Source: Octopus bimaculoides
Taxonomy: Eukaryota
Direction of reading: 5' to 3'
DNA: 64,000 nt
Assembly: GCF_001194135.2 (NCBI RefSeq)
Contig: NC_068997.1
Span: 4,821,029-4,885,028 of the forward strand
Of this stretch, positions 1 to 64,000 are shown piece after piece. Made by a program: the position numbers and the translations under genes. Numbering within the stretch: the stretch's first letter is position 1; each line of letters starts with the position of its first letter. The notes under the pieces are model-generated. The model had not been told where the DNA came from. It ran no database searches and was given only the letters and a program-made list of their open reading frames with translations.

Positions 1-40
<40 letters not shown>

Positions 41-926
41 ATATATACATATATATATATGTTAAAAGACAATAGGGTAGGATTTAAGACAGATTTAACT
101 AGCATTTCTAGCTATTCCAATTGACCATATAGAGGCTCCTTCATTTGCTCATAGATATGTAATGTGTTTGAGTGGTAGACTAATCCATTGCCTAGTCTTT
201 TCACACCTTTAGTAAAGTCCACTTTATTGGTCCTGGTCCAATTTACCACCACCACACTGTCACACTGAATACCTTTAGTGAGTTTCACTGTAGTTGTCCT
301 GGCTCAGGTTAACACCACTAATTTGTCCTTCAGAGCCTTTAGTAAAGTCAATTCTGCTGGAAGCCTCCAGGCCAGGTCTCTGGTCTGTAGTAACTCAGAA
401 TGTTGCGACATTACTCCTTGGTGCCCCTTGTACCTCTGTTTGTGAATGGAACAAGTGGAAGTTGTTGCCACTACAAACAAACCACAGATACCTGCTCCTG
501 TTAATAAGATCTTGGAAGTGATCCCTATTAGCTGGCAGTCCCAACTGTGGATGCTGACCTTCTAACAATTCATCCAGATAGTGGTTAGCAGCAACAACCC
601 ATAAATCATGGTGCTGTCCACTGCCACCCCATCTGCAAATAATTTTTTTTAACAAAGCAAAAGATGCTGGCCAATGCTATTATATCAATTTTTGCCATTT
701 TGCCTAAAATTTCAGATTCCAAACGTCAATTGTCTCTGAGTTTTGAAATAAGAAACGTTATTACGCAGCATAACCTTTGCTGCATAATCTCATTGTTGTC
801 ATTGATGTTGTTGCTTTTAACATTGATATTTCATAATTTTTTTTTTTTTACATAACGTAAAACATGATTATGTTTGTTGTTGGAGAGAGTAATAAAGAGA
901 ACCACAAATATATAAAGTTTGTTTTA

Positions 927-966
<40 letters not shown>

Positions 967-2774
967 TGTCGTTTTCTCATTCTCATCTTCATCTGTGTCA
1001 GTTTGTTGGTATGTCTACATCCTCTCCATCACTATTATCACCATGTTATTATTTCTATAGCATCACCATTGCCACCACTACCACCACCACCACCATCATC
1101 AGTTCCATCATCATCCTCACCATTACCACCAGCCCCATCATAACTACCATCATCATCATCACCATATTAGTATATTTATTGTCTCTCTCTTTAAATGAAA
1201 CTCAGTTTTAAATAAAAAGACAAGACTGGTCAGATGGGATGGCCATGGCTGGAACATGATTGATCATATATCTTTTTAATCAGGACTGACTTGAACCTGG
1301 GGGCTAAAAAGCAACAACAAAAGAAGTCCTGGAACAAGTGGATCAAAAGATGTATTAGTAAAAGTGTTTAACAATGACACAGGTCACCAATGGCCTCCAC
1401 CACCACCCACCTCATCCCCAGTAGTTAACTGGTACTTCATTTTATTGTCAAGATTTGAACTTAAAATGTAAAGCAACATAACTAAATACCATAAGGTACT
1501 CTCTCTACAAAATCTACCGTCTAAGACTAGATTACCTTGCATGTACAGTGAGTTTATCACAATAGAACAGTCTGATTTGAGGGAACTTTAACTGCTACTT
1601 CTGGCAACAGATTTTCCCTTGTCAACACCAATGTTATTGCTGTTATTGTTTAACCCCAGGCTGGCCCCAATCAAGCAAATTTATGATCATGAACATTCTG
1701 TTCATGATCGCCCTATCTTTTTCATACAAAAAGTGCACTTAGAACTATATTATTTGATATGGCTATTATTTCTAGCATATCAAGTGGCCACAGAGGTTTC
1801 TCCTGTCAACATATCCCTTACCTATATCTGCAACAAAACCTCATTTAAATTGCATTTTCTTCAATCAAACCTGCCGTAATCATTAAAATAGAGTTTCTTT
1901 TTTTTAAATCAATGAAAGAGTAATTCATTTTAAAATGTTTTCCCAGTAATCTAAAATTGTTAAAAGATTGAAAGAAACAAATTAAAATTGTAATTTCAAT
2001 TCAACTGCAAATTTTATTTTAAAGAAACTGGATGATTTTTTTTATATATGTATATAGTTTTCATTTAATTTAGACAAAGTTTAAATTTCAGTTTTTTGAA
2101 ATATAAAAAATAAATATTTTGTCTTTATTTCCAAACATCTATTTTTTATCATTTCGAAATTTTAAACCAAAGAAAAAAAAAATGAAAAATACTAAACTTT
2201 TTATGGTAATTAATGGGAAAATCTAAAAATTGATTAGTGGCAAGTTCCTCGTTCAGCTACAAAATGAATAGTTTTCTTTTTTCCCAAAGAGCAGAATGTT
2301 GGTACTAAATCTTGACCTCATTTCCATTCAAAGAATTCCTCTGTATCTACACAAAAAAATGTGTATTTTGATACTAAAATAGTGTATAATGTTACCATTT
2401 AAGAATATGCTCATTTATGATGATTACTTAACGAGTTTGAACAAATTGCTGCTTAACTAGTGTCCTTTATATATGTTAATGTGTTTGTAATTAGGTTTTA
2501 CTATGCATATGTATGTGTTTGTGTGTGCCTGCGCACTTTAGCATTGCAATAGTCCAATGACTGAATCTAGTAAAAGATTGTGTGTGTGAGTGCATGTGCT
2601 CGTTCATTTTATGCTTGTTTTACCATGCTAGCAGGCACTGGACAATTACTTACTATTCAGACTTTGGTTTCTGTCACTCATCCTCACCTGTTTTCCAAGT
2701 AGGAGATCTTCTGTCTTCAAAAGCACAGAGCTATAAGTACAATTTCTTAATAGAATATGTAATCATTCGCATGC

Positions 2775-2807
<33 letters not shown>

Positions 2808-3999
2808 CACATAGTTGTGATTAAGAAGTTTGCTTCCTAACCACATGGTTTCTGGTTCAGTCCCACTGCATATCACTTTGTGCAAGTATCTTCTACTATA
2901 GCCCTGGGCTGACCAAAGCCTTGTGAGTATATCTGGTAGACAGAAACTGAAAGAAGCCCATTGTGTGTGTGTGTGTGCATATTTGTATTGGCATCCTGCA
3001 ATAATTTAATTGTATGTATCACCATCAGACAACTAGTGTCATTTGTTTCCAGTCTTCCCTGAAAACATATTTAGTCATGGAGAAATATTACTTTACTTGG
3101 AAACAGGTGAGGGTTAGCAACAGCAAGGGTATCCAACTGTAGTAAATTTGCTTCAGTAAATTCCATCTGAAGCAACTTTGACTCATTTGTTGTGTTTATA
3201 TTACCCTCATCAATGGTTAATCAACTCACCCAACACATCCCATTAATTTTGAACATGTGACAACCTTTTGTCCAATCAGCTTTAAATGATTATTTGCTAA
3301 CTGATTTTGACTGTGCTTTTTATAAATTTCCTTAAATGTCCACTTTTATCTGAAGATCAGTCACACTAAACTCAGAGTAATAGTCTGCAAAATTTTGAAC
3401 TAAACACACACTTGTGCATGCATGCGACAAACTACTGTGTGTCTGTATATGTTGTGTGGTTGTAAACATAGCCATAGACTACTTGAACTGTTGGATCTGT
3501 GATCAGATTAAATATATTTCGCCACTAACTTAAGTACCAAATTTCTGATTGACCATACTTCTTTTCCAGAGGCTATGCAACAATAACAATTACCAGATAA
3601 TGAGAAATTAAAGACACAAATTATCTCAACAGTTAGCTATAAAAATTGAATGAAAGTTGACTTGGAATGGTGTGGCACGCTGTTAATTACTTCCATTTAA
3701 TTACTTTCAATTAATGAATCAGTATAAATTAAATCTATTTCTTTATGGTACACTTCATTAGAAATACAAATATAATTTAAGAGAGCTAATTACTAGCAGA
3801 AAACAATCACACATCATTGCACTGGATATATCAGCTCTGTATATTAGAGGTGATTTTTGATAGATGGCAGACTCAGGGGGAAGAGCTATGACTAGGATAG
3901 TATACCTGGGTATATTAGAGGTGGTTGCTGATAGACCCTGAAGATCTATATTAGTACACTGTGAGATAAGTAGATTGCTACATGTGACCACTATACGTT

Positions 4000-4682
4000 A
4001 GAACAGCTGAATAAATAGTAGCAATTATTATTATTGCATTCAAATTTTGGCATAAGGCCAACAATCTTAGGGAAGGGGTAAGTTGATTACATTGACCCCA
4101 GTCTCTACTGATACTTATTTTCTTGACCCTGAAAGGATGAAAGGCAAACATCAACTTCTGCAGCACTTAAACTCAGAACATAAAGACGGATAAAATGCCA
4201 TTTAAGCATTTTGCCCAACGTGCTAACAATTCTGCCACTGCTTTAATTATTATTTAGGCAGCGAGCTGGCAGAATCGTTAGCATGCCAAGCTAAATGCTT
4301 AATAGTATTTCATCTGCTGCTACATTCTGAGTTCAAATTCCACCAAAGTCAACTTTGCCTTTCATCCTTTTGGGGTCAATAAATTAAGTACCCGTGAAAC
4401 ACTGGGGTCAATGTAATCAACTAATCCCCTCCTCCCAAATTTGGGGCCTTGTGCCTCTAGTAGAAAGGATTATTATTATTAAGGCAGTGAGCTAGCAGAA
4501 TCGTTAGCACGCTGGACTAAATGCTTTGTGGCATTTCATCCATCCTTACGTTTTGAGTTCAAATTCCACCAGGGTCAGCTTTACCTTTCATCCCTTTCAA
4601 AGGGTCGGTGTAATCGACTTAGCCCCCTCCCCCAAAACTGCTCACCTTATGCCAAAATTTGGAACCATTATTGCTATTATTA
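4000..4682. mobile_element. SINE family A: one minus copy, then two tandem plus copies
   Basis: Minus copy 4000-4250; plus copies about 4255-4470 and 4480-4682. Confidence 0.85.
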
Positions 4683-5150
4683 ATAGATGAACCCAGCTGA
4701 AGATTTTTGGCAGGGTTCCAACACCTGTAAAATATTGGTGATTGCCAAAAGTCCAATTAATAAGAAATCACAAAAATATCAAATCCTTCTAAGACATGGG
4801 GCCAGTTTCTAGTTTTATTTGTTGGTCTTGTAGGCTGGTGTTCTGGTATGTTTTGTGATGAGGTGTCTAAGTATTTGTGGGTGGGAAGGTCATGTCAGAA
4901 CTACATTATTTTAATGTATCCTTCAATTTTTAAAACAGTAGTGTAATTTATGGAAAATTTGTCTATTATTTCAAGCAAGTCAAGTGTTCAGTGGGTCGGT
5001 GCTGTGGTGATGTGTGCCAACATAGTGTATGTGGTTACATGCTCTGACATATTGTATATGGTGACATGACTAGCTGTTTCTGGCTGGTTGGGCATGGTTG
5101 CGAGAATAAGACAGAATACTCCCAGGAATCATCTGTTTGACACAAAATTG
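4683..5150 (-). mobile_element. Very degenerate R4/Dong-like 3' fragment
   Basis: Frameshifted remnants KYL..IPEH-SLQ..-..G.AHVL resemble the REL tail. It abuts a SINE ATT tail at about 4680. Confidence 0.35.
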
Positions 5151-5921
5151 ATGAAAGCCATGGAAATTAGTTAATGTTTTGTTGATTTATTTCATGGTAA
5201 AAACAAAAATTGAAGAAACTCTGCAGAATATTAAATTAGATCGATAATATATAGCAAATCTCTTGTATACATTTCCACAGTTGATGTAATCACTCTAGCA
5301 AATCTATAGTCTATTGGGAATATGTGGTAGTGATGCGACAGTAGAAATGCAATATTAACACTTTCCTCACTATATTTCTAATGAGTAAACAGCTGTCTGT
5401 TTCTTTTTATTTTAATTAATTTTTAATGTAATCAAGATTTTAAAAGTGTTTAGTAAAATGTCTGTAACTTTATATTTTAAAATACATTATGCTGGTGTTG
5501 ACCAACTGTTATATAGCATCATCATCATCATCATAGTTTTAATGTACTCTTTTCCATGCTTGCATGGCTCAGAAGCAGTTCGTTGAGGCAAATTTTCAAA
5601 TGGCTGATGCTCTTCCTTTCACAAACCAGACATGTTTTTGCAGAATATTACAAACAAAACAAACAACACTGTTTATATGATGGTGACACTTGAATACAAC
5701 TATGATATAACGTCAGACAAGAGAGCAGCAAACATGCACGCATACACACACATGATGGGTTTCACTCAGTTTCCATCTACCAAATACACTACCAAGTCTT
5801 TGGTCAACCTAGAGCTATAGTAGAAGATACTTGCCTAATGTACCACACAATATGACCGTATTTGAAACCATGTAATGGGGAAGCAAACTTCATAACCAGA
5901 CCTCCATGCCCCTCTCTCTCA

Positions 5922-5972
<51 letters not shown>

Positions 5973-6012
5973 GTTCATATATTTTTACTTCCATTTTTTC
6001 ACGCTAGCATGG

Positions 6013-6057
<45 letters not shown>

Positions 6058-6109
6058 CAAATCACCAAGATGCCTGGTGCCTTGCTGTACTCAAGAAGAC
6101 CCATACTCC

Positions 6110-6423
6110 ACAAAAGAAGTGTTAAGACTAGTCCCTCTGGTGGTGAAAAGCATTCATGGTGATGCCACATTAAAGTGCCTGTGTGGTACCATGTAAAAGT
6201 ATCTGTGCAGTGCAGCATAAAAGTACCTATACAGTGCCACATAAAAACACTTGTGTGGCACTATGTAAAAACACTCAGCACATTCTGTAAAGTGGTTAGC
6301 ATTATGGAGGGCCTCTAGCCATAAAAACTATGCCAAATCAGACTGGAGTCTGGTGCAGCTTGCTAGCTCTGGTCAAACCGTCCAACCCATGCCAGCATGG
6401 ACAACGGGTATTAAATGATGATG
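6110..6423 (+). mobile_element. RTE LINE 3' UTR with 24-bp minisatellite and (GAT)n tail
   Basis: caaaccgtccaacccatgccagcatgga..gatgatg tail, with five ~24-bp units upstream. Confidence 0.7.
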
Positions 6424-8180
6424 GTATATATTATAGATATATATATATATATATATATTAAAGACATGCAACTGTAATGATTTTTTAGACAACTGACAAG
6501 GAATAGGCATGTCCATGTCTTGCGTGTGAATTTTCTGGTCATTCCTTCGTCTTGCTCCTGTTAAATTTTTGAAACTTATATTTATCAGGTGCAGGTATAG
6601 CTGTATGGTTATTAAGTCCACTTCACAATCATGTGGTTTGGGGTTCAGTTCTATTGCGTTGCACCTTGGGCATGTGTCTTCTACTATGACCATGGGTTAA
6701 CCAATGTCTTACAAGTGAATTTGATGAACAAAAACTGTAAGAATCCCATTGACTTCACCCTTGCACATTCATTGCAAACAAATGATACTGTTTGTATGTT
6801 TGCAATCTGTCCCCAAAACATGTCCAGCCATTGAGTTGTTTATTGATTGTGGGACTGGTAGCAATGACAACAGCAACTGGGTCATTATTGATGTTGTTGT
6901 TTACCCCACTCACTCCAGGAAAGTGGGCAAGTTTCTGCAGTTTCTAGCTGACCAAGTGCCTACCTAAAGATGTTGTATCTCACTGCTGCTGTTGTTTGTG
7001 TGTTTTACTGAAATGCAGAAACTAAACCATTTTCAGGTTTTCCTCAGCTCAAAGTTGTGTTTCTACCAAGACCCACTGTTGTCGCCAAAGGAACATTCAG
7101 TATCAACAATCAGTTATGGTTCCACTAAAAACAAATCTATTCTCCAACAACTTTCTCTCTCTCAACATAAAGTACTTTTTTTCAATGCTTCACTGAAATT
7201 TTATCAAATTACCATTCAAAGAATCACTTTTTGAACTTTATTTCGCTTTATATCTCATGGTGGCAGTGCTTTCAAATCAACTTGGTGTGTGTGTGTGTGT
7301 GTGTGTGCGTGTGCGTGTGTGTGTGTATGTGTGTGTGTGCATATGTATATATGTGTGTGTGTATTGATATATGTGTGTGTGTGTTGTGTGCTTGTAATTG
7401 TGTATGTAACCTGTGTGTGTATTCATGCATGTGTGTACTCTATCTGTATATTTGTGTGTATGTGTTTGTGTAATGTATGTGGGTGTATGATAGAATTATA
7501 CTTCCAAGGTTTGCCAAGAACTATGTTTCAACATCGTAGTTTGTATATATATATATTTGTGTGTCTATGTGTTTAGGTGTGTGTATATAAAAGAATTGTT
7601 TTCTCCAAGACCAAACTAAAATTCTAAACAATTGCAAACCATTTCTCACCAACCTGCCATTCTTCCCACATTGAAACATTATAGTGAATCTGTCTCCTTT
7701 CTTAGTTTGTTAAAAGCCATGTTCAAATTCTTGTTCAGTATGATCTGTTCACTCCATCATTCAGTGGGATCTGTTCACTCCATCATTCAGTGGGATCTGT
7801 TCACTTAATGCTTTCTCATTCAACATGATCAGTTTGCACTACTCAATGTGATGTGTTTGCTTAGTTAAATCTCTATTGTTCAGCATGTTCCTTGTCCTGT
7901 TCACTTTGAACACTGTTGTTTAATGCTTTGGTTCAACAACAGCATTAACAAAAACATTGTGATATGTTAACTTTGTCAACAATGCAAGTTCTGGTCATTC
8001 TTATATACCTTTTTTTTCCTTTTTCCCCAACCACATGGTTCCATGTTTAGTCCCACTGTGTAGCATCTTAAGCAAGTATCTTCTACTATAGCCTCCAAAG
8101 CCTTGTGAGTGGATCTGATTGACATAAACTGAAAGAAGCCTGTCATAATATATATANNNNNNNNNNTATATATATATATA

Positions 8181-8316
8181 TCATCATCATCATCATCGTT
8201 TAACGTCCGCTTTCCATGCTAGCATGGGTTGGACGATTTGACTGAGGACTGGTGAAACCGGATGGCAACACCAGGCTCCAGTCCGATTTGGCAGAGTTTC
8301 TACAGCTGGATGCCCT
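8181..8316 (-). mobile_element. Young RTE-type LINE 3' tail copy
   Basis: (CAT)n followed by cgtttaacgtccgctttccatgctagcatgggttggacg..., almost identical to the copies at 52141 and 53815. Confidence 0.8.
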
Positions 8317-8418
8317 ATGTATATGTCACCAAGACTTTCTCCTGATATGATAGTGATTAACCAGTGAAATTTTTGGATTATTTAATCCCTAATGAGGACA
8401 TGACATTCTCAGATTGAC

Positions 8419-8455
<37 letters not shown>

Positions 8456-11073
8456 CTCTGTGTGTGTCTCTTTGTGTCTGTGTTTGTCCCTCACCAGCCC
8501 TTGGCAACTGGTGTTGGTGTGTTTATATCCCTGTAACTTAGTGGTTCAGAAAAAGAGAAAAAAAGTCCTGGGTTGATTTGTTCAACTAAAACCTTTCAAG
8601 TCGGTGCCCCAGCATGGCTACAGTCAAATGACTGAAACAAGTAAAAGAAGATTTACGTTGTCTAACTCTGTCAGTGCTGATCCACCTGTCCTTTCTTCAG
8701 AGATATTCCAGCTATGTCCACCTTGCCTATTTTTTGATACAATGTACCTAGGACCATATTACATAATGTGTCATTTACAAAAAAGTGATGTTTGATTTGA
8801 GGGCAATTTGGGTGTTATTTCTAGTTAATGCATGCTGCCACATAATCTGTCATTGGCTTGTGTGTATGTGTATGTGTTATATCAGTGATGTGTGTGTACT
8901 TGACGCATCTGTGCTGTGTCTCAGGCATGCATATAGACAAGCACATACACGCACTTTTTCTACCTGTTAAAACAGTGTTTATCATTGTCATCAACACCAA
9001 CACTATTATCTCTGCCTTCATTATCATTCTGATCGACATTGTCATCTTGTCATTGTTGGTTATCTCAATTGACATGAGAGTCATCGATGTTATCGCAAAC
9101 CATTGTCATCATTCTCATCATCATTCACAGCAAAAATCATTATCATCAACTTCATAGTCACCATCATCACTCTTATCATCATCTTCATTCCACTGTCATC
9201 ACCACCACCACTGACTCCACTATTACCATTGTCATGACTTCACCATCACCATTACCAACATCACCCCCATCGCTATCATCACTACTACCATCACCATCAC
9301 CACCACCCCTATCACCCACCATCACCACCACCCCTATCACCCACCATCACCACCACCCCTATCACCCACCATCACCCACCATCACCATTATCATTATCAC
9401 CAGCTTCATGCTGCTTGTTATTCCATAACAAATTTGTTACAACTTCCTGTTGTGTTAATTCTTCGTTACATTAGTACAATTAAATATCTTCAGTGTTTTT
9501 TCTCCTACTACAAAACTATTTTGGCACAAAATTCTTCATGCTATTGAATGCACCACCACCATCAACACCATCCTGTCACTACTTTTTCCCCACCCACCTC
9601 CAGAGCTAGTTAGCGCTGTCTGACAGCAATTTGGAAGTAATGTCTTATCAGTGATATATCACAGCTTACTGAGGCTGGGGTTGGGTAACTGCTTGTTGCT
9701 CTACCCCCTGGGATATTTAACAATCTTAACCCCCACTTCCAACAACTTAACGATGCAGAAATAACATTATAAGGTGGTGGATGAAATTATTACACAACAT
9801 GAAAATGTGTTTAATGACATAAATAATTAAAATCATATACTTAATGACATGAATGGCTTTAAATACATCCCATCATTTTATTTTTATTATTTTACTTATA
9901 AATAATGTTATATCTTCCAGTTTGCCTTTTCCCTAAAACAGGCACACACACACACACACACACACACACGTGTGTGTGCATCAACTGAATAGAGAGCATT
10001 GTACATCTTAATTCACCTTGATTGAGTGTAATTCATGAAAGAGCTTAATTTACAAACAATTATAAATATTTTTGGTGGTGTGACATATAAGTCTCTGGTA
10101 GTAAAAATATTGCAAGAAAAAAAACAATATATCATGTTAAATCAAATATGCATAAACTGCCTAATATATATCGCATACTTAGTGACTTAAAAGTTACTTT
10201 TTGAACCTGGAGTTGTATAGCATTTGTCATCTTATCAGGATTACTTCATTAATTTTGATATGGGATAAGCTGTCGGATACATTGATTAAAAAATTTTATT
10301 AATCAAGAATTTTTTCTTTTAATTCTATACAAGCCAATATATATGCTAACTAGCCATAGACCATGATCAACTGGATCTCGTGTGTGTGTGTGTATACACA
10401 CACATGCATATACACATTTATACATATATGTGTATATGTATATGCACACACACACACACACACACGTTTACTGTCCGTTTTCCATGCTGGTATGGATTAG
10501 ATGGTCTGACAGGTTCCAGCAAGCCGCAGGATATACTGAGCTCCAATGTCAGCTTGGGTTTTGTACCCGGTACACACTGTGAGTAAGGTTGGCATTAGGA
10601 AGGATACTCAACCATTGAAAAAAAAAACATTTTTCTGACATCACAATTTAAATATATACTTTAACCATGTAACACAAGCCTTCTGTAGTTTTTTCACTCT
10701 TGTTTATCTTGTTTATCTGTTAAAGTCTGTTATACCGGCCATGATGAAATACCACAAGGTATAGAAAATACATATTCGCCTTTATATATTTATATATTTA
10801 ATCCTTTATATTGAACACTCAATATTTCATCTATTCAATAAGACATATTCCATATATTCAATAAGACATTCAATACTTTATTTCATAGTACCATCCATTT
10901 TTATTTTATATTATATATTGTATATTCCATATTCTATATCCCACATTGGTTTTGCAGGAATATAAATAAAACATAAAAAACAGACAGTGTTGGAACTCTT
11001 TTAAACAAAATAATATATTCCTCTATACACAATCATACAAAAAACCCCTTTTTTTGTATTTATTTTTACTCGC

Positions 11074-11106
<33 letters not shown>

Positions 11107-11699
11107 TATATATATCAGCATCATTTAAATGACCATGTACCATGCTGACATGGGTTGCATGGTTTGACAAGATCCAGTGGTGCAAGGACTGCATCATGCT
11201 TCAGTGTCTGTTTTGGCATAGTTTTACAAGGGTAATTGGGTGGTGCTGGAAAGAGATGAAATGTATGTGTGTGTAGATAGATGCATAGATACTAGTGCAT
11301 GACCTGTTGTTTTATGCCTGGATTAAGTAATACTTTACTTCATTGAAATATAGGTATATATGCAAAAAAAATTAAGTAAATAAAGGTAAAAGTATATTGA
11401 AATGATTTTGACCTATTAAAAAAGAAACATTTAATAGGTCAAAATGCATAAAGCTCATTGGCATTTTCTGATGTATTTTCTCTCTAAAGAGTGAATTTAG
11501 TCTGTGGAGCAGTTGAGATATATAAAAATGTAAGAAAATAATCATTCAACTGTTTTTGTTTGTTTTTTTAATGGTTGAATGGAGGAAACTGAGGTGGACA
11601 GTGCTTGTGGGTTGTGTAGGTTAATTGTGTATTGGGTGAGAGCTAGAAGTAAAAACAGTGATAGACAGATAAACAGATCAATCGGGTGATAAAAACAGT

Positions 11700-12345
11700 G
11701 ATAGATATTAAGGTTGAATGTCTGGAAACAATGCCTTGCAGTATTTCTTCTGGCTTTTTACATTCTTAGTTCAAATCCCACCAAGGCTGACTTTGCTTTT
11801 CATCCTTTTGAGGTTGATAAAATAATGTACTGATCAAATACATGGGTCAGTGGTGTTGGCTAAACCTTGTGCCTGTATCATAAACCATTATTGAGATGGC
11901 AAACTGGCTGAATTGTTAGAGTGATGAAGAAAAATGCTCAGTGATATTTTTTCTGACTCATTACATTCTGAGTTCAAATTCTGCACTGGTCAACTTTGCT
12001 TTCATCTCTCAATGATATAAAGTACAAATCAAATACTGGGGCTGTCCTCTCCTCCTAAAAATTGCTAGTCCTGTGCCAAAATTTTAAACAGTTCTTCTGA
12101 TATCATCATCATCATCAAGGTATGAAGCTGGAAGAATCGTTAGAGTATGAGAAAATAGTGCCTGGTGGTATTTCTTTTGGTTCTTCACATTCAGAGTTCA
12201 AATCCCAGTGAGGTCAGCTTTGCCTTTCATCCTTTTGGAGCTGATAAAGTAAAGTACCAGTCACATACTGGGGTCAGTGATATCAACTAGACCCCTATCC
12301 TGAAAACTGCTGGCTTTACACCTAAATCGGAAAGTGTCATCATCA
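11700..12345 (+). mobile_element. Three tandem SINE family A copies
   Basis: gttcaaat B-box and tttgcttttcatc motifs repeated about every 210 bp. Confidence 0.8.
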
Positions 12346-12595
12346 TCATCATTGCACCACAACATCACTGCACCACCCCCACCACTATATCAGCATTATG
12401 TCACTCCATCACCCTCCTCCCTCTCCATCACCATAACTACCACACCACTTAAGAAACATAGATTCCTTAGAAATACACCAACATGGTGAGTGGCACCAAC
12501 CATTCCTGTAGAACATTATGTTATCTTGTGTGATTGTTGGGATTCTCTCAGCAACGAAATGTGAAGAGATAAGAGAGGCTGTATATCACTGTATA

Positions 12596-12634
<39 letters not shown>

Positions 12635-12826
12635 CATACACGCATACATACACACACACATACATACACACACTACTCTGATATATATGCTCTTTGTATT
12701 TTTATGCTACCACTTACATTTTTTTTTCTTTTTGTGCAGATTTGTCTTGCTTTGATTTTCTTCTACCATCCCCTCCGCCCTTCCACTACACATAACTTTA
12801 ATTTATTATTATTATTATTATTATTA

Positions 12827-13053
12827 TTAACCTTTTGATACCAACCTACCTGAGATCATCCCTGCTTTTATGATACAAACTTCCTGTTTTAAAGTCATTT
12901 AAATTAAAACCTTCCATCAAAATTTCATGGTAATTTATGTTCCAAACCCCTGCTTAATAGTGACAGTTATTTCACTAAAATTCTTCAGTTTTCAAAATCA
13001 ATTAAAACAGAGGCAGTTTTATTTCAATAAAAATATTGTGACAAAAGGATTAA
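12827..13053. mobile_element. piggyBac-type MITE
   Basis: TTAA at both ends with degenerate inverted termini ttaacctttt / aaaaggattaa; 227 bp and non-coding. Confidence 0.55.
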
Positions 13054-13054
13054 G

Positions 13055-13276
13055 AGAGAAAGCTGGCAGAATGGTTAGCACACCAGACAAAATGGTTAGC
13101 AGCATTTTTTCTGTCTTAACATTCTGAGTTCAAATGCTATTGAGGTCAACTTTACATTTCATCCTTTCAGAGTCAGTAAAATAAAGTATCTGTCAAGTAC
13201 TGGGGTCAATATAACTGTCTGGCTTCCTCCTGTCAAAAGTTGCTGGCCTTGTGCCAAAATTTGTAATGATTATTAT
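13055..13276 (+). mobile_element. SINE family A copy
   Basis: Full unit ending gccttgtgccaaaatttgtaatgattattat. Confidence 0.85.
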
Positions 13277-13538
13277 AGATTTCACAGTATACAATATTGT
13301 GATGTTGATTGAAGATATTGTGTGTACTGGGGATTTGTGCTGTTAAACAGACATCACTTTATGTTGTATGCATGCAATTCCAAGTGAAGTCAATTTTCAC
13401 AATATACCAAGATTGTAAGGTATTTCTAAAGTGTTCAGATGTTTCTGTGGGTTGGGTGGTTTTCGACCTAATGCTCCAATGACAACAGGAACAACCTTCA
13501 AGTTTGACTCTCACTGCTGTCACATCTTGACAATCTCA
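13269..13538 (-). mobile_element. Second, older R4/Dong-like 3' fragment
   Basis: The minus strand reads KVVPVVIGALG..KHLNTLEIPYNLG.L.K..SLGIA.IQHKVM, the REL C-terminus, and ends in the adjacent SINE's ATT tail. Confidence 0.7.
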
Positions 13539-15055
13539 ATTATTATTATTATCATTTTCCCTTTATCACAGGTTTTGTTGGAGCTCCTGGAATCTCGCCT
13601 GCATAGTAGGCTTGCTACCTGCAGCCTACAGCACCATGCTATTCGTTCTTTTCAGTTATCTGATACTTTCCTGATTATTCTGGCCATGCCAAAGAGGCAA
13701 ATCTTTTGTAGCAGTTCTACTGGGTACTCTTTTCCAATTTCCTTTATATTCCTCTTGATGCCTTCTGATACTGATCCCAAGGACCCAACAATAATTGGCA
13801 CTATCTTCACCTTCATTTTCCATAGCCGGGCTATTTCATACTTAAGAAGGTTGTATTTATCTATCTTTTTGCCTTCCTTCTTGACTATTCGTCTGTCAAA
13901 GGGACATGCAACATCAGCTATATAGCACATGTGGTGCACCTTGTCCACCACCACTAGGTCCGGTCTGTTATGCCCTAGCACCTGATCTGTTTGGATTGGG
14001 AAATCCCAGAGGATTTTGCTAGTCTCCAACTCCATCACTCTCTGCAGTTTGTGCTCTTACTACCTCTTGCCTCTCTCTAACCCCCCCCCCACTTTTCGCA
14101 CAGTTTCCAATGTAGCACTTTCACTACCGGGTCATGTCGCCACAACTTGTGGTTTGGGGCAAGTCTAGGTCATTCGTTCGTGATATGGGTAATGGTCCAT
14201 CCACTCTCTTGCAAATGCAGGACAGCAGACACACTTTCTCTTTCCTAAGGTTGACCTTCCAGTTCATCCCCAAAGCTTGATCTTGCACTGCCAGTATAGT
14301 GTTCTCGGTCTCTTTTTTTTAGGGTTCCTTTCATCAGCCAATCCCACCTATTTTCTCCTGCAACTTCTGTTGTGGCTACATGGAATTGATTGTGTAGTCC
14401 CTTCTTGCGTAATTCTTCTTCATGTCCTTTTTGTACTTCTTCCTTTGTTTTCCCTTTTTTATCTGCTCTCAATATTCCCTTGTTCCTAACTGTCACTAGC
14501 AAGGTTTCTTTACTTTGGGCTAGATATCTCATTAAGCTCTCGAGTTTGATACACCCACAGTCCTCCACATTTATCAGTCCCCTTCCTCCATTTATTCTCT
14601 TCATGTAGAGGCAATCAGTGTCTGCATGTGGATGATGGGCTCCATGCATCGTTAGGAGCTTTCTTGACTTCCTGTCCATCTCCTTTAGCTCCTCCTCTGT
14701 CCACTTCGGGATTCCCGCGCCATGCTGAACTACTGTGACTGCATGTGAGTTTATTGCTGAAATTATGTTTCTGACATTCAGCTTTGAAGCCAATATTTTT
14801 CTCACTCACCTCAGGTGCTTACTCTTTGTCTTTTTCTTCATGTCATTGTGCTTGATGCCATCTGCCTCAAGTATTCCCAGGTTGAATTGTCTTCATCATT
14901 TCACCACTTGACAACCATATGCCTTCTGTCCTGGCAAGCTTTCCTCGTCTCATCACCATCGTAGCACATTTTGAGAGTCCAAACTCCATCTTAATATCAT
15001 TGGAGATAATCCGCACAGACTGGACTAGGCTGTCCAGTTCTGCCTCAATTTTTGC
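13539..15055 (-). mobile_element. R4/Dong-clade non-LTR retrotransposon, 5'-truncated (RT C-terminus, thumb, zinc-knuckle remnant, REL endonuclease), (TAA)n tail
   Basis: Translations MEFGLSKCA, KLNVRNIISAIN, GGRGL, RHD..LHW.LC, KILWDFPIQTD..HNRPDLVVVDK, DVACPFD, KIDKY..LKYEIARLW, PIIVGSLG. Stops and frameshifts are present. Confidence 0.92.
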
Positions 15056-15124
15056 TGGGGGGAATCCAGAGTTAATCCTTGTCGCCAGAATTTTAACAAA
15101 AAAAAAATCAAAGATGATTAATTA

Positions 15125-15280
15125 ATACAAAGCTCAATATCCATTAAATAATCATACTTTTTCCCCTTTTTTTTGCTAAAATTCTTCCTGATTACCATTG
15201 GTCCAGCCATTTGACCGTGAAAAGGAAACAGGCAGAGAGACGGACAGACAGACAGACGTAAAGCTCCTTATTGTAAGATT
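15125..15280 (+). mobile_element. DINE-1/Helentron-like 3' fragment
   Basis: tccagccatttgaccgtgaaa..(acag)n..tattgtaagat pattern. Confidence 0.45.
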
Positions 15281-16862
15281 ATTGTTAATTAATTAAAACA
15301 GTTTGATTCACCATTTCAAGGCTTGTCACAGGAACCTTAAGTTACAGGGAGCCAAATCAAGCTGTTTTAAATAATAATATATGTAACTGCTACTTAATGT
15401 TTTGAGTGCCTCTTTCTTTTGTTTGTCCATTCACTCATTCATGTGTGTGTGTGTAACAGAATTAACAAATGAAAATATCTCTAATATTCAAATCAGCCTC
15501 TGTGATTTAGTTATAAATGTAGTAACTGTAATTTTAAATAAAATTTAACAGCAGCAGTGAATGTAAAGATTTTTGGTTGCTGATGAAGGTCAATAAACCA
15601 GAAACAGTGGCATCCAGCCAATCCCTCTTGTACTGTCCAAAGTGGGGCTTCTATAACAAACATGGCATGTTTATGACTGATTCATATACCTGATATATTT
15701 AATGCATTTATCTTATTAACTAACAAATGCAGAGATGATTCTGATTTTTGAGTATGCACCATACTAAACTTTTGGATGAAAAATAAACACTGCTTGTACA
15801 TCAATATTTCATATATAGAGAGAACAGCTTTTCTTTTATTCATTAAATACATGCCTTTTTTTATCGTTCATATTTTATATTATTGCTTTTTTCTTATTAG
15901 TTTTTTTTTTTACAGGTAGTTTTTGGAACAATAAAGTTCAGTTTCCAGACATTCACAGTCTCATTTTCAAGAATTGAATGGATTTGACATTTACATTGTT
16001 TTTCATCTGCAGATTGAATTCATAAAGGCTTATCCACCAAAATAACTGTAAAAAAATAAAAAGAACATGAAAATTTTAATATAAAAAGAATTAAACTTGA
16101 CTACAATCATGTATTTAGTGAATTTAGTAGATGGAGACTGTTATGAAACCTATCATATGTCTGTATAATGTTTACATCCAGTACATTTTCACTTGGGAAA
16201 AATGATGTAAAAACAAATTATTGATATATGGTGGGCCTCCACTAAGTTTCCATTTACCCAATTCCCCTGACCAGAAAATGGTCAACCTGGTGCTTTACTA
16301 TTGAAGATACTCTTTAAAGTATTGTTACATAATGGGATCAAACATGGGACATGATTTCACAGCAAATTTCTTAATGACAAGGTTCTGATTGTTTGTGCTA
16401 ATATCCAGTTCTCCATTCATCCTAGTAGAATGGATGTTATGGATACTAAGGAACTTACTGGGATCATCTAATTTGACTGTACACCTCCCCAACCTTTAAC
16501 AAAATGTGTGATCTGGTATTATTATACAACAAACTAATAGAGAAACCTTTACATGGTTATGTGACTTACTAGAAATAGCAGCCAAATCTCCATCATGTCA
16601 CACTCTAGTCTTTACAAAAGAAGGCTGGAGCATATTTAATTAGATATCTGCTAAAGGGCTCACCTAATGCTAAACACTAACTGTGGAAAGGAAAATCACA
16701 TCAGATAATGTAGTCCTAGATGCACTCTGAGTAAAAGAGATGCACACAGAATACCTTTTAATTGTAAATCTATCCTTTCAGAGCAGGGACTAAACCAGAA
16801 CAAATTTTTAGAATATTTCATTCATTTGTTTAATTTTAATTTTTTTTTTTTTTTTTTTTCAG

Positions 16863-17021
16863 AGCCCCTACTACTACTCCGTCCACACCTGATAAAGATG
16901 AAGGAATATGTATGATCTCAGCATCTCCCAGCAGCCCAGAGGAAGTGAAACAAGCAGTTCCCTGCTCAGTTTCCGTCGTTGGGTCAATGCCACAGAATGA
17001 GCATCTTATTGCTAAGCCTTG
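16863..17021 (+). CDS. GRAMD2B: GRAMD2-like exon, Ser/Pro-rich N-terminal region (APTTTPSTPDKDEG...LIAKP)
   Basis: Poly-T tract + ag acceptor, G|gtaacc donor, phase 2-2, 159 nt, open and in frame with the next exon. Confidence 0.75.
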
Positions 17022-20000
17022 GTAACCTAGCTTTTCAACTAATGTTTGTTTGATTGTGGTAATCTTAATGTACTTTTCAAATTGCCATAATACTGTTTAC
17101 CATAATATCAACATACTTCTGCAGCTAATGTCTCTATGTTCACTGTTGGCCTATTGTATCACTTCAATTAATTCTGTCTGTTTGTCATACTCCTAACATA
17201 CTTCTTCGATTATTGCCTGTATGTTTGCCATAACCCTATTGTACCACAACCCAACTAATGAGCCATTATATGGCTGTTTGACCTGCCAGAAATAGCAGCT
17301 AAGTCACCTTTGAATGGTACCCTACTATATTAAAATGACATTTTGTATAATCCACATCATTTTATGTCCTTTTTCCATGCTATCCTGGGTTGAACAAATC
17401 ATTCTAATCCACATCACTTCTTATATGGAGTTACTGCCTTTCTAGAAAGACTGGAGTACTACATCTTGGTCCTACACACCATTAGCAACATAGTTTGTAT
17501 GCTTGGGTACCTTTCCTGACACCATCCATTGTACAGAGTATACTGAGTACATTTCTTTCATGGCACCAGCACTAGAAAGGTTGTCATGTTCTCAACAAGA
17601 CCACAGGAGCCTCTTTACTCTTTGTTTACCACTCCTACTCCACCTATTTTTTGTATTTAGTGTGTGAGTCTGCAGTGCTGATGGGCCAACTATCCACCCT
17701 TAATTATCACACTGTTCATCTTCATTGTCATTAGTATGTTAGCATGCAGGGGTCATGAAGCCACTATCCACCCCTAATTAACACAATGTTCACCTTTCGT
17801 TATCTTCCATTTAATTATTCCTTTTTTTCTTTTTCAGTTCAAGTCCTGTTGCAGGCATGAAAAAATATCCAGGCAGGGTAAGCTTATTTAAATATTAATT
17901 ATAATAATTATTAATTAAAGTAATTACAAAGATATTTGTGTATTAGTTATATCTTGGTCTTAACTCTCAATCAAGTACAATATAGTAAACAACATTTAGT
18001 TGCTTAAAGAAAACCCTTCAGTAGTTCATGATATTAATTTAAGAAAGAAAATCAGGAGTCTGTGATAAGGGTTTGGTTGCTTATAGAAAGCTCTTCACTA
18101 ATTCATAGTCCACATGTTAAAAGAAGTCAAGGTTGGTCATGAGGATTTTATTAGTAAAGTGATCCTATTAAACAATTAAGTACAAGTTAATTCAGCAGGA
18201 CACGTGGCTCTTGTTTTAAAGATGACAATTTTATTTGAGACAAAAATATATATCCAAAGTAATGTGGGTGATTATACAATATAGAGTTTAAAAGTGGGCT
18301 CTGAAGTCAAAGAACAGGTGAATTTAAAACAAAGATAATCCCTAGCTTTTTACTGTGCTCCCTGTTATAAAAACTAACAGCAGGATATTTGTAGAGGGAG
18401 ATTTAAGTGCTATAGTCTACAGATCAGATAATTTCATAGAAGGCTACCTTACTGGCTAGTATAGTTCATTCATTTGTTTTAAATTCATATTTTTATGCTG
18501 GCATGGATTGAATAGATTCTTATTTGAAACAGTATCTTACAGCTGGATGCTCTTCCAGTCACTAACTCTTACCTGTTTGACAATTAAGAGATTTTTTTTA
18601 TACCACTAGTCTTGGTAAGTGTGGAGATATGGGACATATTGTCACAGAGAAGATAACCATGATATCAGTGTTTTTTTTTTGTTTTTTTTTTGNNNNNNNN
18701 NNTTTTTTTTTTTGGTGGTGGGGTTGCTGATAGTCTTGCAAAAATGCAGAAAATTTCAGTAGACAAATATGTGATGATTTCCTCATTTTGTCAGATGACA
18801 GCTATCTCACATTCAGCCTGACTGTTCTGATTTACTTTCATTTTTACATGTGCATGGATATAACTTTTCACACCATACATCCATAACCATAGGACTTTAT
18901 AAAATACAAAATGGATCAAGAAATGAAATAAAAGTGAGATATCTGTACGTCACTGGATTTAAGTGGCGAAAGCTTGTACAACACGTTTGCCACTTTTGCA
19001 ATCTTCATAGCAGGTTCCAATGACAAGCATTGCAAGATCATATGCATGCGCACACACACACACACACAAACTCACAAACATACATACATGGTAATAGTTA
19101 TAGTCAGTCCGATACTCAGATGTGTGTAAATATTGCTCATATGAAGGCAACGTACTAAATATTGGAAAAGTTGAGCTACAGAGTGCAGTAAGATTGCATA
19201 CATTCTTCGTATGTGTTTTAAGCATTACATATATTCCAGCATATTTATATAAATGATACGTACATCTTAACATATTTATATAAACACAGCATTGTAACAA
19301 TACACGCATAAAGAAGTAAGTCTAGTAATGTCTCAAAACAGTTTACGAAAATGACAAACGCTGCTCAGTATGTCCGTATCAATACAATTGTAGAATTGAA
19401 AACAACCTGAAAGGAAAGATTACCCAAGCTATAAACAACTTCAAATTTAATTCTGACAAAACTATATCAAAACTTTTAAAGATCATTGTCTCTTTTGAAA
19501 AACAGATACAAATATCTGTAAATAGACAAAATCATCAAGGCTGATCATGTCTCCTTCAACCAAATCATGACTACAATCGCTGTATACAATGGACCTACAA
19601 AGATTTGTATGAAGTATATATACAATCTGACCTCCAGAAGTTTGGTTTTATGCAAAGCTAAAAAATTTGTGGAACTCTAAACACCCAGAATTAGATTTTT
19701 CCTTGAAGTAGTTGAATGAACAAGCAAAATGTATCATTAGATATAAATTGATACATCTAACAGACATATCTGATTCAAAGCAGGCTAACACTATAAATCC
19801 AGCCATTGAAAATAATCATTTCACTTCTCCTGATGAACAGACAGAATGGTCAGTTAAATCTAGCAGGAAACATGCCAACAATTTAGCTGAGCTCCATACC
19901 TATGCTGTACAAACAGAACACCAAAAACTTGTGGATGCCTCACAAGCAATCTGGGATTATAGGTTTCAACAGGTCCACAACCTTATTTGAATGACAGGTG

Positions 20001-21842
20001 ATAACACCAGTGTAAGTAAAGAACCTAATGAATTAGAATCAGAAGCAGTAAATGAAATTGCAAACAAATATTGCAGACCACAGAGTGTAGAGGTGTTGGA
20101 AACAACCAACGCATGTACTAGCCTGTTGATATATGTGTCAGCTATTACATTACTAGTGTATCACAAAAAGGTGAAGCCCTGCAACTGAATCAGCATGGAC
20201 ACAATTTTAAAAAATAAATGTTATTCCTGTGAAAAAGTATCTCACAGATTATAGTTACGAAATGTAACAGTGACTGCCCCCCCCCCCACACACACACACA
20301 CACACACAATCACTTGACAGCCGGTTTGTTTATTTCCCCATAACCTAGTGATTCAGCATAAAGAACAAAACAATAGAGTAAGTACTGGGCTCAAAAAATT
20401 GTACTTGGGTCAATATGTTCAACTAAAACTTTCAAAGCAGTATCCCAGCATGGCCACAGTCCATTGGCTGAAACACGTAAAAGATAAAAGGATAAAATCA
20501 TCATCATCATCATGTATACTTTCCATCTTGGCATGGGCTGGACAGGTTACCACAGTCCGAGTCATTTCCTATAACAGCTCCTAAACACTGGTGCTTGTAC
20601 CTGTCATTTGGCTTGTGGAGGCATGTGGCTTAGTGATAAGGATGTTGGACTCATGATCTTAAGATTGTGGTTTCAATTCCTGGACCTGTTGTGTTCTTGA
20701 GAAAAACACTTCATTTCACATTGCTCCAGTCCACTCAGCTAGCAAAATGAGTAATTCTGTGACCGACCAGTGTCCCATTTGGTGGGGAATATATATGCCA
20801 TGAAACTTGGAAACTAGCCCTTATGAATCAGTATGACTCGAGAAGGGAACTTTACTTTTATTTGGCTTGGTTTCCACAGCTGGATGCCCTTCCCGTCACC
20901 AACCACATTACAGTGTACTAGCTGCATACACACACATGTACACGCATATGTGACAGACTTCCATACAGTTTCTGTCTTTTGATTCTGCTCACAAGGCATT
21001 GTTTGACCCAAGGTTGTAATACAAGTCACTTGCCCAAGGTGACATGCAGTAAAATAGAACTTCAAACCACATGGTTATGAAGTAGACTGTACCCCACATT
21101 GCCATGGCTATGGTTATTCTTATCTTAAAAATAGTTGGGAGAGGGGAGTTTATTGATGAAAATTTAGTTGCTATAGAACCCCTTTCATTACTTCATAGCC
21201 CCTATTTTTAAAACTTTAAGGAAGGGTTGTTAACTAGATTTCTATGCTGCTAATTATAGCAAGTCAAGAGATGCCTTGGAAGTACCTTTTTTTAAACCAT
21301 AGCATTTGTAGCTGTTGTATAAGATTTACAAAAAAAAACTTGGATATGAGAACTGCATAAATAATATTGACCAATCAAATCTTTATGTATTGATATTTAA
21401 AATGTCACTGAGTGAAATAGAAATAACAGTCCTAAGAACTGGGTTACAGATATCAGTATACACACCTGCAAACACTCACACAAATATCTTTTATTTGTAC
21501 TGATAAAAAAATGTTTGCATATATAGCTAGATAGGTGGGGGTAACCATGACCCGTTTCAAGGCTAATTCAATTTCTGCTAGTGTTATTTAATAGCTCTAT
21601 CTATCTATATATCTGTCTGTTTATCTCTTTATATATATATATATATATATAGATATATATATATGGGAGAATGTACGAAAAAACAACAACAGACGAGGAC
21701 AGGTGGTGTAAATAACAAAAGGATGTATTAGTATGACGCTCGGGAATATGGAAAGTGTTTGACGTTTCGAGCTACGCTCTTCAACAGAAAGAATACGGAG
21801 ACAAGGAGAAAAAAAATTGAATAGTGTTCAGTCAATGGTCAA

Positions 21843-21873
<31 letters not shown>

Positions 21874-21957
21874 CTATCTTACTCCCCCTCTCTCTGTATG
21901 TATATATATATATATGTGTGTGTGTGTATGGAAATATGCTGCCCCTCTCTCTCTCTG

Positions 21958-21988
<31 letters not shown>

Positions 21989-22165
21989 GCACACATATTA
22001 TTATAGGTGCAGGTATGGCTGTGTGGTAAAAAGTTTGCTTCTCAACCACATGGTTCCAGGTTCAGTCCACTGCATGGCACCTTGGGCAAGTATCTTCTAC
22101 TATAGCCTCAAGCCAATCAAAGCCTTGTGAGTGGATTTGGTAGACAGAAAGTAAAAGAAGCCTGT

Positions 22166-22259
<94 letters not shown>

Positions 22260-22622
22260 TATTTCATCATCATCATCATCATCTTTTAGCATCTGTTCTC
22301 CATGCTGGCAAGGTTTGGACACTTTCCAGCTAGCCAACTCCTGCCAAACCATCCAACCCATGTCACCATGGAAAACGGGTGGTAAAAGATGATGATGATG
22401 ATGACGTATGTGTGTGCCTTTGTGTTTGTCCCCTACTGCCACTTGACAACCAATGTTGGCATGTTTACATCTCAATAACTTAGCAGTTTGGCAAAAGATA
22501 GAATAAGTACCAGGCTTAATGTGTACTAGACTAACAGAGTAAGTGCCAGGCTTTAAAAGAAAAAAGGTACTTGGGTTGATGTGTTTGACTAAAGTTCTGG
22601 AGCAAATAAAAGATAAGAGACA

Positions 22623-22654
<32 letters not shown>

Positions 22655-22795
22655 AATTAAAAATGTAAAATTAAAGCATTTTAATTTTATGTTTTAATTT
22701 TACGTTTTTAATTTATTCTTTCACCTTGGCCACTATCTGGCATATACAGGTGCTTACAATTATCAAGCATTACCTCTAAAATTTGCTTTACCTAC

Positions 22796-22826
<31 letters not shown>

Positions 22827-25800
22827 TGTATGTATGTATATTACATAAACACATATCTATTCAATCCTCCTCCTTCCATTCATTTTATTTCTTTTCATAT
22901 CTTCAATTTTCCAGGAAATGTTGCTTCACGTCCCAACTGTCAGTAAATCTAAAGTGGCTAAATTTCACAAACTCTTCAAATCTGTGCCTCGGTCGGAATC
23001 TCTAATTGATCGTAAGTAGACCATCTTCCATCTCCTGACTCTCTCTGCAGATGCAACAACCAAAATATTTTAAGATTTGCACAGTGAGTGTGGAGTTTGA
23101 GTGTTTCTTTAACCCTAGGCAAATATAGAAGTAAACATACCAACCCTAAATCCTATTTCAAGATCAGCCCTCACCTCAATTTCCACCAGAGTTAAACCAG
23201 GATGATATCTGCTAATAAGAGTAAATACTCAATCATTCAGTTCCTGATCCAATCACACTGCACAGCATAATTTGGTGACAGAAGCCTATTGTGTATTTTA
23301 TTGAGGCAGATTTTCTACAGCTGGATGCCTTCCCTGTCACCAACAATCACCAGTTTCCAAGCAAGGTACTATTTCCCCCAGGACTCTTTCAGTTTCCACC
23401 TACCATATCCATCCACAAGACTTTTGTTGGTCCATAACTATAGTAGAAGACACCCAAATGCCACACAGTTAGATTGAACCCAAAACCATATGGTTGGGAA
23501 AGGAATTTCTTAACCTCACAACCTCTGTCTGTCTGTCTGTGTGTGTGTGTGTGCGTGCATGCGTGTGTCTTTTACAATGTATACTTATCAACAATGCATA
23601 AATACTCGAGAAAAGAGAAGTGGGGAGGGTAGTGAAATCCCTAGTGGTTGTTGCTCTGTCTCAGATATAAACTCATCTTTGTCAATTGCTCCATCCAAAA
23701 TGTAATAAATCAGTGATCATCAGTCATTGAAAACCTGTAACCATCAACTCCACTGTTAATCACTTGTAATGTAAAATTAAAACAGAAATTGAAATATAAT
23801 AAAAAAAGATCAGTTTTGCAGTCAAAATTGGGGTTTCATTCCCTTGGTTTCTGTTTTTGTGTGAGATTTATTAGCCATAAGAGGTTGTGAGGCAGGTGTC
23901 TCACATATGGCTATGTTGTTGTTGGACCTCAAGTTGGCCTTCATCAAGTGGATCTTTGATCATAGATGTTCCAACAGTATCTTTTTAGAAATAACAGCCA
24001 AATCTCCCTAAAACCACAACCCCCTCCACCTCCACCATATTTTAAAGATAAGAACATTTTTGGATAATGTCATTTCAGATACACAAAAAAGATGTGGCTG
24101 GAACACTTTTGATCTGCTTGATCAGGGCTGGACCACCACTCCTTCCTGACCAATCACCTGATGTCTGGTCATATCACCCGGTTAGTACTGGAACAGACCA
24201 TTTGTGTAGATAATCCACTGTAATCAGATTAACAACCCAACAGATTTACTTCTGAAATTAATCATCATCAAATCTTTTTACGTTGATGTCTTTAGTTCAC
24301 ATAAGGATTTAAAAGATATTCTGATGAAATTTCTGCCACAGACAACACTGCCATGACCATCATGGTCAAACATAGTCCACTGGTATAAGCAGAAGGAGCA
24401 GTCTATAACTAATGAATGTTTCATTAGTTTGCACTTTCTAGATATATATATATTTATATGTATATACATGTATTGTGTGTATATGTATATATGTATGTAT
24501 ATACATGTATATATCTATACTATAAAAGGCAGATTTTCTCTGTGTCTGTGTATGTTTAAAATTCATACATTTACACAATTCCAAATTTCTTGGATTAAAG
24601 AATCGCAATCAATATTCTTAATACAATTTGTTAGGTCACTGCGTCATTTTTTCTGGCAACGATCACACTCGAATGGTACCTTTAACATTCCACTGGCACA
24701 AGTGCCAATCAAGCAGAACTGTCATCAGCCACATTAGTGATTTTGATTTGATTTCACTTGCCTCAATAGATCTTTGTAAGCAAAGCTTATTCTCCAATGA
24801 ATGAGGGATGTTCATAAGTGGGCTGGTTACACCCCACGCTCGGATGTGCTTTTAACATTCCAGTAGCACGAGTGCCAATCAGGCGGTACTGTCATTGGCC
24901 GCGTCAGCAATTTTGATTTTGATTTCAATTGCCTCAATAGGTCTTCGCAAGCAAAGTTTATTGTCCAATGAATGAGGGGTACTCATAAGTAGGCTGGTTA
25001 CACCCACTGGCTTAGGCCATGGGCTGTGGTCTCACTTGGCTTGTCGGGTCTTCTCAAGCACAACATAGCTCCAAAGGTCTTGGTCACTAGTCATTGCCTT
25101 GATAAAGCCTATTGTTCAAAGGTCGTGCTTCACCACCTCATCCCAGGTCTTCCTGGGTCTACCTCTTCCACAGGTTCCCTCAACTGCTAGGGTGTGGCAC
25201 TTTTTCACACAGCTGTCCTCATTCATTTGCAGTACATGACCATACCAGCGCAGTTGTCTCTCTACAGCTGGATGCCCTTCCCAACGCAAACCACTTCAAG
25301 GGTGTAGTGGGTGCTTTTACATGCCACCAGCATGAGGGCCAGTCAGGTGGTACTGGCAACGACCATGCTCAAAAGGTGTTTTTTACGTGCCACCTGCACA
25401 GGAGCCAGTCTGGCAGCACTGGCAACGACCACTCTCAAATGTTGTTTTTCACGTGCCACCAGCACATGTGCCAGTGAGGCGCTGCTGGCAATGATCACGC
25501 TCGGATGGTGCTTTTAATGTTCCACTGGCACGAGTGCCAATCAAGTGGTACTGTCATCGGCCATGTCAGCAATTTTGATTTCACTTGCCTCAACAGGTCT
25601 TTGCAAGCAAAGTTTATTGTCCAGTGAATGAAGGGCACTCGAGGGGTACTCATAAGTGGGCTGGTTATACACTACTGGCATAGGCCACGGGTTATGGTCT
25701 CACTTGGCTTGTCGGGTCTTCTCAAGTACAGCATATCTCAAAAGGTCTTGGTCACTAGTCATTGCCTCGGTGAGGCCCACCTCATCCTAGGTCTTCCTGG

Positions 25801-28800
25801 GTCTACCTCTTCCACAATTTCCCTCAACTCCTTGGATGTGACACTTTTTCACACAGCTGTCTTCATCCATTTGCAACACATGACCATACCAGTGCAGTTG
25901 TCTCTCTTGCACACCACATCTGATGCTTCTTATGTCCAACTTTTCTCTCAAGGTACTAACACTCTGTCGTGTATGCACACTGACATTACAAATCCAGCGG
26001 AGCGTACTGGCTTCATTCCTTGCAAGCTTACGCATGTCCTCAGCAGTCACGGCCCATGAAGAGTTTACTCAAACAAATCACCCCCAGTACTTATTTTTTA
26101 AGTCTGATATTTATTATTTTGATCTCTTTTGCTGGTAGGGGACACAAACACACACACACAGATGTATACACAGCAGGTTTCCACATATTTTCTGTCTACC
26201 AAATTCATTCACAAGACATTGGTTGGTTAAGGGAGATAGAGAACACTTGCCTAAAGTGCCACGCAGTAGGACTGAACCTGAAATCACATGGTTGCAAAGC
26301 CAGCTCCTTGTGCATGTTCTGTGTCTGTGTTTTTGTGTGTATATATTCATATGAGTGGTTACATATTTTTTTTAACATACATATATATATGTGTGTGTGT
26401 GTGTCTGTGTGTTTATGTATTATTTTTGTATGTTTATATGTGTGTGTTTTTGTGTATAGTTGTATTTGTATTGGGTCTTCTCATAAATAATGCGGTTTTC
26501 TTATACCTCTTTTATTTTTCAAAATTGAGATAACAAAGTCTTTTTTTAATCTAAATTATACTCTCCTACATTTTCTACAATGCTCTTCCATCTATCTGGT
26601 AGACTTGCAAGGCCCCTCTTCCAAAATTCACTTGTCCGTGACGAAAAATACTCCTCCAGCACTGTTTTGACCTCATCTACAGAATTCATATATTTTCCGT
26701 CCAAATGATTTTGAAGACTGCAGAATAAGTGATAATCAGATGGGGCAATGTCCAGTGAATATGGTGGGTGGGACATTGTTTCCTATTCCAACTGCTCCAT
26801 CCTTTGGAATGTCATCTTTGCCTTATGTGGCCAAGCATTAGACTCAAGGTTTGTGAGGTACCCATTGACCCAATTTGCTGACTTTTCCAATGGCACGCAG
26901 GTGTTGATGAATGGTTGAATGACCAAATCCAAACTTCTCTGCTAGTTCCTCAACAGTTACAATGGGATTTTGTTCCACCAACGGGATTTTGTTCCGCATT
27001 ATTTATAGGATGATCCAATATAGGGTAGTGAGCTGGCAGAACCACTAGCATGCTGGGTGAAATGCTTAATGGTATTTCGTCTTCCGTTCTATTCTGAGTT
27101 CAAATTCCACCAAGGTCAGCTTTGCCTTTCATCTTTTCAGGATCGATTAAATAAGTACCAGTTACACACTGGGGTCGATGTAATCGACTTAATCCCTTTG
27201 TCTGTCCTTGTTTGTCCTCTCTATGTTTAGCTTCCTGTGGGCAATAAAGAAATAAATATATATTTATTTGCAGGCCACATGCATGGTGAAGTGGTTAGAA
27301 AGTGACTTTGCAATCATAAGGTCCCAGATTTGAATACCACTGTGTGACATCTTGAGCAAGTGTCTTCTAATGTCACCTTAGCTCAACTCAAGTCTTGTGG
27401 GTTGAAATTGGGAGACAGAGTCTGTGTGGAAGCCTTTCAGATGTACTAGACCTGCAATGGTGCCATTAGGAGTATACATGTCTGTGGAATACCCAGCCAC
27501 TTATACAATAGCTGAGTGATTAAGCTGTTGAGTTAATTAGACAACTGGATATTCATCAATAAAGAAATTCTTTAGTTTCTCTGTGTTTATGAGAAAAATG
27601 TGAAAGTGCATGGCTTAGGGACTAGGGTGTTCAGCTCATAATCGTAAGGTTGTGAGTTCGATTCCCAGCAGCACATTGTGTCATTGAGCAAGACACTTTA
27701 TTTTTTATTTCTCCAATCCACTCACCTGGCAAACAAGAGATGTACCTGTAATTCAAAGGGGCCAGCCTTGTCACATTCTGTGTCACACTGAATCTCTCTC
27801 TCAGAACTATACTAAGGGTAAGCATGTCAGTGGAATGCTCATCCACTTGCACAAGAATTTTGCAAGCAGGCTTTTCCATTGATCGAACCAACTGGAGCAC
27901 TTGTCATTACTACCCAAAAGCCAGGCCATGAGGAGAATATTCTGTGCACGTTTTTGTTTGGATGTATACTTGTGTGTATATATATATGTATGTATGTATC
28001 TGTGTACAGGTTTGCCTTTGTGTGTGTGTAGTTACATAACAATACAACAGAAACGCACATACCTACTAGGCTATACACACTTCATCATTATTGTGTAAAA
28101 TATGTTCTATATTGTTTGCGTATATAAAACTACACATACACACTCACTCACACAAAATTACACTTATACACATTAAAACACACAAAACTAAATTTATGCA
28201 CATTCACATAACTACACACATACACACACACACACACACACAATACACTGATACTCACATGCACACACACAGAGGCTCAAAGATAATTCTGTGTGACCTA
28301 AAGATGACAGTTAAATGTCTTCTATTAATTAGTTCTATCACCTGCAGTGGCTCAAATATAAATCTCTTTCACCTAACATGGACATTTCTAAAGCAAAAGA
28401 TTTCATTTTTTTTAGATATTTCCTTAGAGGTAAAATTTGGCAACAAAAACAGCAGAAATTGATTAATCATGTGAGAAAAGAAGCCTGCCAAATCCAATGA
28501 AAGCTTCATTAATCAATATCTTATCGAATAGTTAATGAATTCTACACTCTGTAATTTTATTTTGTAAATGTTAATTTGGTTAAGTCAAGACAAGCAGTTA
28601 AAATTATTTTGTTTAACAAGTTTTCATAAAACTCATCTCTGTTGCAGAAAGTGAAGAAGGTATTAGATATAAAAATATAAAGTTTCCATAAGATTAGTGT
28701 TTCTTTAAGGGCTTTTTTGTGTGTTTGTCTTTGTTTTGACTTATAATTAGGAATGAAAGGAGTGTCTATTACTCTTTAGAAAACCTCCAAGACTGGTATG

Positions 28801-31800
28801 ATGGAGGTATCCTTAAACCAGAAATCTACCCCAAATGAAGAAATGACCTCTGCTAAAAGCCATCAAGCAAGCTAAAAGTAGGAATTGAATGTAAAGAGCT
28901 GGAAGAAATATTACAAGGCAGTCATTTTGGATGTTTTTACAATGTACCACTCTAGATTGGTTGTTCTTTTCTGACTCCTGAAAGAATGAAAGGCAAAGTT
29001 GACCTCAGTTGGACTTGAACTTGGGCTACAGAAAGTCAGAACAAATGTTACAAGGCATTTTGTCCAACACTATAATAATTATGGCAATATATCATTTAAC
29101 TTAGAATAAGATGGATAAGCTGTAAACGTGTTGCTAGTTAAGACAGACTGTATCACAGATGGAGTGGTCATCTTTATATAATAGTACCTTCTTGCAACTA
29201 AGTAGAGGTAGACTGGATAGTTCACAGTAAAGTGCCTTGGTCATGGACATAGTACAGTGAACTCTACCACACTGTGATACCTAATTATGGCCAGATACAC
29301 TGGACTATAGACGGTTAAGTATCTTGGTCAATTTCATATGAACTGGTGATCATTCAGTGGGTAATGCCCTTTTCTTTAGACTAGCCGTCATTACCTTAGA
29401 AAGGTTTTACTGTCTCCTTCTATCCATTTTCCTGTACTCTCATAGAGAGACGATTCATTTGTTTCTACAGCTGCATGAATATACTTTTCTGCCACTAAAC
29501 AGTCAACTGTGATGAAGTAGGGACTAGTGAAAAATTGGTTTTGGTTAAGCCATGCAGACTAAACGAAGCACAGTGACTGTATTAAGAGCTGACCACACGA
29601 CCATGTAGTCAGTAGTCTAGCATCTTAACCTCATAATGTTTGTGTTCCAGTTGTAAGATTCTTCAAGGAGCAGTGTAAAAATTATCCCACTCCAGATATA
29701 CAGAGAAATACTTGAAGTGGATTTGACTTATTGACCCATTACTTTCTAACCAATTAACTAAATGTTTTCCTTAATTAAATCCTAATTTGTTGTTTTCATT
29801 CATTGACAATTTTTAATATTTCATTTTATTGTAATTATCATTATTTTTTTCCTGATTCTTACAGATTATTCCTGTGCATACCAAGGAGATATTCTCCTGC
29901 AGGGACACCTGTACATATCCCTTGGTTGGTTTTGTTTCTATTCCAAGATCAGAGGCCGTGGCAGGCATGTAAGTAACATTCCCCTTGCTTTTGAGAGCTG
30001 GAATCATATGTGACCCACATAACAGCATAGACAACGTGTGGTACATTGATCCCACTATACAATCACATAGAGAGGAAGGCAAAGACACGCACTAGCATAT
30101 TACAACTACTGGCCCTTTTTTGCTCAGTGTTTTCTGTCTCTTCTATTGAGACCACAATGATCATGGCCCCTTTCAACTAGCAAGGCTCACCCAATGTATT
30201 TCTCCCCATCTCCATTTAGGCCCCATTCAATATCTCTGTTCTCTCCCCAAATCTGGTTCTCTCAAGCCCACCCTATGTCTGTCCTCTCCTTCACTCACCA
30301 TCCCTCTTGTGTTCCCCCACACACCACACATTTGCTGTACTTTCATGGAACTTGAACTTACCATATGTGCCACATGTTTCACAAAGTTACAGCCATTACA
30401 ATTTCTGATTTATTTTATTTCATGTAGAAAAGTATGATTGGTTATTGATTTCTAACTGGCCAGTCAGCAGTTCGAGTGACAAGGGAGCATCAGTGCAACT
30501 AAGGCAAAACAAATATACTCTAGGGTATTGTAGTCCAGAGACATCTGTTCATTTGATTTGTTGCTGATGTTTACATGTATTGCTGATCTATGTTGGCAAA
30601 AGATACAGATATACAGAGACACATATAATGGACTTCCTGCACAGATTCCATCTACCAAATTCTATTTACAAGCCATTGGTTAACTTGAAGCCGTGGTGGA
30701 AGTTCTAACAAGTCATGAAGTTGTATAATGAAGTTTTCTTTACCACATGACCATACCTGCTCATATACATAATACATAAGATAGTTACACCCATGTATGC
30801 ACACACACACACACACACACACACATTCACAGCAGGTTATCTCCTAGTTTCTGTTTCAGTTTAATGTTTCTCCTTCACCTGATATTGATCGACCCAAAGC
30901 TGTGCCAAAAGACATTTGCCCAAAGTGTGAAGATGTGACCCAATGTAATTGAATTCAGAATCATTTAGTTGTGAAACAGACTTATTAACCACACAATCAT
31001 AGCTGTCTGTCTTTAAGGTTGTCTTTGAATAATGGTGGAACTTGGCATCCTTTCTTTCAGATTGAAATCCCTCTTGACAATGTTCTTTGTGTGACCAAAG
31101 AGAAAACAGCATTCATCATTCCAAATGCAATCGGAGTACAAACCACAACAGAGAAGGTAAGAAATGAAACTCTACACTTCAAAATAATGAGTGTGTGTGT
31201 GTGTGTGCGCGCGCGTGCACGTAGTTTGTGCGACTCTATTACTGCCATCATTAAACATCTCTGTTTATGCAGAATTCTGTGTACATGTAGTTGTGTGTGT
31301 TATACATACAGACACACACACACACATACACCTCACAATATCCTGACTAGGTTGATATTGTATATATGTGATATGGAAAATATATGCACTGTATGATAAA
31401 CAATAACTAAATTGCAGGAAATTTTGTAAATATCACATAACTATATATATTTATGTGATATTTACAGTATTTTCTGCAATTTTATTATTGTTTATCATAT
31501 TCCGCATATAGTGTATGTATTTTCCATATCATCATGCTGGCATGAGTTGACCAGTTTGACTGGAGCTGGTGAGGCCAGAGGCCACACCAGGTTCCATTGT
31601 CTGTTCTGGCATGGTTTCTACAGCTGGATGCCCTCCCTAATGCCAACCAGAGTGTACTGGGTCTTTATATGTGGCACCAGCGCCAGTATCAATCATGCTA
31701 TGGCAGATGGACCTTCTTTAGTACAGCAAAGCACCAGATATCTTGCTCATCTCCTTCATGAAGCTCAATGTCTTGAGATCGGACTTCAGTACTTCATACT

Positions 31801-34800
31801 GTCTTTCTGGATCTCCTTCTTCCACAAGTTCCACCCGCTTAAAGTGATCAGCACTTCTGTATGCAACTGTGCACATCCATATGCATCATATGACCAAACC
31901 AGCAGTCTTCTCTTTTGCACACTGCATTTAATTCCTCTAAGGCCCTTTTCTTTCAATACACTAGCGGTCTGTTGCACATACTGACATTGCACATCCATGC
32001 CATATATATACATTATCAACTCATATTATTTAATAATACAGAATGTAAAAGTTAAAAAGTAAATTTTTAATTTCATTTACTTGTGGTACAAGCACATTGA
32101 AACATTGCTGTAGTAACTCAAGCTTTTCTGTTTGCTTGTATAATGGTTGGTAGCATTCTTTTAAACTCCTCTCAAAGCTCTAGGACTTTCAAAACGGCAG
32201 CAGCATTTGTTTCAGTTTAAATTCAGCAGCTATATTGCCAGAAACAAGCTGTGTCAGTCTATCATTTGTTACTTTATGCTCAAGTTCAAAAGTTTAGATA
32301 ATTCTTCTTACACTTTACCTGCACTCACTATTCTGCTACTCAGTTTAAGATTATGCATAGTTATCCTTTGCAGCTTGTTCCACCATGTTTGTTATGAGTC
32401 TTTGCTTTTAATAAAATTTTCATTTTTCTCCATGAAACCTCATTTTTTGGACATATTTATTACCAACATATTTCCTGCAATACACATATATTCTTTAGTT
32501 TGTTTTATCTTCATTATTAAAGTGAGTTGATTCTTCCAGTCCTTCTATTCATCACAACCCTACAAGCCATCATAGTGGAGTTTAAGACTGGCTGTCCATG
32601 AGAACTCTTATATGCTGATGATTTAGTTCTCATAGATGAGTCTATGTGGGAGTTAGAGAAGAAATGTCAGGCATGGAAGCTAAACCTAAAATTGAGAGGC
32701 CTTAAAGCAAACCTAGCAAAGACAAATGTTTTTTTAGTAAGTAGGAAAGATGACAGGACCCTGGAACCTTCAGGGAAAAGGCCTTACTTGATACGCTAAA
32801 AAGGAATAGATTTAAATCCATCCGTTGTACTTAATGTAAGCTATGGGCACAGAAGAGATGTAGTGGAATCACTAGCAGATTATCTGAAAATGTAGGCATC
32901 ATATGCTTGTGCTTGTATGAACTAGAGCAGTTCGTACAAGCACAAAATTGAGTGTCTTAAATACCCAGAAAGTTCACTAGAAGTAGTTGATAGCTTTTGT
33001 TTTCTAGGAGATGTAATTAATAAGAGAGGTGATAGTTGTGTAAGTATTATAGCTCGAGTAAGAACTGGTTGGAGAAAGTTCAGAGAGTTACTACCACTGC
33101 TAACAACAAAGATCTTTTTCATAAGAGTGAAGGATAGACTGTATGATACTTGTATTAGACCTGTAGTGCATGGTAGTGAGACATTGGCCTTGAATGCAAA
33201 GGACTTGAGAAGAATAGAAAGAAATGAAGCATGTTCTGCTGGGTGTGCAGAAATAATTAATACAATGAGGCTGAGTAAAAAAAAACTGGGCATTAGGGGA
33301 ATCAGTTGTGTGCAAGAAAGAAGACTGTATTAGTATGGACACATGATACATATGGATGAGGACAACTGTATAAAGAAGTGCTGAGTGCTAAATGTGGCTA
33401 GAACTTGGACATGATGGAGACCCAAGAAGACATGGGATGTTTAGACTAAGAATAGGATAGATGAAGTTCAGAGAGCTGTTATCTTTGTTGACAACAAAAG
33501 GATTCTCTCTCAGAGTGAAAGGTAGACTATATGATGCTTGTGTGCAAACAGCTATACTCCATGGTAGTGAGACATGGGCTCTGAATGTAGAAGACATGCA
33601 TAGAGTGGATAGAAATGAAGGTAGTATGCTTTGCTGGATGTGCAATGTCAGTGTGCATGTACGACGAAGTGCAAAAGTATTGAAAGAAAAGTTGGGCATA
33701 AGAGGAATCGGATTGAGCATGCAAGAGGGAAGACTATGTTGGTTTGGACATGTGATGCGTATGAATGAGGACAGCTGCATAAAGAAGTGCCAATCACTGA
33801 AAGTGGATGNNNNNNNNNNGTATGAATGAGGACAGCTGCATAAAGAAGTGCCAATCACTGAAAGTGGATGGTACCTGCAGAAGAGGGAGACCCAGGAAGA
33901 CGTGGGATGAAGTGGTAAGGACCACTCTCAGGAAGTTGGGCCTCACAGAGGAAATGACAATGGACTGAGATGTCTGGTGATATGAGGTTCTTGAGAAGAC
34001 CTGCCTGAGTTCTAGAAGTGCTGTGTGTCCCACCCACACTTAACAAGAAAACTTCTCACACACCCTACCACAACAGACCAAACTGCATCTCTACAGCTCT
34101 TCTCTTCCTCATATTTCCACTTCATGCACTGTCCGTACTTCCCACTTCCCAATATTGTCCTCTTGGCCCTGTCTCACTGTATCATTGCTATCCGCTAACC
34201 CCTGACCTGTGTGTTCCACCCACACGCCCTGTCTCACTGTATCATTGCTATTCGCTAACCCCCGACCTGTGTTCTTCCTACACATAACAAGAAAACTTTT
34301 CACACATTCTACCCCAACAAGCTTATCTACATCTCTTCTCTTCCTCACATTTCCTCCTTCATGCATTGTGCCTACTTCTCACTCCCCAATCCTGTCCTCA
34401 CAGCCCTGGAGATTGGATAACCTTGTATCTCTTTTGTGGCAGCACACCTGTTTCTGTCTTCATTCCTGATATCTTTCTATCCCTTTCTCTCTCTCCAACC
34501 GAGTAACCTTGTACCTCCTCTACAGCAAGGTACCTGCTTCTGTCTCTTTGTCTCACTATAACCTTTCATCATCTCCCCCAATGTCCCTCCCCTCTCAAAA
34601 GATGTTTTTGTCTTCCAAGATACTTGGTGACAATGTCAGTACAGGTGCCACTTAAAAAGCATTCAGTCCACACTGTAAAGTGGTTGGCGTTTGGAAGGGC
34701 ATCCAGCTGTAAAAATCCTGCCAAAACAGTTACAGAAGTCTGGTGCAGGCTTCTGCCTGGCTGGCTCCTGTCAAACCGTCCCACCGATGCCAGAATGGGA

Positions 34801-37750
34801 GGCGGACATTAAACGATGATGATGATGATGATATATATATGTGTGTATATTACACACGTATGTATATACATACATGCAAGTGTGTGTATAGGCTATGGCA
34901 TAACTGCACTCAAAGACTTCATTTCACAACCACAAGGTTGCTGGTTTGTTGTTGTCACTATGTATCATCGATATATTCTCAGGCTGACGTGACATCGGTA
35001 GATGGAATGAACACAATAGCCTGTCGCACGCGCGAGTGTCTTTCTATCATCTTGCTATTTGTGTGCTGTGTAAAAAACATGTCCAGTGGTTGAGCTGTTG
35101 GTCTTTCAAACGACTAAGGAAAATAGTACCTTACTTGGAAACAAGTTACCGCTGACTTTGCTAACATGAAAAACGGTCGTTAAAACAAAGAAGAGGAGGG
35201 TGGGTGGTGATAATGACGATGGCAGTGGTGGTCGTCGTGGTATACAGCAGTTTTGGACTTCGTACTACTAACACTGGGGGTGACATGACTGATTATAAAC
35301 AAGACCGAGTTATTCCCCCTTGTAAAGATCATTTCAATAATTAATTCAAGGGAATTTGCATTTCGGTAAGAATTTATTTCTAAAAAAATTGACTGCATAG
35401 CTTTTAAATATAATTTAAATTGCTAATTAATTTACATAAAAAATTCTCGAGTTGCTATAAACCAATCATTTCATTAAATAAAACTAAATAAATGGTCGAT
35501 TATGAGTTAGTTTTCTAGGTTTTTTTGTGTGTTGTGATGGTGTTTTTGTTTATTTTTCCTGTTAATTTATTTATAAACCAAGCATCATTATCATTGACAG
35601 TAATATTGCTCCCGACGAGAGTTCAAGTAATTAGAAATGAGCAATTAATGATAGCACTAATGAAAATAATTAAACTCTGCATAATTATATGTATTGAGTA
35701 CTTCGTTAATTAATGGTTGTCTTGGTTATTTACGTAAGATCACCAGGTGTGTGTGTCTCTTTGTCTGTGTGTGCCTGTGTATCTTTATATATGTGTGTGT
35801 GTGTAAACACACTTCACACACACACACATACACAACACACCAAACACGTTGAGAGTGCTTCACATGGAACCACTTGCTGCTATTTTAAGCAGAACCGAAA
35901 GTAATCTGCAAGACATCATTGTTAAGTGAAGTGTGACCGACATACCTTTCACTCTGTCTCTCTCTTTCCCTCTCTCTTTACAAACCTACAGCTATTACAC
36001 AGAACAATTCTGTATAGATGCTAACATACTTCCACTAGTTACAGTCATGGCTTGCCAGAATAAATCACGTTACTTCAAACTAAAAATATGGATTCTTCAC
36101 ATGGCACAAATAGTAAAACTACAAATTAGCTTGTGTGTGCTGTGTTTTAAGGATATTTGTAGGATTTTTTTTATATTTTGTACAATTTCTAATTTGGTGC
36201 TTCCTAATTCTAGATAGAATAGTTTGCCAGATTCAACTTTTGCAATGTCTTGTGTTAATGGAACATTGGAATGGTAGAGCAACAGAACTGTCTTGTTCAG
36301 TTTAGTTACATCATATTAAATGAGTTCCAATAATGCTACTGTCAATGTGGGGGAGGGGTCAATAAAATTATGGTTTAGTCAACTGTTGGGGTCAGTATAG
36401 TCGATTATACCCTTTTTCAAATATATGTTATTGGTATGTCCACGTATGTCCACGCGCGCGCATGTGTGTGTCCTGTGCAGCCATGTGTGTTTCTGTCTTT
36501 GTGTTCTTGTCGCTTAGCCCCAGGTCACCCTTCATCAAGCCGGCCTGTGATCAGAAGAGTTCTAACCATTTGTGGGAAATCCATTGCTATTTCTTTCCGG
36601 ACAAGTGACCTTTTCGAGACTGCTAGTTGTGATTATGAACTAACTGTGTGTGTGATTATGAACTAACTTACATAATCATCATCATAGCTGCTTGGTCTTT
36701 GGTTTTCTTTCCATGTTGTTGTTGTTGTTGCTGCTGCTGCTGCTGCTATTGTTGTTGTAGTAGTAAGGAAGTGAGCTGGCAGAATCATTAGCATGCCAGG
36801 CAAAATGCTTAACAGCATTTCATTCGTCTTTATGTTGTGAGTTCAAATTCCTCTGAGGTTGACTTTGCCTTTCATTCGTTCTGGGTCGATAAAATAAGTA
36901 CCAGTAATCAACTCATCCCCTCCCCCAAATTGCTGCCCTTGTAGTAAAATTTGAAACCATTATCATTATTATTCGTATTATGTGGTGGATTGACAGACTT
37001 GGAGCATTGGTAAAAATGCTTCCCAGTAGTCTTCTGATTCATTATGTTCCTAGTTCAAATTTGGCCAAGGCTGACTTTGCCTTCATCCTTTTGAAGCTAG
37101 TAAAATAACTACTAGTTGAGCACTATGATCAATGTAATCAATTAGCCTCCTTCTCCCAAAATTCCAGGCCTATAACAGAAAGGACTGTTGTTGATGTAGT
37201 AGTAGTAGTAGTAGTAGTAGTAGCAGCAGTAAAGGTGGAATCATTAACACTCCAGGCAAAATGCTTAGCAGCATTTCATCCGTCCTTATGTTCTGTTCAA
37301 ATTCTGCCAAGATCAACTTTGCCTTTCATCTTTTCGGGCTTGATAAATTAAGTACCAGTTGCATACTGGGGTCGATCTAATTGACTGGCCCCCTCCCCCA
37401 TAATTTCAGGCCTTGTGCCTATTGTAGAAAGGATTATTATTATTATTATTATTATTATTATAAAGGCAGAGTCATTAGCATGCTGGACAAAATGCTTGGT
37501 GGCATTTCATCTGTCTGCACATTCTGAGTGCAAATTTCACCATGGTCAACTTTCCCTTTCATCCTTTTGGTGTTGATTAAATAAGTACCAACTGAGCACT
37601 GGGGTTGACATAATTGACTTACCCCCTCTCCCAAAATTGTTGGCCTTCTACCAAAATTTGAAACCATTATTATTGTTGTTTTTATTATTATTATTATTAT
37701 TATCATTACTACTACTACTACTACTGCTACTACTATTATTATTATTGTTA

Positions 37751-37803
<53 letters not shown>

Positions 37804-40800
37804 GCAGCTTGCTCTATGGTGCTCTTTCTTCTGTATTAAACTCTAAATGATATTATAATTAAATTCAGCTTTGTTAGAGTTCATAAGTATTTAATCACAA
37901 TCCTGTTTACTTTGTTTCAGTATGTTTTTGGTTCATTTGTATCCCGTGACGCTGCCTACAACTTAATGCAAGATCTCTTTGACCGTTATCAGGAACTGGT
38001 ACGTTTTACATTTTGCATGGAAGATGGATATCAAATGACAATGGTCATGATAGATAATGTATGTTGGAGTGCATCATCCTCTTTAATGTCAGTTGGTGAA
38101 AGTGATGGACAGTCCTTCCTGTTGCTAACCTTTGCCTCTTTTTTCAAGTTAGGAATCTCTTATTTCACCTCTTCAAAGGAGTAAAGCAAGTAGACGTTTT
38201 TGTTGGCAGGGTAAATGACAACTGTGGACAAACTTACATAGTCTGCAAGTGTAAACATACATACAGACTTGTGCACAACCACATACACATGTACACACAT
38301 ACACACAAAACCATACACATATATGCACATGTGTGTGTGTGTGTGTGTGTAAGTTTGTAAGCCTACAATCACAGTTTTAGAACTATGGTATTAACCATGC
38401 CAAAGTCTTGAAGTCAGCACTATAAGCTAACAAAGAAAACATTAATATTTACGGTATGTAAAGCAGCAAGCTGGTAGAATCATTATCACACTGGGCAAAA
38501 TGCTTAATGGTGTTTCCTCAATCTCTAAATTCTGAGTTCAAATTCCACCAAGATCGACTGCCTCTCATCCTTTTGGGGGTCAACGAAAAAGTACCAGTTG
38601 AGCACTGGGGTTGATGTAGCCCTTCCCTCAAAATTTAAAATCAATATCTACAGTATGTCTATTGTTTACAGTAATAAACTGTAAACTATGCACCTCTCAT
38701 GATTCCTGTTGATAGCTTGGTGGATTGTATCAGCCAGAGTTTAATTGTGTAGACACCTTACCCACAGGATCCAGTTTGAGTCTCTCTAATTGACCTTTTA
38801 TTTTTCTTTTGCAGTCTGGAGATTCTTTTGCTGAGGAATCTGGGATTTCAGCAAAGTTTAATGTAAGTAAAGATTCACAGTTTTGTTGTTGTGGTGGTGG
38901 TGGTGGCAGCGGCGGCACTGCTACTGTTGTTGTTTTATTTGTTTTTAGTCCCAGGTCAACTTTGATTAGACAAGACTTCTGATTGAAAGTGTTTTAGCTG
39001 CCGCCATCCCAACTTTGTGTATAAGGGACTACATTGCCTTGTATATTCTTCTTTATGTATGACAGAAGTGTATGATTTAAAGATTTGACTGCTATTTCTT
39101 GTAGCCAGTGACCACTTAGAGCTCTCCCACATTACCATGTCATTGAATGTGATTATGATGATGGTAATAGTGGCAATAGTAGGGTAGTGGTGGTGGTATT
39201 ATGATGGTTGTTATGATGGTTGTAGTAGTGCTACTGCTTGTGGTGCTAGTATTGATTTGTTTGCTTTTTTTTTTTTCTTCCTTACTTTTCTTTCAGGAAT
39301 CTGGAGTAGCAGCTTTGGCAAAGTCAACGTTGTCGATGCCACTGAGTAAAAACAACCTTTCTGGAGCCATCATTCATCCATTGATACCTAAGAGGAAAAG
39401 CCATTCAGAATCTAGTGTATTTTGTTCGGATTACAGTGGTGTCGCCGAAACAACAGATTCTGAAGATAACAAACTTTGCCAACCTGGAAAAACGAAAACT
39501 TACAAGCGAACTCCAGTGAAGGCAACAATACCTTGTGTGAAAACCCAGTTTACAAGTTCGACACCCACTAAACCTCAAGTATCGCAGAAACCCTCATCTG
39601 TTGGGTCCAGCCATTCCAAAAAGCCTGTTACTGTCCATAATAGCTGGTTCATCATGCCTTATTTGTCACAGTGTATGTACCTCTTTATTTGTCATGACAG
39701 ACAGAGGTGTATGAACCTCCTGTCTGTCATTCTGCATTTATCACCTCTATATGTCACAGTATATGTACCTCTTCTATCTCTCTCAGTGTATGTACCTCTT
39801 CTATCTCTCTCAGTGTATGTACCACTTCTGTATGTCACAGTATGTACCTCCCCTGTACGTCACAGTGTATGTACCTTTATATGTCACTGTGTATGTACTA
39901 CCTCTATCTGTTACGGTGTATGTACCACTTCTATCTGTCAGAGTGTATGTACTTCATACTTCTATATGTTACATATATGATGTTAGGATACATTAAACAG
40001 ACAATACTGCACATTTATATATAAGGAAATGTTGTTTTATATAAACAGCACAGTCTTACATATTAACAAACATTGTAATTTATCATAGGCCAGCAGAGGT
40101 TCTATAAGAAATTAATATATCCCATTTGTTATCCATTCAGGTTTCAACTGTCAACAGACATATGAATCTATATGCCAGTTAGCCCTCAAGTTACTACGGT
40201 AAGTCAAAATAATGGCTTTCAATTTCTCTCCCTCTAACATTTATTTTTTGCAATTTTATTAAAATTCATTGATCTTTATCAGTACACTCTGTATATCATT
40301 TGTATTTAACAGTATCACAAAAAAACCACTAGCTGTGCACATGTGTATGTATTTATATGTAGTGGTGGTGGTGGTAGTCCGCTATTGTTTTACTTACTCT
40401 TTCTTTGTCAAAGCTACCAAACGTCAAGATTGGCTGCACTAAATAGTACTTATAACATTGTAGTTATACACTCTAACTTATTATACAGGACTTATAGTCT
40501 GTCTAACACACTATATGCACATACACGTACATATAGTACTGTAGTAGCATAGTAATACACTATATAGTACTTATATGTATCGTAGTAATGGTAATACACT
40601 ATGTATCACCTATAATACTGTAATCACACTCTAAGGCATCATTTAGTAAACAATAATGCTGTATATAACACCTACATGTAATCATAGTGATGCTTATACA
40701 CTGTACATCACATATAGTATTGTAGTAGCATTCTATTACATCATCTATAGTACTATTGTAGTGACACAACAGTATACAGTATAGTACTGATATTCTAATG

Positions 40801-43800
40801 CACAATATACAACTACCATAATATTCACCACATACTAAACGGTCTAACTCCAAATAGTTTTGTTTTTTTTTCCCCTCTCATCCTACTCTTCTCTAACATC
40901 TGTCAACTGATTTCAGGTTACCAAAGGCACACATGGTACTAGCAATATGTGCAGCTATGTAAGTATTACCATTTCTCAATAGAATCTACTGCTTTATTTG
41001 TTGTTGTTGTTTGAGAGCTCCACCCCACCAGGGGAACCCAGATCCAACAGACATATCTAGGATCATCCTGTCTTTTATTCAGTCATAGTGTATGTAGGAC
41101 TACATCATATGATGTGTCTGTAAGACAGTAGCAGGTGTAATTTGAGGAAGGGATATTTGGCTGCTATTTCTAGCAGGTTGAGTAATGACCATGCAGAAGT
41201 TCCTTTTGCAGATCATTGTTGATGTTGCAGTCACTATAGTCTCCAACAACTGTTGCTGTCTCTGCCAGTTGGCAGAAACAGTTATGCTTCAGTTATATTA
41301 AGGCGGTGAGCTGGCAGAAGCGTTAGCATGCTGGGCGAAATGCTTAGCGGTATTTTGTCTGTCTTTATGTTCTGAGTTCAAATTCTGCTGAGGTCGACTT
41401 TGCCTTTCATCCTTTACACACTGGGATCGATGTAATCAACTTAATCCCTTTGTCTGTCCTTGTTTGTCCCCTCTATGTTTAGCCCCTTGTGAGCAATAAA
41501 GAAATAAGAAACAGTTATGCTTCAGGAAGCCTCTTTCTGGAATTTTAATTCATTCCTCTGTGATCTGAATTCAAATCCTGTTTTGATAAAATTTGCCCTT
41601 CACTCTACCTGGGGTCAATGGTATTTACTAATCCCCCTTTCTCAAATTTGCTAGCCTTGTACCTAAATCAGAAATCACTATAATAATAATAATAATAATA
41701 AGAGCACCCAGAGAGCACAAACCTCTGCCAAAGCAACACCAGCGTCCTCTCAACAGAGATTATTTTTAAAATGAGAATATCTGAAATAAACTCGACTGCT
41801 CTCACAAACGAGAATACTGAAAATGAACCTGACCGCTGTCAAAAATTAAGTAAAAAAACAAGAAATATAATCCAGAATCCTTGCCCAGTACCAGATCGAT
41901 CCCAAAATTTAATAAGTTTGTGCTGGTCATGAGGCCAAGCATCCCTGAAAGTTTCATCCGAATCCATCCAGTGGTTCTTGAGATATCTTGTCCACAGACA
42001 AACAAACAAATATGACCGAAAACAATACCTCCGCCTTCGCTAAGGCAGAGGTAATAATAGGGCAGAGCATAACCAAAAATTGCTCTTTTGGGGACAGCTA
42101 GGATTTTGAGATTGGTGCTTGGATGTTGAGTGTCTTCCAGGATACCCAGCACCTAAATACCAAGTTTTATAATTTGTGGATAGAGACCCTGTGAGACCTT
42201 TGACAACAGGATGCTGTCTACTCTCACAAAATTAACCAGAGCAAGTAAGAGCAAGATCTTTGAGAAATAAAATATAATGATGATAATCCTTTCTACTATA
42301 GTCTCAATGCCTGAAATTTTGGGGGATAAAGTAAGTCATTTATATAAACCCCAGTGCTAAACTGGTATTTATTTTTTCTTTTGTAAAGAGCTGGCAGAAA
42401 TGCCTCGAAGCATTTTGTCTGACGCTCTAATGAGTCTACCATCTTACCACCTTAATAATAGAAATGGCTTCAAAATAAGGCACCACATTGAAATGTTGAG
42501 TCTAATTAGTATTTTGATGGGTGGCCACTTGGGAAATGTAGATGTTAGTGTGAGGTCAATGGATTGACTGAATCATTAGAGCATTGGACAACTGCCTTGC
42601 AATATTACGTTTGGCTCTAAGATGGTAAGTTGGCAGAATCATTAGCACACCAGGCAAAATGTTTAGTGGCATTTCATCTGTCTTTACGTTCTGAGTTCAA
42701 ATTCTGCCAAGGCCGACTTAATCCTTTCAGGATCAATGTAACTGACTTACCCACTTCCCTGAAAGTGCCAAAATTTGAAATCAATATTTCTTCTGGCTCT
42801 TTATTCTGTGAGTTCAAACCCTACCAAGATTAACTTTGCCTTTTATCCCTCCTGGGTCAATAAAGCACCAATCCAATACTGGGATTTATTTAATTGACAA
42901 ATCCCCTCCCTCAAAATTGCTGGACATGTGCCTATATACATTCTGAGTTCAACTTCTGCCAAAGCCAACTTAGTCTTCCATCCTTTCAGGCTCAAAAAAA
43001 AACAAGTACCTGTTAAGCACTGGGGTCAATCTTATCGACTATCCTCCTCCTCCTCCTCCAAAATTTCAGACCTTGTGCCAAAAGTAGAAAGGATTATTAT
43101 TATTATTAAATCGAAAAAAAAAAAAATTCTTATTATCATTAAGAGTGATAATTATTATTGTAATCAGCTGGAAGGCAGCGAGCTGGCAGAATTGTTAGCA
43201 CACTGGACAAAATGCTTAGTGGTATTTCACCTGTCACTACATTCTGAGTTCAAATGCTGCCAAGGTCAAGTTTGCCTTTCCTTTTGAGATCAATGAAACT
43301 AGCACCATTTGAGCACTGGGACCACTGTAATTGACTAAACCCCTCTCACAAAATTTCAGGCCTTGTGCCTAAACTAGAAAGGATTATTATTGTCAGTTGG
43401 ATTGCAAAAATCAGTAGTGTCAATCAAAATGCCTTGTGGGATTTAGTAACATACTGAACTCAAATATCATTTAGGTCAAATTTGTATTTCATCTTACAGA
43501 AGTCAGTAGAATAAAATACCAGTGAAACACTTGCATTAATACAATTGACTGGTCCCTCCTCCTCTTTCCCCACCAAGTTTGTGGGTGCCACAGAGAGAGA
43601 GTGGTGACAAAAATATCTTACATATTTAGTCTTGTTTAATATTATTTTTTTGTATATGTTGTTTTTGTTTAGTCCCATATCAATTTTGATTAAAGTCAGC
43701 AGGTTGTGGTTTGAGAGGGATTCGGCTGCTATTTCTAGCAAGTCAATGCTTGGAGACCTTTGTTGTGATAACATAGATATTTTAATATGTGTGATATGTT

Positions 43801-45303
43801 ATTCTGTAGTTTTAAAAAGAAAAAGTAAAGACAAAACAGTCTGTGGGATCAGGGACAACCTGGATACACTTATCCAGTTATACCTCTCTTGTATTAAATA
43901 TTTTAAACTTCCATCTCATGACCAAAAATTTCTAAAACCTTCTTCTACCCAACTGACTACATTTTGGTGAATCTTTGACTCTGTTGAAATATCTCTAATC
44001 CAGTATTTTGTCTTTGTTTCTTCCAGTATGATATTCCTGCTGGTATCTGCCGTCACCCTCACATATAAGGTGCTGTTAATCCAGGCCAAACTTGATACTC
44101 TGCAGGTTTGGTCACCTGCCTTAAAAAACTTGTATAGGTAAACACTTTACACTTGTTTGTTATTCTTTCTCTTGTTAGTTTCATTCAGTCATTGGGCTGT
44201 GACCATACTTGGATATCACCTTCAAGAGGGGTTTTTTTATCAATTATATCAATATTTGTCCTTACTGTTTTTTTTTTTTTGTTTTTTTCCTTTGATCTCT
44301 TAGCTTTAATCTTTATCTCTCATGTTTCTGCAATAACCATGATGAAGCAGTTTCTGATTCCTCTTTCTCCTCTGTTCAGAAACCACTGCTCTTGCTTCCC
44401 TTTCTCTGTCCAAATACCAGCCATACAGGACATAGTAGTTCCACAATATCCCACCCTTACTAGTAGTACTACTGTACACTACAATCTTCATGTCTCACAA
44501 TTCCCTTAGCCTTTCAAATTTTAACCCCTTCCTTTCATGTTCCCTCTCCATGTTGTCTTCCTGAGGCACCTTGAATTCAACAATCAGCACTTTTTTTTTT
44601 GGTCACATTAGACCATGCTAATATACTCAGAGAATTGTTTCATTAAGGTAATATGGTTGGAGAGCACAAACACTTTCTTCAAATCCACTTTTACCTTTCA
44701 GTCATTTATGTCATGAAGACATCTAAGTGTGGCTTTCCTTTCTTTGTGTTCTTCTGCTCTCCTTTCTCACCCTCCTTATGGAAAAACAACAAGGTGCAAC
44801 TTGTCTTGATTCTCACTACATTGACACTGCTGCATTGTTGCTGCAGTACATCAAGGGTATGTCATCAGATATACCCTGTAACGGATTACTTTTATGCTCC
44901 AGTAATGTATACGCTTCACATCAGAGTACTTGTTGGACAACAAACACACGCATACAGATTATATACGATAAGCTTCTGTATAGTTTGCATCAACCAAATT
45001 CATTCACAAGATATTGATCAACTTGAAGTGATGTAAATTTTTAGGGTGTAGTTAGAGCAGGGAAGAAGGTAGTTATCCCAAGACTGGAGACTTAGGCCAA
45101 ACGTCTGCAATAGATTGGACCAGGGGATATTTAAAATAGGTGACAATAAGTCAACCACCCCAAAACAGGAACAGTCCCTTTGATGAACATCTACACAAGT
45201 TTCTGTCTACCAAATTTCACTCACTAAACTTAAGTAGACCTGAAGGTATGGTAGAAGATACATGTACAAAATGGTGTGTACTGAGATTGAACCCAGAACT
45301 CTT

Positions 45304-45345
<42 letters not shown>

Positions 45346-45488
45346 ACACACGATTTCTATACCTGCCTACTTGTCATTTCAGAGATAAAATACATTCAGA
45401 CATTTACATGATGCGAGCCCAGAGTCATAGTGCATTGGTCCAACAGCTACACCTCGTTTTAGAGGCTAATATACATGTATTGGAAGAA
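16863..45488 (+). CDS. GRAMD2B: GRAM domain-containing protein 2-like gene (GRAMD2A/B-type ER membrane-contact protein), 12 internal coding exons, 5' and 3' ends incomplete
   Basis: Exons 16863-17021, 17838-17877, 22915-23011, 29865-29968, 31061-31156, 37921-37998, 38815-38862, 39297-39672, 40141-40198, 40917-40958, 44027-44137 and 45383-45488 all have AG/GT ends and matching phases, giving one stop-free frame of about 438 codons. The GRAM domain reads KFHKLFKSVP..YSCAYQGDILLQGHLYIS..FCFYS..IEIPL..KEKTAFIIPNAI..YVFGSFVSRDAAY. A TM segment follows and there is no VASt domain. The A versus B paralogue cannot be decided. Confidence 0.9.
17838..17877 (+). CDS. GRAMD2B: GRAMD2-like exon (SSPVAGMKKYPGR)
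   Basis: ttttcttttcag acceptor, AGG|gtaagc donor, phase 2-0, 40 nt. Confidence 0.8.
18950..20200 (-). mobile_element. Highly degenerate Penelope-like element
   Basis: Minus-strand remnants VVY...Y*YGHTEQRL (GIY-YIG-like) and a terminal atgaaga-ttgc..gcaa-acgtgt hammerhead-like relic. No intact ORF. Confidence 0.35.
21664..21840 (-). mobile_element. Penelope-like terminal-repeat-type short element with hammerhead-like core
   Basis: Minus strand ctgttgaagagcgtagctcgaaacgtca within a CpG-rich insert flanked by (TA)n. Confidence 0.6.
22005..22165 (+). mobile_element. tRNA-derived SINE family B (copies also at about 2815-2965, 6590-6740, 8025-8150; minus strand at about 5750-5895, 26165-26310, 30630-30760)
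   Basis: ggctgtgtggtaa..aaccacatggttccaggttcagtcc..gggcaagtatcttctactatagcc..aagccttgtgagtggatttggtagacagaaa, ending in microsatellite. Confidence 0.85.
22915..23011 (+). CDS. GRAMD2B: GRAMD2-like exon, start of GRAM domain (EMLLHVPTVSKSKVAKFHKLFKSVPRSESLID)
   Basis: ttttccag acceptor, C|gtaagt donor, phase 0-1. KFHKLF is typical of GRAM starts. Confidence 0.92.
23930..24140. mobile_element. Interspersed repeat family D (also at about 1215-1320, 16550-16800, 38950-39130, 41010-41210, 43620-43760, 52560-52750, 62380-62550)
   Basis: Shared motifs agaaatagcagccaaatctccct, ggataatgt and tttgatcatagg..gacctggggctaaacaac. Class unknown. Confidence 0.65.
24651..26057 (-). mobile_element. Cluster of three RTE LINE 3' fragments in the same orientation
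   Basis: ORF 25787-26050 reads LRWICNVS..LHWYGHVLQM..GRGRPRKT. The 3' UTR block recurs at about 24651, 24836 and 25490. Confidence 0.88.
26471..27018 (-). mobile_element. Internally deleted mariner element (548 bp) with both TIRs and TA target-site duplication
   Basis: Left TIR ttgggtcttctcataaataatgcgg versus right TIR (reverse complement) ttggatcatcctataaataatgcgg, 21/25 identical. TA at 26469-70 and 27019-20. Residual coding sequence: ..GKVSKLGQWVPH.. and ..NAWPH..HPPYSLDIAPSDYHLF..W.. Confidence 0.92.
27025..27255 (+). mobile_element. SINE family A variant with alternative 3' tail (also at about 41300-41510)
   Basis: Same head and body, with tail atccctttgtctgtccttgtttgtc..caataaagaaataa. 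Confidence 0.8.
27620..27900 (-). mobile_element. tRNA-headed SINE of a third family (plus-strand copy at about 20623-20850)
   Basis: Head with gttgtgagttcgattcc / gtggtttcaattcc B-box-like sequence, ttgagcaagacactt and ctccagtccactca motifs. Confidence 0.6.
29865..29968 (+). CDS. GRAMD2B: GRAMD2-like exon, GRAM core (YSCAYQGDILLQGHLYISLGWFCFYSKIRGRGRH)
   Basis: ttcttacag acceptor, CAT|gtaagt donor, phase 1-0. Matches the GRAM motif xSCA..DILLQG.LYIS..FCF.S. Confidence 0.95.
31061..31156 (+). CDS. GRAMD2B: GRAMD2-like exon, GRAM (IEIPLDNVLCVTKEKTAFIIPNAIGVQTTTEK)
   Basis: tttctttcag acceptor, AAG|gtaaga donor, phase 0-0. Contains the KEKTA.IIPNAI motif. Confidence 0.95.
31393..31498. repeat. 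Ungapped 48-bp inverted repeat with 10-nt loop
   Basis: Arms 31393-31440 and 31451-31498, 43/48 Watson-Crick pairs plus 2 G-U. Confidence 0.92.
31500..31990 (-). mobile_element. RTE LINE 3' fragment
   Basis: VLKEKGLRGIKCSVQKRRLLVWSYDAY.. plus the shared 3' UTR (ccatgctggcatg..tttctacagctggatgccct). Confidence 0.8.
32540..34832 (+). mobile_element. Two stacked RTE-clade LINE 3' fragments with 3' UTR and (GAT)n tail
   Basis: YADDL (ctcttatatgctgatgat), GWRKFRELLPLL, RVKGRLYDACV..LHGSETWAL, MLCWMCNVS, LCWFGHVMRM and GRPRKTW motifs. The RT C-terminal block occurs twice (about 33040-33420 and 33461-33960). gatgatgatgat tail at about 34815. Confidence 0.9.
36765..37690. mobile_element. SINE family A cluster (3 plus copies, then 1 minus copy)
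   Basis: Plus copies start near 36765, 36980 and 37230; the minus copy spans about 37465-37690. Confidence 0.85.
37680..37801. repeat. Compound (ATT)n/(ACT)n microsatellite; many other (TA)n, (CA)n, (CT)n and (CAT)n tracts occur throughout
   Basis: Direct reading, for example (TA)n at 1-60, 22155-22235 and 62965-63040, and (CT)n at 61157-61196. Confidence 0.95.
37921..37998 (+). CDS. GRAMD2B: GRAMD2-like exon, GRAM end (YVFGSFVSRDAAYNLMQDLFDRYQEL)
   Basis: tttgtttcag acceptor, CTG|gtacgt donor, phase 0-0. Contains the F.SF.SRD.AY motif. Confidence 0.93.
38815..38862 (+). CDS. GRAMD2B: GRAMD2-like exon (SGDSFAEESGISAKFN)
   Basis: tttttcttttgcag acceptor, AAT|gtaagt donor, phase 0-0, 48 nt. 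Confidence 0.8.
39297..39672 (+). CDS. GRAMD2B: GRAMD2-like large linker exon (ESGVAALAK...FIMPYLSQ)
   Basis: ttttctttcag acceptor, open for 125 codons, CAGT|gtatgt phase-1 donor. The next exon is open only in phase 1. Confidence 0.85.
39660..39960 (+). repeat. Degenerate ~27-bp minisatellite built from the exon/intron boundary (tgtcacagtgtatgtacc)
   Basis: About 10 units. GTATGT at 39673, 39788, 39815, 39830, 39840, 39867, 39891, 39918 and 39945. Confidence 0.9.
40141..40198 (+). CDS. GRAMD2B: GRAMD2-like exon (CFNCQQTYESICQLALKLLR)
   Basis: ccattcag acceptor, CG|gtaagt donor, phase 1-2. The other two frames contain stops. Confidence 0.85.
40917..40958 (+). CDS. GRAMD2B: GRAMD2-like exon, first half of TM region (LPKAHMVLAICAAI)
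   Basis: tgatttcag acceptor, AT|gtaagt donor, phase 2-2, 42 nt. Confidence 0.85.
41699..42052 (+). mobile_element. Helentron/DINE-1-like non-autonomous element
   Basis: 5' sub-TIR acctctgcc (41721-41729), 3' hairpin acctccgcc-ttcgctaa-ggcagaggt (42027-42052), aagtttcat..atccagtggttcttgagatatc core, (acaa)n tract, inserted in (TAA)n. Confidence 0.7.
42060..42288 (+). mobile_element. R4/Dong-like extreme 3' fragment
   Basis: KIALLGTARILRLVLGC*, then a 3' UTR and an aatataatgatgataat tail. Confidence 0.7.
42285..43600. mobile_element. SINE family A cluster (about 4 plus-strand copies between minus-strand copies)
   Basis: Same diagnostic motifs in both orientations. Confidence 0.85.
44027..44137 (+). 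CDS. GRAMD2B: GRAMD2-like exon, TM helix and juxtamembrane region (MIFLLVSAVTLTYKVLLIQAKLDTLQVWSPALKNLY)
   Basis: tttcttccag acceptor, AG|gtaaac donor, phase 2-2. Hydrophobic stretch followed by an L.YKV..IQ.KL pattern as in GRAMD C-termini. Confidence 0.85.
45383..45488 (+). CDS. GRAMD2B: GRAMD2-like exon, coiled-coil-like tail (DKIHSDIYMMRAQSHSALVQQLHLVLEANIHVLEE)
   Basis: gtcatttcag acceptor, GAA|gtgagt donor, phase 2-0, open reading. Confidence 0.8.
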
Positions 45489-46376
45489 GTGAGTGTTTTA
45501 AACATACATTTTGTTGTTATTATTATTATTGTTGTTGTTGTTTGTGTTTGTTTTTTTCGGTGTTTAATCCTTAATATTGTTTGTTGAAGCCAAGCTTGAA
45601 ACTGGATTTGTTTTCCTTGTCCTGCCAATTTTACATATTTTGTTGAGTCATGTGACTGTTCAAATGATGTTTCCATCACTCATCTGTTGTGCCTATGGAC
45701 TGATTGGTTAATGTACATTCAAGATCAACCAATCAATGTATACTGCATATATGTATGCATGTAAGTGTGTGTGTATATAGTATGTATATATATATACTCT
45801 TATTCTTGCAAACAAGTCTACTATTGCCAGTAACAATTGTGTAAACAAAGAAAAACATGAAGCTTGCGATGTGATGTGTCTTACCTCAAACTACACATGC
45901 ATGTGTGCAAACAAAAGGACACAGTGCTAGGGAGGAAAAAATTCTTAAACTGACCACTACTTGTAATGGTGACAGTATCTTACAGTCAAGGCCTTTGGTA
46001 TTTCCTCGGAATCAGTGCATTATCCAACATATTTTTCAGTCTGCTAGTTATGAAGTCAAAAAGATGTCAGTTGGTCTTTGATACCAGTGTGGGGTAAAGA
46101 AAGAATTTGTAAAATATGTTCATCGATGTGAAGATAGCTAAGGAGTTTGTGACCATGTTCAGATGTGAGAGGTCATGAATATAACAGAATTATGGTAATT
46201 GTCTTAAGCAACTAGCTGATTTGGCTCCAATCAAATAAATACAGAAATATAATTCACTGCTAATTACGAAAAGGAAAACATTTGTTACAACCAGATTGAA
46301 ATTCAACAATAATTAAATTTGATTCATACTAAAATACATGTATAATCTTTATTACACATGTGTTGTGTTATATATA

Positions 46377-47622
46377 CACATACACAAAATAATGGAAACA
46401 CCTTAAAATTTCAAACAAATTTATTTTAATATGGCGTAGGACTGCCTTTGGCGGTAATTACAGCTTGAATTCTACGAGGTATAAACTCATACAAAGTTTG
46501 AATTGTTTCCAAAGGAATTTTTCTCCATTCTTCAGCTAAAACAGCCTCCAGTTGTTGTAGTGATTATGGTGGAGGATATCGACTCCTTACTTGTTTTTCT
46601 AAAATGCACCATAACTGTTCAATAATATTGAGATCTGAGGACTGTGGTGGCCAGATAAAATGTTCAACTTCACTAGAATGTTCCTTGTGCCATTCAGTAA
46701 CAACTTTAGCTGTGTGAATTGGTGCATTATCATCCTGGAAGATTGTATTTCCCTCCAGAAACAGTTTTGCAACCATAGGATGAATTAGATCAGATAAAAT
46801 GCTTAAATAGTCTTGACTATTAATTCTGCCATGAAGGGAAACCATTGGGACGGTGGATTTCCAAGATACAGATCCCCAGATCATCACAGATCCTCCTCCA
46901 CATTTAACAGTTGGAAAAAGGTAGTCTGGGTCAAATGCTTCTTTTGGCTGTCTCCACACGTATATTCAGCCCATGGTCAGAAATAAGGTAAAGGATGACT
47001 CGTCTGAGAAATAACATTTTTCCACTGCTCTAGGGACCAAATTCTGTAGGTTTTTACTCCACTCTAAATGCTTTGCAACGTTTGTTTTTGAAAGTAGTGG
47101 TTTTCTGATTGCAGCTCTCCAGTGAAATCCAGCTTTGTGAAGCTCCTGGCGAACAGTTTTTGTGGAAACTGGGTTCTTGAGGTGGTCATTAAGCTCTGCA
47201 GTAATTTTGGGAGCTGTGCTTTTGTGATCCTTTCCAACAATTCGCAAAAGAGTCTGACAGTCCCTATCTGAAAGTTTTGGTTTTCTTCTAGAGTTTTGTT
47301 TTGATGAGGAGGTTTTTCCCTCTTTCTCAAAGGCTGTCATTACTTTCAAGACAGTACTTCTTGATACACCAAACATTTCGGCTGTTTTTGTTACCCTAGC
47401 GCCTGCCATATGAGCACCAACAATTTGACCTCTTTGAAAGTCCAATAGATCTGTCATTTTAATTACCTTTTTCGGATGATATCTAAAAAGAAATAGCAAT
47501 TTTAACAAAACATATTAAGCAACACTAATAATAAATCAAAAAACATAAAAATAAACTAGCTTTTGCTGGTTTTATAGATATTTCAAAATTATAATGCTAT
47601 GATGCTATGTGTTTCCATTATT
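46377..47622 (-). mobile_element. Tc1/mariner DNA transposon, Tc1-type with DD36E catalytic spacing, near full length
   Basis: TIR core aataatggaaacac (46388-46401) and its inverted copy gtgtttccattatt (47609-47622, cut by the N gap). Transposase has an HTH region and FSDES, GGGSVMIWG, FQDDNAPIH and WPPQSSDLNIIE motifs. Confidence 0.95.
46426..47457 (-). pseudogene. Disrupted Tc1 transposase (344 codons)
   Basis: ATG at 47457 to TAA at 46426 in one overall frame. In-frame stops at 46966-46968 (MG*IYVW) and 46564-46566 (YPPP*SLQQ). A local +1/-1 compensated frameshift replaces the expected NWSLEQWKNVIF with NLVPRAVEKCYF. Confidence 0.9.
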
Positions 47623-48471
47623 NNNNNNNNNNNNNNNNNNNNNNNNNNNNNNNNNNNNNNNNNNNNNNNNNNNNNNNNNNNNNNNNNNNNNNNNNNNNNN
47701 NNNNNNNNNNNNNNNNNNNNNNNNNNNNNNNNNNNNNNNNNNNNNNNNNNNNNNNNNNNNNNNNNNNNNNNNNNNNNNNNNNNNNNNNNNNNNNNNNNNN
47801 NNNNNNNNNNNNNNNNNNNNNNNNNNNNNNNNNNNNNNNNNNNNNNNNNNNNNNNNNNNNNNNNNNNNNNNNNNNNNNNNNNNNNNNNNNNNNNNNNNNN
47901 NNNNNNNNNNNNNNNNNNNNNNNNNNNNNNNNNNNNNNNNNNNNNNNNNNNNNNNNNNNNNNNNNNNNNNNNNNNNNNNNNNNNNNNNNNNNNNNNNNNN
48001 NNNNNNNNNNNNNNNNNNNNNNNNNNNNNNNNNNNNNNNNNNNNNNNNNNNNNNNNNNNNNNNNNNNNNNNNNNNNNNNNNNNNNNNNNNNNNNNNNNNN
48101 NNNNNNNNNNNNNNNNNNNNNNNNNNNNNNNNNNNNNNNNNNNNNNNNNNNNNNNNNNNNNNNNNNNNNNNNNNNNNNNNNNNNNNNNNNNNNNNNNNNN
48201 NNNNNNNNNNNNNNNNNNNNNNNNNNNNNNNNNNNNNNNNNNNNNNNNNNNNNNNNNNNNNNNNNNNNNNNNNNNNNNNNNNNNNNNNNNNNNNNNNNNN
48301 NNNNNNNNNNNNNNNNNNNNNNNNNNNNNNNNNNNNNNNNNNNNNNNNNNNNNNNNNNNNNNNNNNNNNNNNNNNNNNNNNNNNNNNNNNNNNNNNNNNN
48401 NNNNNNNNNNNNNNNNNNNNNNNNNNNNNNNNNNNNNNNNNNNNNNNNNNNNNNNNNNNNNNNNNNNNNNN
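47623..48471. other. Assembly gap (849 N); smaller gaps at 8157-8166, 18693-18702, 33810-33819, 51877-51886, 55442-55496 and 60392-60557
   Basis: Runs of N. Confidence 1.
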
Positions 48472-50245
48472 CCTCTCAAAGCTTAATTTAATTTTAATTT
48501 TTTTTTTTTTGTTTCATTTGTCTTAAATCTAAATTATTTTTACATACAACTAGTTGTCTCCCTCCCTCCCTCCCTCACACAAACACTTTCTCACGCTCTC
48601 GAACACACACACACACACAGAAATTGCCTGAAACTCAGAAATATTTGCAGTAGATGTTGGTGACTCTCTCCCATCAAATCCTCGTCTCTATTTATTGATA
48701 CAGTCTGATGCCTCTGCAAGTTACCATCGCTCTATATTTTATTGTTTTATTGTTTTTCTTTTAACTTTATTATCATCTCAGTAACTTAATATGTATTAAT
48801 TTACTTATGTTCACAAAACTTTTTAATTCCTTGTTTTCCAACATCACAGAAGAGTTGAAGCAGATAATTCTTTATCTCCCTTGTTATTGGGTTTCTCTGG
48901 ATTTTTTTTCCTCCCAAGTTTCTCAGATACACACACACACATAAATTCGTTATTGGCGATGGAAAGAGTATTTGTTCAGAATAGTAATATGTATATCTTA
49001 CTTAACATAGATATACTGTAAGAAAGCCACAATGCTACGGTATTCATCTTGAAAAGGCATCTCAGTATCACTGTTTTAACTTTCTTACAGTAGATCTACA
49101 TTAAGTATGATATACAGATGGATACACATACACACAAACACTAAATATTATGTTATCTCTCTATGTCTGTTTCTCTGATTTATTTCTCCAAACGATTTTG
49201 TTGCCTTGTGCAGTACAGTTTCAGTGTTTGAAGTTGATGTTTGTGTTTTTCCCCATACTTCTCTTCCTTTCCCGTTCTCCTCCTCTCCCTCCCAATAACC
49301 TTCAACTCATCATTATAACTCCCTGAATGAGAAACCTTGGAGTTTCTTTTTTTAAAAAAGTTTTTTTTTTATTTTACAACCAGCTTTTATTCAATTATTT
49401 TCTACATTTAAATTAAATATATACTTGAATTCACATCAGTTATAGACACACACATATACATGGCAGGGTCGTATATATGTAACACTAAATTTTAAAAAAA
49501 TAGATCAATTGGAGTTATCCAAGCAATTAGTAGACAAAACCTCCCCCTTGGGTTGCTTAATTTAAAAAACAAGGGCGATATCAATGATTTGTTGAGAGAG
49601 TGCAAAAGTGTTTAACAGGGGACGTAATTCTTTATTCACTAGTGTGTGTGAAATTGTGTGGGCATTGTGTTGTAAGTTCTGTGAATTGCCAAAGACACTA
49701 TTGAATTCTATAAACTGTCTCAGTGACAGGCCTCACATCTAGACTGACTTTTTGCTATATGCACACCTATGTATATATGTATAAAAGCAGGCTAGGTACT
49801 AAAATGAAACTCAGAACAAACTGTCATTACACATGACTTTCAGTACGTTATTCCTAGCACTCACTGAGAAAATGTACTGGTTTAGGTCCACCAAGCATAC
49901 AGATATGTGATAATACCTTTGACCTTTCCTATTTATTTCTCTTGGACCAATTTCCACTGAATTTTATTTCATCTACAGTAATTTCACATGTTCTTCTAAG
50001 AATGCCAGATTTTTATTTTCAACAGATATAATAATTAAAATGATAATAATAATTTGTCCTGTGATAACTTTCACTGAACAACATCTAGCTGACTTAGCTG
50101 AGAATAGTGACATTGGTATGTACCCTGTCATTGATCTGGTTTATGGTGACCCTATGGGAGGGTTTGGCTAACTTTAATGCCTAACTATTGGTTAAAGACC
50201 TATTGATGTGGAGAGGGTTGTGTGTGTGTATGTATGTACACACAC

Positions 50246-50284
<39 letters not shown>

Positions 50285-52140
50285 TCCTACCACTGCATTC
50301 ACTAGGCTTCTTTGCAATAAAGTTGGTCCTGTGAGAAGGAGAGGTGGGTCACTTTGATATTAAACCATCTACACTGAATCCAGTCTTCATATTCTGTGTA
50401 TGAAGTTTTCTAGCTTTCATAGTTGTAACTTAATATTGCAAAGGAAAGTGATAACAAAATAACTTAAATATGTATATAACTATCTCTGTACCACTACCAA
50501 TCTATGTTTATGTTCTATCTGAATATCTTTCAATTTATAGTAGAAAGATCAGGGACAAATACCACAAGACCTCTCATCTAACACTCTAACAAAGCCACCA
50601 TTCCACTGCCCTAGACTGGTTCTTGGTTTATTGACCCTAAAAGGGGTGAAAGGCAAAGTTGACCTCAGTGGGATTTGAACTCAAAACTTCAGAGAGCCAG
50701 AACAGATATCAAAAGGTATACAATCCACCACTCTGATAACTAGGCCACTCATGGTGCCTGCTTGGTTGTGCATTTGTGTGTGTGTGTGTGTGTGCATGAA
50801 AGAGTATAAAAATCTATTTGCATATGTGTGTGTATGTAAAGTCCCAGATTAATGTTTCACACCTTGTTAGCCTAGTTGATTTTTCTTTACTCTGTGATTA
50901 TCTTTAAACTCATTTCTCCAGTTCTGTTAGACAAAACAATTCTTCATCACTAGTTTTAAGGTTATTTCTCCAGTTTTGCTATTATTTAGACATCCTGACA
51001 GGAAAAAATGCTTCTCTCCAGAATCCCTCCCACAGTTTGTGATGAGTAATGATATGCAACAAAAGCTGAAACTCCCAGTAGTTATGGTCAGTTACCCAGG
51101 TCACAGCTCAACTATGACTTCACTAATATCCCTTATAATCTTTGGAAAAGTATAAACATCACAGCATCCTAATATCTTATTTCTACTTTCTTTTATAAAT
51201 ACTGTGTCTTAGTTCCTGGCTATATGAAACCAATCGCTATGCAAATAACTGGTAACTACCAGACTGTCTTATACAGGTATATTGAGAGGAAGATAGGGAG
51301 AGAGGCTCATTGACAACCCAATTAGTCTTGGGACTCACTTGAACAAGTCTGTACAATTATCAAAAAATGAATGCCTTAATAAAAAAAAATAATAATAAAA
51401 TGGGTTAGCTATGAAAATTACATATTGGGATGGTATTTGATGCAGAGTTGAGCCCAGAAAAATTTATAAATTTGTATTTATGTATTTTATTGGAGCAAAA
51501 ATATGCCTGATTTTAATTCTGAAGTTTTGGGGGAAATCCGAGGAAATTTGTTAAATTACTGAAAAGGAGAAAGCAAACAATAACTTGGTGTATTTTAAAT
51601 GGAAAGTGAATATTGAATTTTAAATTCTGGTTTTAAACTTGGAATCAATTTGGTCTTTTATCTGAGTTGTCTGATTCTTGAAAAGTTTTCAGAAAATATG
51701 GAATATTTCTTGCAATATATATACATGAAAACATAATATTCATAAATGGATTTGGGGAAATAATCTTCAGTTTTAGATTTTAATTTTTAATCATACATTT
51801 TTAATTGATTATAATATTAAAAATATTTTGGGGGTAACAAACTAAAGATTTTAAGCTAAATAAAATAGTTTTTTCTNNNNNNNNNNCTGAGTTGTCTGAT
51901 TCTTGAAAAGTTTTCAGAAAATATGGAATATTTCTTGCAATATATATACATGAAAACATAATATTCATAAATGGATTTGGGGAAATAATCTTCAGTTTTA
52001 GATTTTAATTTTTAATCATACATTTTTAATTGATTATAATATTAAAAATATTTTGGGGGTAACAAACTAAAGATTTTAAGCTAAATAAAATAGTTTTTTC
52101 TACATACTCTAATTTATCTTACATGGTCAGGTATAAGATC

Positions 52141-52296
52141 ATCATCATCATCATCATTTAACTTCCGCTTTCCATGCTAGCATGGGTTGGACGATTTGAT
52201 TGAGGACTGATGAAACCGGATGGCAACACCAGGCTCCAATCTAATTTGGCAGAGTTTCTACAGCTGGATGCCCTTCCTAACGCCAACCACTCGGAG
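52141..52296 (-). mobile_element. Young RTE-type LINE 3' tail copy
   Basis: Same tail sequence as the copies at 8181 and 53815. Confidence 0.8.
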
Positions 52297-53681
52297 ATCT
52301 CCACAAATATAATTTTATTCCCATACCTCCAGCAAGAAATGTAAAATATAAGCAAGTTGCTTCCACCCACCCACCTCTCTCTTTCTCTCATGACCTCATA
52401 GAATTTACTGAACTATCTACTTCCCTCGTGTGAAGGCTATGGCTCTGCAGTGACTCTCACATTTCATGAAATACTAAGGTATCTCAAAGGGAAGCTGATC
52501 TGTGGCTCATTACATTTCTTATAAAATACCATGATATTAAATAGCCAGCAAAGGATGCATTAGTGTCATCTAACACACTAGAAATAGCAGCCAACACTCC
52601 TCAAATTACTGTACCACTTTTGGAAAAGGGATAACACATTGGATAATGAGGTTTAAGATATGCAATATCCAGTGATAGAGGAAGGGGAGTGGTACATGGC
52701 TGGAACATCTTTGGTCATAGATCCACTGTCAGATCTGACCTGGCACTAAACAAATAAAACCATTTAACAACTGAAATATTTCCCAGGGTACCAGACTTTA
52801 AGACTTGACTATATTCAGTATCAATGCCTCATGTTCTCGCTTCAAATCCTGTCGGGGTTTTCTACTTCGCATTTCATCCCTCCAAGGGTTGGTAAAATAT
52901 ATACTAGTTATATACTTAGTGTGAATGTGTATTGATACATGTCTATGTCACATATACATATATATGTATCTATTGTATTGTGCTTTTTATGTTTTTTCTT
53001 ATACACACACACGTGTATGTATATAAAATGTGTGTCTGTGGGTATATATATATATAATCTCGCACTAATGTTCTTTTTGAGAAAAGTATGAAAACTACAA
53101 CAGCCTTTAGTGCCCCTCCTCCTTTTGTGAATCTACAGCTGTGCTACCTTTTTATTCTTTTCCATTTCTCTCCTGCTCTCCCCTCCTCTCATTTTATTCA
53201 TGTTCTTTCCCTCCCTCCCCTCTTTCTCTCTTTCTCTCATTGCTAATTTCTCACACTTTTCCTTTCTTCCTGCAGTTTTTTCTCTGCCTCACACCAGTAC
53301 GTGTGCATATGTACATACATATATGTATATCTGTAGTGTGTGGTTTCCCTTACCACCACAACAACTATGCACTTGTTGCATCAATGCTGTTGACACGGCA
53401 AGTCTTCTGCATGTCTGTTTGACAGCACCTCCTGTGTGTGTAAGACCTACCGAGATGGTGGTTCTTACACGCCACCATCTCGCCTTTGGGTGCCTTTAGT
53501 TGAATCTGTTGCAAATATTTAGTCCAAACCAGAGCACTGGTTAGGGGCTTTGTCTTTGTTTACTTGTCATCAGTCACGTCAACTACATTAGTTTGGCACT
53601 GAGGCCAACAAAGATCAGGGTTGTTTTGACAAGCCCCATCTGACTATATATACATATATATATATACTTACACATACATGT

Positions 53682-53712
<31 letters not shown>

Positions 53713-53814
53713 TACATAGAGTGTGGGGTGGAGAAGAATTGAAGATCAGAGAAGCAGCATTATTATTATAATAACTAGCAGTAGAATTGAAAAAAATGCA
53801 TTTCTATTGTAACA

Positions 53815-53976
53815 TCATCATCATCATCATCGTTTAACGTCCGCTTTCCATGCTAGCATGGGTTGGACGATTTGACTGAGGACTGGTGAAACCGGATGGC
53901 AACACCAGGCTCCAATCTGATCTGGCAGAGTTTCTACAGCTGGATGCCCTTCCTAACGCCAACCACTCAGAGAGTG
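53815..53976 (-). mobile_element. Young RTE-type LINE 3' tail copy
   Basis: Same tail sequence as the copies at 8181 and 52141. Confidence 0.8.
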
Positions 53977-54045
53977 TATGAACAGTGTGTGATAAAGCTC
54001 ATATCAAAGAGGAAAATTATCTTTGCCATTACCACTATCATTATC

Positions 54046-54079
<34 letters not shown>

Positions 54080-54592
54080 CAAAAACAACTCTAAGACAAA
54101 GACCATATTTTCAGAATTATGTTTGACCAAAAGAGTATTTGTTGTGTTCAAAGTATTGCAACTATGCAAAGATGTGTGAGTTCTTGCATTCTGCTTTCAT
54201 CTTTCTTAAAATAGTTATTGCTGTCTTAATGTTTGGAGGAAAGCAGAACAGAATGAAGGTACATACAGGTGGGGGTGCTATGAGGAAATGTAGGTGGGGA
54301 TTTTTGGGAGAGGAGGTCCTTTTTTTTTTCTCCAGTTACACAAAAGAGAAAAGGAATTACTCACTCTCTTCAGAATTCTTCATAATGATATATAACCTTA
54401 AACTGATCTCATCCTCTTGGAGTAGCCATGTTGTTTAGAGAGAGAAAAGAAAGATCCTGGTAGATTCTGATTTCAGAATCCTACACAAAATCTTTATAAT
54501 TGATTAAGATATAATTATCTTTCTGCAAAAGTTTATTACATTTCATTTTAGAATGGTATCCATCTGTAAAGACATTTGTTTCAACAAAATCC

Positions 54593-54627
<35 letters not shown>

Positions 54628-55670
54628 AATAAAGATAGTTATGGCCAGTCTATGAGGTTACCCAGGGTTTTACATTCATAAAGCTCTTAGGTTTACAGCA
54701 TTTCTTCAGACCCTAATGGCCGGTGGCCTACACCCTCTCTTCAAAGTGGAAGGAGAAAAGATCTCTTGGCTAGTTGTTGACCACGTGAACAAAGAAGAGT
54801 AAAATACAAGGGATTGTCTCCCTTAGGCTACTATCCATAATCGACCTGGTCAGCTTGTGAATCTCAGGATTTCAGAAGGGATCTTCTGAACTGGAAGCAG
54901 GGTCCAAAGACTTCTGTCCTGGAATTTAATATGCTTCGCAGTTCAAGGTAGTTCTGTAATATTCCTGCCCATTCAGCTATATGTATGTAGAGAGAGATAG
55001 GTAGACATTAAATGATCATAAATACGCACATCTATTGTGTAGTAGAATTAGTTAACCATTTAGTTAGCCCAATCACCAACCAACTAGTTTATGGGCAGTA
55101 AGATACTTTGAATTCCTAACTCAAAATGAGATAATGAGTTCTAACTTTTCCTGCCATTTATATACTATTTTGAATCAGTTGTGTGTGTGTGTGTGCATAT
55201 ATCTATATTTATCATCATCATCATCAAGTAGTATATTACTGGTATTGGCATATAGCTTCTCAGAATTTTACTGAATTGTGACAATATTGGTCCAAAACCA
55301 AAAGTAACATTTTGACCAGTTATATGCCTTAACTAGTAATATGCTGCCTGATGATATAAAAAGATATCTGCTCTTACATTGAATGTGCTTTTATTTCTGA
55401 CTTATGGACAACTAATTGATCATACATGTATGTATGTATATNNNNNNNNNNNNNNNNNNNNNNNNNNNNNNNNNNNNNNNNNNNNNNNNNNNNNNNTATA
55501 CACACAATCATTTCATCATCTGACATGTGGCATGTGATGCACCTGTACCATATGTCAATTTGATGGAGGGAGTGAGCTTATGTTTACACAAACATTTGGT
55601 CACTCTAAACAAATTATTTGTGTGGTTGTTCCCTCACACATCATCTAACGACAGGAGAGTCCATTATGAT

Positions 55671-55705
<35 letters not shown>

Positions 55706-56569
55706 GTATGTTCTGCATTACTCCAAGCTTCTGACACAATTTTTCGGTTTCTTATAGAAAGATTATTTAGTAACATTGCTAAACACAACACAAAGATTTT
55801 TTTTGGTCAAAGAGCTTTGAAAATTTAAGAAACAAGGATTTTAATGACAACAACTAAAAATGTCCAAATTTTAGGCTTTCTTTGGATTTTTTTCAATGAT
55901 TAAAGATTAATTTTACTTTTAATTTATTGGTGGGGAAATCTATTAGAATTGTTATTTCATATTTGAACTCCATTAAGCGGTGGTACTAAGCTGTGTGTAA
56001 GTTATTAAGTATGATACAGGTTCGAATGTCACCCAATTCATTGCACTGAATTAGTTTCTCATGAGCCTTTAATTTGTGATTATTGTCACTAGGTTGGAGT
56101 ATGGCTGGCTGGCACTGAGCCATTTTAACTTGTCTGTCTGTGGATGAAAACTTTCAGTGATAACCCAACAAAATACATCCACAATTCTCTCCCCTCCCCC
56201 CACTTTTGGACCCTACACTAGGTAATTCTTATCCAGCCTGTTTTCCATGGTGATCCCATAAAAGGACCTGATCAGTAACACTAATTATTCATTTGCATAG
56301 AGTGTGCCCTAATCCACTTCAACATTCTTCATCTTAAATTAGAGTTTCAGTCAGTGGACATCAAACACTACATCAGGATTACAGATTTAAATTAATATTT
56401 GAATGAGAAATTGTATTTTATAGTTAGGTATATATCATTAAAAGACCTTTTTTTTTACCAACATTATAATAATCACTTCAACTTTGTAAATAGGGTGAAA
56501 TTAGGGTTTTATGTTATGTGAAGGGGCTGAATAAAAGGTCGGTCAGCATAAGCTTAAAGACCTTCACTG

Positions 56570-58230
56570 ATGATGGTGACTGAAAGCAAAATTCTTTCTG
56601 GTTCTTGCCATTCTGATTTTAAATTCCACCGAGGTCAGCTTTGTCTCTCATCCTTTCAGGGTTGGTAAAATAAGCATAAGTTGAGCTCTGTAATTTACTA
56701 ATCCCCCTCCCACAAAATTTGAGGCATTCTGCCTTTAGTAGAAAAAGGATAGCAAGCTGGCAGAATCATTAGCATGTTGGACAAAATACTTAACAGAATT
56801 TCTTCTGACTCTTAACATTCTGAGTTCAAATTGTGCCAGGATTGACTTTGCCTTTCATCCTTTCAGGATCAATAATATAAGCACCACTCAAACAGTGGGG
56901 TTAGTGTAATTGACTAGATATCTCCCTCAAAATTTCAGGCCTTGTATCTACTGTAGAAAAAATTATCATTAAGGTGACAAACTGACAGAATCGTTAGCAC
57001 ACCAGACGAAATGCTTTGTAGGATTTTATCCGACTGAGCTTTACATTCTGAGTTCAAATTCCACTGAGGTCAACTTTGCTTTTCATCCCTTCAGTAGATT
57101 AAGCACCAATGAAACACTGGGATTGATGTAATAGACTAGTCCCCTCCCTGCAAAGTTTCAGGCCTTGTGCCTTTAATAGAAAGGATTATTATATAGAGCA
57201 GTAAAATGGCAGAATCATTTGAGTATTGGTAAAAATGCTTTGCAGTATTTACTTGAGCTTTTTCTTTTATGAGTTCAAATCCTACTGATATCAACTTTGC
57301 CTTTCATCTTTTTGAGGATGATAAAATAAAGTGGCCGACAATTACTGAGGTTGATGGTATTAACAAATCCCTTCTCCCAAAATTTCAGGCCTTGTACCTT
57401 TACTAGAAGTAATTATTACAAACAGTATGTTGGCATAATGTATGGAGCATCAGACAAAATATCAGTGGTTACAGTCTTTCTTTTTAAGTTCAATTCCTAC
57501 CAAATTTAACTTTTTTTTTATATATATATATTCTGGGATTGCTAAAATAAATGTACCAGTCATGTATTGGGGTTGAGCTAAAACAATGTGTAACCTTGTG
57601 CCTATGTTAGAAATCATCCAATAGAACATCAGATAAAATGCCTTGTATTTCTTCTGACACTTAACATTCTGAGCTCAAATCATGCCATGGTCAACTTCAC
57701 CTCTCATCCTTCCAACATCAGTATAACAAAACACCAACAAAATACTGGGGTTAATTTAATCAATTAATGCCCTCCCCTCAAAATTGCTGGCCTTGTGCCT
57801 AAACTAGAAGCAATTATTATTATTATCATGAAAGAGTGTCTAATTATTAGAATCAAGAAAACAACTACCTAGATGGCTTACAGTCCATCTGTATTCTGAG
57901 GTGAAATCCTGCCATTGTTGACTTCATTTTTGATTATCAGTTATTGATAAAACAAGTACCAGTTATATACCAAGGTGTTTTTCTACCAGAGCTTAATTCC
58001 CACTGAGGTCAACTTTGCCTTTATTCCTTCCAAGGTTGATAAAGTGAAGCAATGGGGTTGATATAATACTGTCCCCCATCTCCTCCTCTTCCCAAAAATT
58101 GAGGACCTTGTGCCTATGTATGAACTCATCATCGTTGTTATTACTGTTTGACAGAAATAGTAGAGCACCAGCCTAAATCATATGTTCTGAGTTCAAATCC
58201 CGACTAGGTCAACTTTTGCCTTTTTGTGTT
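56570..58230 (+). mobile_element. Tandem array of roughly 8-9 tRNA-derived SINE copies (family A), period about 200-220 bp, with one inverted partial copy at about 57975-58050
   Basis: Repeated unit: gagctggcagaatcgttagc (A-box-like), ttctgagttcaaattcc (B-box-like), tttgcctttcatcc, aagtacca, actggggt, ggccttgtgcc, attatt tail. Confidence 0.9.
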
Positions 58231-59393
58231 GAAATTGCTAATGTGGATGTTGTGAGAAGGCCAGAAACAAGTGTGTTTAGATTGATGTGGTGAGAAAGAT
58301 GAGAGGAGCAGAGACTGCTGTAGTAGTAGTAGTGATAGAAGAAACAGTGAAGACACAGTACTTATAATAAAAAAATGATTGTTTTGTGTTGAAGATTGAA
58401 GAATTGCTTATCAGGAAGATGATGTTGCTGCTATGTGTGCATGTGTATGTGTGTGTGTGGTGAGGATTTTGTTCTTCATAAATAAGCATATTTCTTCATT
58501 TGAGGTGATGTGAAGGGGCTGTTTTGTCAACGACATAAAATGGGGTGGATGGACAGATGGATGATTGGACAGTTGAATCAATGGATGGTTGAATGGCCTT
58601 TAAAAATAGCCCCAGTTTGTAAATGCTATCATTGTTTCCTGCCCACCGTCCATTCAGTGTGAAATAAAACTCTTCGAGGGAGAGGGAGAAACATCAATGT
58701 TGTGATAACAACCACTGTATAATCCTTTCTAGGAGTTGTATTCACAACATTTCTCCTCAATCTTTCTTCTCTGTTCCACCCCTTAACACCCAAATCCACC
58801 CAATCTAATGTAAACTATTGCCCATCCACCAGTCTGCTGGTCAGACACCAAAAGCTACATTTCTATTTCCCCACACACACACACCTTTCTACTTTCATTT
58901 TTGGTATCATTCCGTAAAACGTCTAGAATCAAGGTTTTTTTTTTTAAATTTTTGTTGGAGGTTTTAGGGGTTTTAATTATACTGACCTCTTTATTTCTCC
59001 TCCCCTTCTTAGGGACCTGCATCCTAACAAAGGTTGGAAATCACTGCACTACCAGAAGTATGTAGGGCTTGATATTTATTTAAGGTAAATGAGGATTATA
59101 TTGCCCTAATTTTGGTTCATTTGGCCTTTTCTTCAGCCTGTATGCATCAATGGATTAAGAGGAAATTATCACATTGATACCATTAACATCAAACATTTCT
59201 CAATTCATTGTCAATCATAACTTTCTCAACTCACATCAATCATGTTTCTCAATCCATGTCAGTCATAACTTTTTCAATTTATCTGATGTCTGCAGTCAAG
59301 TGAAAAAAACTGAACAGAACCATCACTTTGTAATACGATCCCTATTTACCAGAAACAAACATTCATACACATATACACAAATATATATATACT

Positions 59394-59424
<31 letters not shown>

Positions 59425-59654
59425 CTATATATATATTCATTCATTCATTCATTCATTCACACACAGCCAAGTTTTTGATCCAAAATTAGTTGCTATTTAT
59501 GTTTGTTGTTATTATTGTTGTTTTTTGTTAATATTGTAGTTCTTATTTTTTTACTAAATATTATTTTTCACCACAAAATTTTGTCTTGTTTTTTTTTTTT
59601 TCTTTTAATTTGAGGGTGGTGGTGGTGGTGGTATGTATGTGTGTGTGTCATCAT

Positions 59655-60080
59655 CATCATCATTTAATATCCGTTTTCCATGCTGGCATGATTTTTATAA
59701 CTAGACCCCTTCCTAACACCAACCACTTTACAGATTGGACTGGGTGCTTTTCACATGGCACCACCACTGGTATGGTCTGCTTTGGCATGTTTTTTTTTTT
59801 TTACAGCTGGATACCCTTCCAAACGCCAACCACTTTACAGTGTGGACTGGATGCTTTCTACATGGCACCACCACCAGTGAAGTCACCAAGTAACTTGCAA
59901 GAGAGGGGTCAGTACTGGAGGAGGTGGCTTTGTGCTAAGTATGAGAGATTAACGTATGACAGAAGGACAAAAGTAAATATCGTGCTGTAGAGGAGATACA
60001 TGGTTACCACAGGTGGAGGAAGAGAAAGAGAGGGAGGTGTGGTGGCAATGTGCCAGAGCATGCTATCAAGGTATGGAGAT
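59655..60080 (-). mobile_element. RTE LINE 3' UTR/tail copy
   Basis: (CAT)n, ttttccatgctggcatg and acagctggatacccttccaaacgccaaccac motifs. Confidence 0.65.
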
Positions 60081-61019
60081 GAGAATATAAATTGGATGTT
60101 AGATCATTACTAAGGGTGCGAGAGTAGGGATTTCATGTGAATATAAAGAAGAAGGGGGAGAATGCAGACTCTGGACAACAAGATAGTAATGATACAGTGA
60201 GCAGGGCAGGAGTGGGGTTTGTGTGTATGTATATGGTTGTTGCCATATTTCATTCCATAATGGCTACCTCTGATGAGCACAGGGTTACATAATCAGACTG
60301 TTACCTAACACTCTGCTGAATCCCTAGCACGAAACTGATTGGTAAGATCAATCATAATGTACACTTTGATTTATATATATATATATATATANNNNNNNNN
60401 NNNNNNNNNNNNNNNNNNNNNNNNNNNNNNNNNNNNNNNNNNNNNNNNNNNNNNNNNNNNNNNNNNNNNNNNNNNNNNNNNNNNNNNNNNNNNNNNNNNN
60501 NNNNNNNNNNNNNNNNNNNNNNNNNNNNNNNNNNNNNNNNNNNNNNNNNNNNNNNNNGTGTATATATATATATATATATATACATACATACACACATGTG
60601 TGTATATATATATATATATATATACATACATACACACATGTGTGTATATATATATATATACATACATACATACACACATGTGTATATATATATATATATA
60701 TCCTGCCTTGCTGGCACATGTTGGATGGAACTCTTTTTTGAGACAGTATTTTGCAACTGGTGGTCCTTCCTGGTGCTAACCCTTCAACATTTAAGAATAC
60801 ATTGAATTTATTTTAAAAATCACAATGCACATTTTTTTCAAAACTTTTATTAACATCTCAGTCCAGAAAGAGCAATAGCCATCATTCTTTTTGGGGCAAC
60901 CTCTAAAACTGGTGGGGGGAAAAATTGAGAAATTTGTTTTCAAACCAGAGACTTGGATCAAATCCTTGCAACAGAGTTGACTTCATTAAAGGCACCCAAA
61001 GACCAAATGATTCATACCC

Positions 61020-61056
<37 letters not shown>

Positions 61057-61152
61057 TGTGTGGTCATGTTGAGAATTGTCAACAAACTAAAGAAACATTC
61101 CATTGATTATTGAGGAGGAGGAGGAAATAAACTGTGAACTGAATAGAACCAC

Positions 61153-61198
<46 letters not shown>

Positions 61199-61540
61199 GT
61201 AAACAAGTATTAATGGACAGAAAGAACAAACCAAGAACTGTATAAAAACATAGAAAAACACCTGAGTAGAAACTGCCTTAGACTATACACAATTAGACAA
61301 CATAGTAAAAATTTCAAACTAACAAACTACATATATATACTATATATATGTGTGTGTGTATAACACAAACAATCTTTATAGTTTCTTTACAACACATTTC
61401 ACTATGCTGAAATTTGAACTTTTTATAATAATAATAATAATAATAGTAATGTAATAGTAATAATAATACTAATTTCAAATTTTGGCAGAAGGCCAGTTTA
61501 ACATTGGGGGTCAGTCCCTAGTGTTAAACTGATACTTATT

Positions 61541-61640
61541 TTATCAACCCCAAAAGAACAAAAGCAAAGCCAACCAGCATTTTGTCCGACTCAGACAAAA
61601 TGCTGGTTGGCTTCGCCTTTTGTTCTTTTGGGGTTGATAA
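61541..61640. repeat. Near-perfect inverted repeat (46/47-bp arms, 7-nt loop)
   Basis: ttatcaaccccaaaagaacaaaagcaaagccaaccagcattttgtc / gacaaaatgctggttggcttcgccttttgttcttttggggttgataa. Confidence 0.95.
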
Positions 61641-62047
61641 TATAGTGATAACAGGAATGATCTTGTAATTACAAATGTACTCTACATTAGTCTTAATACA
61701 AAATAACCTTATGAGGACTAATTGCAATAACAGCTCTTTTAGTTATTTCTTGCTAGTTACATGACAAAAAGTTTGATTAATTGACTGTCCAAGCAATTAC
61801 TAGACAAAAACTTCCTCTGATCTATTCCAAGGACCAAGAATCTGCCATTAAAATTCTATCAATATGAAACTCCTCTTTACAATAATATCATACAAACTTA
61901 AAACTTCTTTTTGGCAGAATTTCACACAATTTAGAAAAACTAAATTCTTTTATTTATTTGCCTTTTAATATTTTTTTGTTTTGACTGAGAAACTACATTA
62001 TATTGATTCTTCAATATAAATACAGTACATACATTAATTATATTGTA

Positions 62048-62082
<35 letters not shown>

Positions 62083-62960
62083 TCCACTTTATTAATACAA
62101 TAAATATGTATATATATATATCAATTACACATTATATTGATACATATATATGTATTGATAAAGTATATATAGATAGATTATGCTGTATTGATACAGCACA
62201 CATATATATATATATATAGATAGATAGATAGATAGATATAGATATTAATTCCATTGTCTTTCAATCAGTTTTATCTTTTCGACATCATTCCTAACTCTGA
62301 GTTGACCAAAATCTAGATTTTCTTTTTAGTATCTCAAGTACATTGCCCAATGATGCCATCTTCACCATCACTGCCTCATTACCTCCACTCAACAAGGAAG
62401 CCTATAATAGCAGTGAAATCTCCCTCGTACACACCTTGGGAAAGAAAGGACTAGATTGGAAAATATCAAGTCCTACATACCTCAAAAATATGGGGGGGAT
62501 GGTCAATGACGGAATGTCTTTGATCATAGGTGTGTTGTCTTGGGGGTTAAAAACATCACCATCTCCACCACCACCACAATATTGAATGATGTTGCTACTG
62601 TTGTTATGCTTCGCTCTCTCTCTCACAAATATCTTTTTTATCCCTGGACAAGTAAATCCCCCACCCCGCCTCCGTCTCTCCTATCTCGATCAGCGGTACA
62701 GGCAGGGGAGTAGCTAACTAATGACGACGATGATGATGACTATGATGATGATGATGACTTTCCACAGAAAAGTTGTAATGTATGTAAATTTAAATTTTAA
62801 ACAAACTATACACCACCACCACTACCACTACCACCACCACCACTACTACTTCTACACAATTGTGTCACTTCCTTAATACACCACACAGTTTTCTTCTCTC
62901 TTTGGTTTTTCTTGGATTTTTACAAACCCTTATTTAATATATATATATAGATCCCGTGTT

Positions 62961-63036
<76 letters not shown>

Positions 63037-64000
63037 GTATATATAGGCCATGTTCCCCTCCCCCAAAACACTACATAAATACACACACACTCACATAAAT
63101 GAATCACCACCACCCCCTCTTTTTAAAAATATATTTTGTGATGTATGTCTGCAGATGTGTAAATACGTATGTGTGAATATTATGTATATGTATGTTAATG
63201 TGTGTGTGTGTGTATATATATAATTGTATGAATGTATGTATATATAATATGTATGTTATGGTGTGTGTGTGAGAAATAACTCCAATGTAAATAGTTTTCT
63301 CTTTCTCACACACAAGCACACTCACACGCACACACACACATACACGCTTTCAACACACACACACACACATGCAACACAATAGTTTTAATAATATTTTAAA
63401 AAGATAAAATATGTTAACTGATCTTTCTCTTGCTTGTTTTTTTTTTTTTGTTTTTGTTTTTTTTAACTTTATTTAAGAGAAAAATCTATTTAAAAAATTG
63501 TTAAAAGTTTACTTAATAATTGAATTTGTTTGAGCTTCACTGGTTACCTACTGGAAAAAAACTGCATTTATTATTTTTTTTTTTTCTTTATCACCAACTG
63601 GTCAGCCTGTACAGGGTAAAGTCAGACATAAACAAAAATTAAGCTATTTGAAAACAAAACATATTTTAGACTTGCTATTAAGAAATTTCAGGTTATAAAT
63701 ATATGTATATGAAGAATAAAAGCATATATATATTACATGTATATATTCTTTTATACTTTACTTGGTCTCAGTCATGGCCAGTTTGAGCTGTCACCTTCGT
63801 CAATTCTAATCAATGACATTATTTTATTCTAGAGCAAAAAAAAAAAAATTCATTATTTCAACTTTTAAATTGTTCACCTTGTCTAAGTAGCTTTTCAAAT
63901 ATATGACAAAATATATTGTTATCCATGTATCATACTAAATGTATACACACTGTTAGAAGGCATGAAGCTGTGGAAGTGTCTCAGGGTTCAATTCCACTAT

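Follow-up and report, generated by a model that had tools for sequence, protein, structure and literature searches.

The window, that is, the whole 64-kb stretch of DNA that was analyzed, contains on its + strand the Octopus bimaculoides GRAM domain-containing protein 2B-like gene (record name of the protein: GRAM domain-containing protein 2B). GRAM-domain exons are located at 29866-29969 (YSCAYQGDILLQGHLYISLGWFCFYSKIRGRGRH), 31061-31156 (IEIPLDNVLCVTKEKTAFIIPNAIGVQTTTEK) and, as the final one, 37922-37999 (YVFGSFVSRDAAYNLMQDLFDRYQEL), and the GRAM domain (Pfam PF02893, E-value 5.8e-17, 62 bits against the cut-off of 23.6) is the sole Pfam match both in the 324-aa model and in the protein XP_052829797 (P0003), with no VASt/Aster lipid-transfer domain. 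A small exon (38815-38862, SGDSFAEESGISAKFN) lies directly 5′ of exon A (39297-39672), which is 376 nt long, follows the acceptor ...ctttcag|G at 39296/39297, encodes a Ser/Thr/Lys-rich linker and ends in phase 1 (...WFIMPYLSQ(C)). It is followed by exon B (40141-40198), encoding (C)FNCQQTYESICQLALKLLR, exon C (40917-40958, LPKAHMVLAICAA) and exon D (44027-44137, IMIFLLVSAVTLTYKVLLIQAKLDTLQVW...). The hydrophobic stretch HMVLAICAAIMIFLLVSAVTLTYKVLLI, a putative C-terminal membrane helix read from the sequence, starts in exon C, and its remainder, together with the next segment, is encoded by exon D. Having both the GRAM domain and this C-terminal helix, the gene product, as judged from sequence, fits a membrane-anchored GRAM domain-containing protein 2 (GRAMD2A/2B-like).

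Exon A matches XP_052829797 at 100% (tblastn) and is conserved in the cuttlefish protein P0001. When exon A alone served as the query, the protein search returned only the cuttlefish protein, and octopus proteins were matched with a longer query; no relatives of exon A turned up in a metagenome scan, and the read-through ORF 39201-39980 had no exact match.

The 468-nt intron between exons A and B begins inside a 27-bp minisatellite (39660-39980, + strand) of approximately 12 unit lengths, 10 of which have a recognizable donor core. The unique 3′ part of the intron (39981-40140) ends with a pyrimidine-rich stretch and AG. The core of the array, as delimited by Tandem Repeats Finder, occupies positions 39746-39952 (period 27, 7.9 copies, 79% matches, score 218), and more degenerate copies flank it, back to 39660 and on to approximately 39980. 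Unit 1 (39660-39686) straddles the splice junction, with 13 nt from the end of exon A and 14 nt from the start of the intron. The junction-spanning 20-mer GTCACAGTGTATGTACCTCT coincides with the array consensus: allowing up to three mismatches, it has seven matches, all within 39665-39956, and none in the rest of the 64-kb window (0.01 expected by chance). The earlier note had described a tandem array at about 39660-39980 that starts at the donor of the exon 39297-39672, and Tandem Repeats Finder, the unit table and the 20-mer all agree with this description. The identity of the 27-bp unit as an interspersed repeat was rejected, as it has no copy elsewhere in the window.

Most intronic units match the 13 exonic nucleotides of unit 1 (TATTTGTCACAGT) at 10-12 of the 13 positions. 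The end of the corresponding cuttlefish exon matches them at 11 of 13, and therefore TATTTGTCACAGT is ancestral coding sequence. Two decapodiform contigs, one from the cuttlefish Acanthosepion pharaonis (L001) and the other L004, have the same junction with a GTAAGT donor and lack the array. These comparisons show that the array originated from the exon A junction, and that it is present in two Octopus species and absent in two decapodiforms. The segment of approximately 27 bp that corresponds to unit 1 (13 exonic and 14 intronic nucleotides) would have been tandemly duplicated once the octopus lineage had separated from decapodiform cephalopods, in an ancestor common to O. bimaculoides and O. 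vulgaris, and would then have expanded and contracted; the likely mechanisms of duplication are replication slippage or unequal exchange. The founding unit is flanked by CCT microhomology.

By its structure, the octopus array is a further case of the known class of boundary-spanning minisatellites with pseudo-donors (F7 IVS7, IFI6, CBS, LMNB2, PDGF): the units are minisatellite-sized and arranged head to tail, the first monomer carries the authentic junction, and the donor is reiterated in the intron. In the 37-bp VNTR of human F7 IVS7, the pseudo-sites have the same sequence as the authentic donor and are functional, yet they stay silent, as has been established with 50 minigene constructs (Borensztajn et al. 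2006, PLoS Genet, PMC1557585). The octopus array resembles it in that the first monomer spans the exon-intron boundary, identical pseudo-donors follow the authentic one, the copy number varies, the most upstream site alone appears to be used, and most pseudo-sites lead to a premature stop. The differences are in the unit (37 bp with 4 exonic nucleotides and 5-9 copies in F7, 27 bp with 13 exonic nucleotides and approximately 10-12 copies in octopus), in the donor (GTGGGT and GTATGT, respectively), and in the evidence for silence, which is shown by minigenes in F7, whereas in octopus we infer it from gene models and two transcript contigs. Human IFI6 (6-16, G1P3) has a minisatellite with 25 pseudo-donors in intron 2, and both in IFI6 and in CBS intron 13 just the two pseudo-sites nearest to the authentic donor are used, constitutively (PMC1557585). 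The octopus array is likewise a boundary-spanning minisatellite reiterating the donor, but no use of pseudo-sites is seen in the models, and the nearest units lack the GTATGT core. In LMNB2, with 10-15 copies of a 100-bp unit, and in PDGF intron 4, with 16-18 copies of an 81-bp unit, the authentic donor alone is used (PMC1557585). These arrays share with the octopus one the boundary-spanning repeat reiterating donors and, as far as the octopus models and transcripts show, the exclusive use of the authentic site, while they have far longer units and belong to other genes in another lineage. Closely spaced splice sites also compete for one partner in the short-range tandem donors (GYNGYN) and tandem acceptors (NAGNAG) studied by Hiller and colleagues; these, however, are two sites 3-4 nt apart that yield subtle, often in-frame isoforms, and not a minisatellite of whole junction copies.

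On the + strand, GTATGT is found at positions 39673, 39788, 39815, 39830, 39840, 39867, 39891, 39918 and 39945, and GTATGA at 39709, which are the same nine and one sites as listed in the earlier note; the phases assigned there (1, 2 and 0) were confirmed. The authentic 5′ splice site CAGT|GTATGT (39673-39678), fixed by protein and RNA evidence, is in phase 1. The GTATGA pseudo-donor (39709-39714) is in phase 1 as well, and its use would insert 12 residues in frame. Three GTATGT pseudo-donors (39788, 39815 and 39830; 39788-39835) are in phase 2 and, when joined to 40141, run into a stop after seven codons of exon B (FQLSTDI*). The remaining five (39840, 39867, 39891, 39918 and 39945; 39840-39950) are in phase 0 and lead to TAG after 13 codons (VSTVNRHMNLYAS*), as had been claimed. 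Further phase 1 GTs, namely GTGTAT at 39865, 39889, 39916 and 39943 and those of the GTACCT type, are poor donors.

All 13 protein models and transcript-derived proteins considered join 39672 to 40141 (YLSQ/E|CFNCQQ). The set comprises O. bimaculoides isoforms X1-X3 and two older models, O. sinensis X1-X4, two O. vulgaris proteins, the Logan RNA contig P0034 and the cuttlefish RNA contig P0004. Consistently, the spliced octopus RNA contig L002 reads cagt|gtttcaac and aligns in blocks 39293-39674 and then 40141-40200. No other donor is used among these 13 proteins, which, as models and assemblies generally do, report major isoforms and would miss rare or NMD-degraded products; the annotated isoforms vary at the N and C termini alone.

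This usage has no explanation in the donor sequence, as the sites 39788, 39815 and 39867 do not differ from the authentic donor between -4 and +8, and their crude U1 duplex energy is the same (-4.0 kcal/mol). The units adjoining the authentic donor are crippled in both Octopus species, with cores GTATGA, no core and ATATGT in O. bimaculoides, and GTATGA (L003 51485), ATATGT and GTTTAT at the corresponding places in O. vulgaris, and thus the distance to the nearest intact copy is 115 nt in O. bimaculoides and 133 nt in O. vulgaris.

The reading that we favor, with a probability of about three in four, is that of a lineage-specific boundary-spanning minisatellite, in which the first donor is used, the copies that follow it are silent or almost silent, and the array is neutral. 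The spliceosome would take the first, authentic donor at 39673, yielding the conserved membrane-anchored GRAMD2B-like protein, while approximately nine near-identical downstream copies would be pseudo-sites with little or no activity. Splicing from the intact copies would result in a frameshift and a premature stop in exon B. The silence may be caused by preference for the upstream site, as proposed by analogy with human F7, or, alternatively, by co-transcriptional first-come recognition combined with exon definition. In the classical competition experiments of Eperon and colleagues, equally occupied donors are reportedly resolved in favor of the one nearest to the 3′ splice site; a proximity rule of this type would predict that the downstream copies are in use, contrary to the reading of the array as a passenger.

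Constitutive, unregulated leakage at a low level is possible, though clearly less probable than this reading; it would most likely proceed via GTATGA at 39709 or via 39788, the frameshifted products being removed by NMD. It agrees with the existence of pseudo-sites identical to the authentic donor, and IFI6 and CBS provide a precedent in the two used pseudo-sites nearest to the authentic donor (PMC1557585). On the other hand, no leakage is seen in the 13 models and transcripts, the units nearest to the authentic donor are those crippled in both species, and F7, LMNB2 and PDGF do without leakage (PMC1557585).

The earlier note had proposed a donor-array switch. If donor choice were controlled, 39673 would produce the anchored protein, 39709 a protein with the 12-residue insertion, and the other sites frameshifted TM-less or NMD products, with the output being tuned. 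A regulated switch of this kind is not supported, and we consider it improbable. In its favor, the sites are indeed present in the phases described, both Octopus species have kept the array, and GTATG is in frame at the first two sites alone, the ones that by analogy with IFI6 and CBS would be the likeliest to be used. However, isoforms from different donors, which an NMD-coupled switch should produce, are absent from the 13 proteins and, in general, from the annotated isoforms and transcript contigs of the three species, and alternative sites with conserved spacing and phase are not observed between O. bimaculoides and O. vulgaris. The unit number, whose comparison among Octopus species had been suggested as a check, differs: the O. 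vulgaris array has about two units fewer, and its donors are in other phases, which argues against a tuned device.

The O. vulgaris array occupies the same place in the orthologous intron (5.9 copies according to Tandem Repeats Finder). Its intron is 410 nt long, compared to 468 nt in O. bimaculoides, and the two are separated by internal indels of 49 nt and 9 nt. The arrays are 82% identical, with 58 additional gapped columns that reflect the variable copy number, whereas the unique intron part (39968-40140) is aligned without gaps at 94% identity, and the flanking exons are 100% identical (58/58 for exon B). The array thus diverges faster than the flanking intron, which is a further argument against the switch. 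The successive GTATGT pseudo-donors are in phases 2, 2, 2, 0, 0, 0, 0, 0 in O. bimaculoides, while in O. vulgaris all of them are in phase 2. From these alignments the array seems to be free of sequence constraint and looks neutral; with the coding junction conserved, it probably matters little for the biology of the gene.

The array is older than the split of the two Octopus species, which is compatible with some function but does not require one.

The same comparison bears on a possible role of the array in U1 binding. The authentic donor of O. bimaculoides deviates from the consensus at positions -2, -1 and +4 and is weaker than the other donors of the GRAMD2B-like gene (GTAAGT, GTAAGT, GTGAGT, GTAAAC). 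Pagani and colleagues, working with exon-specific U1, reportedly found that U1 bound in the intron just 3′ of a weak donor can rescue exon inclusion. The cluster of copies might then serve as an intronic splicing enhancer strengthening the definition of exon A or, as the earlier note had it, as a decoy holding U1 unproductively. Yet the authentic donor of O. vulgaris is GTAGGT, with the U1 duplex energy of -7.5 kcal/mol as opposed to -4.0 kcal/mol in O. bimaculoides, and a similar array is kept next to this stronger donor; therefore the array is not matched to donor weakness. Moreover, the array lacks sequence constraint, and decapodiforms maintain the junction without it. The decoy thus finds no support in these data, and either U1-related role appears unlikely. 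Doubtful to a similar degree is a putative rheostat dependent on copy number, in which the mostly out-of-frame U1-binding copies would divert some of the transcripts to frameshifted, NMD-sensitive products or hold U1 on the intron, and the output of the GRAMD2B-like protein would vary with tissue or with array length across individuals and species.

The frame of exon A remains open into the array up to TGA at 39978-39980 (+ strand), in agreement with the earlier observation that it is open to 39980, and retention of the intron would add a hydrophobic repeat tail ending at 39980. However, the 27-bp unit is free of stop codons whichever way it is framed, so that from approximately 39715 on the array can be read through in all three + frames, and hence the open exon frame is no evidence of coding. 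In O. vulgaris the same frame is closed by TAG 20 codons into the intron (L003 51508-51510), which also speaks against a tuned switch, and the tail is absent from all protein models examined. We have therefore rejected the open frame as coding evidence, and the read-through tail suggested earlier is very improbable.

The least credible explanation is an assembly artefact. The window is draft sequence interrupted by N gaps, and the length of minisatellites is frequently estimated wrongly, so a mis-assembly could have made or distorted the repeat. Nevertheless, the independent chromosome-level assembly of O. vulgaris has the orthologous array with shared edge units, and the units differ enough to be assembled uniquely.

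In this locus identical copies follow an authentic donor, which makes it a clean natural case from a non-vertebrate. Since three of the copies have the sequence of the authentic site between -4 and +8, the array could be used to test whether the upstream-first rule of F7 holds in a mollusc, and the two-species comparison illustrates how such arrays may arise from a junction and then drift.

Some features of predicted RNA folding may also be mentioned. An inverted repeat at 39694-39730 (+ strand; arms of 11 nt, 100% complementary) would form the hairpin ATGACAGACAG...CTGTCTGTCAT with the GTATGA pseudo-donor in the loop. The fold of 39660-39745 has the energy of -25.3 kcal/mol (z -3.28), compared to -15.7 kcal/mol (z -0.71) for the O. 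vulgaris counterpart; the hairpin is specific to O. bimaculoides, not being kept in O. vulgaris, and was therefore not taken to be functional. The fold of the complete array is slightly more stable than that of shuffled sequences (z -2.9). As GUAUGUAC is self-complementary if G-U pairs are allowed, the copies can pair with each other, and this mutual pairing is a consequence of the repeat itself.

The exon at 39297-39672 (exon A) is followed by a 468-nt intron that opens with a 27-bp minisatellite. Tandem Repeats Finder (TRF) places 7.9 copies at 39746-39952 (79% matches, score 218), and inspection of the sequence adds degenerate units back to 39660 and on to about 39980. The 20-mer GTCACAGTGTATGTACCTCT, spanning the exon end and the donor, has seven matches at no more than three mismatches, all within 39665-39956; at this threshold there is no copy elsewhere in the whole 64 kb (0.01 expected), and thus the repeat is local rather than an interspersed element. 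On the plus strand, GTATGT sites are found at 39673 (the authentic donor, indistinguishable from three of its own copies), 39788, 39815, 39830, 39840, 39867, 39891, 39918 and 39945, and GTATGA at 39709, which confirms the array and donor positions of the earlier note. Its phases and their consequences agree with the recomputed frames: donors 39673 and 39709 are phase 1; 39788, 39815 and 39830 are phase 2, the next exon (40141-40198, exon B) then reading FQLSTDI*; and those from 39840 to 39945 are phase 0, where exon B reads VSTVNRHMNLYAS*, that is, 13 codons and then TAG.

The exons in the window correspond, at 100% identity, to XP_052829797, which is isoform X1 of O. bimaculoides GRAM domain-containing protein 2B. 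They lie at 16.86-17.02 kb and 22.91-23.01 kb, followed by three GRAM-domain exons (29866-29969, 31061-31156, 37922-37999; Pfam GRAM, E 5.8e-17), the exon at 38815-38862, exons A and B, 40917-40958, 44027-44137 and 45383-45488. No other Pfam domain matches the protein. The product is of GRAMD2 type, combining a GRAM domain with a C-terminal anchor; the term "TM-anchored" was correct, as exons 40917-40958 and 44027-44137 encode the hydrophobic helix HMVLAICAAIMIFLLVSAVTLTYKVLLI.

To see which donor is used, 13 proteins were aligned: isoforms X1-X3 and two older models of O. bimaculoides, X1-X4 of O. sinensis, two O. vulgaris models, and two proteins from Logan contigs, one of run SRR3401912 and one from cuttlefish. 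All 13 read ...IMPYLSQ(E)|CFNCQQTYES... across the junction, the isoforms differing only at their N-terminal and far C-terminal ends. A 2094-nt RNA contig with an uninterrupted 493-residue ORF matches eleven separate window exon blocks in colinear order (96-100% identity), and is therefore spliced RNA from a related octopus; it reads cagt|gtttcaac, joining 39672 to 40141. Neither use of 39709 or any other donor copy nor retention of the intron is seen among these models and contigs, which report major isoforms only and are not quantitative.

The same exon is present in two decapodiforms. In the cuttlefish Acanthosepion pharaonis it ends in ...TATTTGTCAGAAT|GTAAGT with the phase unchanged, and the intron (about 3 kb) has no repeat at the junction; a second decapodiform contig has a matching pattern, again without the array. 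The octopus exon end TATTTGTCACAGT agrees with that of cuttlefish at 11/13 positions, as read from the alignment, and most intronic units repeat these 13 nt at 10-12/13 positions and continue with GTATGTACC. An exon end conserved in cuttlefish and repeated in the intronic units makes the direction of copying clear, from the coding sequence and intron start into the intron, and supports the earlier proposal that the array is the amplified splice junction of the exon itself. The founding unit has CCT at both ends (39657-39659 and 39680-39682), which would fit slippage at microhomology.

Such an architecture is already known. In intron 7 of human F7, a 37-bp VNTR has its first monomer across the exon 7 boundary and thereby places identical pseudo-sites downstream of the authentic donor; these are functional in tests and normally silent, the most upstream site winning (Borensztajn et al. 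2006, PMC1557585). Among the other cases, the nearest two of 25 pseudo-sites are used in IFI6/6-16, two pseudo-sites are used in CBS intron 13, and the authentic site alone is used in LMNB2 and PDGF (PMC1557585). The octopus array has the structure of this class, and the models and transcripts, which report major isoforms, show use of the authentic donor; it extends the class to a new lineage and a new gene. We thus favor, with a probability of roughly three in four, the reading that the array is a neutral minisatellite which arose from this junction in the Octopus lineage; splicing would use the first donor, and the copies would be silent or almost silent. Leakage from the pseudo-donors at a low level, compatible with this reading and not exclusive of it, is possible, though rather doubtful.

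The orthologous O. vulgaris array (OX597830.1 locus, 51529-51691 of the extracted sequence; period 27) is shorter (5.9 vs 7.9 TRF copies), as is the intron (410 vs 468 nt). The edge units are the same in both species, and the two indels, of 49 and 9 nt, are internal. Identity is 100% at the exon ends, 94% without gaps in the unique 3' part of the intron, and 82% with 58 gapped columns in the array, which thus turns over faster than the adjoining neutral sequence, as minisatellites typically do. The GTATGT copies comprise three of phase 2 and five of phase 0 in O. bimaculoides, vs five in O. vulgaris, every one phase 2, with a GTATGA of phase 1. Since the phases differ between species and all 13 proteins and the spliced contig use 39673, the proposed switch among donors is unsupported, as is a U1 decoy function; a regulated role of the array is very improbable. 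The frame of exon A does stay open until the TGA at 39978-39980, as had been noted, but the 27-bp unit is stop-free in every frame and leaves each of the three forward frames open across the array, so this is uninformative on coding. The O. vulgaris exon frame reaches a TAG 20 codons into the intron (51508-51510), so the two species do not share the hydrophobic tail, and a read-through function finds no support.

O. vulgaris has GTAGGT (51449-51454) as its authentic donor where O. bimaculoides has GTATGT, and the O. vulgaris site pairs better with U1 (-7.5 vs -4.0 kcal/mol by a crude duplex energy). The pseudo-copies are all GTATGT in both species, and the two decapodiforms have GTAAGT as authentic donor; G at +4 in O. 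vulgaris thus looks like a derived, strengthening change. Units adjoining the authentic donor lack the GTATGT core in both species, so that the first intact copy is 115 nt away in O. bimaculoides and 133 nt in O. vulgaris. Selection against nearby competitors could account for this loss, as could ordinary array-edge decay; the two species share these units by descent and hence are not independent evidence.

An inverted copy of part of the unit lies 21 nt past the authentic donor and forms a stable hairpin (39694-39730) with GTATGA in the loop; the 86-nt stretch 39660-39745 folds at -25.3 kcal/mol (z -3.28). It is not kept in the O. vulgaris counterpart (z -0.71) and was discounted as functional. 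Folding of the whole array is somewhat more favorable than that of shuffled sequences (z -2.9), which is explained by self-pairing of GUAUGUAC through G-U pairs and was likewise discounted as a sign of function.

Past the donor at 45489, the O. bimaculoides RefSeq isoforms X1-X3 run into a terminal read-through tail (VSVLNIHFVVIIII...; 45489-45584). In O. vulgaris the last coding exon (LSVSLNSLKAS...TVSR*; 59165-59305) is flanked by blocks aligning to window positions 46804-47622 and 48472-48937, which places it inside the N gap 47623-48471 of the O. bimaculoides assembly; this probably explains the tail. The older O. bimaculoides model A0A0L8GL33 has 20 extra residues, VRFTFCMEDGYQMTMVMIDN, the translated intron start (38000-38059) after exon 37922-37999; being absent from every other model or transcript compared, they are probably a mis-annotation.

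The intron after exon 45383-45488 holds a minus-strand Tc1/mariner-type transposase remnant (46564-47508; DDE_3, E 8.6e-15; HTH_Tnp_Tc3_2, E 3e-14); an 88% alignment of this stretch to O. vulgaris shows the insertion to be common to both species. An interspersed repeat of ~150-400 bp occurs in many copies (66-82% alike) on both strands at about 4.0-4.7, 13.0-13.3, 27.0-27.25, 36.75-37.7, 38.46-38.62, 41.3-41.5, 42.6-43.4 and 56.6-57.8 kb, and the O. vulgaris locus contains it too; its length and copy number suggest a SINE-type element. Runs rich in GGT/GAT/GTA triplets are found just upstream of the exon A acceptor (ATGATGGTTGT..., 39150-39270) and in the intron following exon B (GGTGGTGGT, 40360-40380), with comparable runs at 1083-1165, 9241-9387 and 62811-62850.
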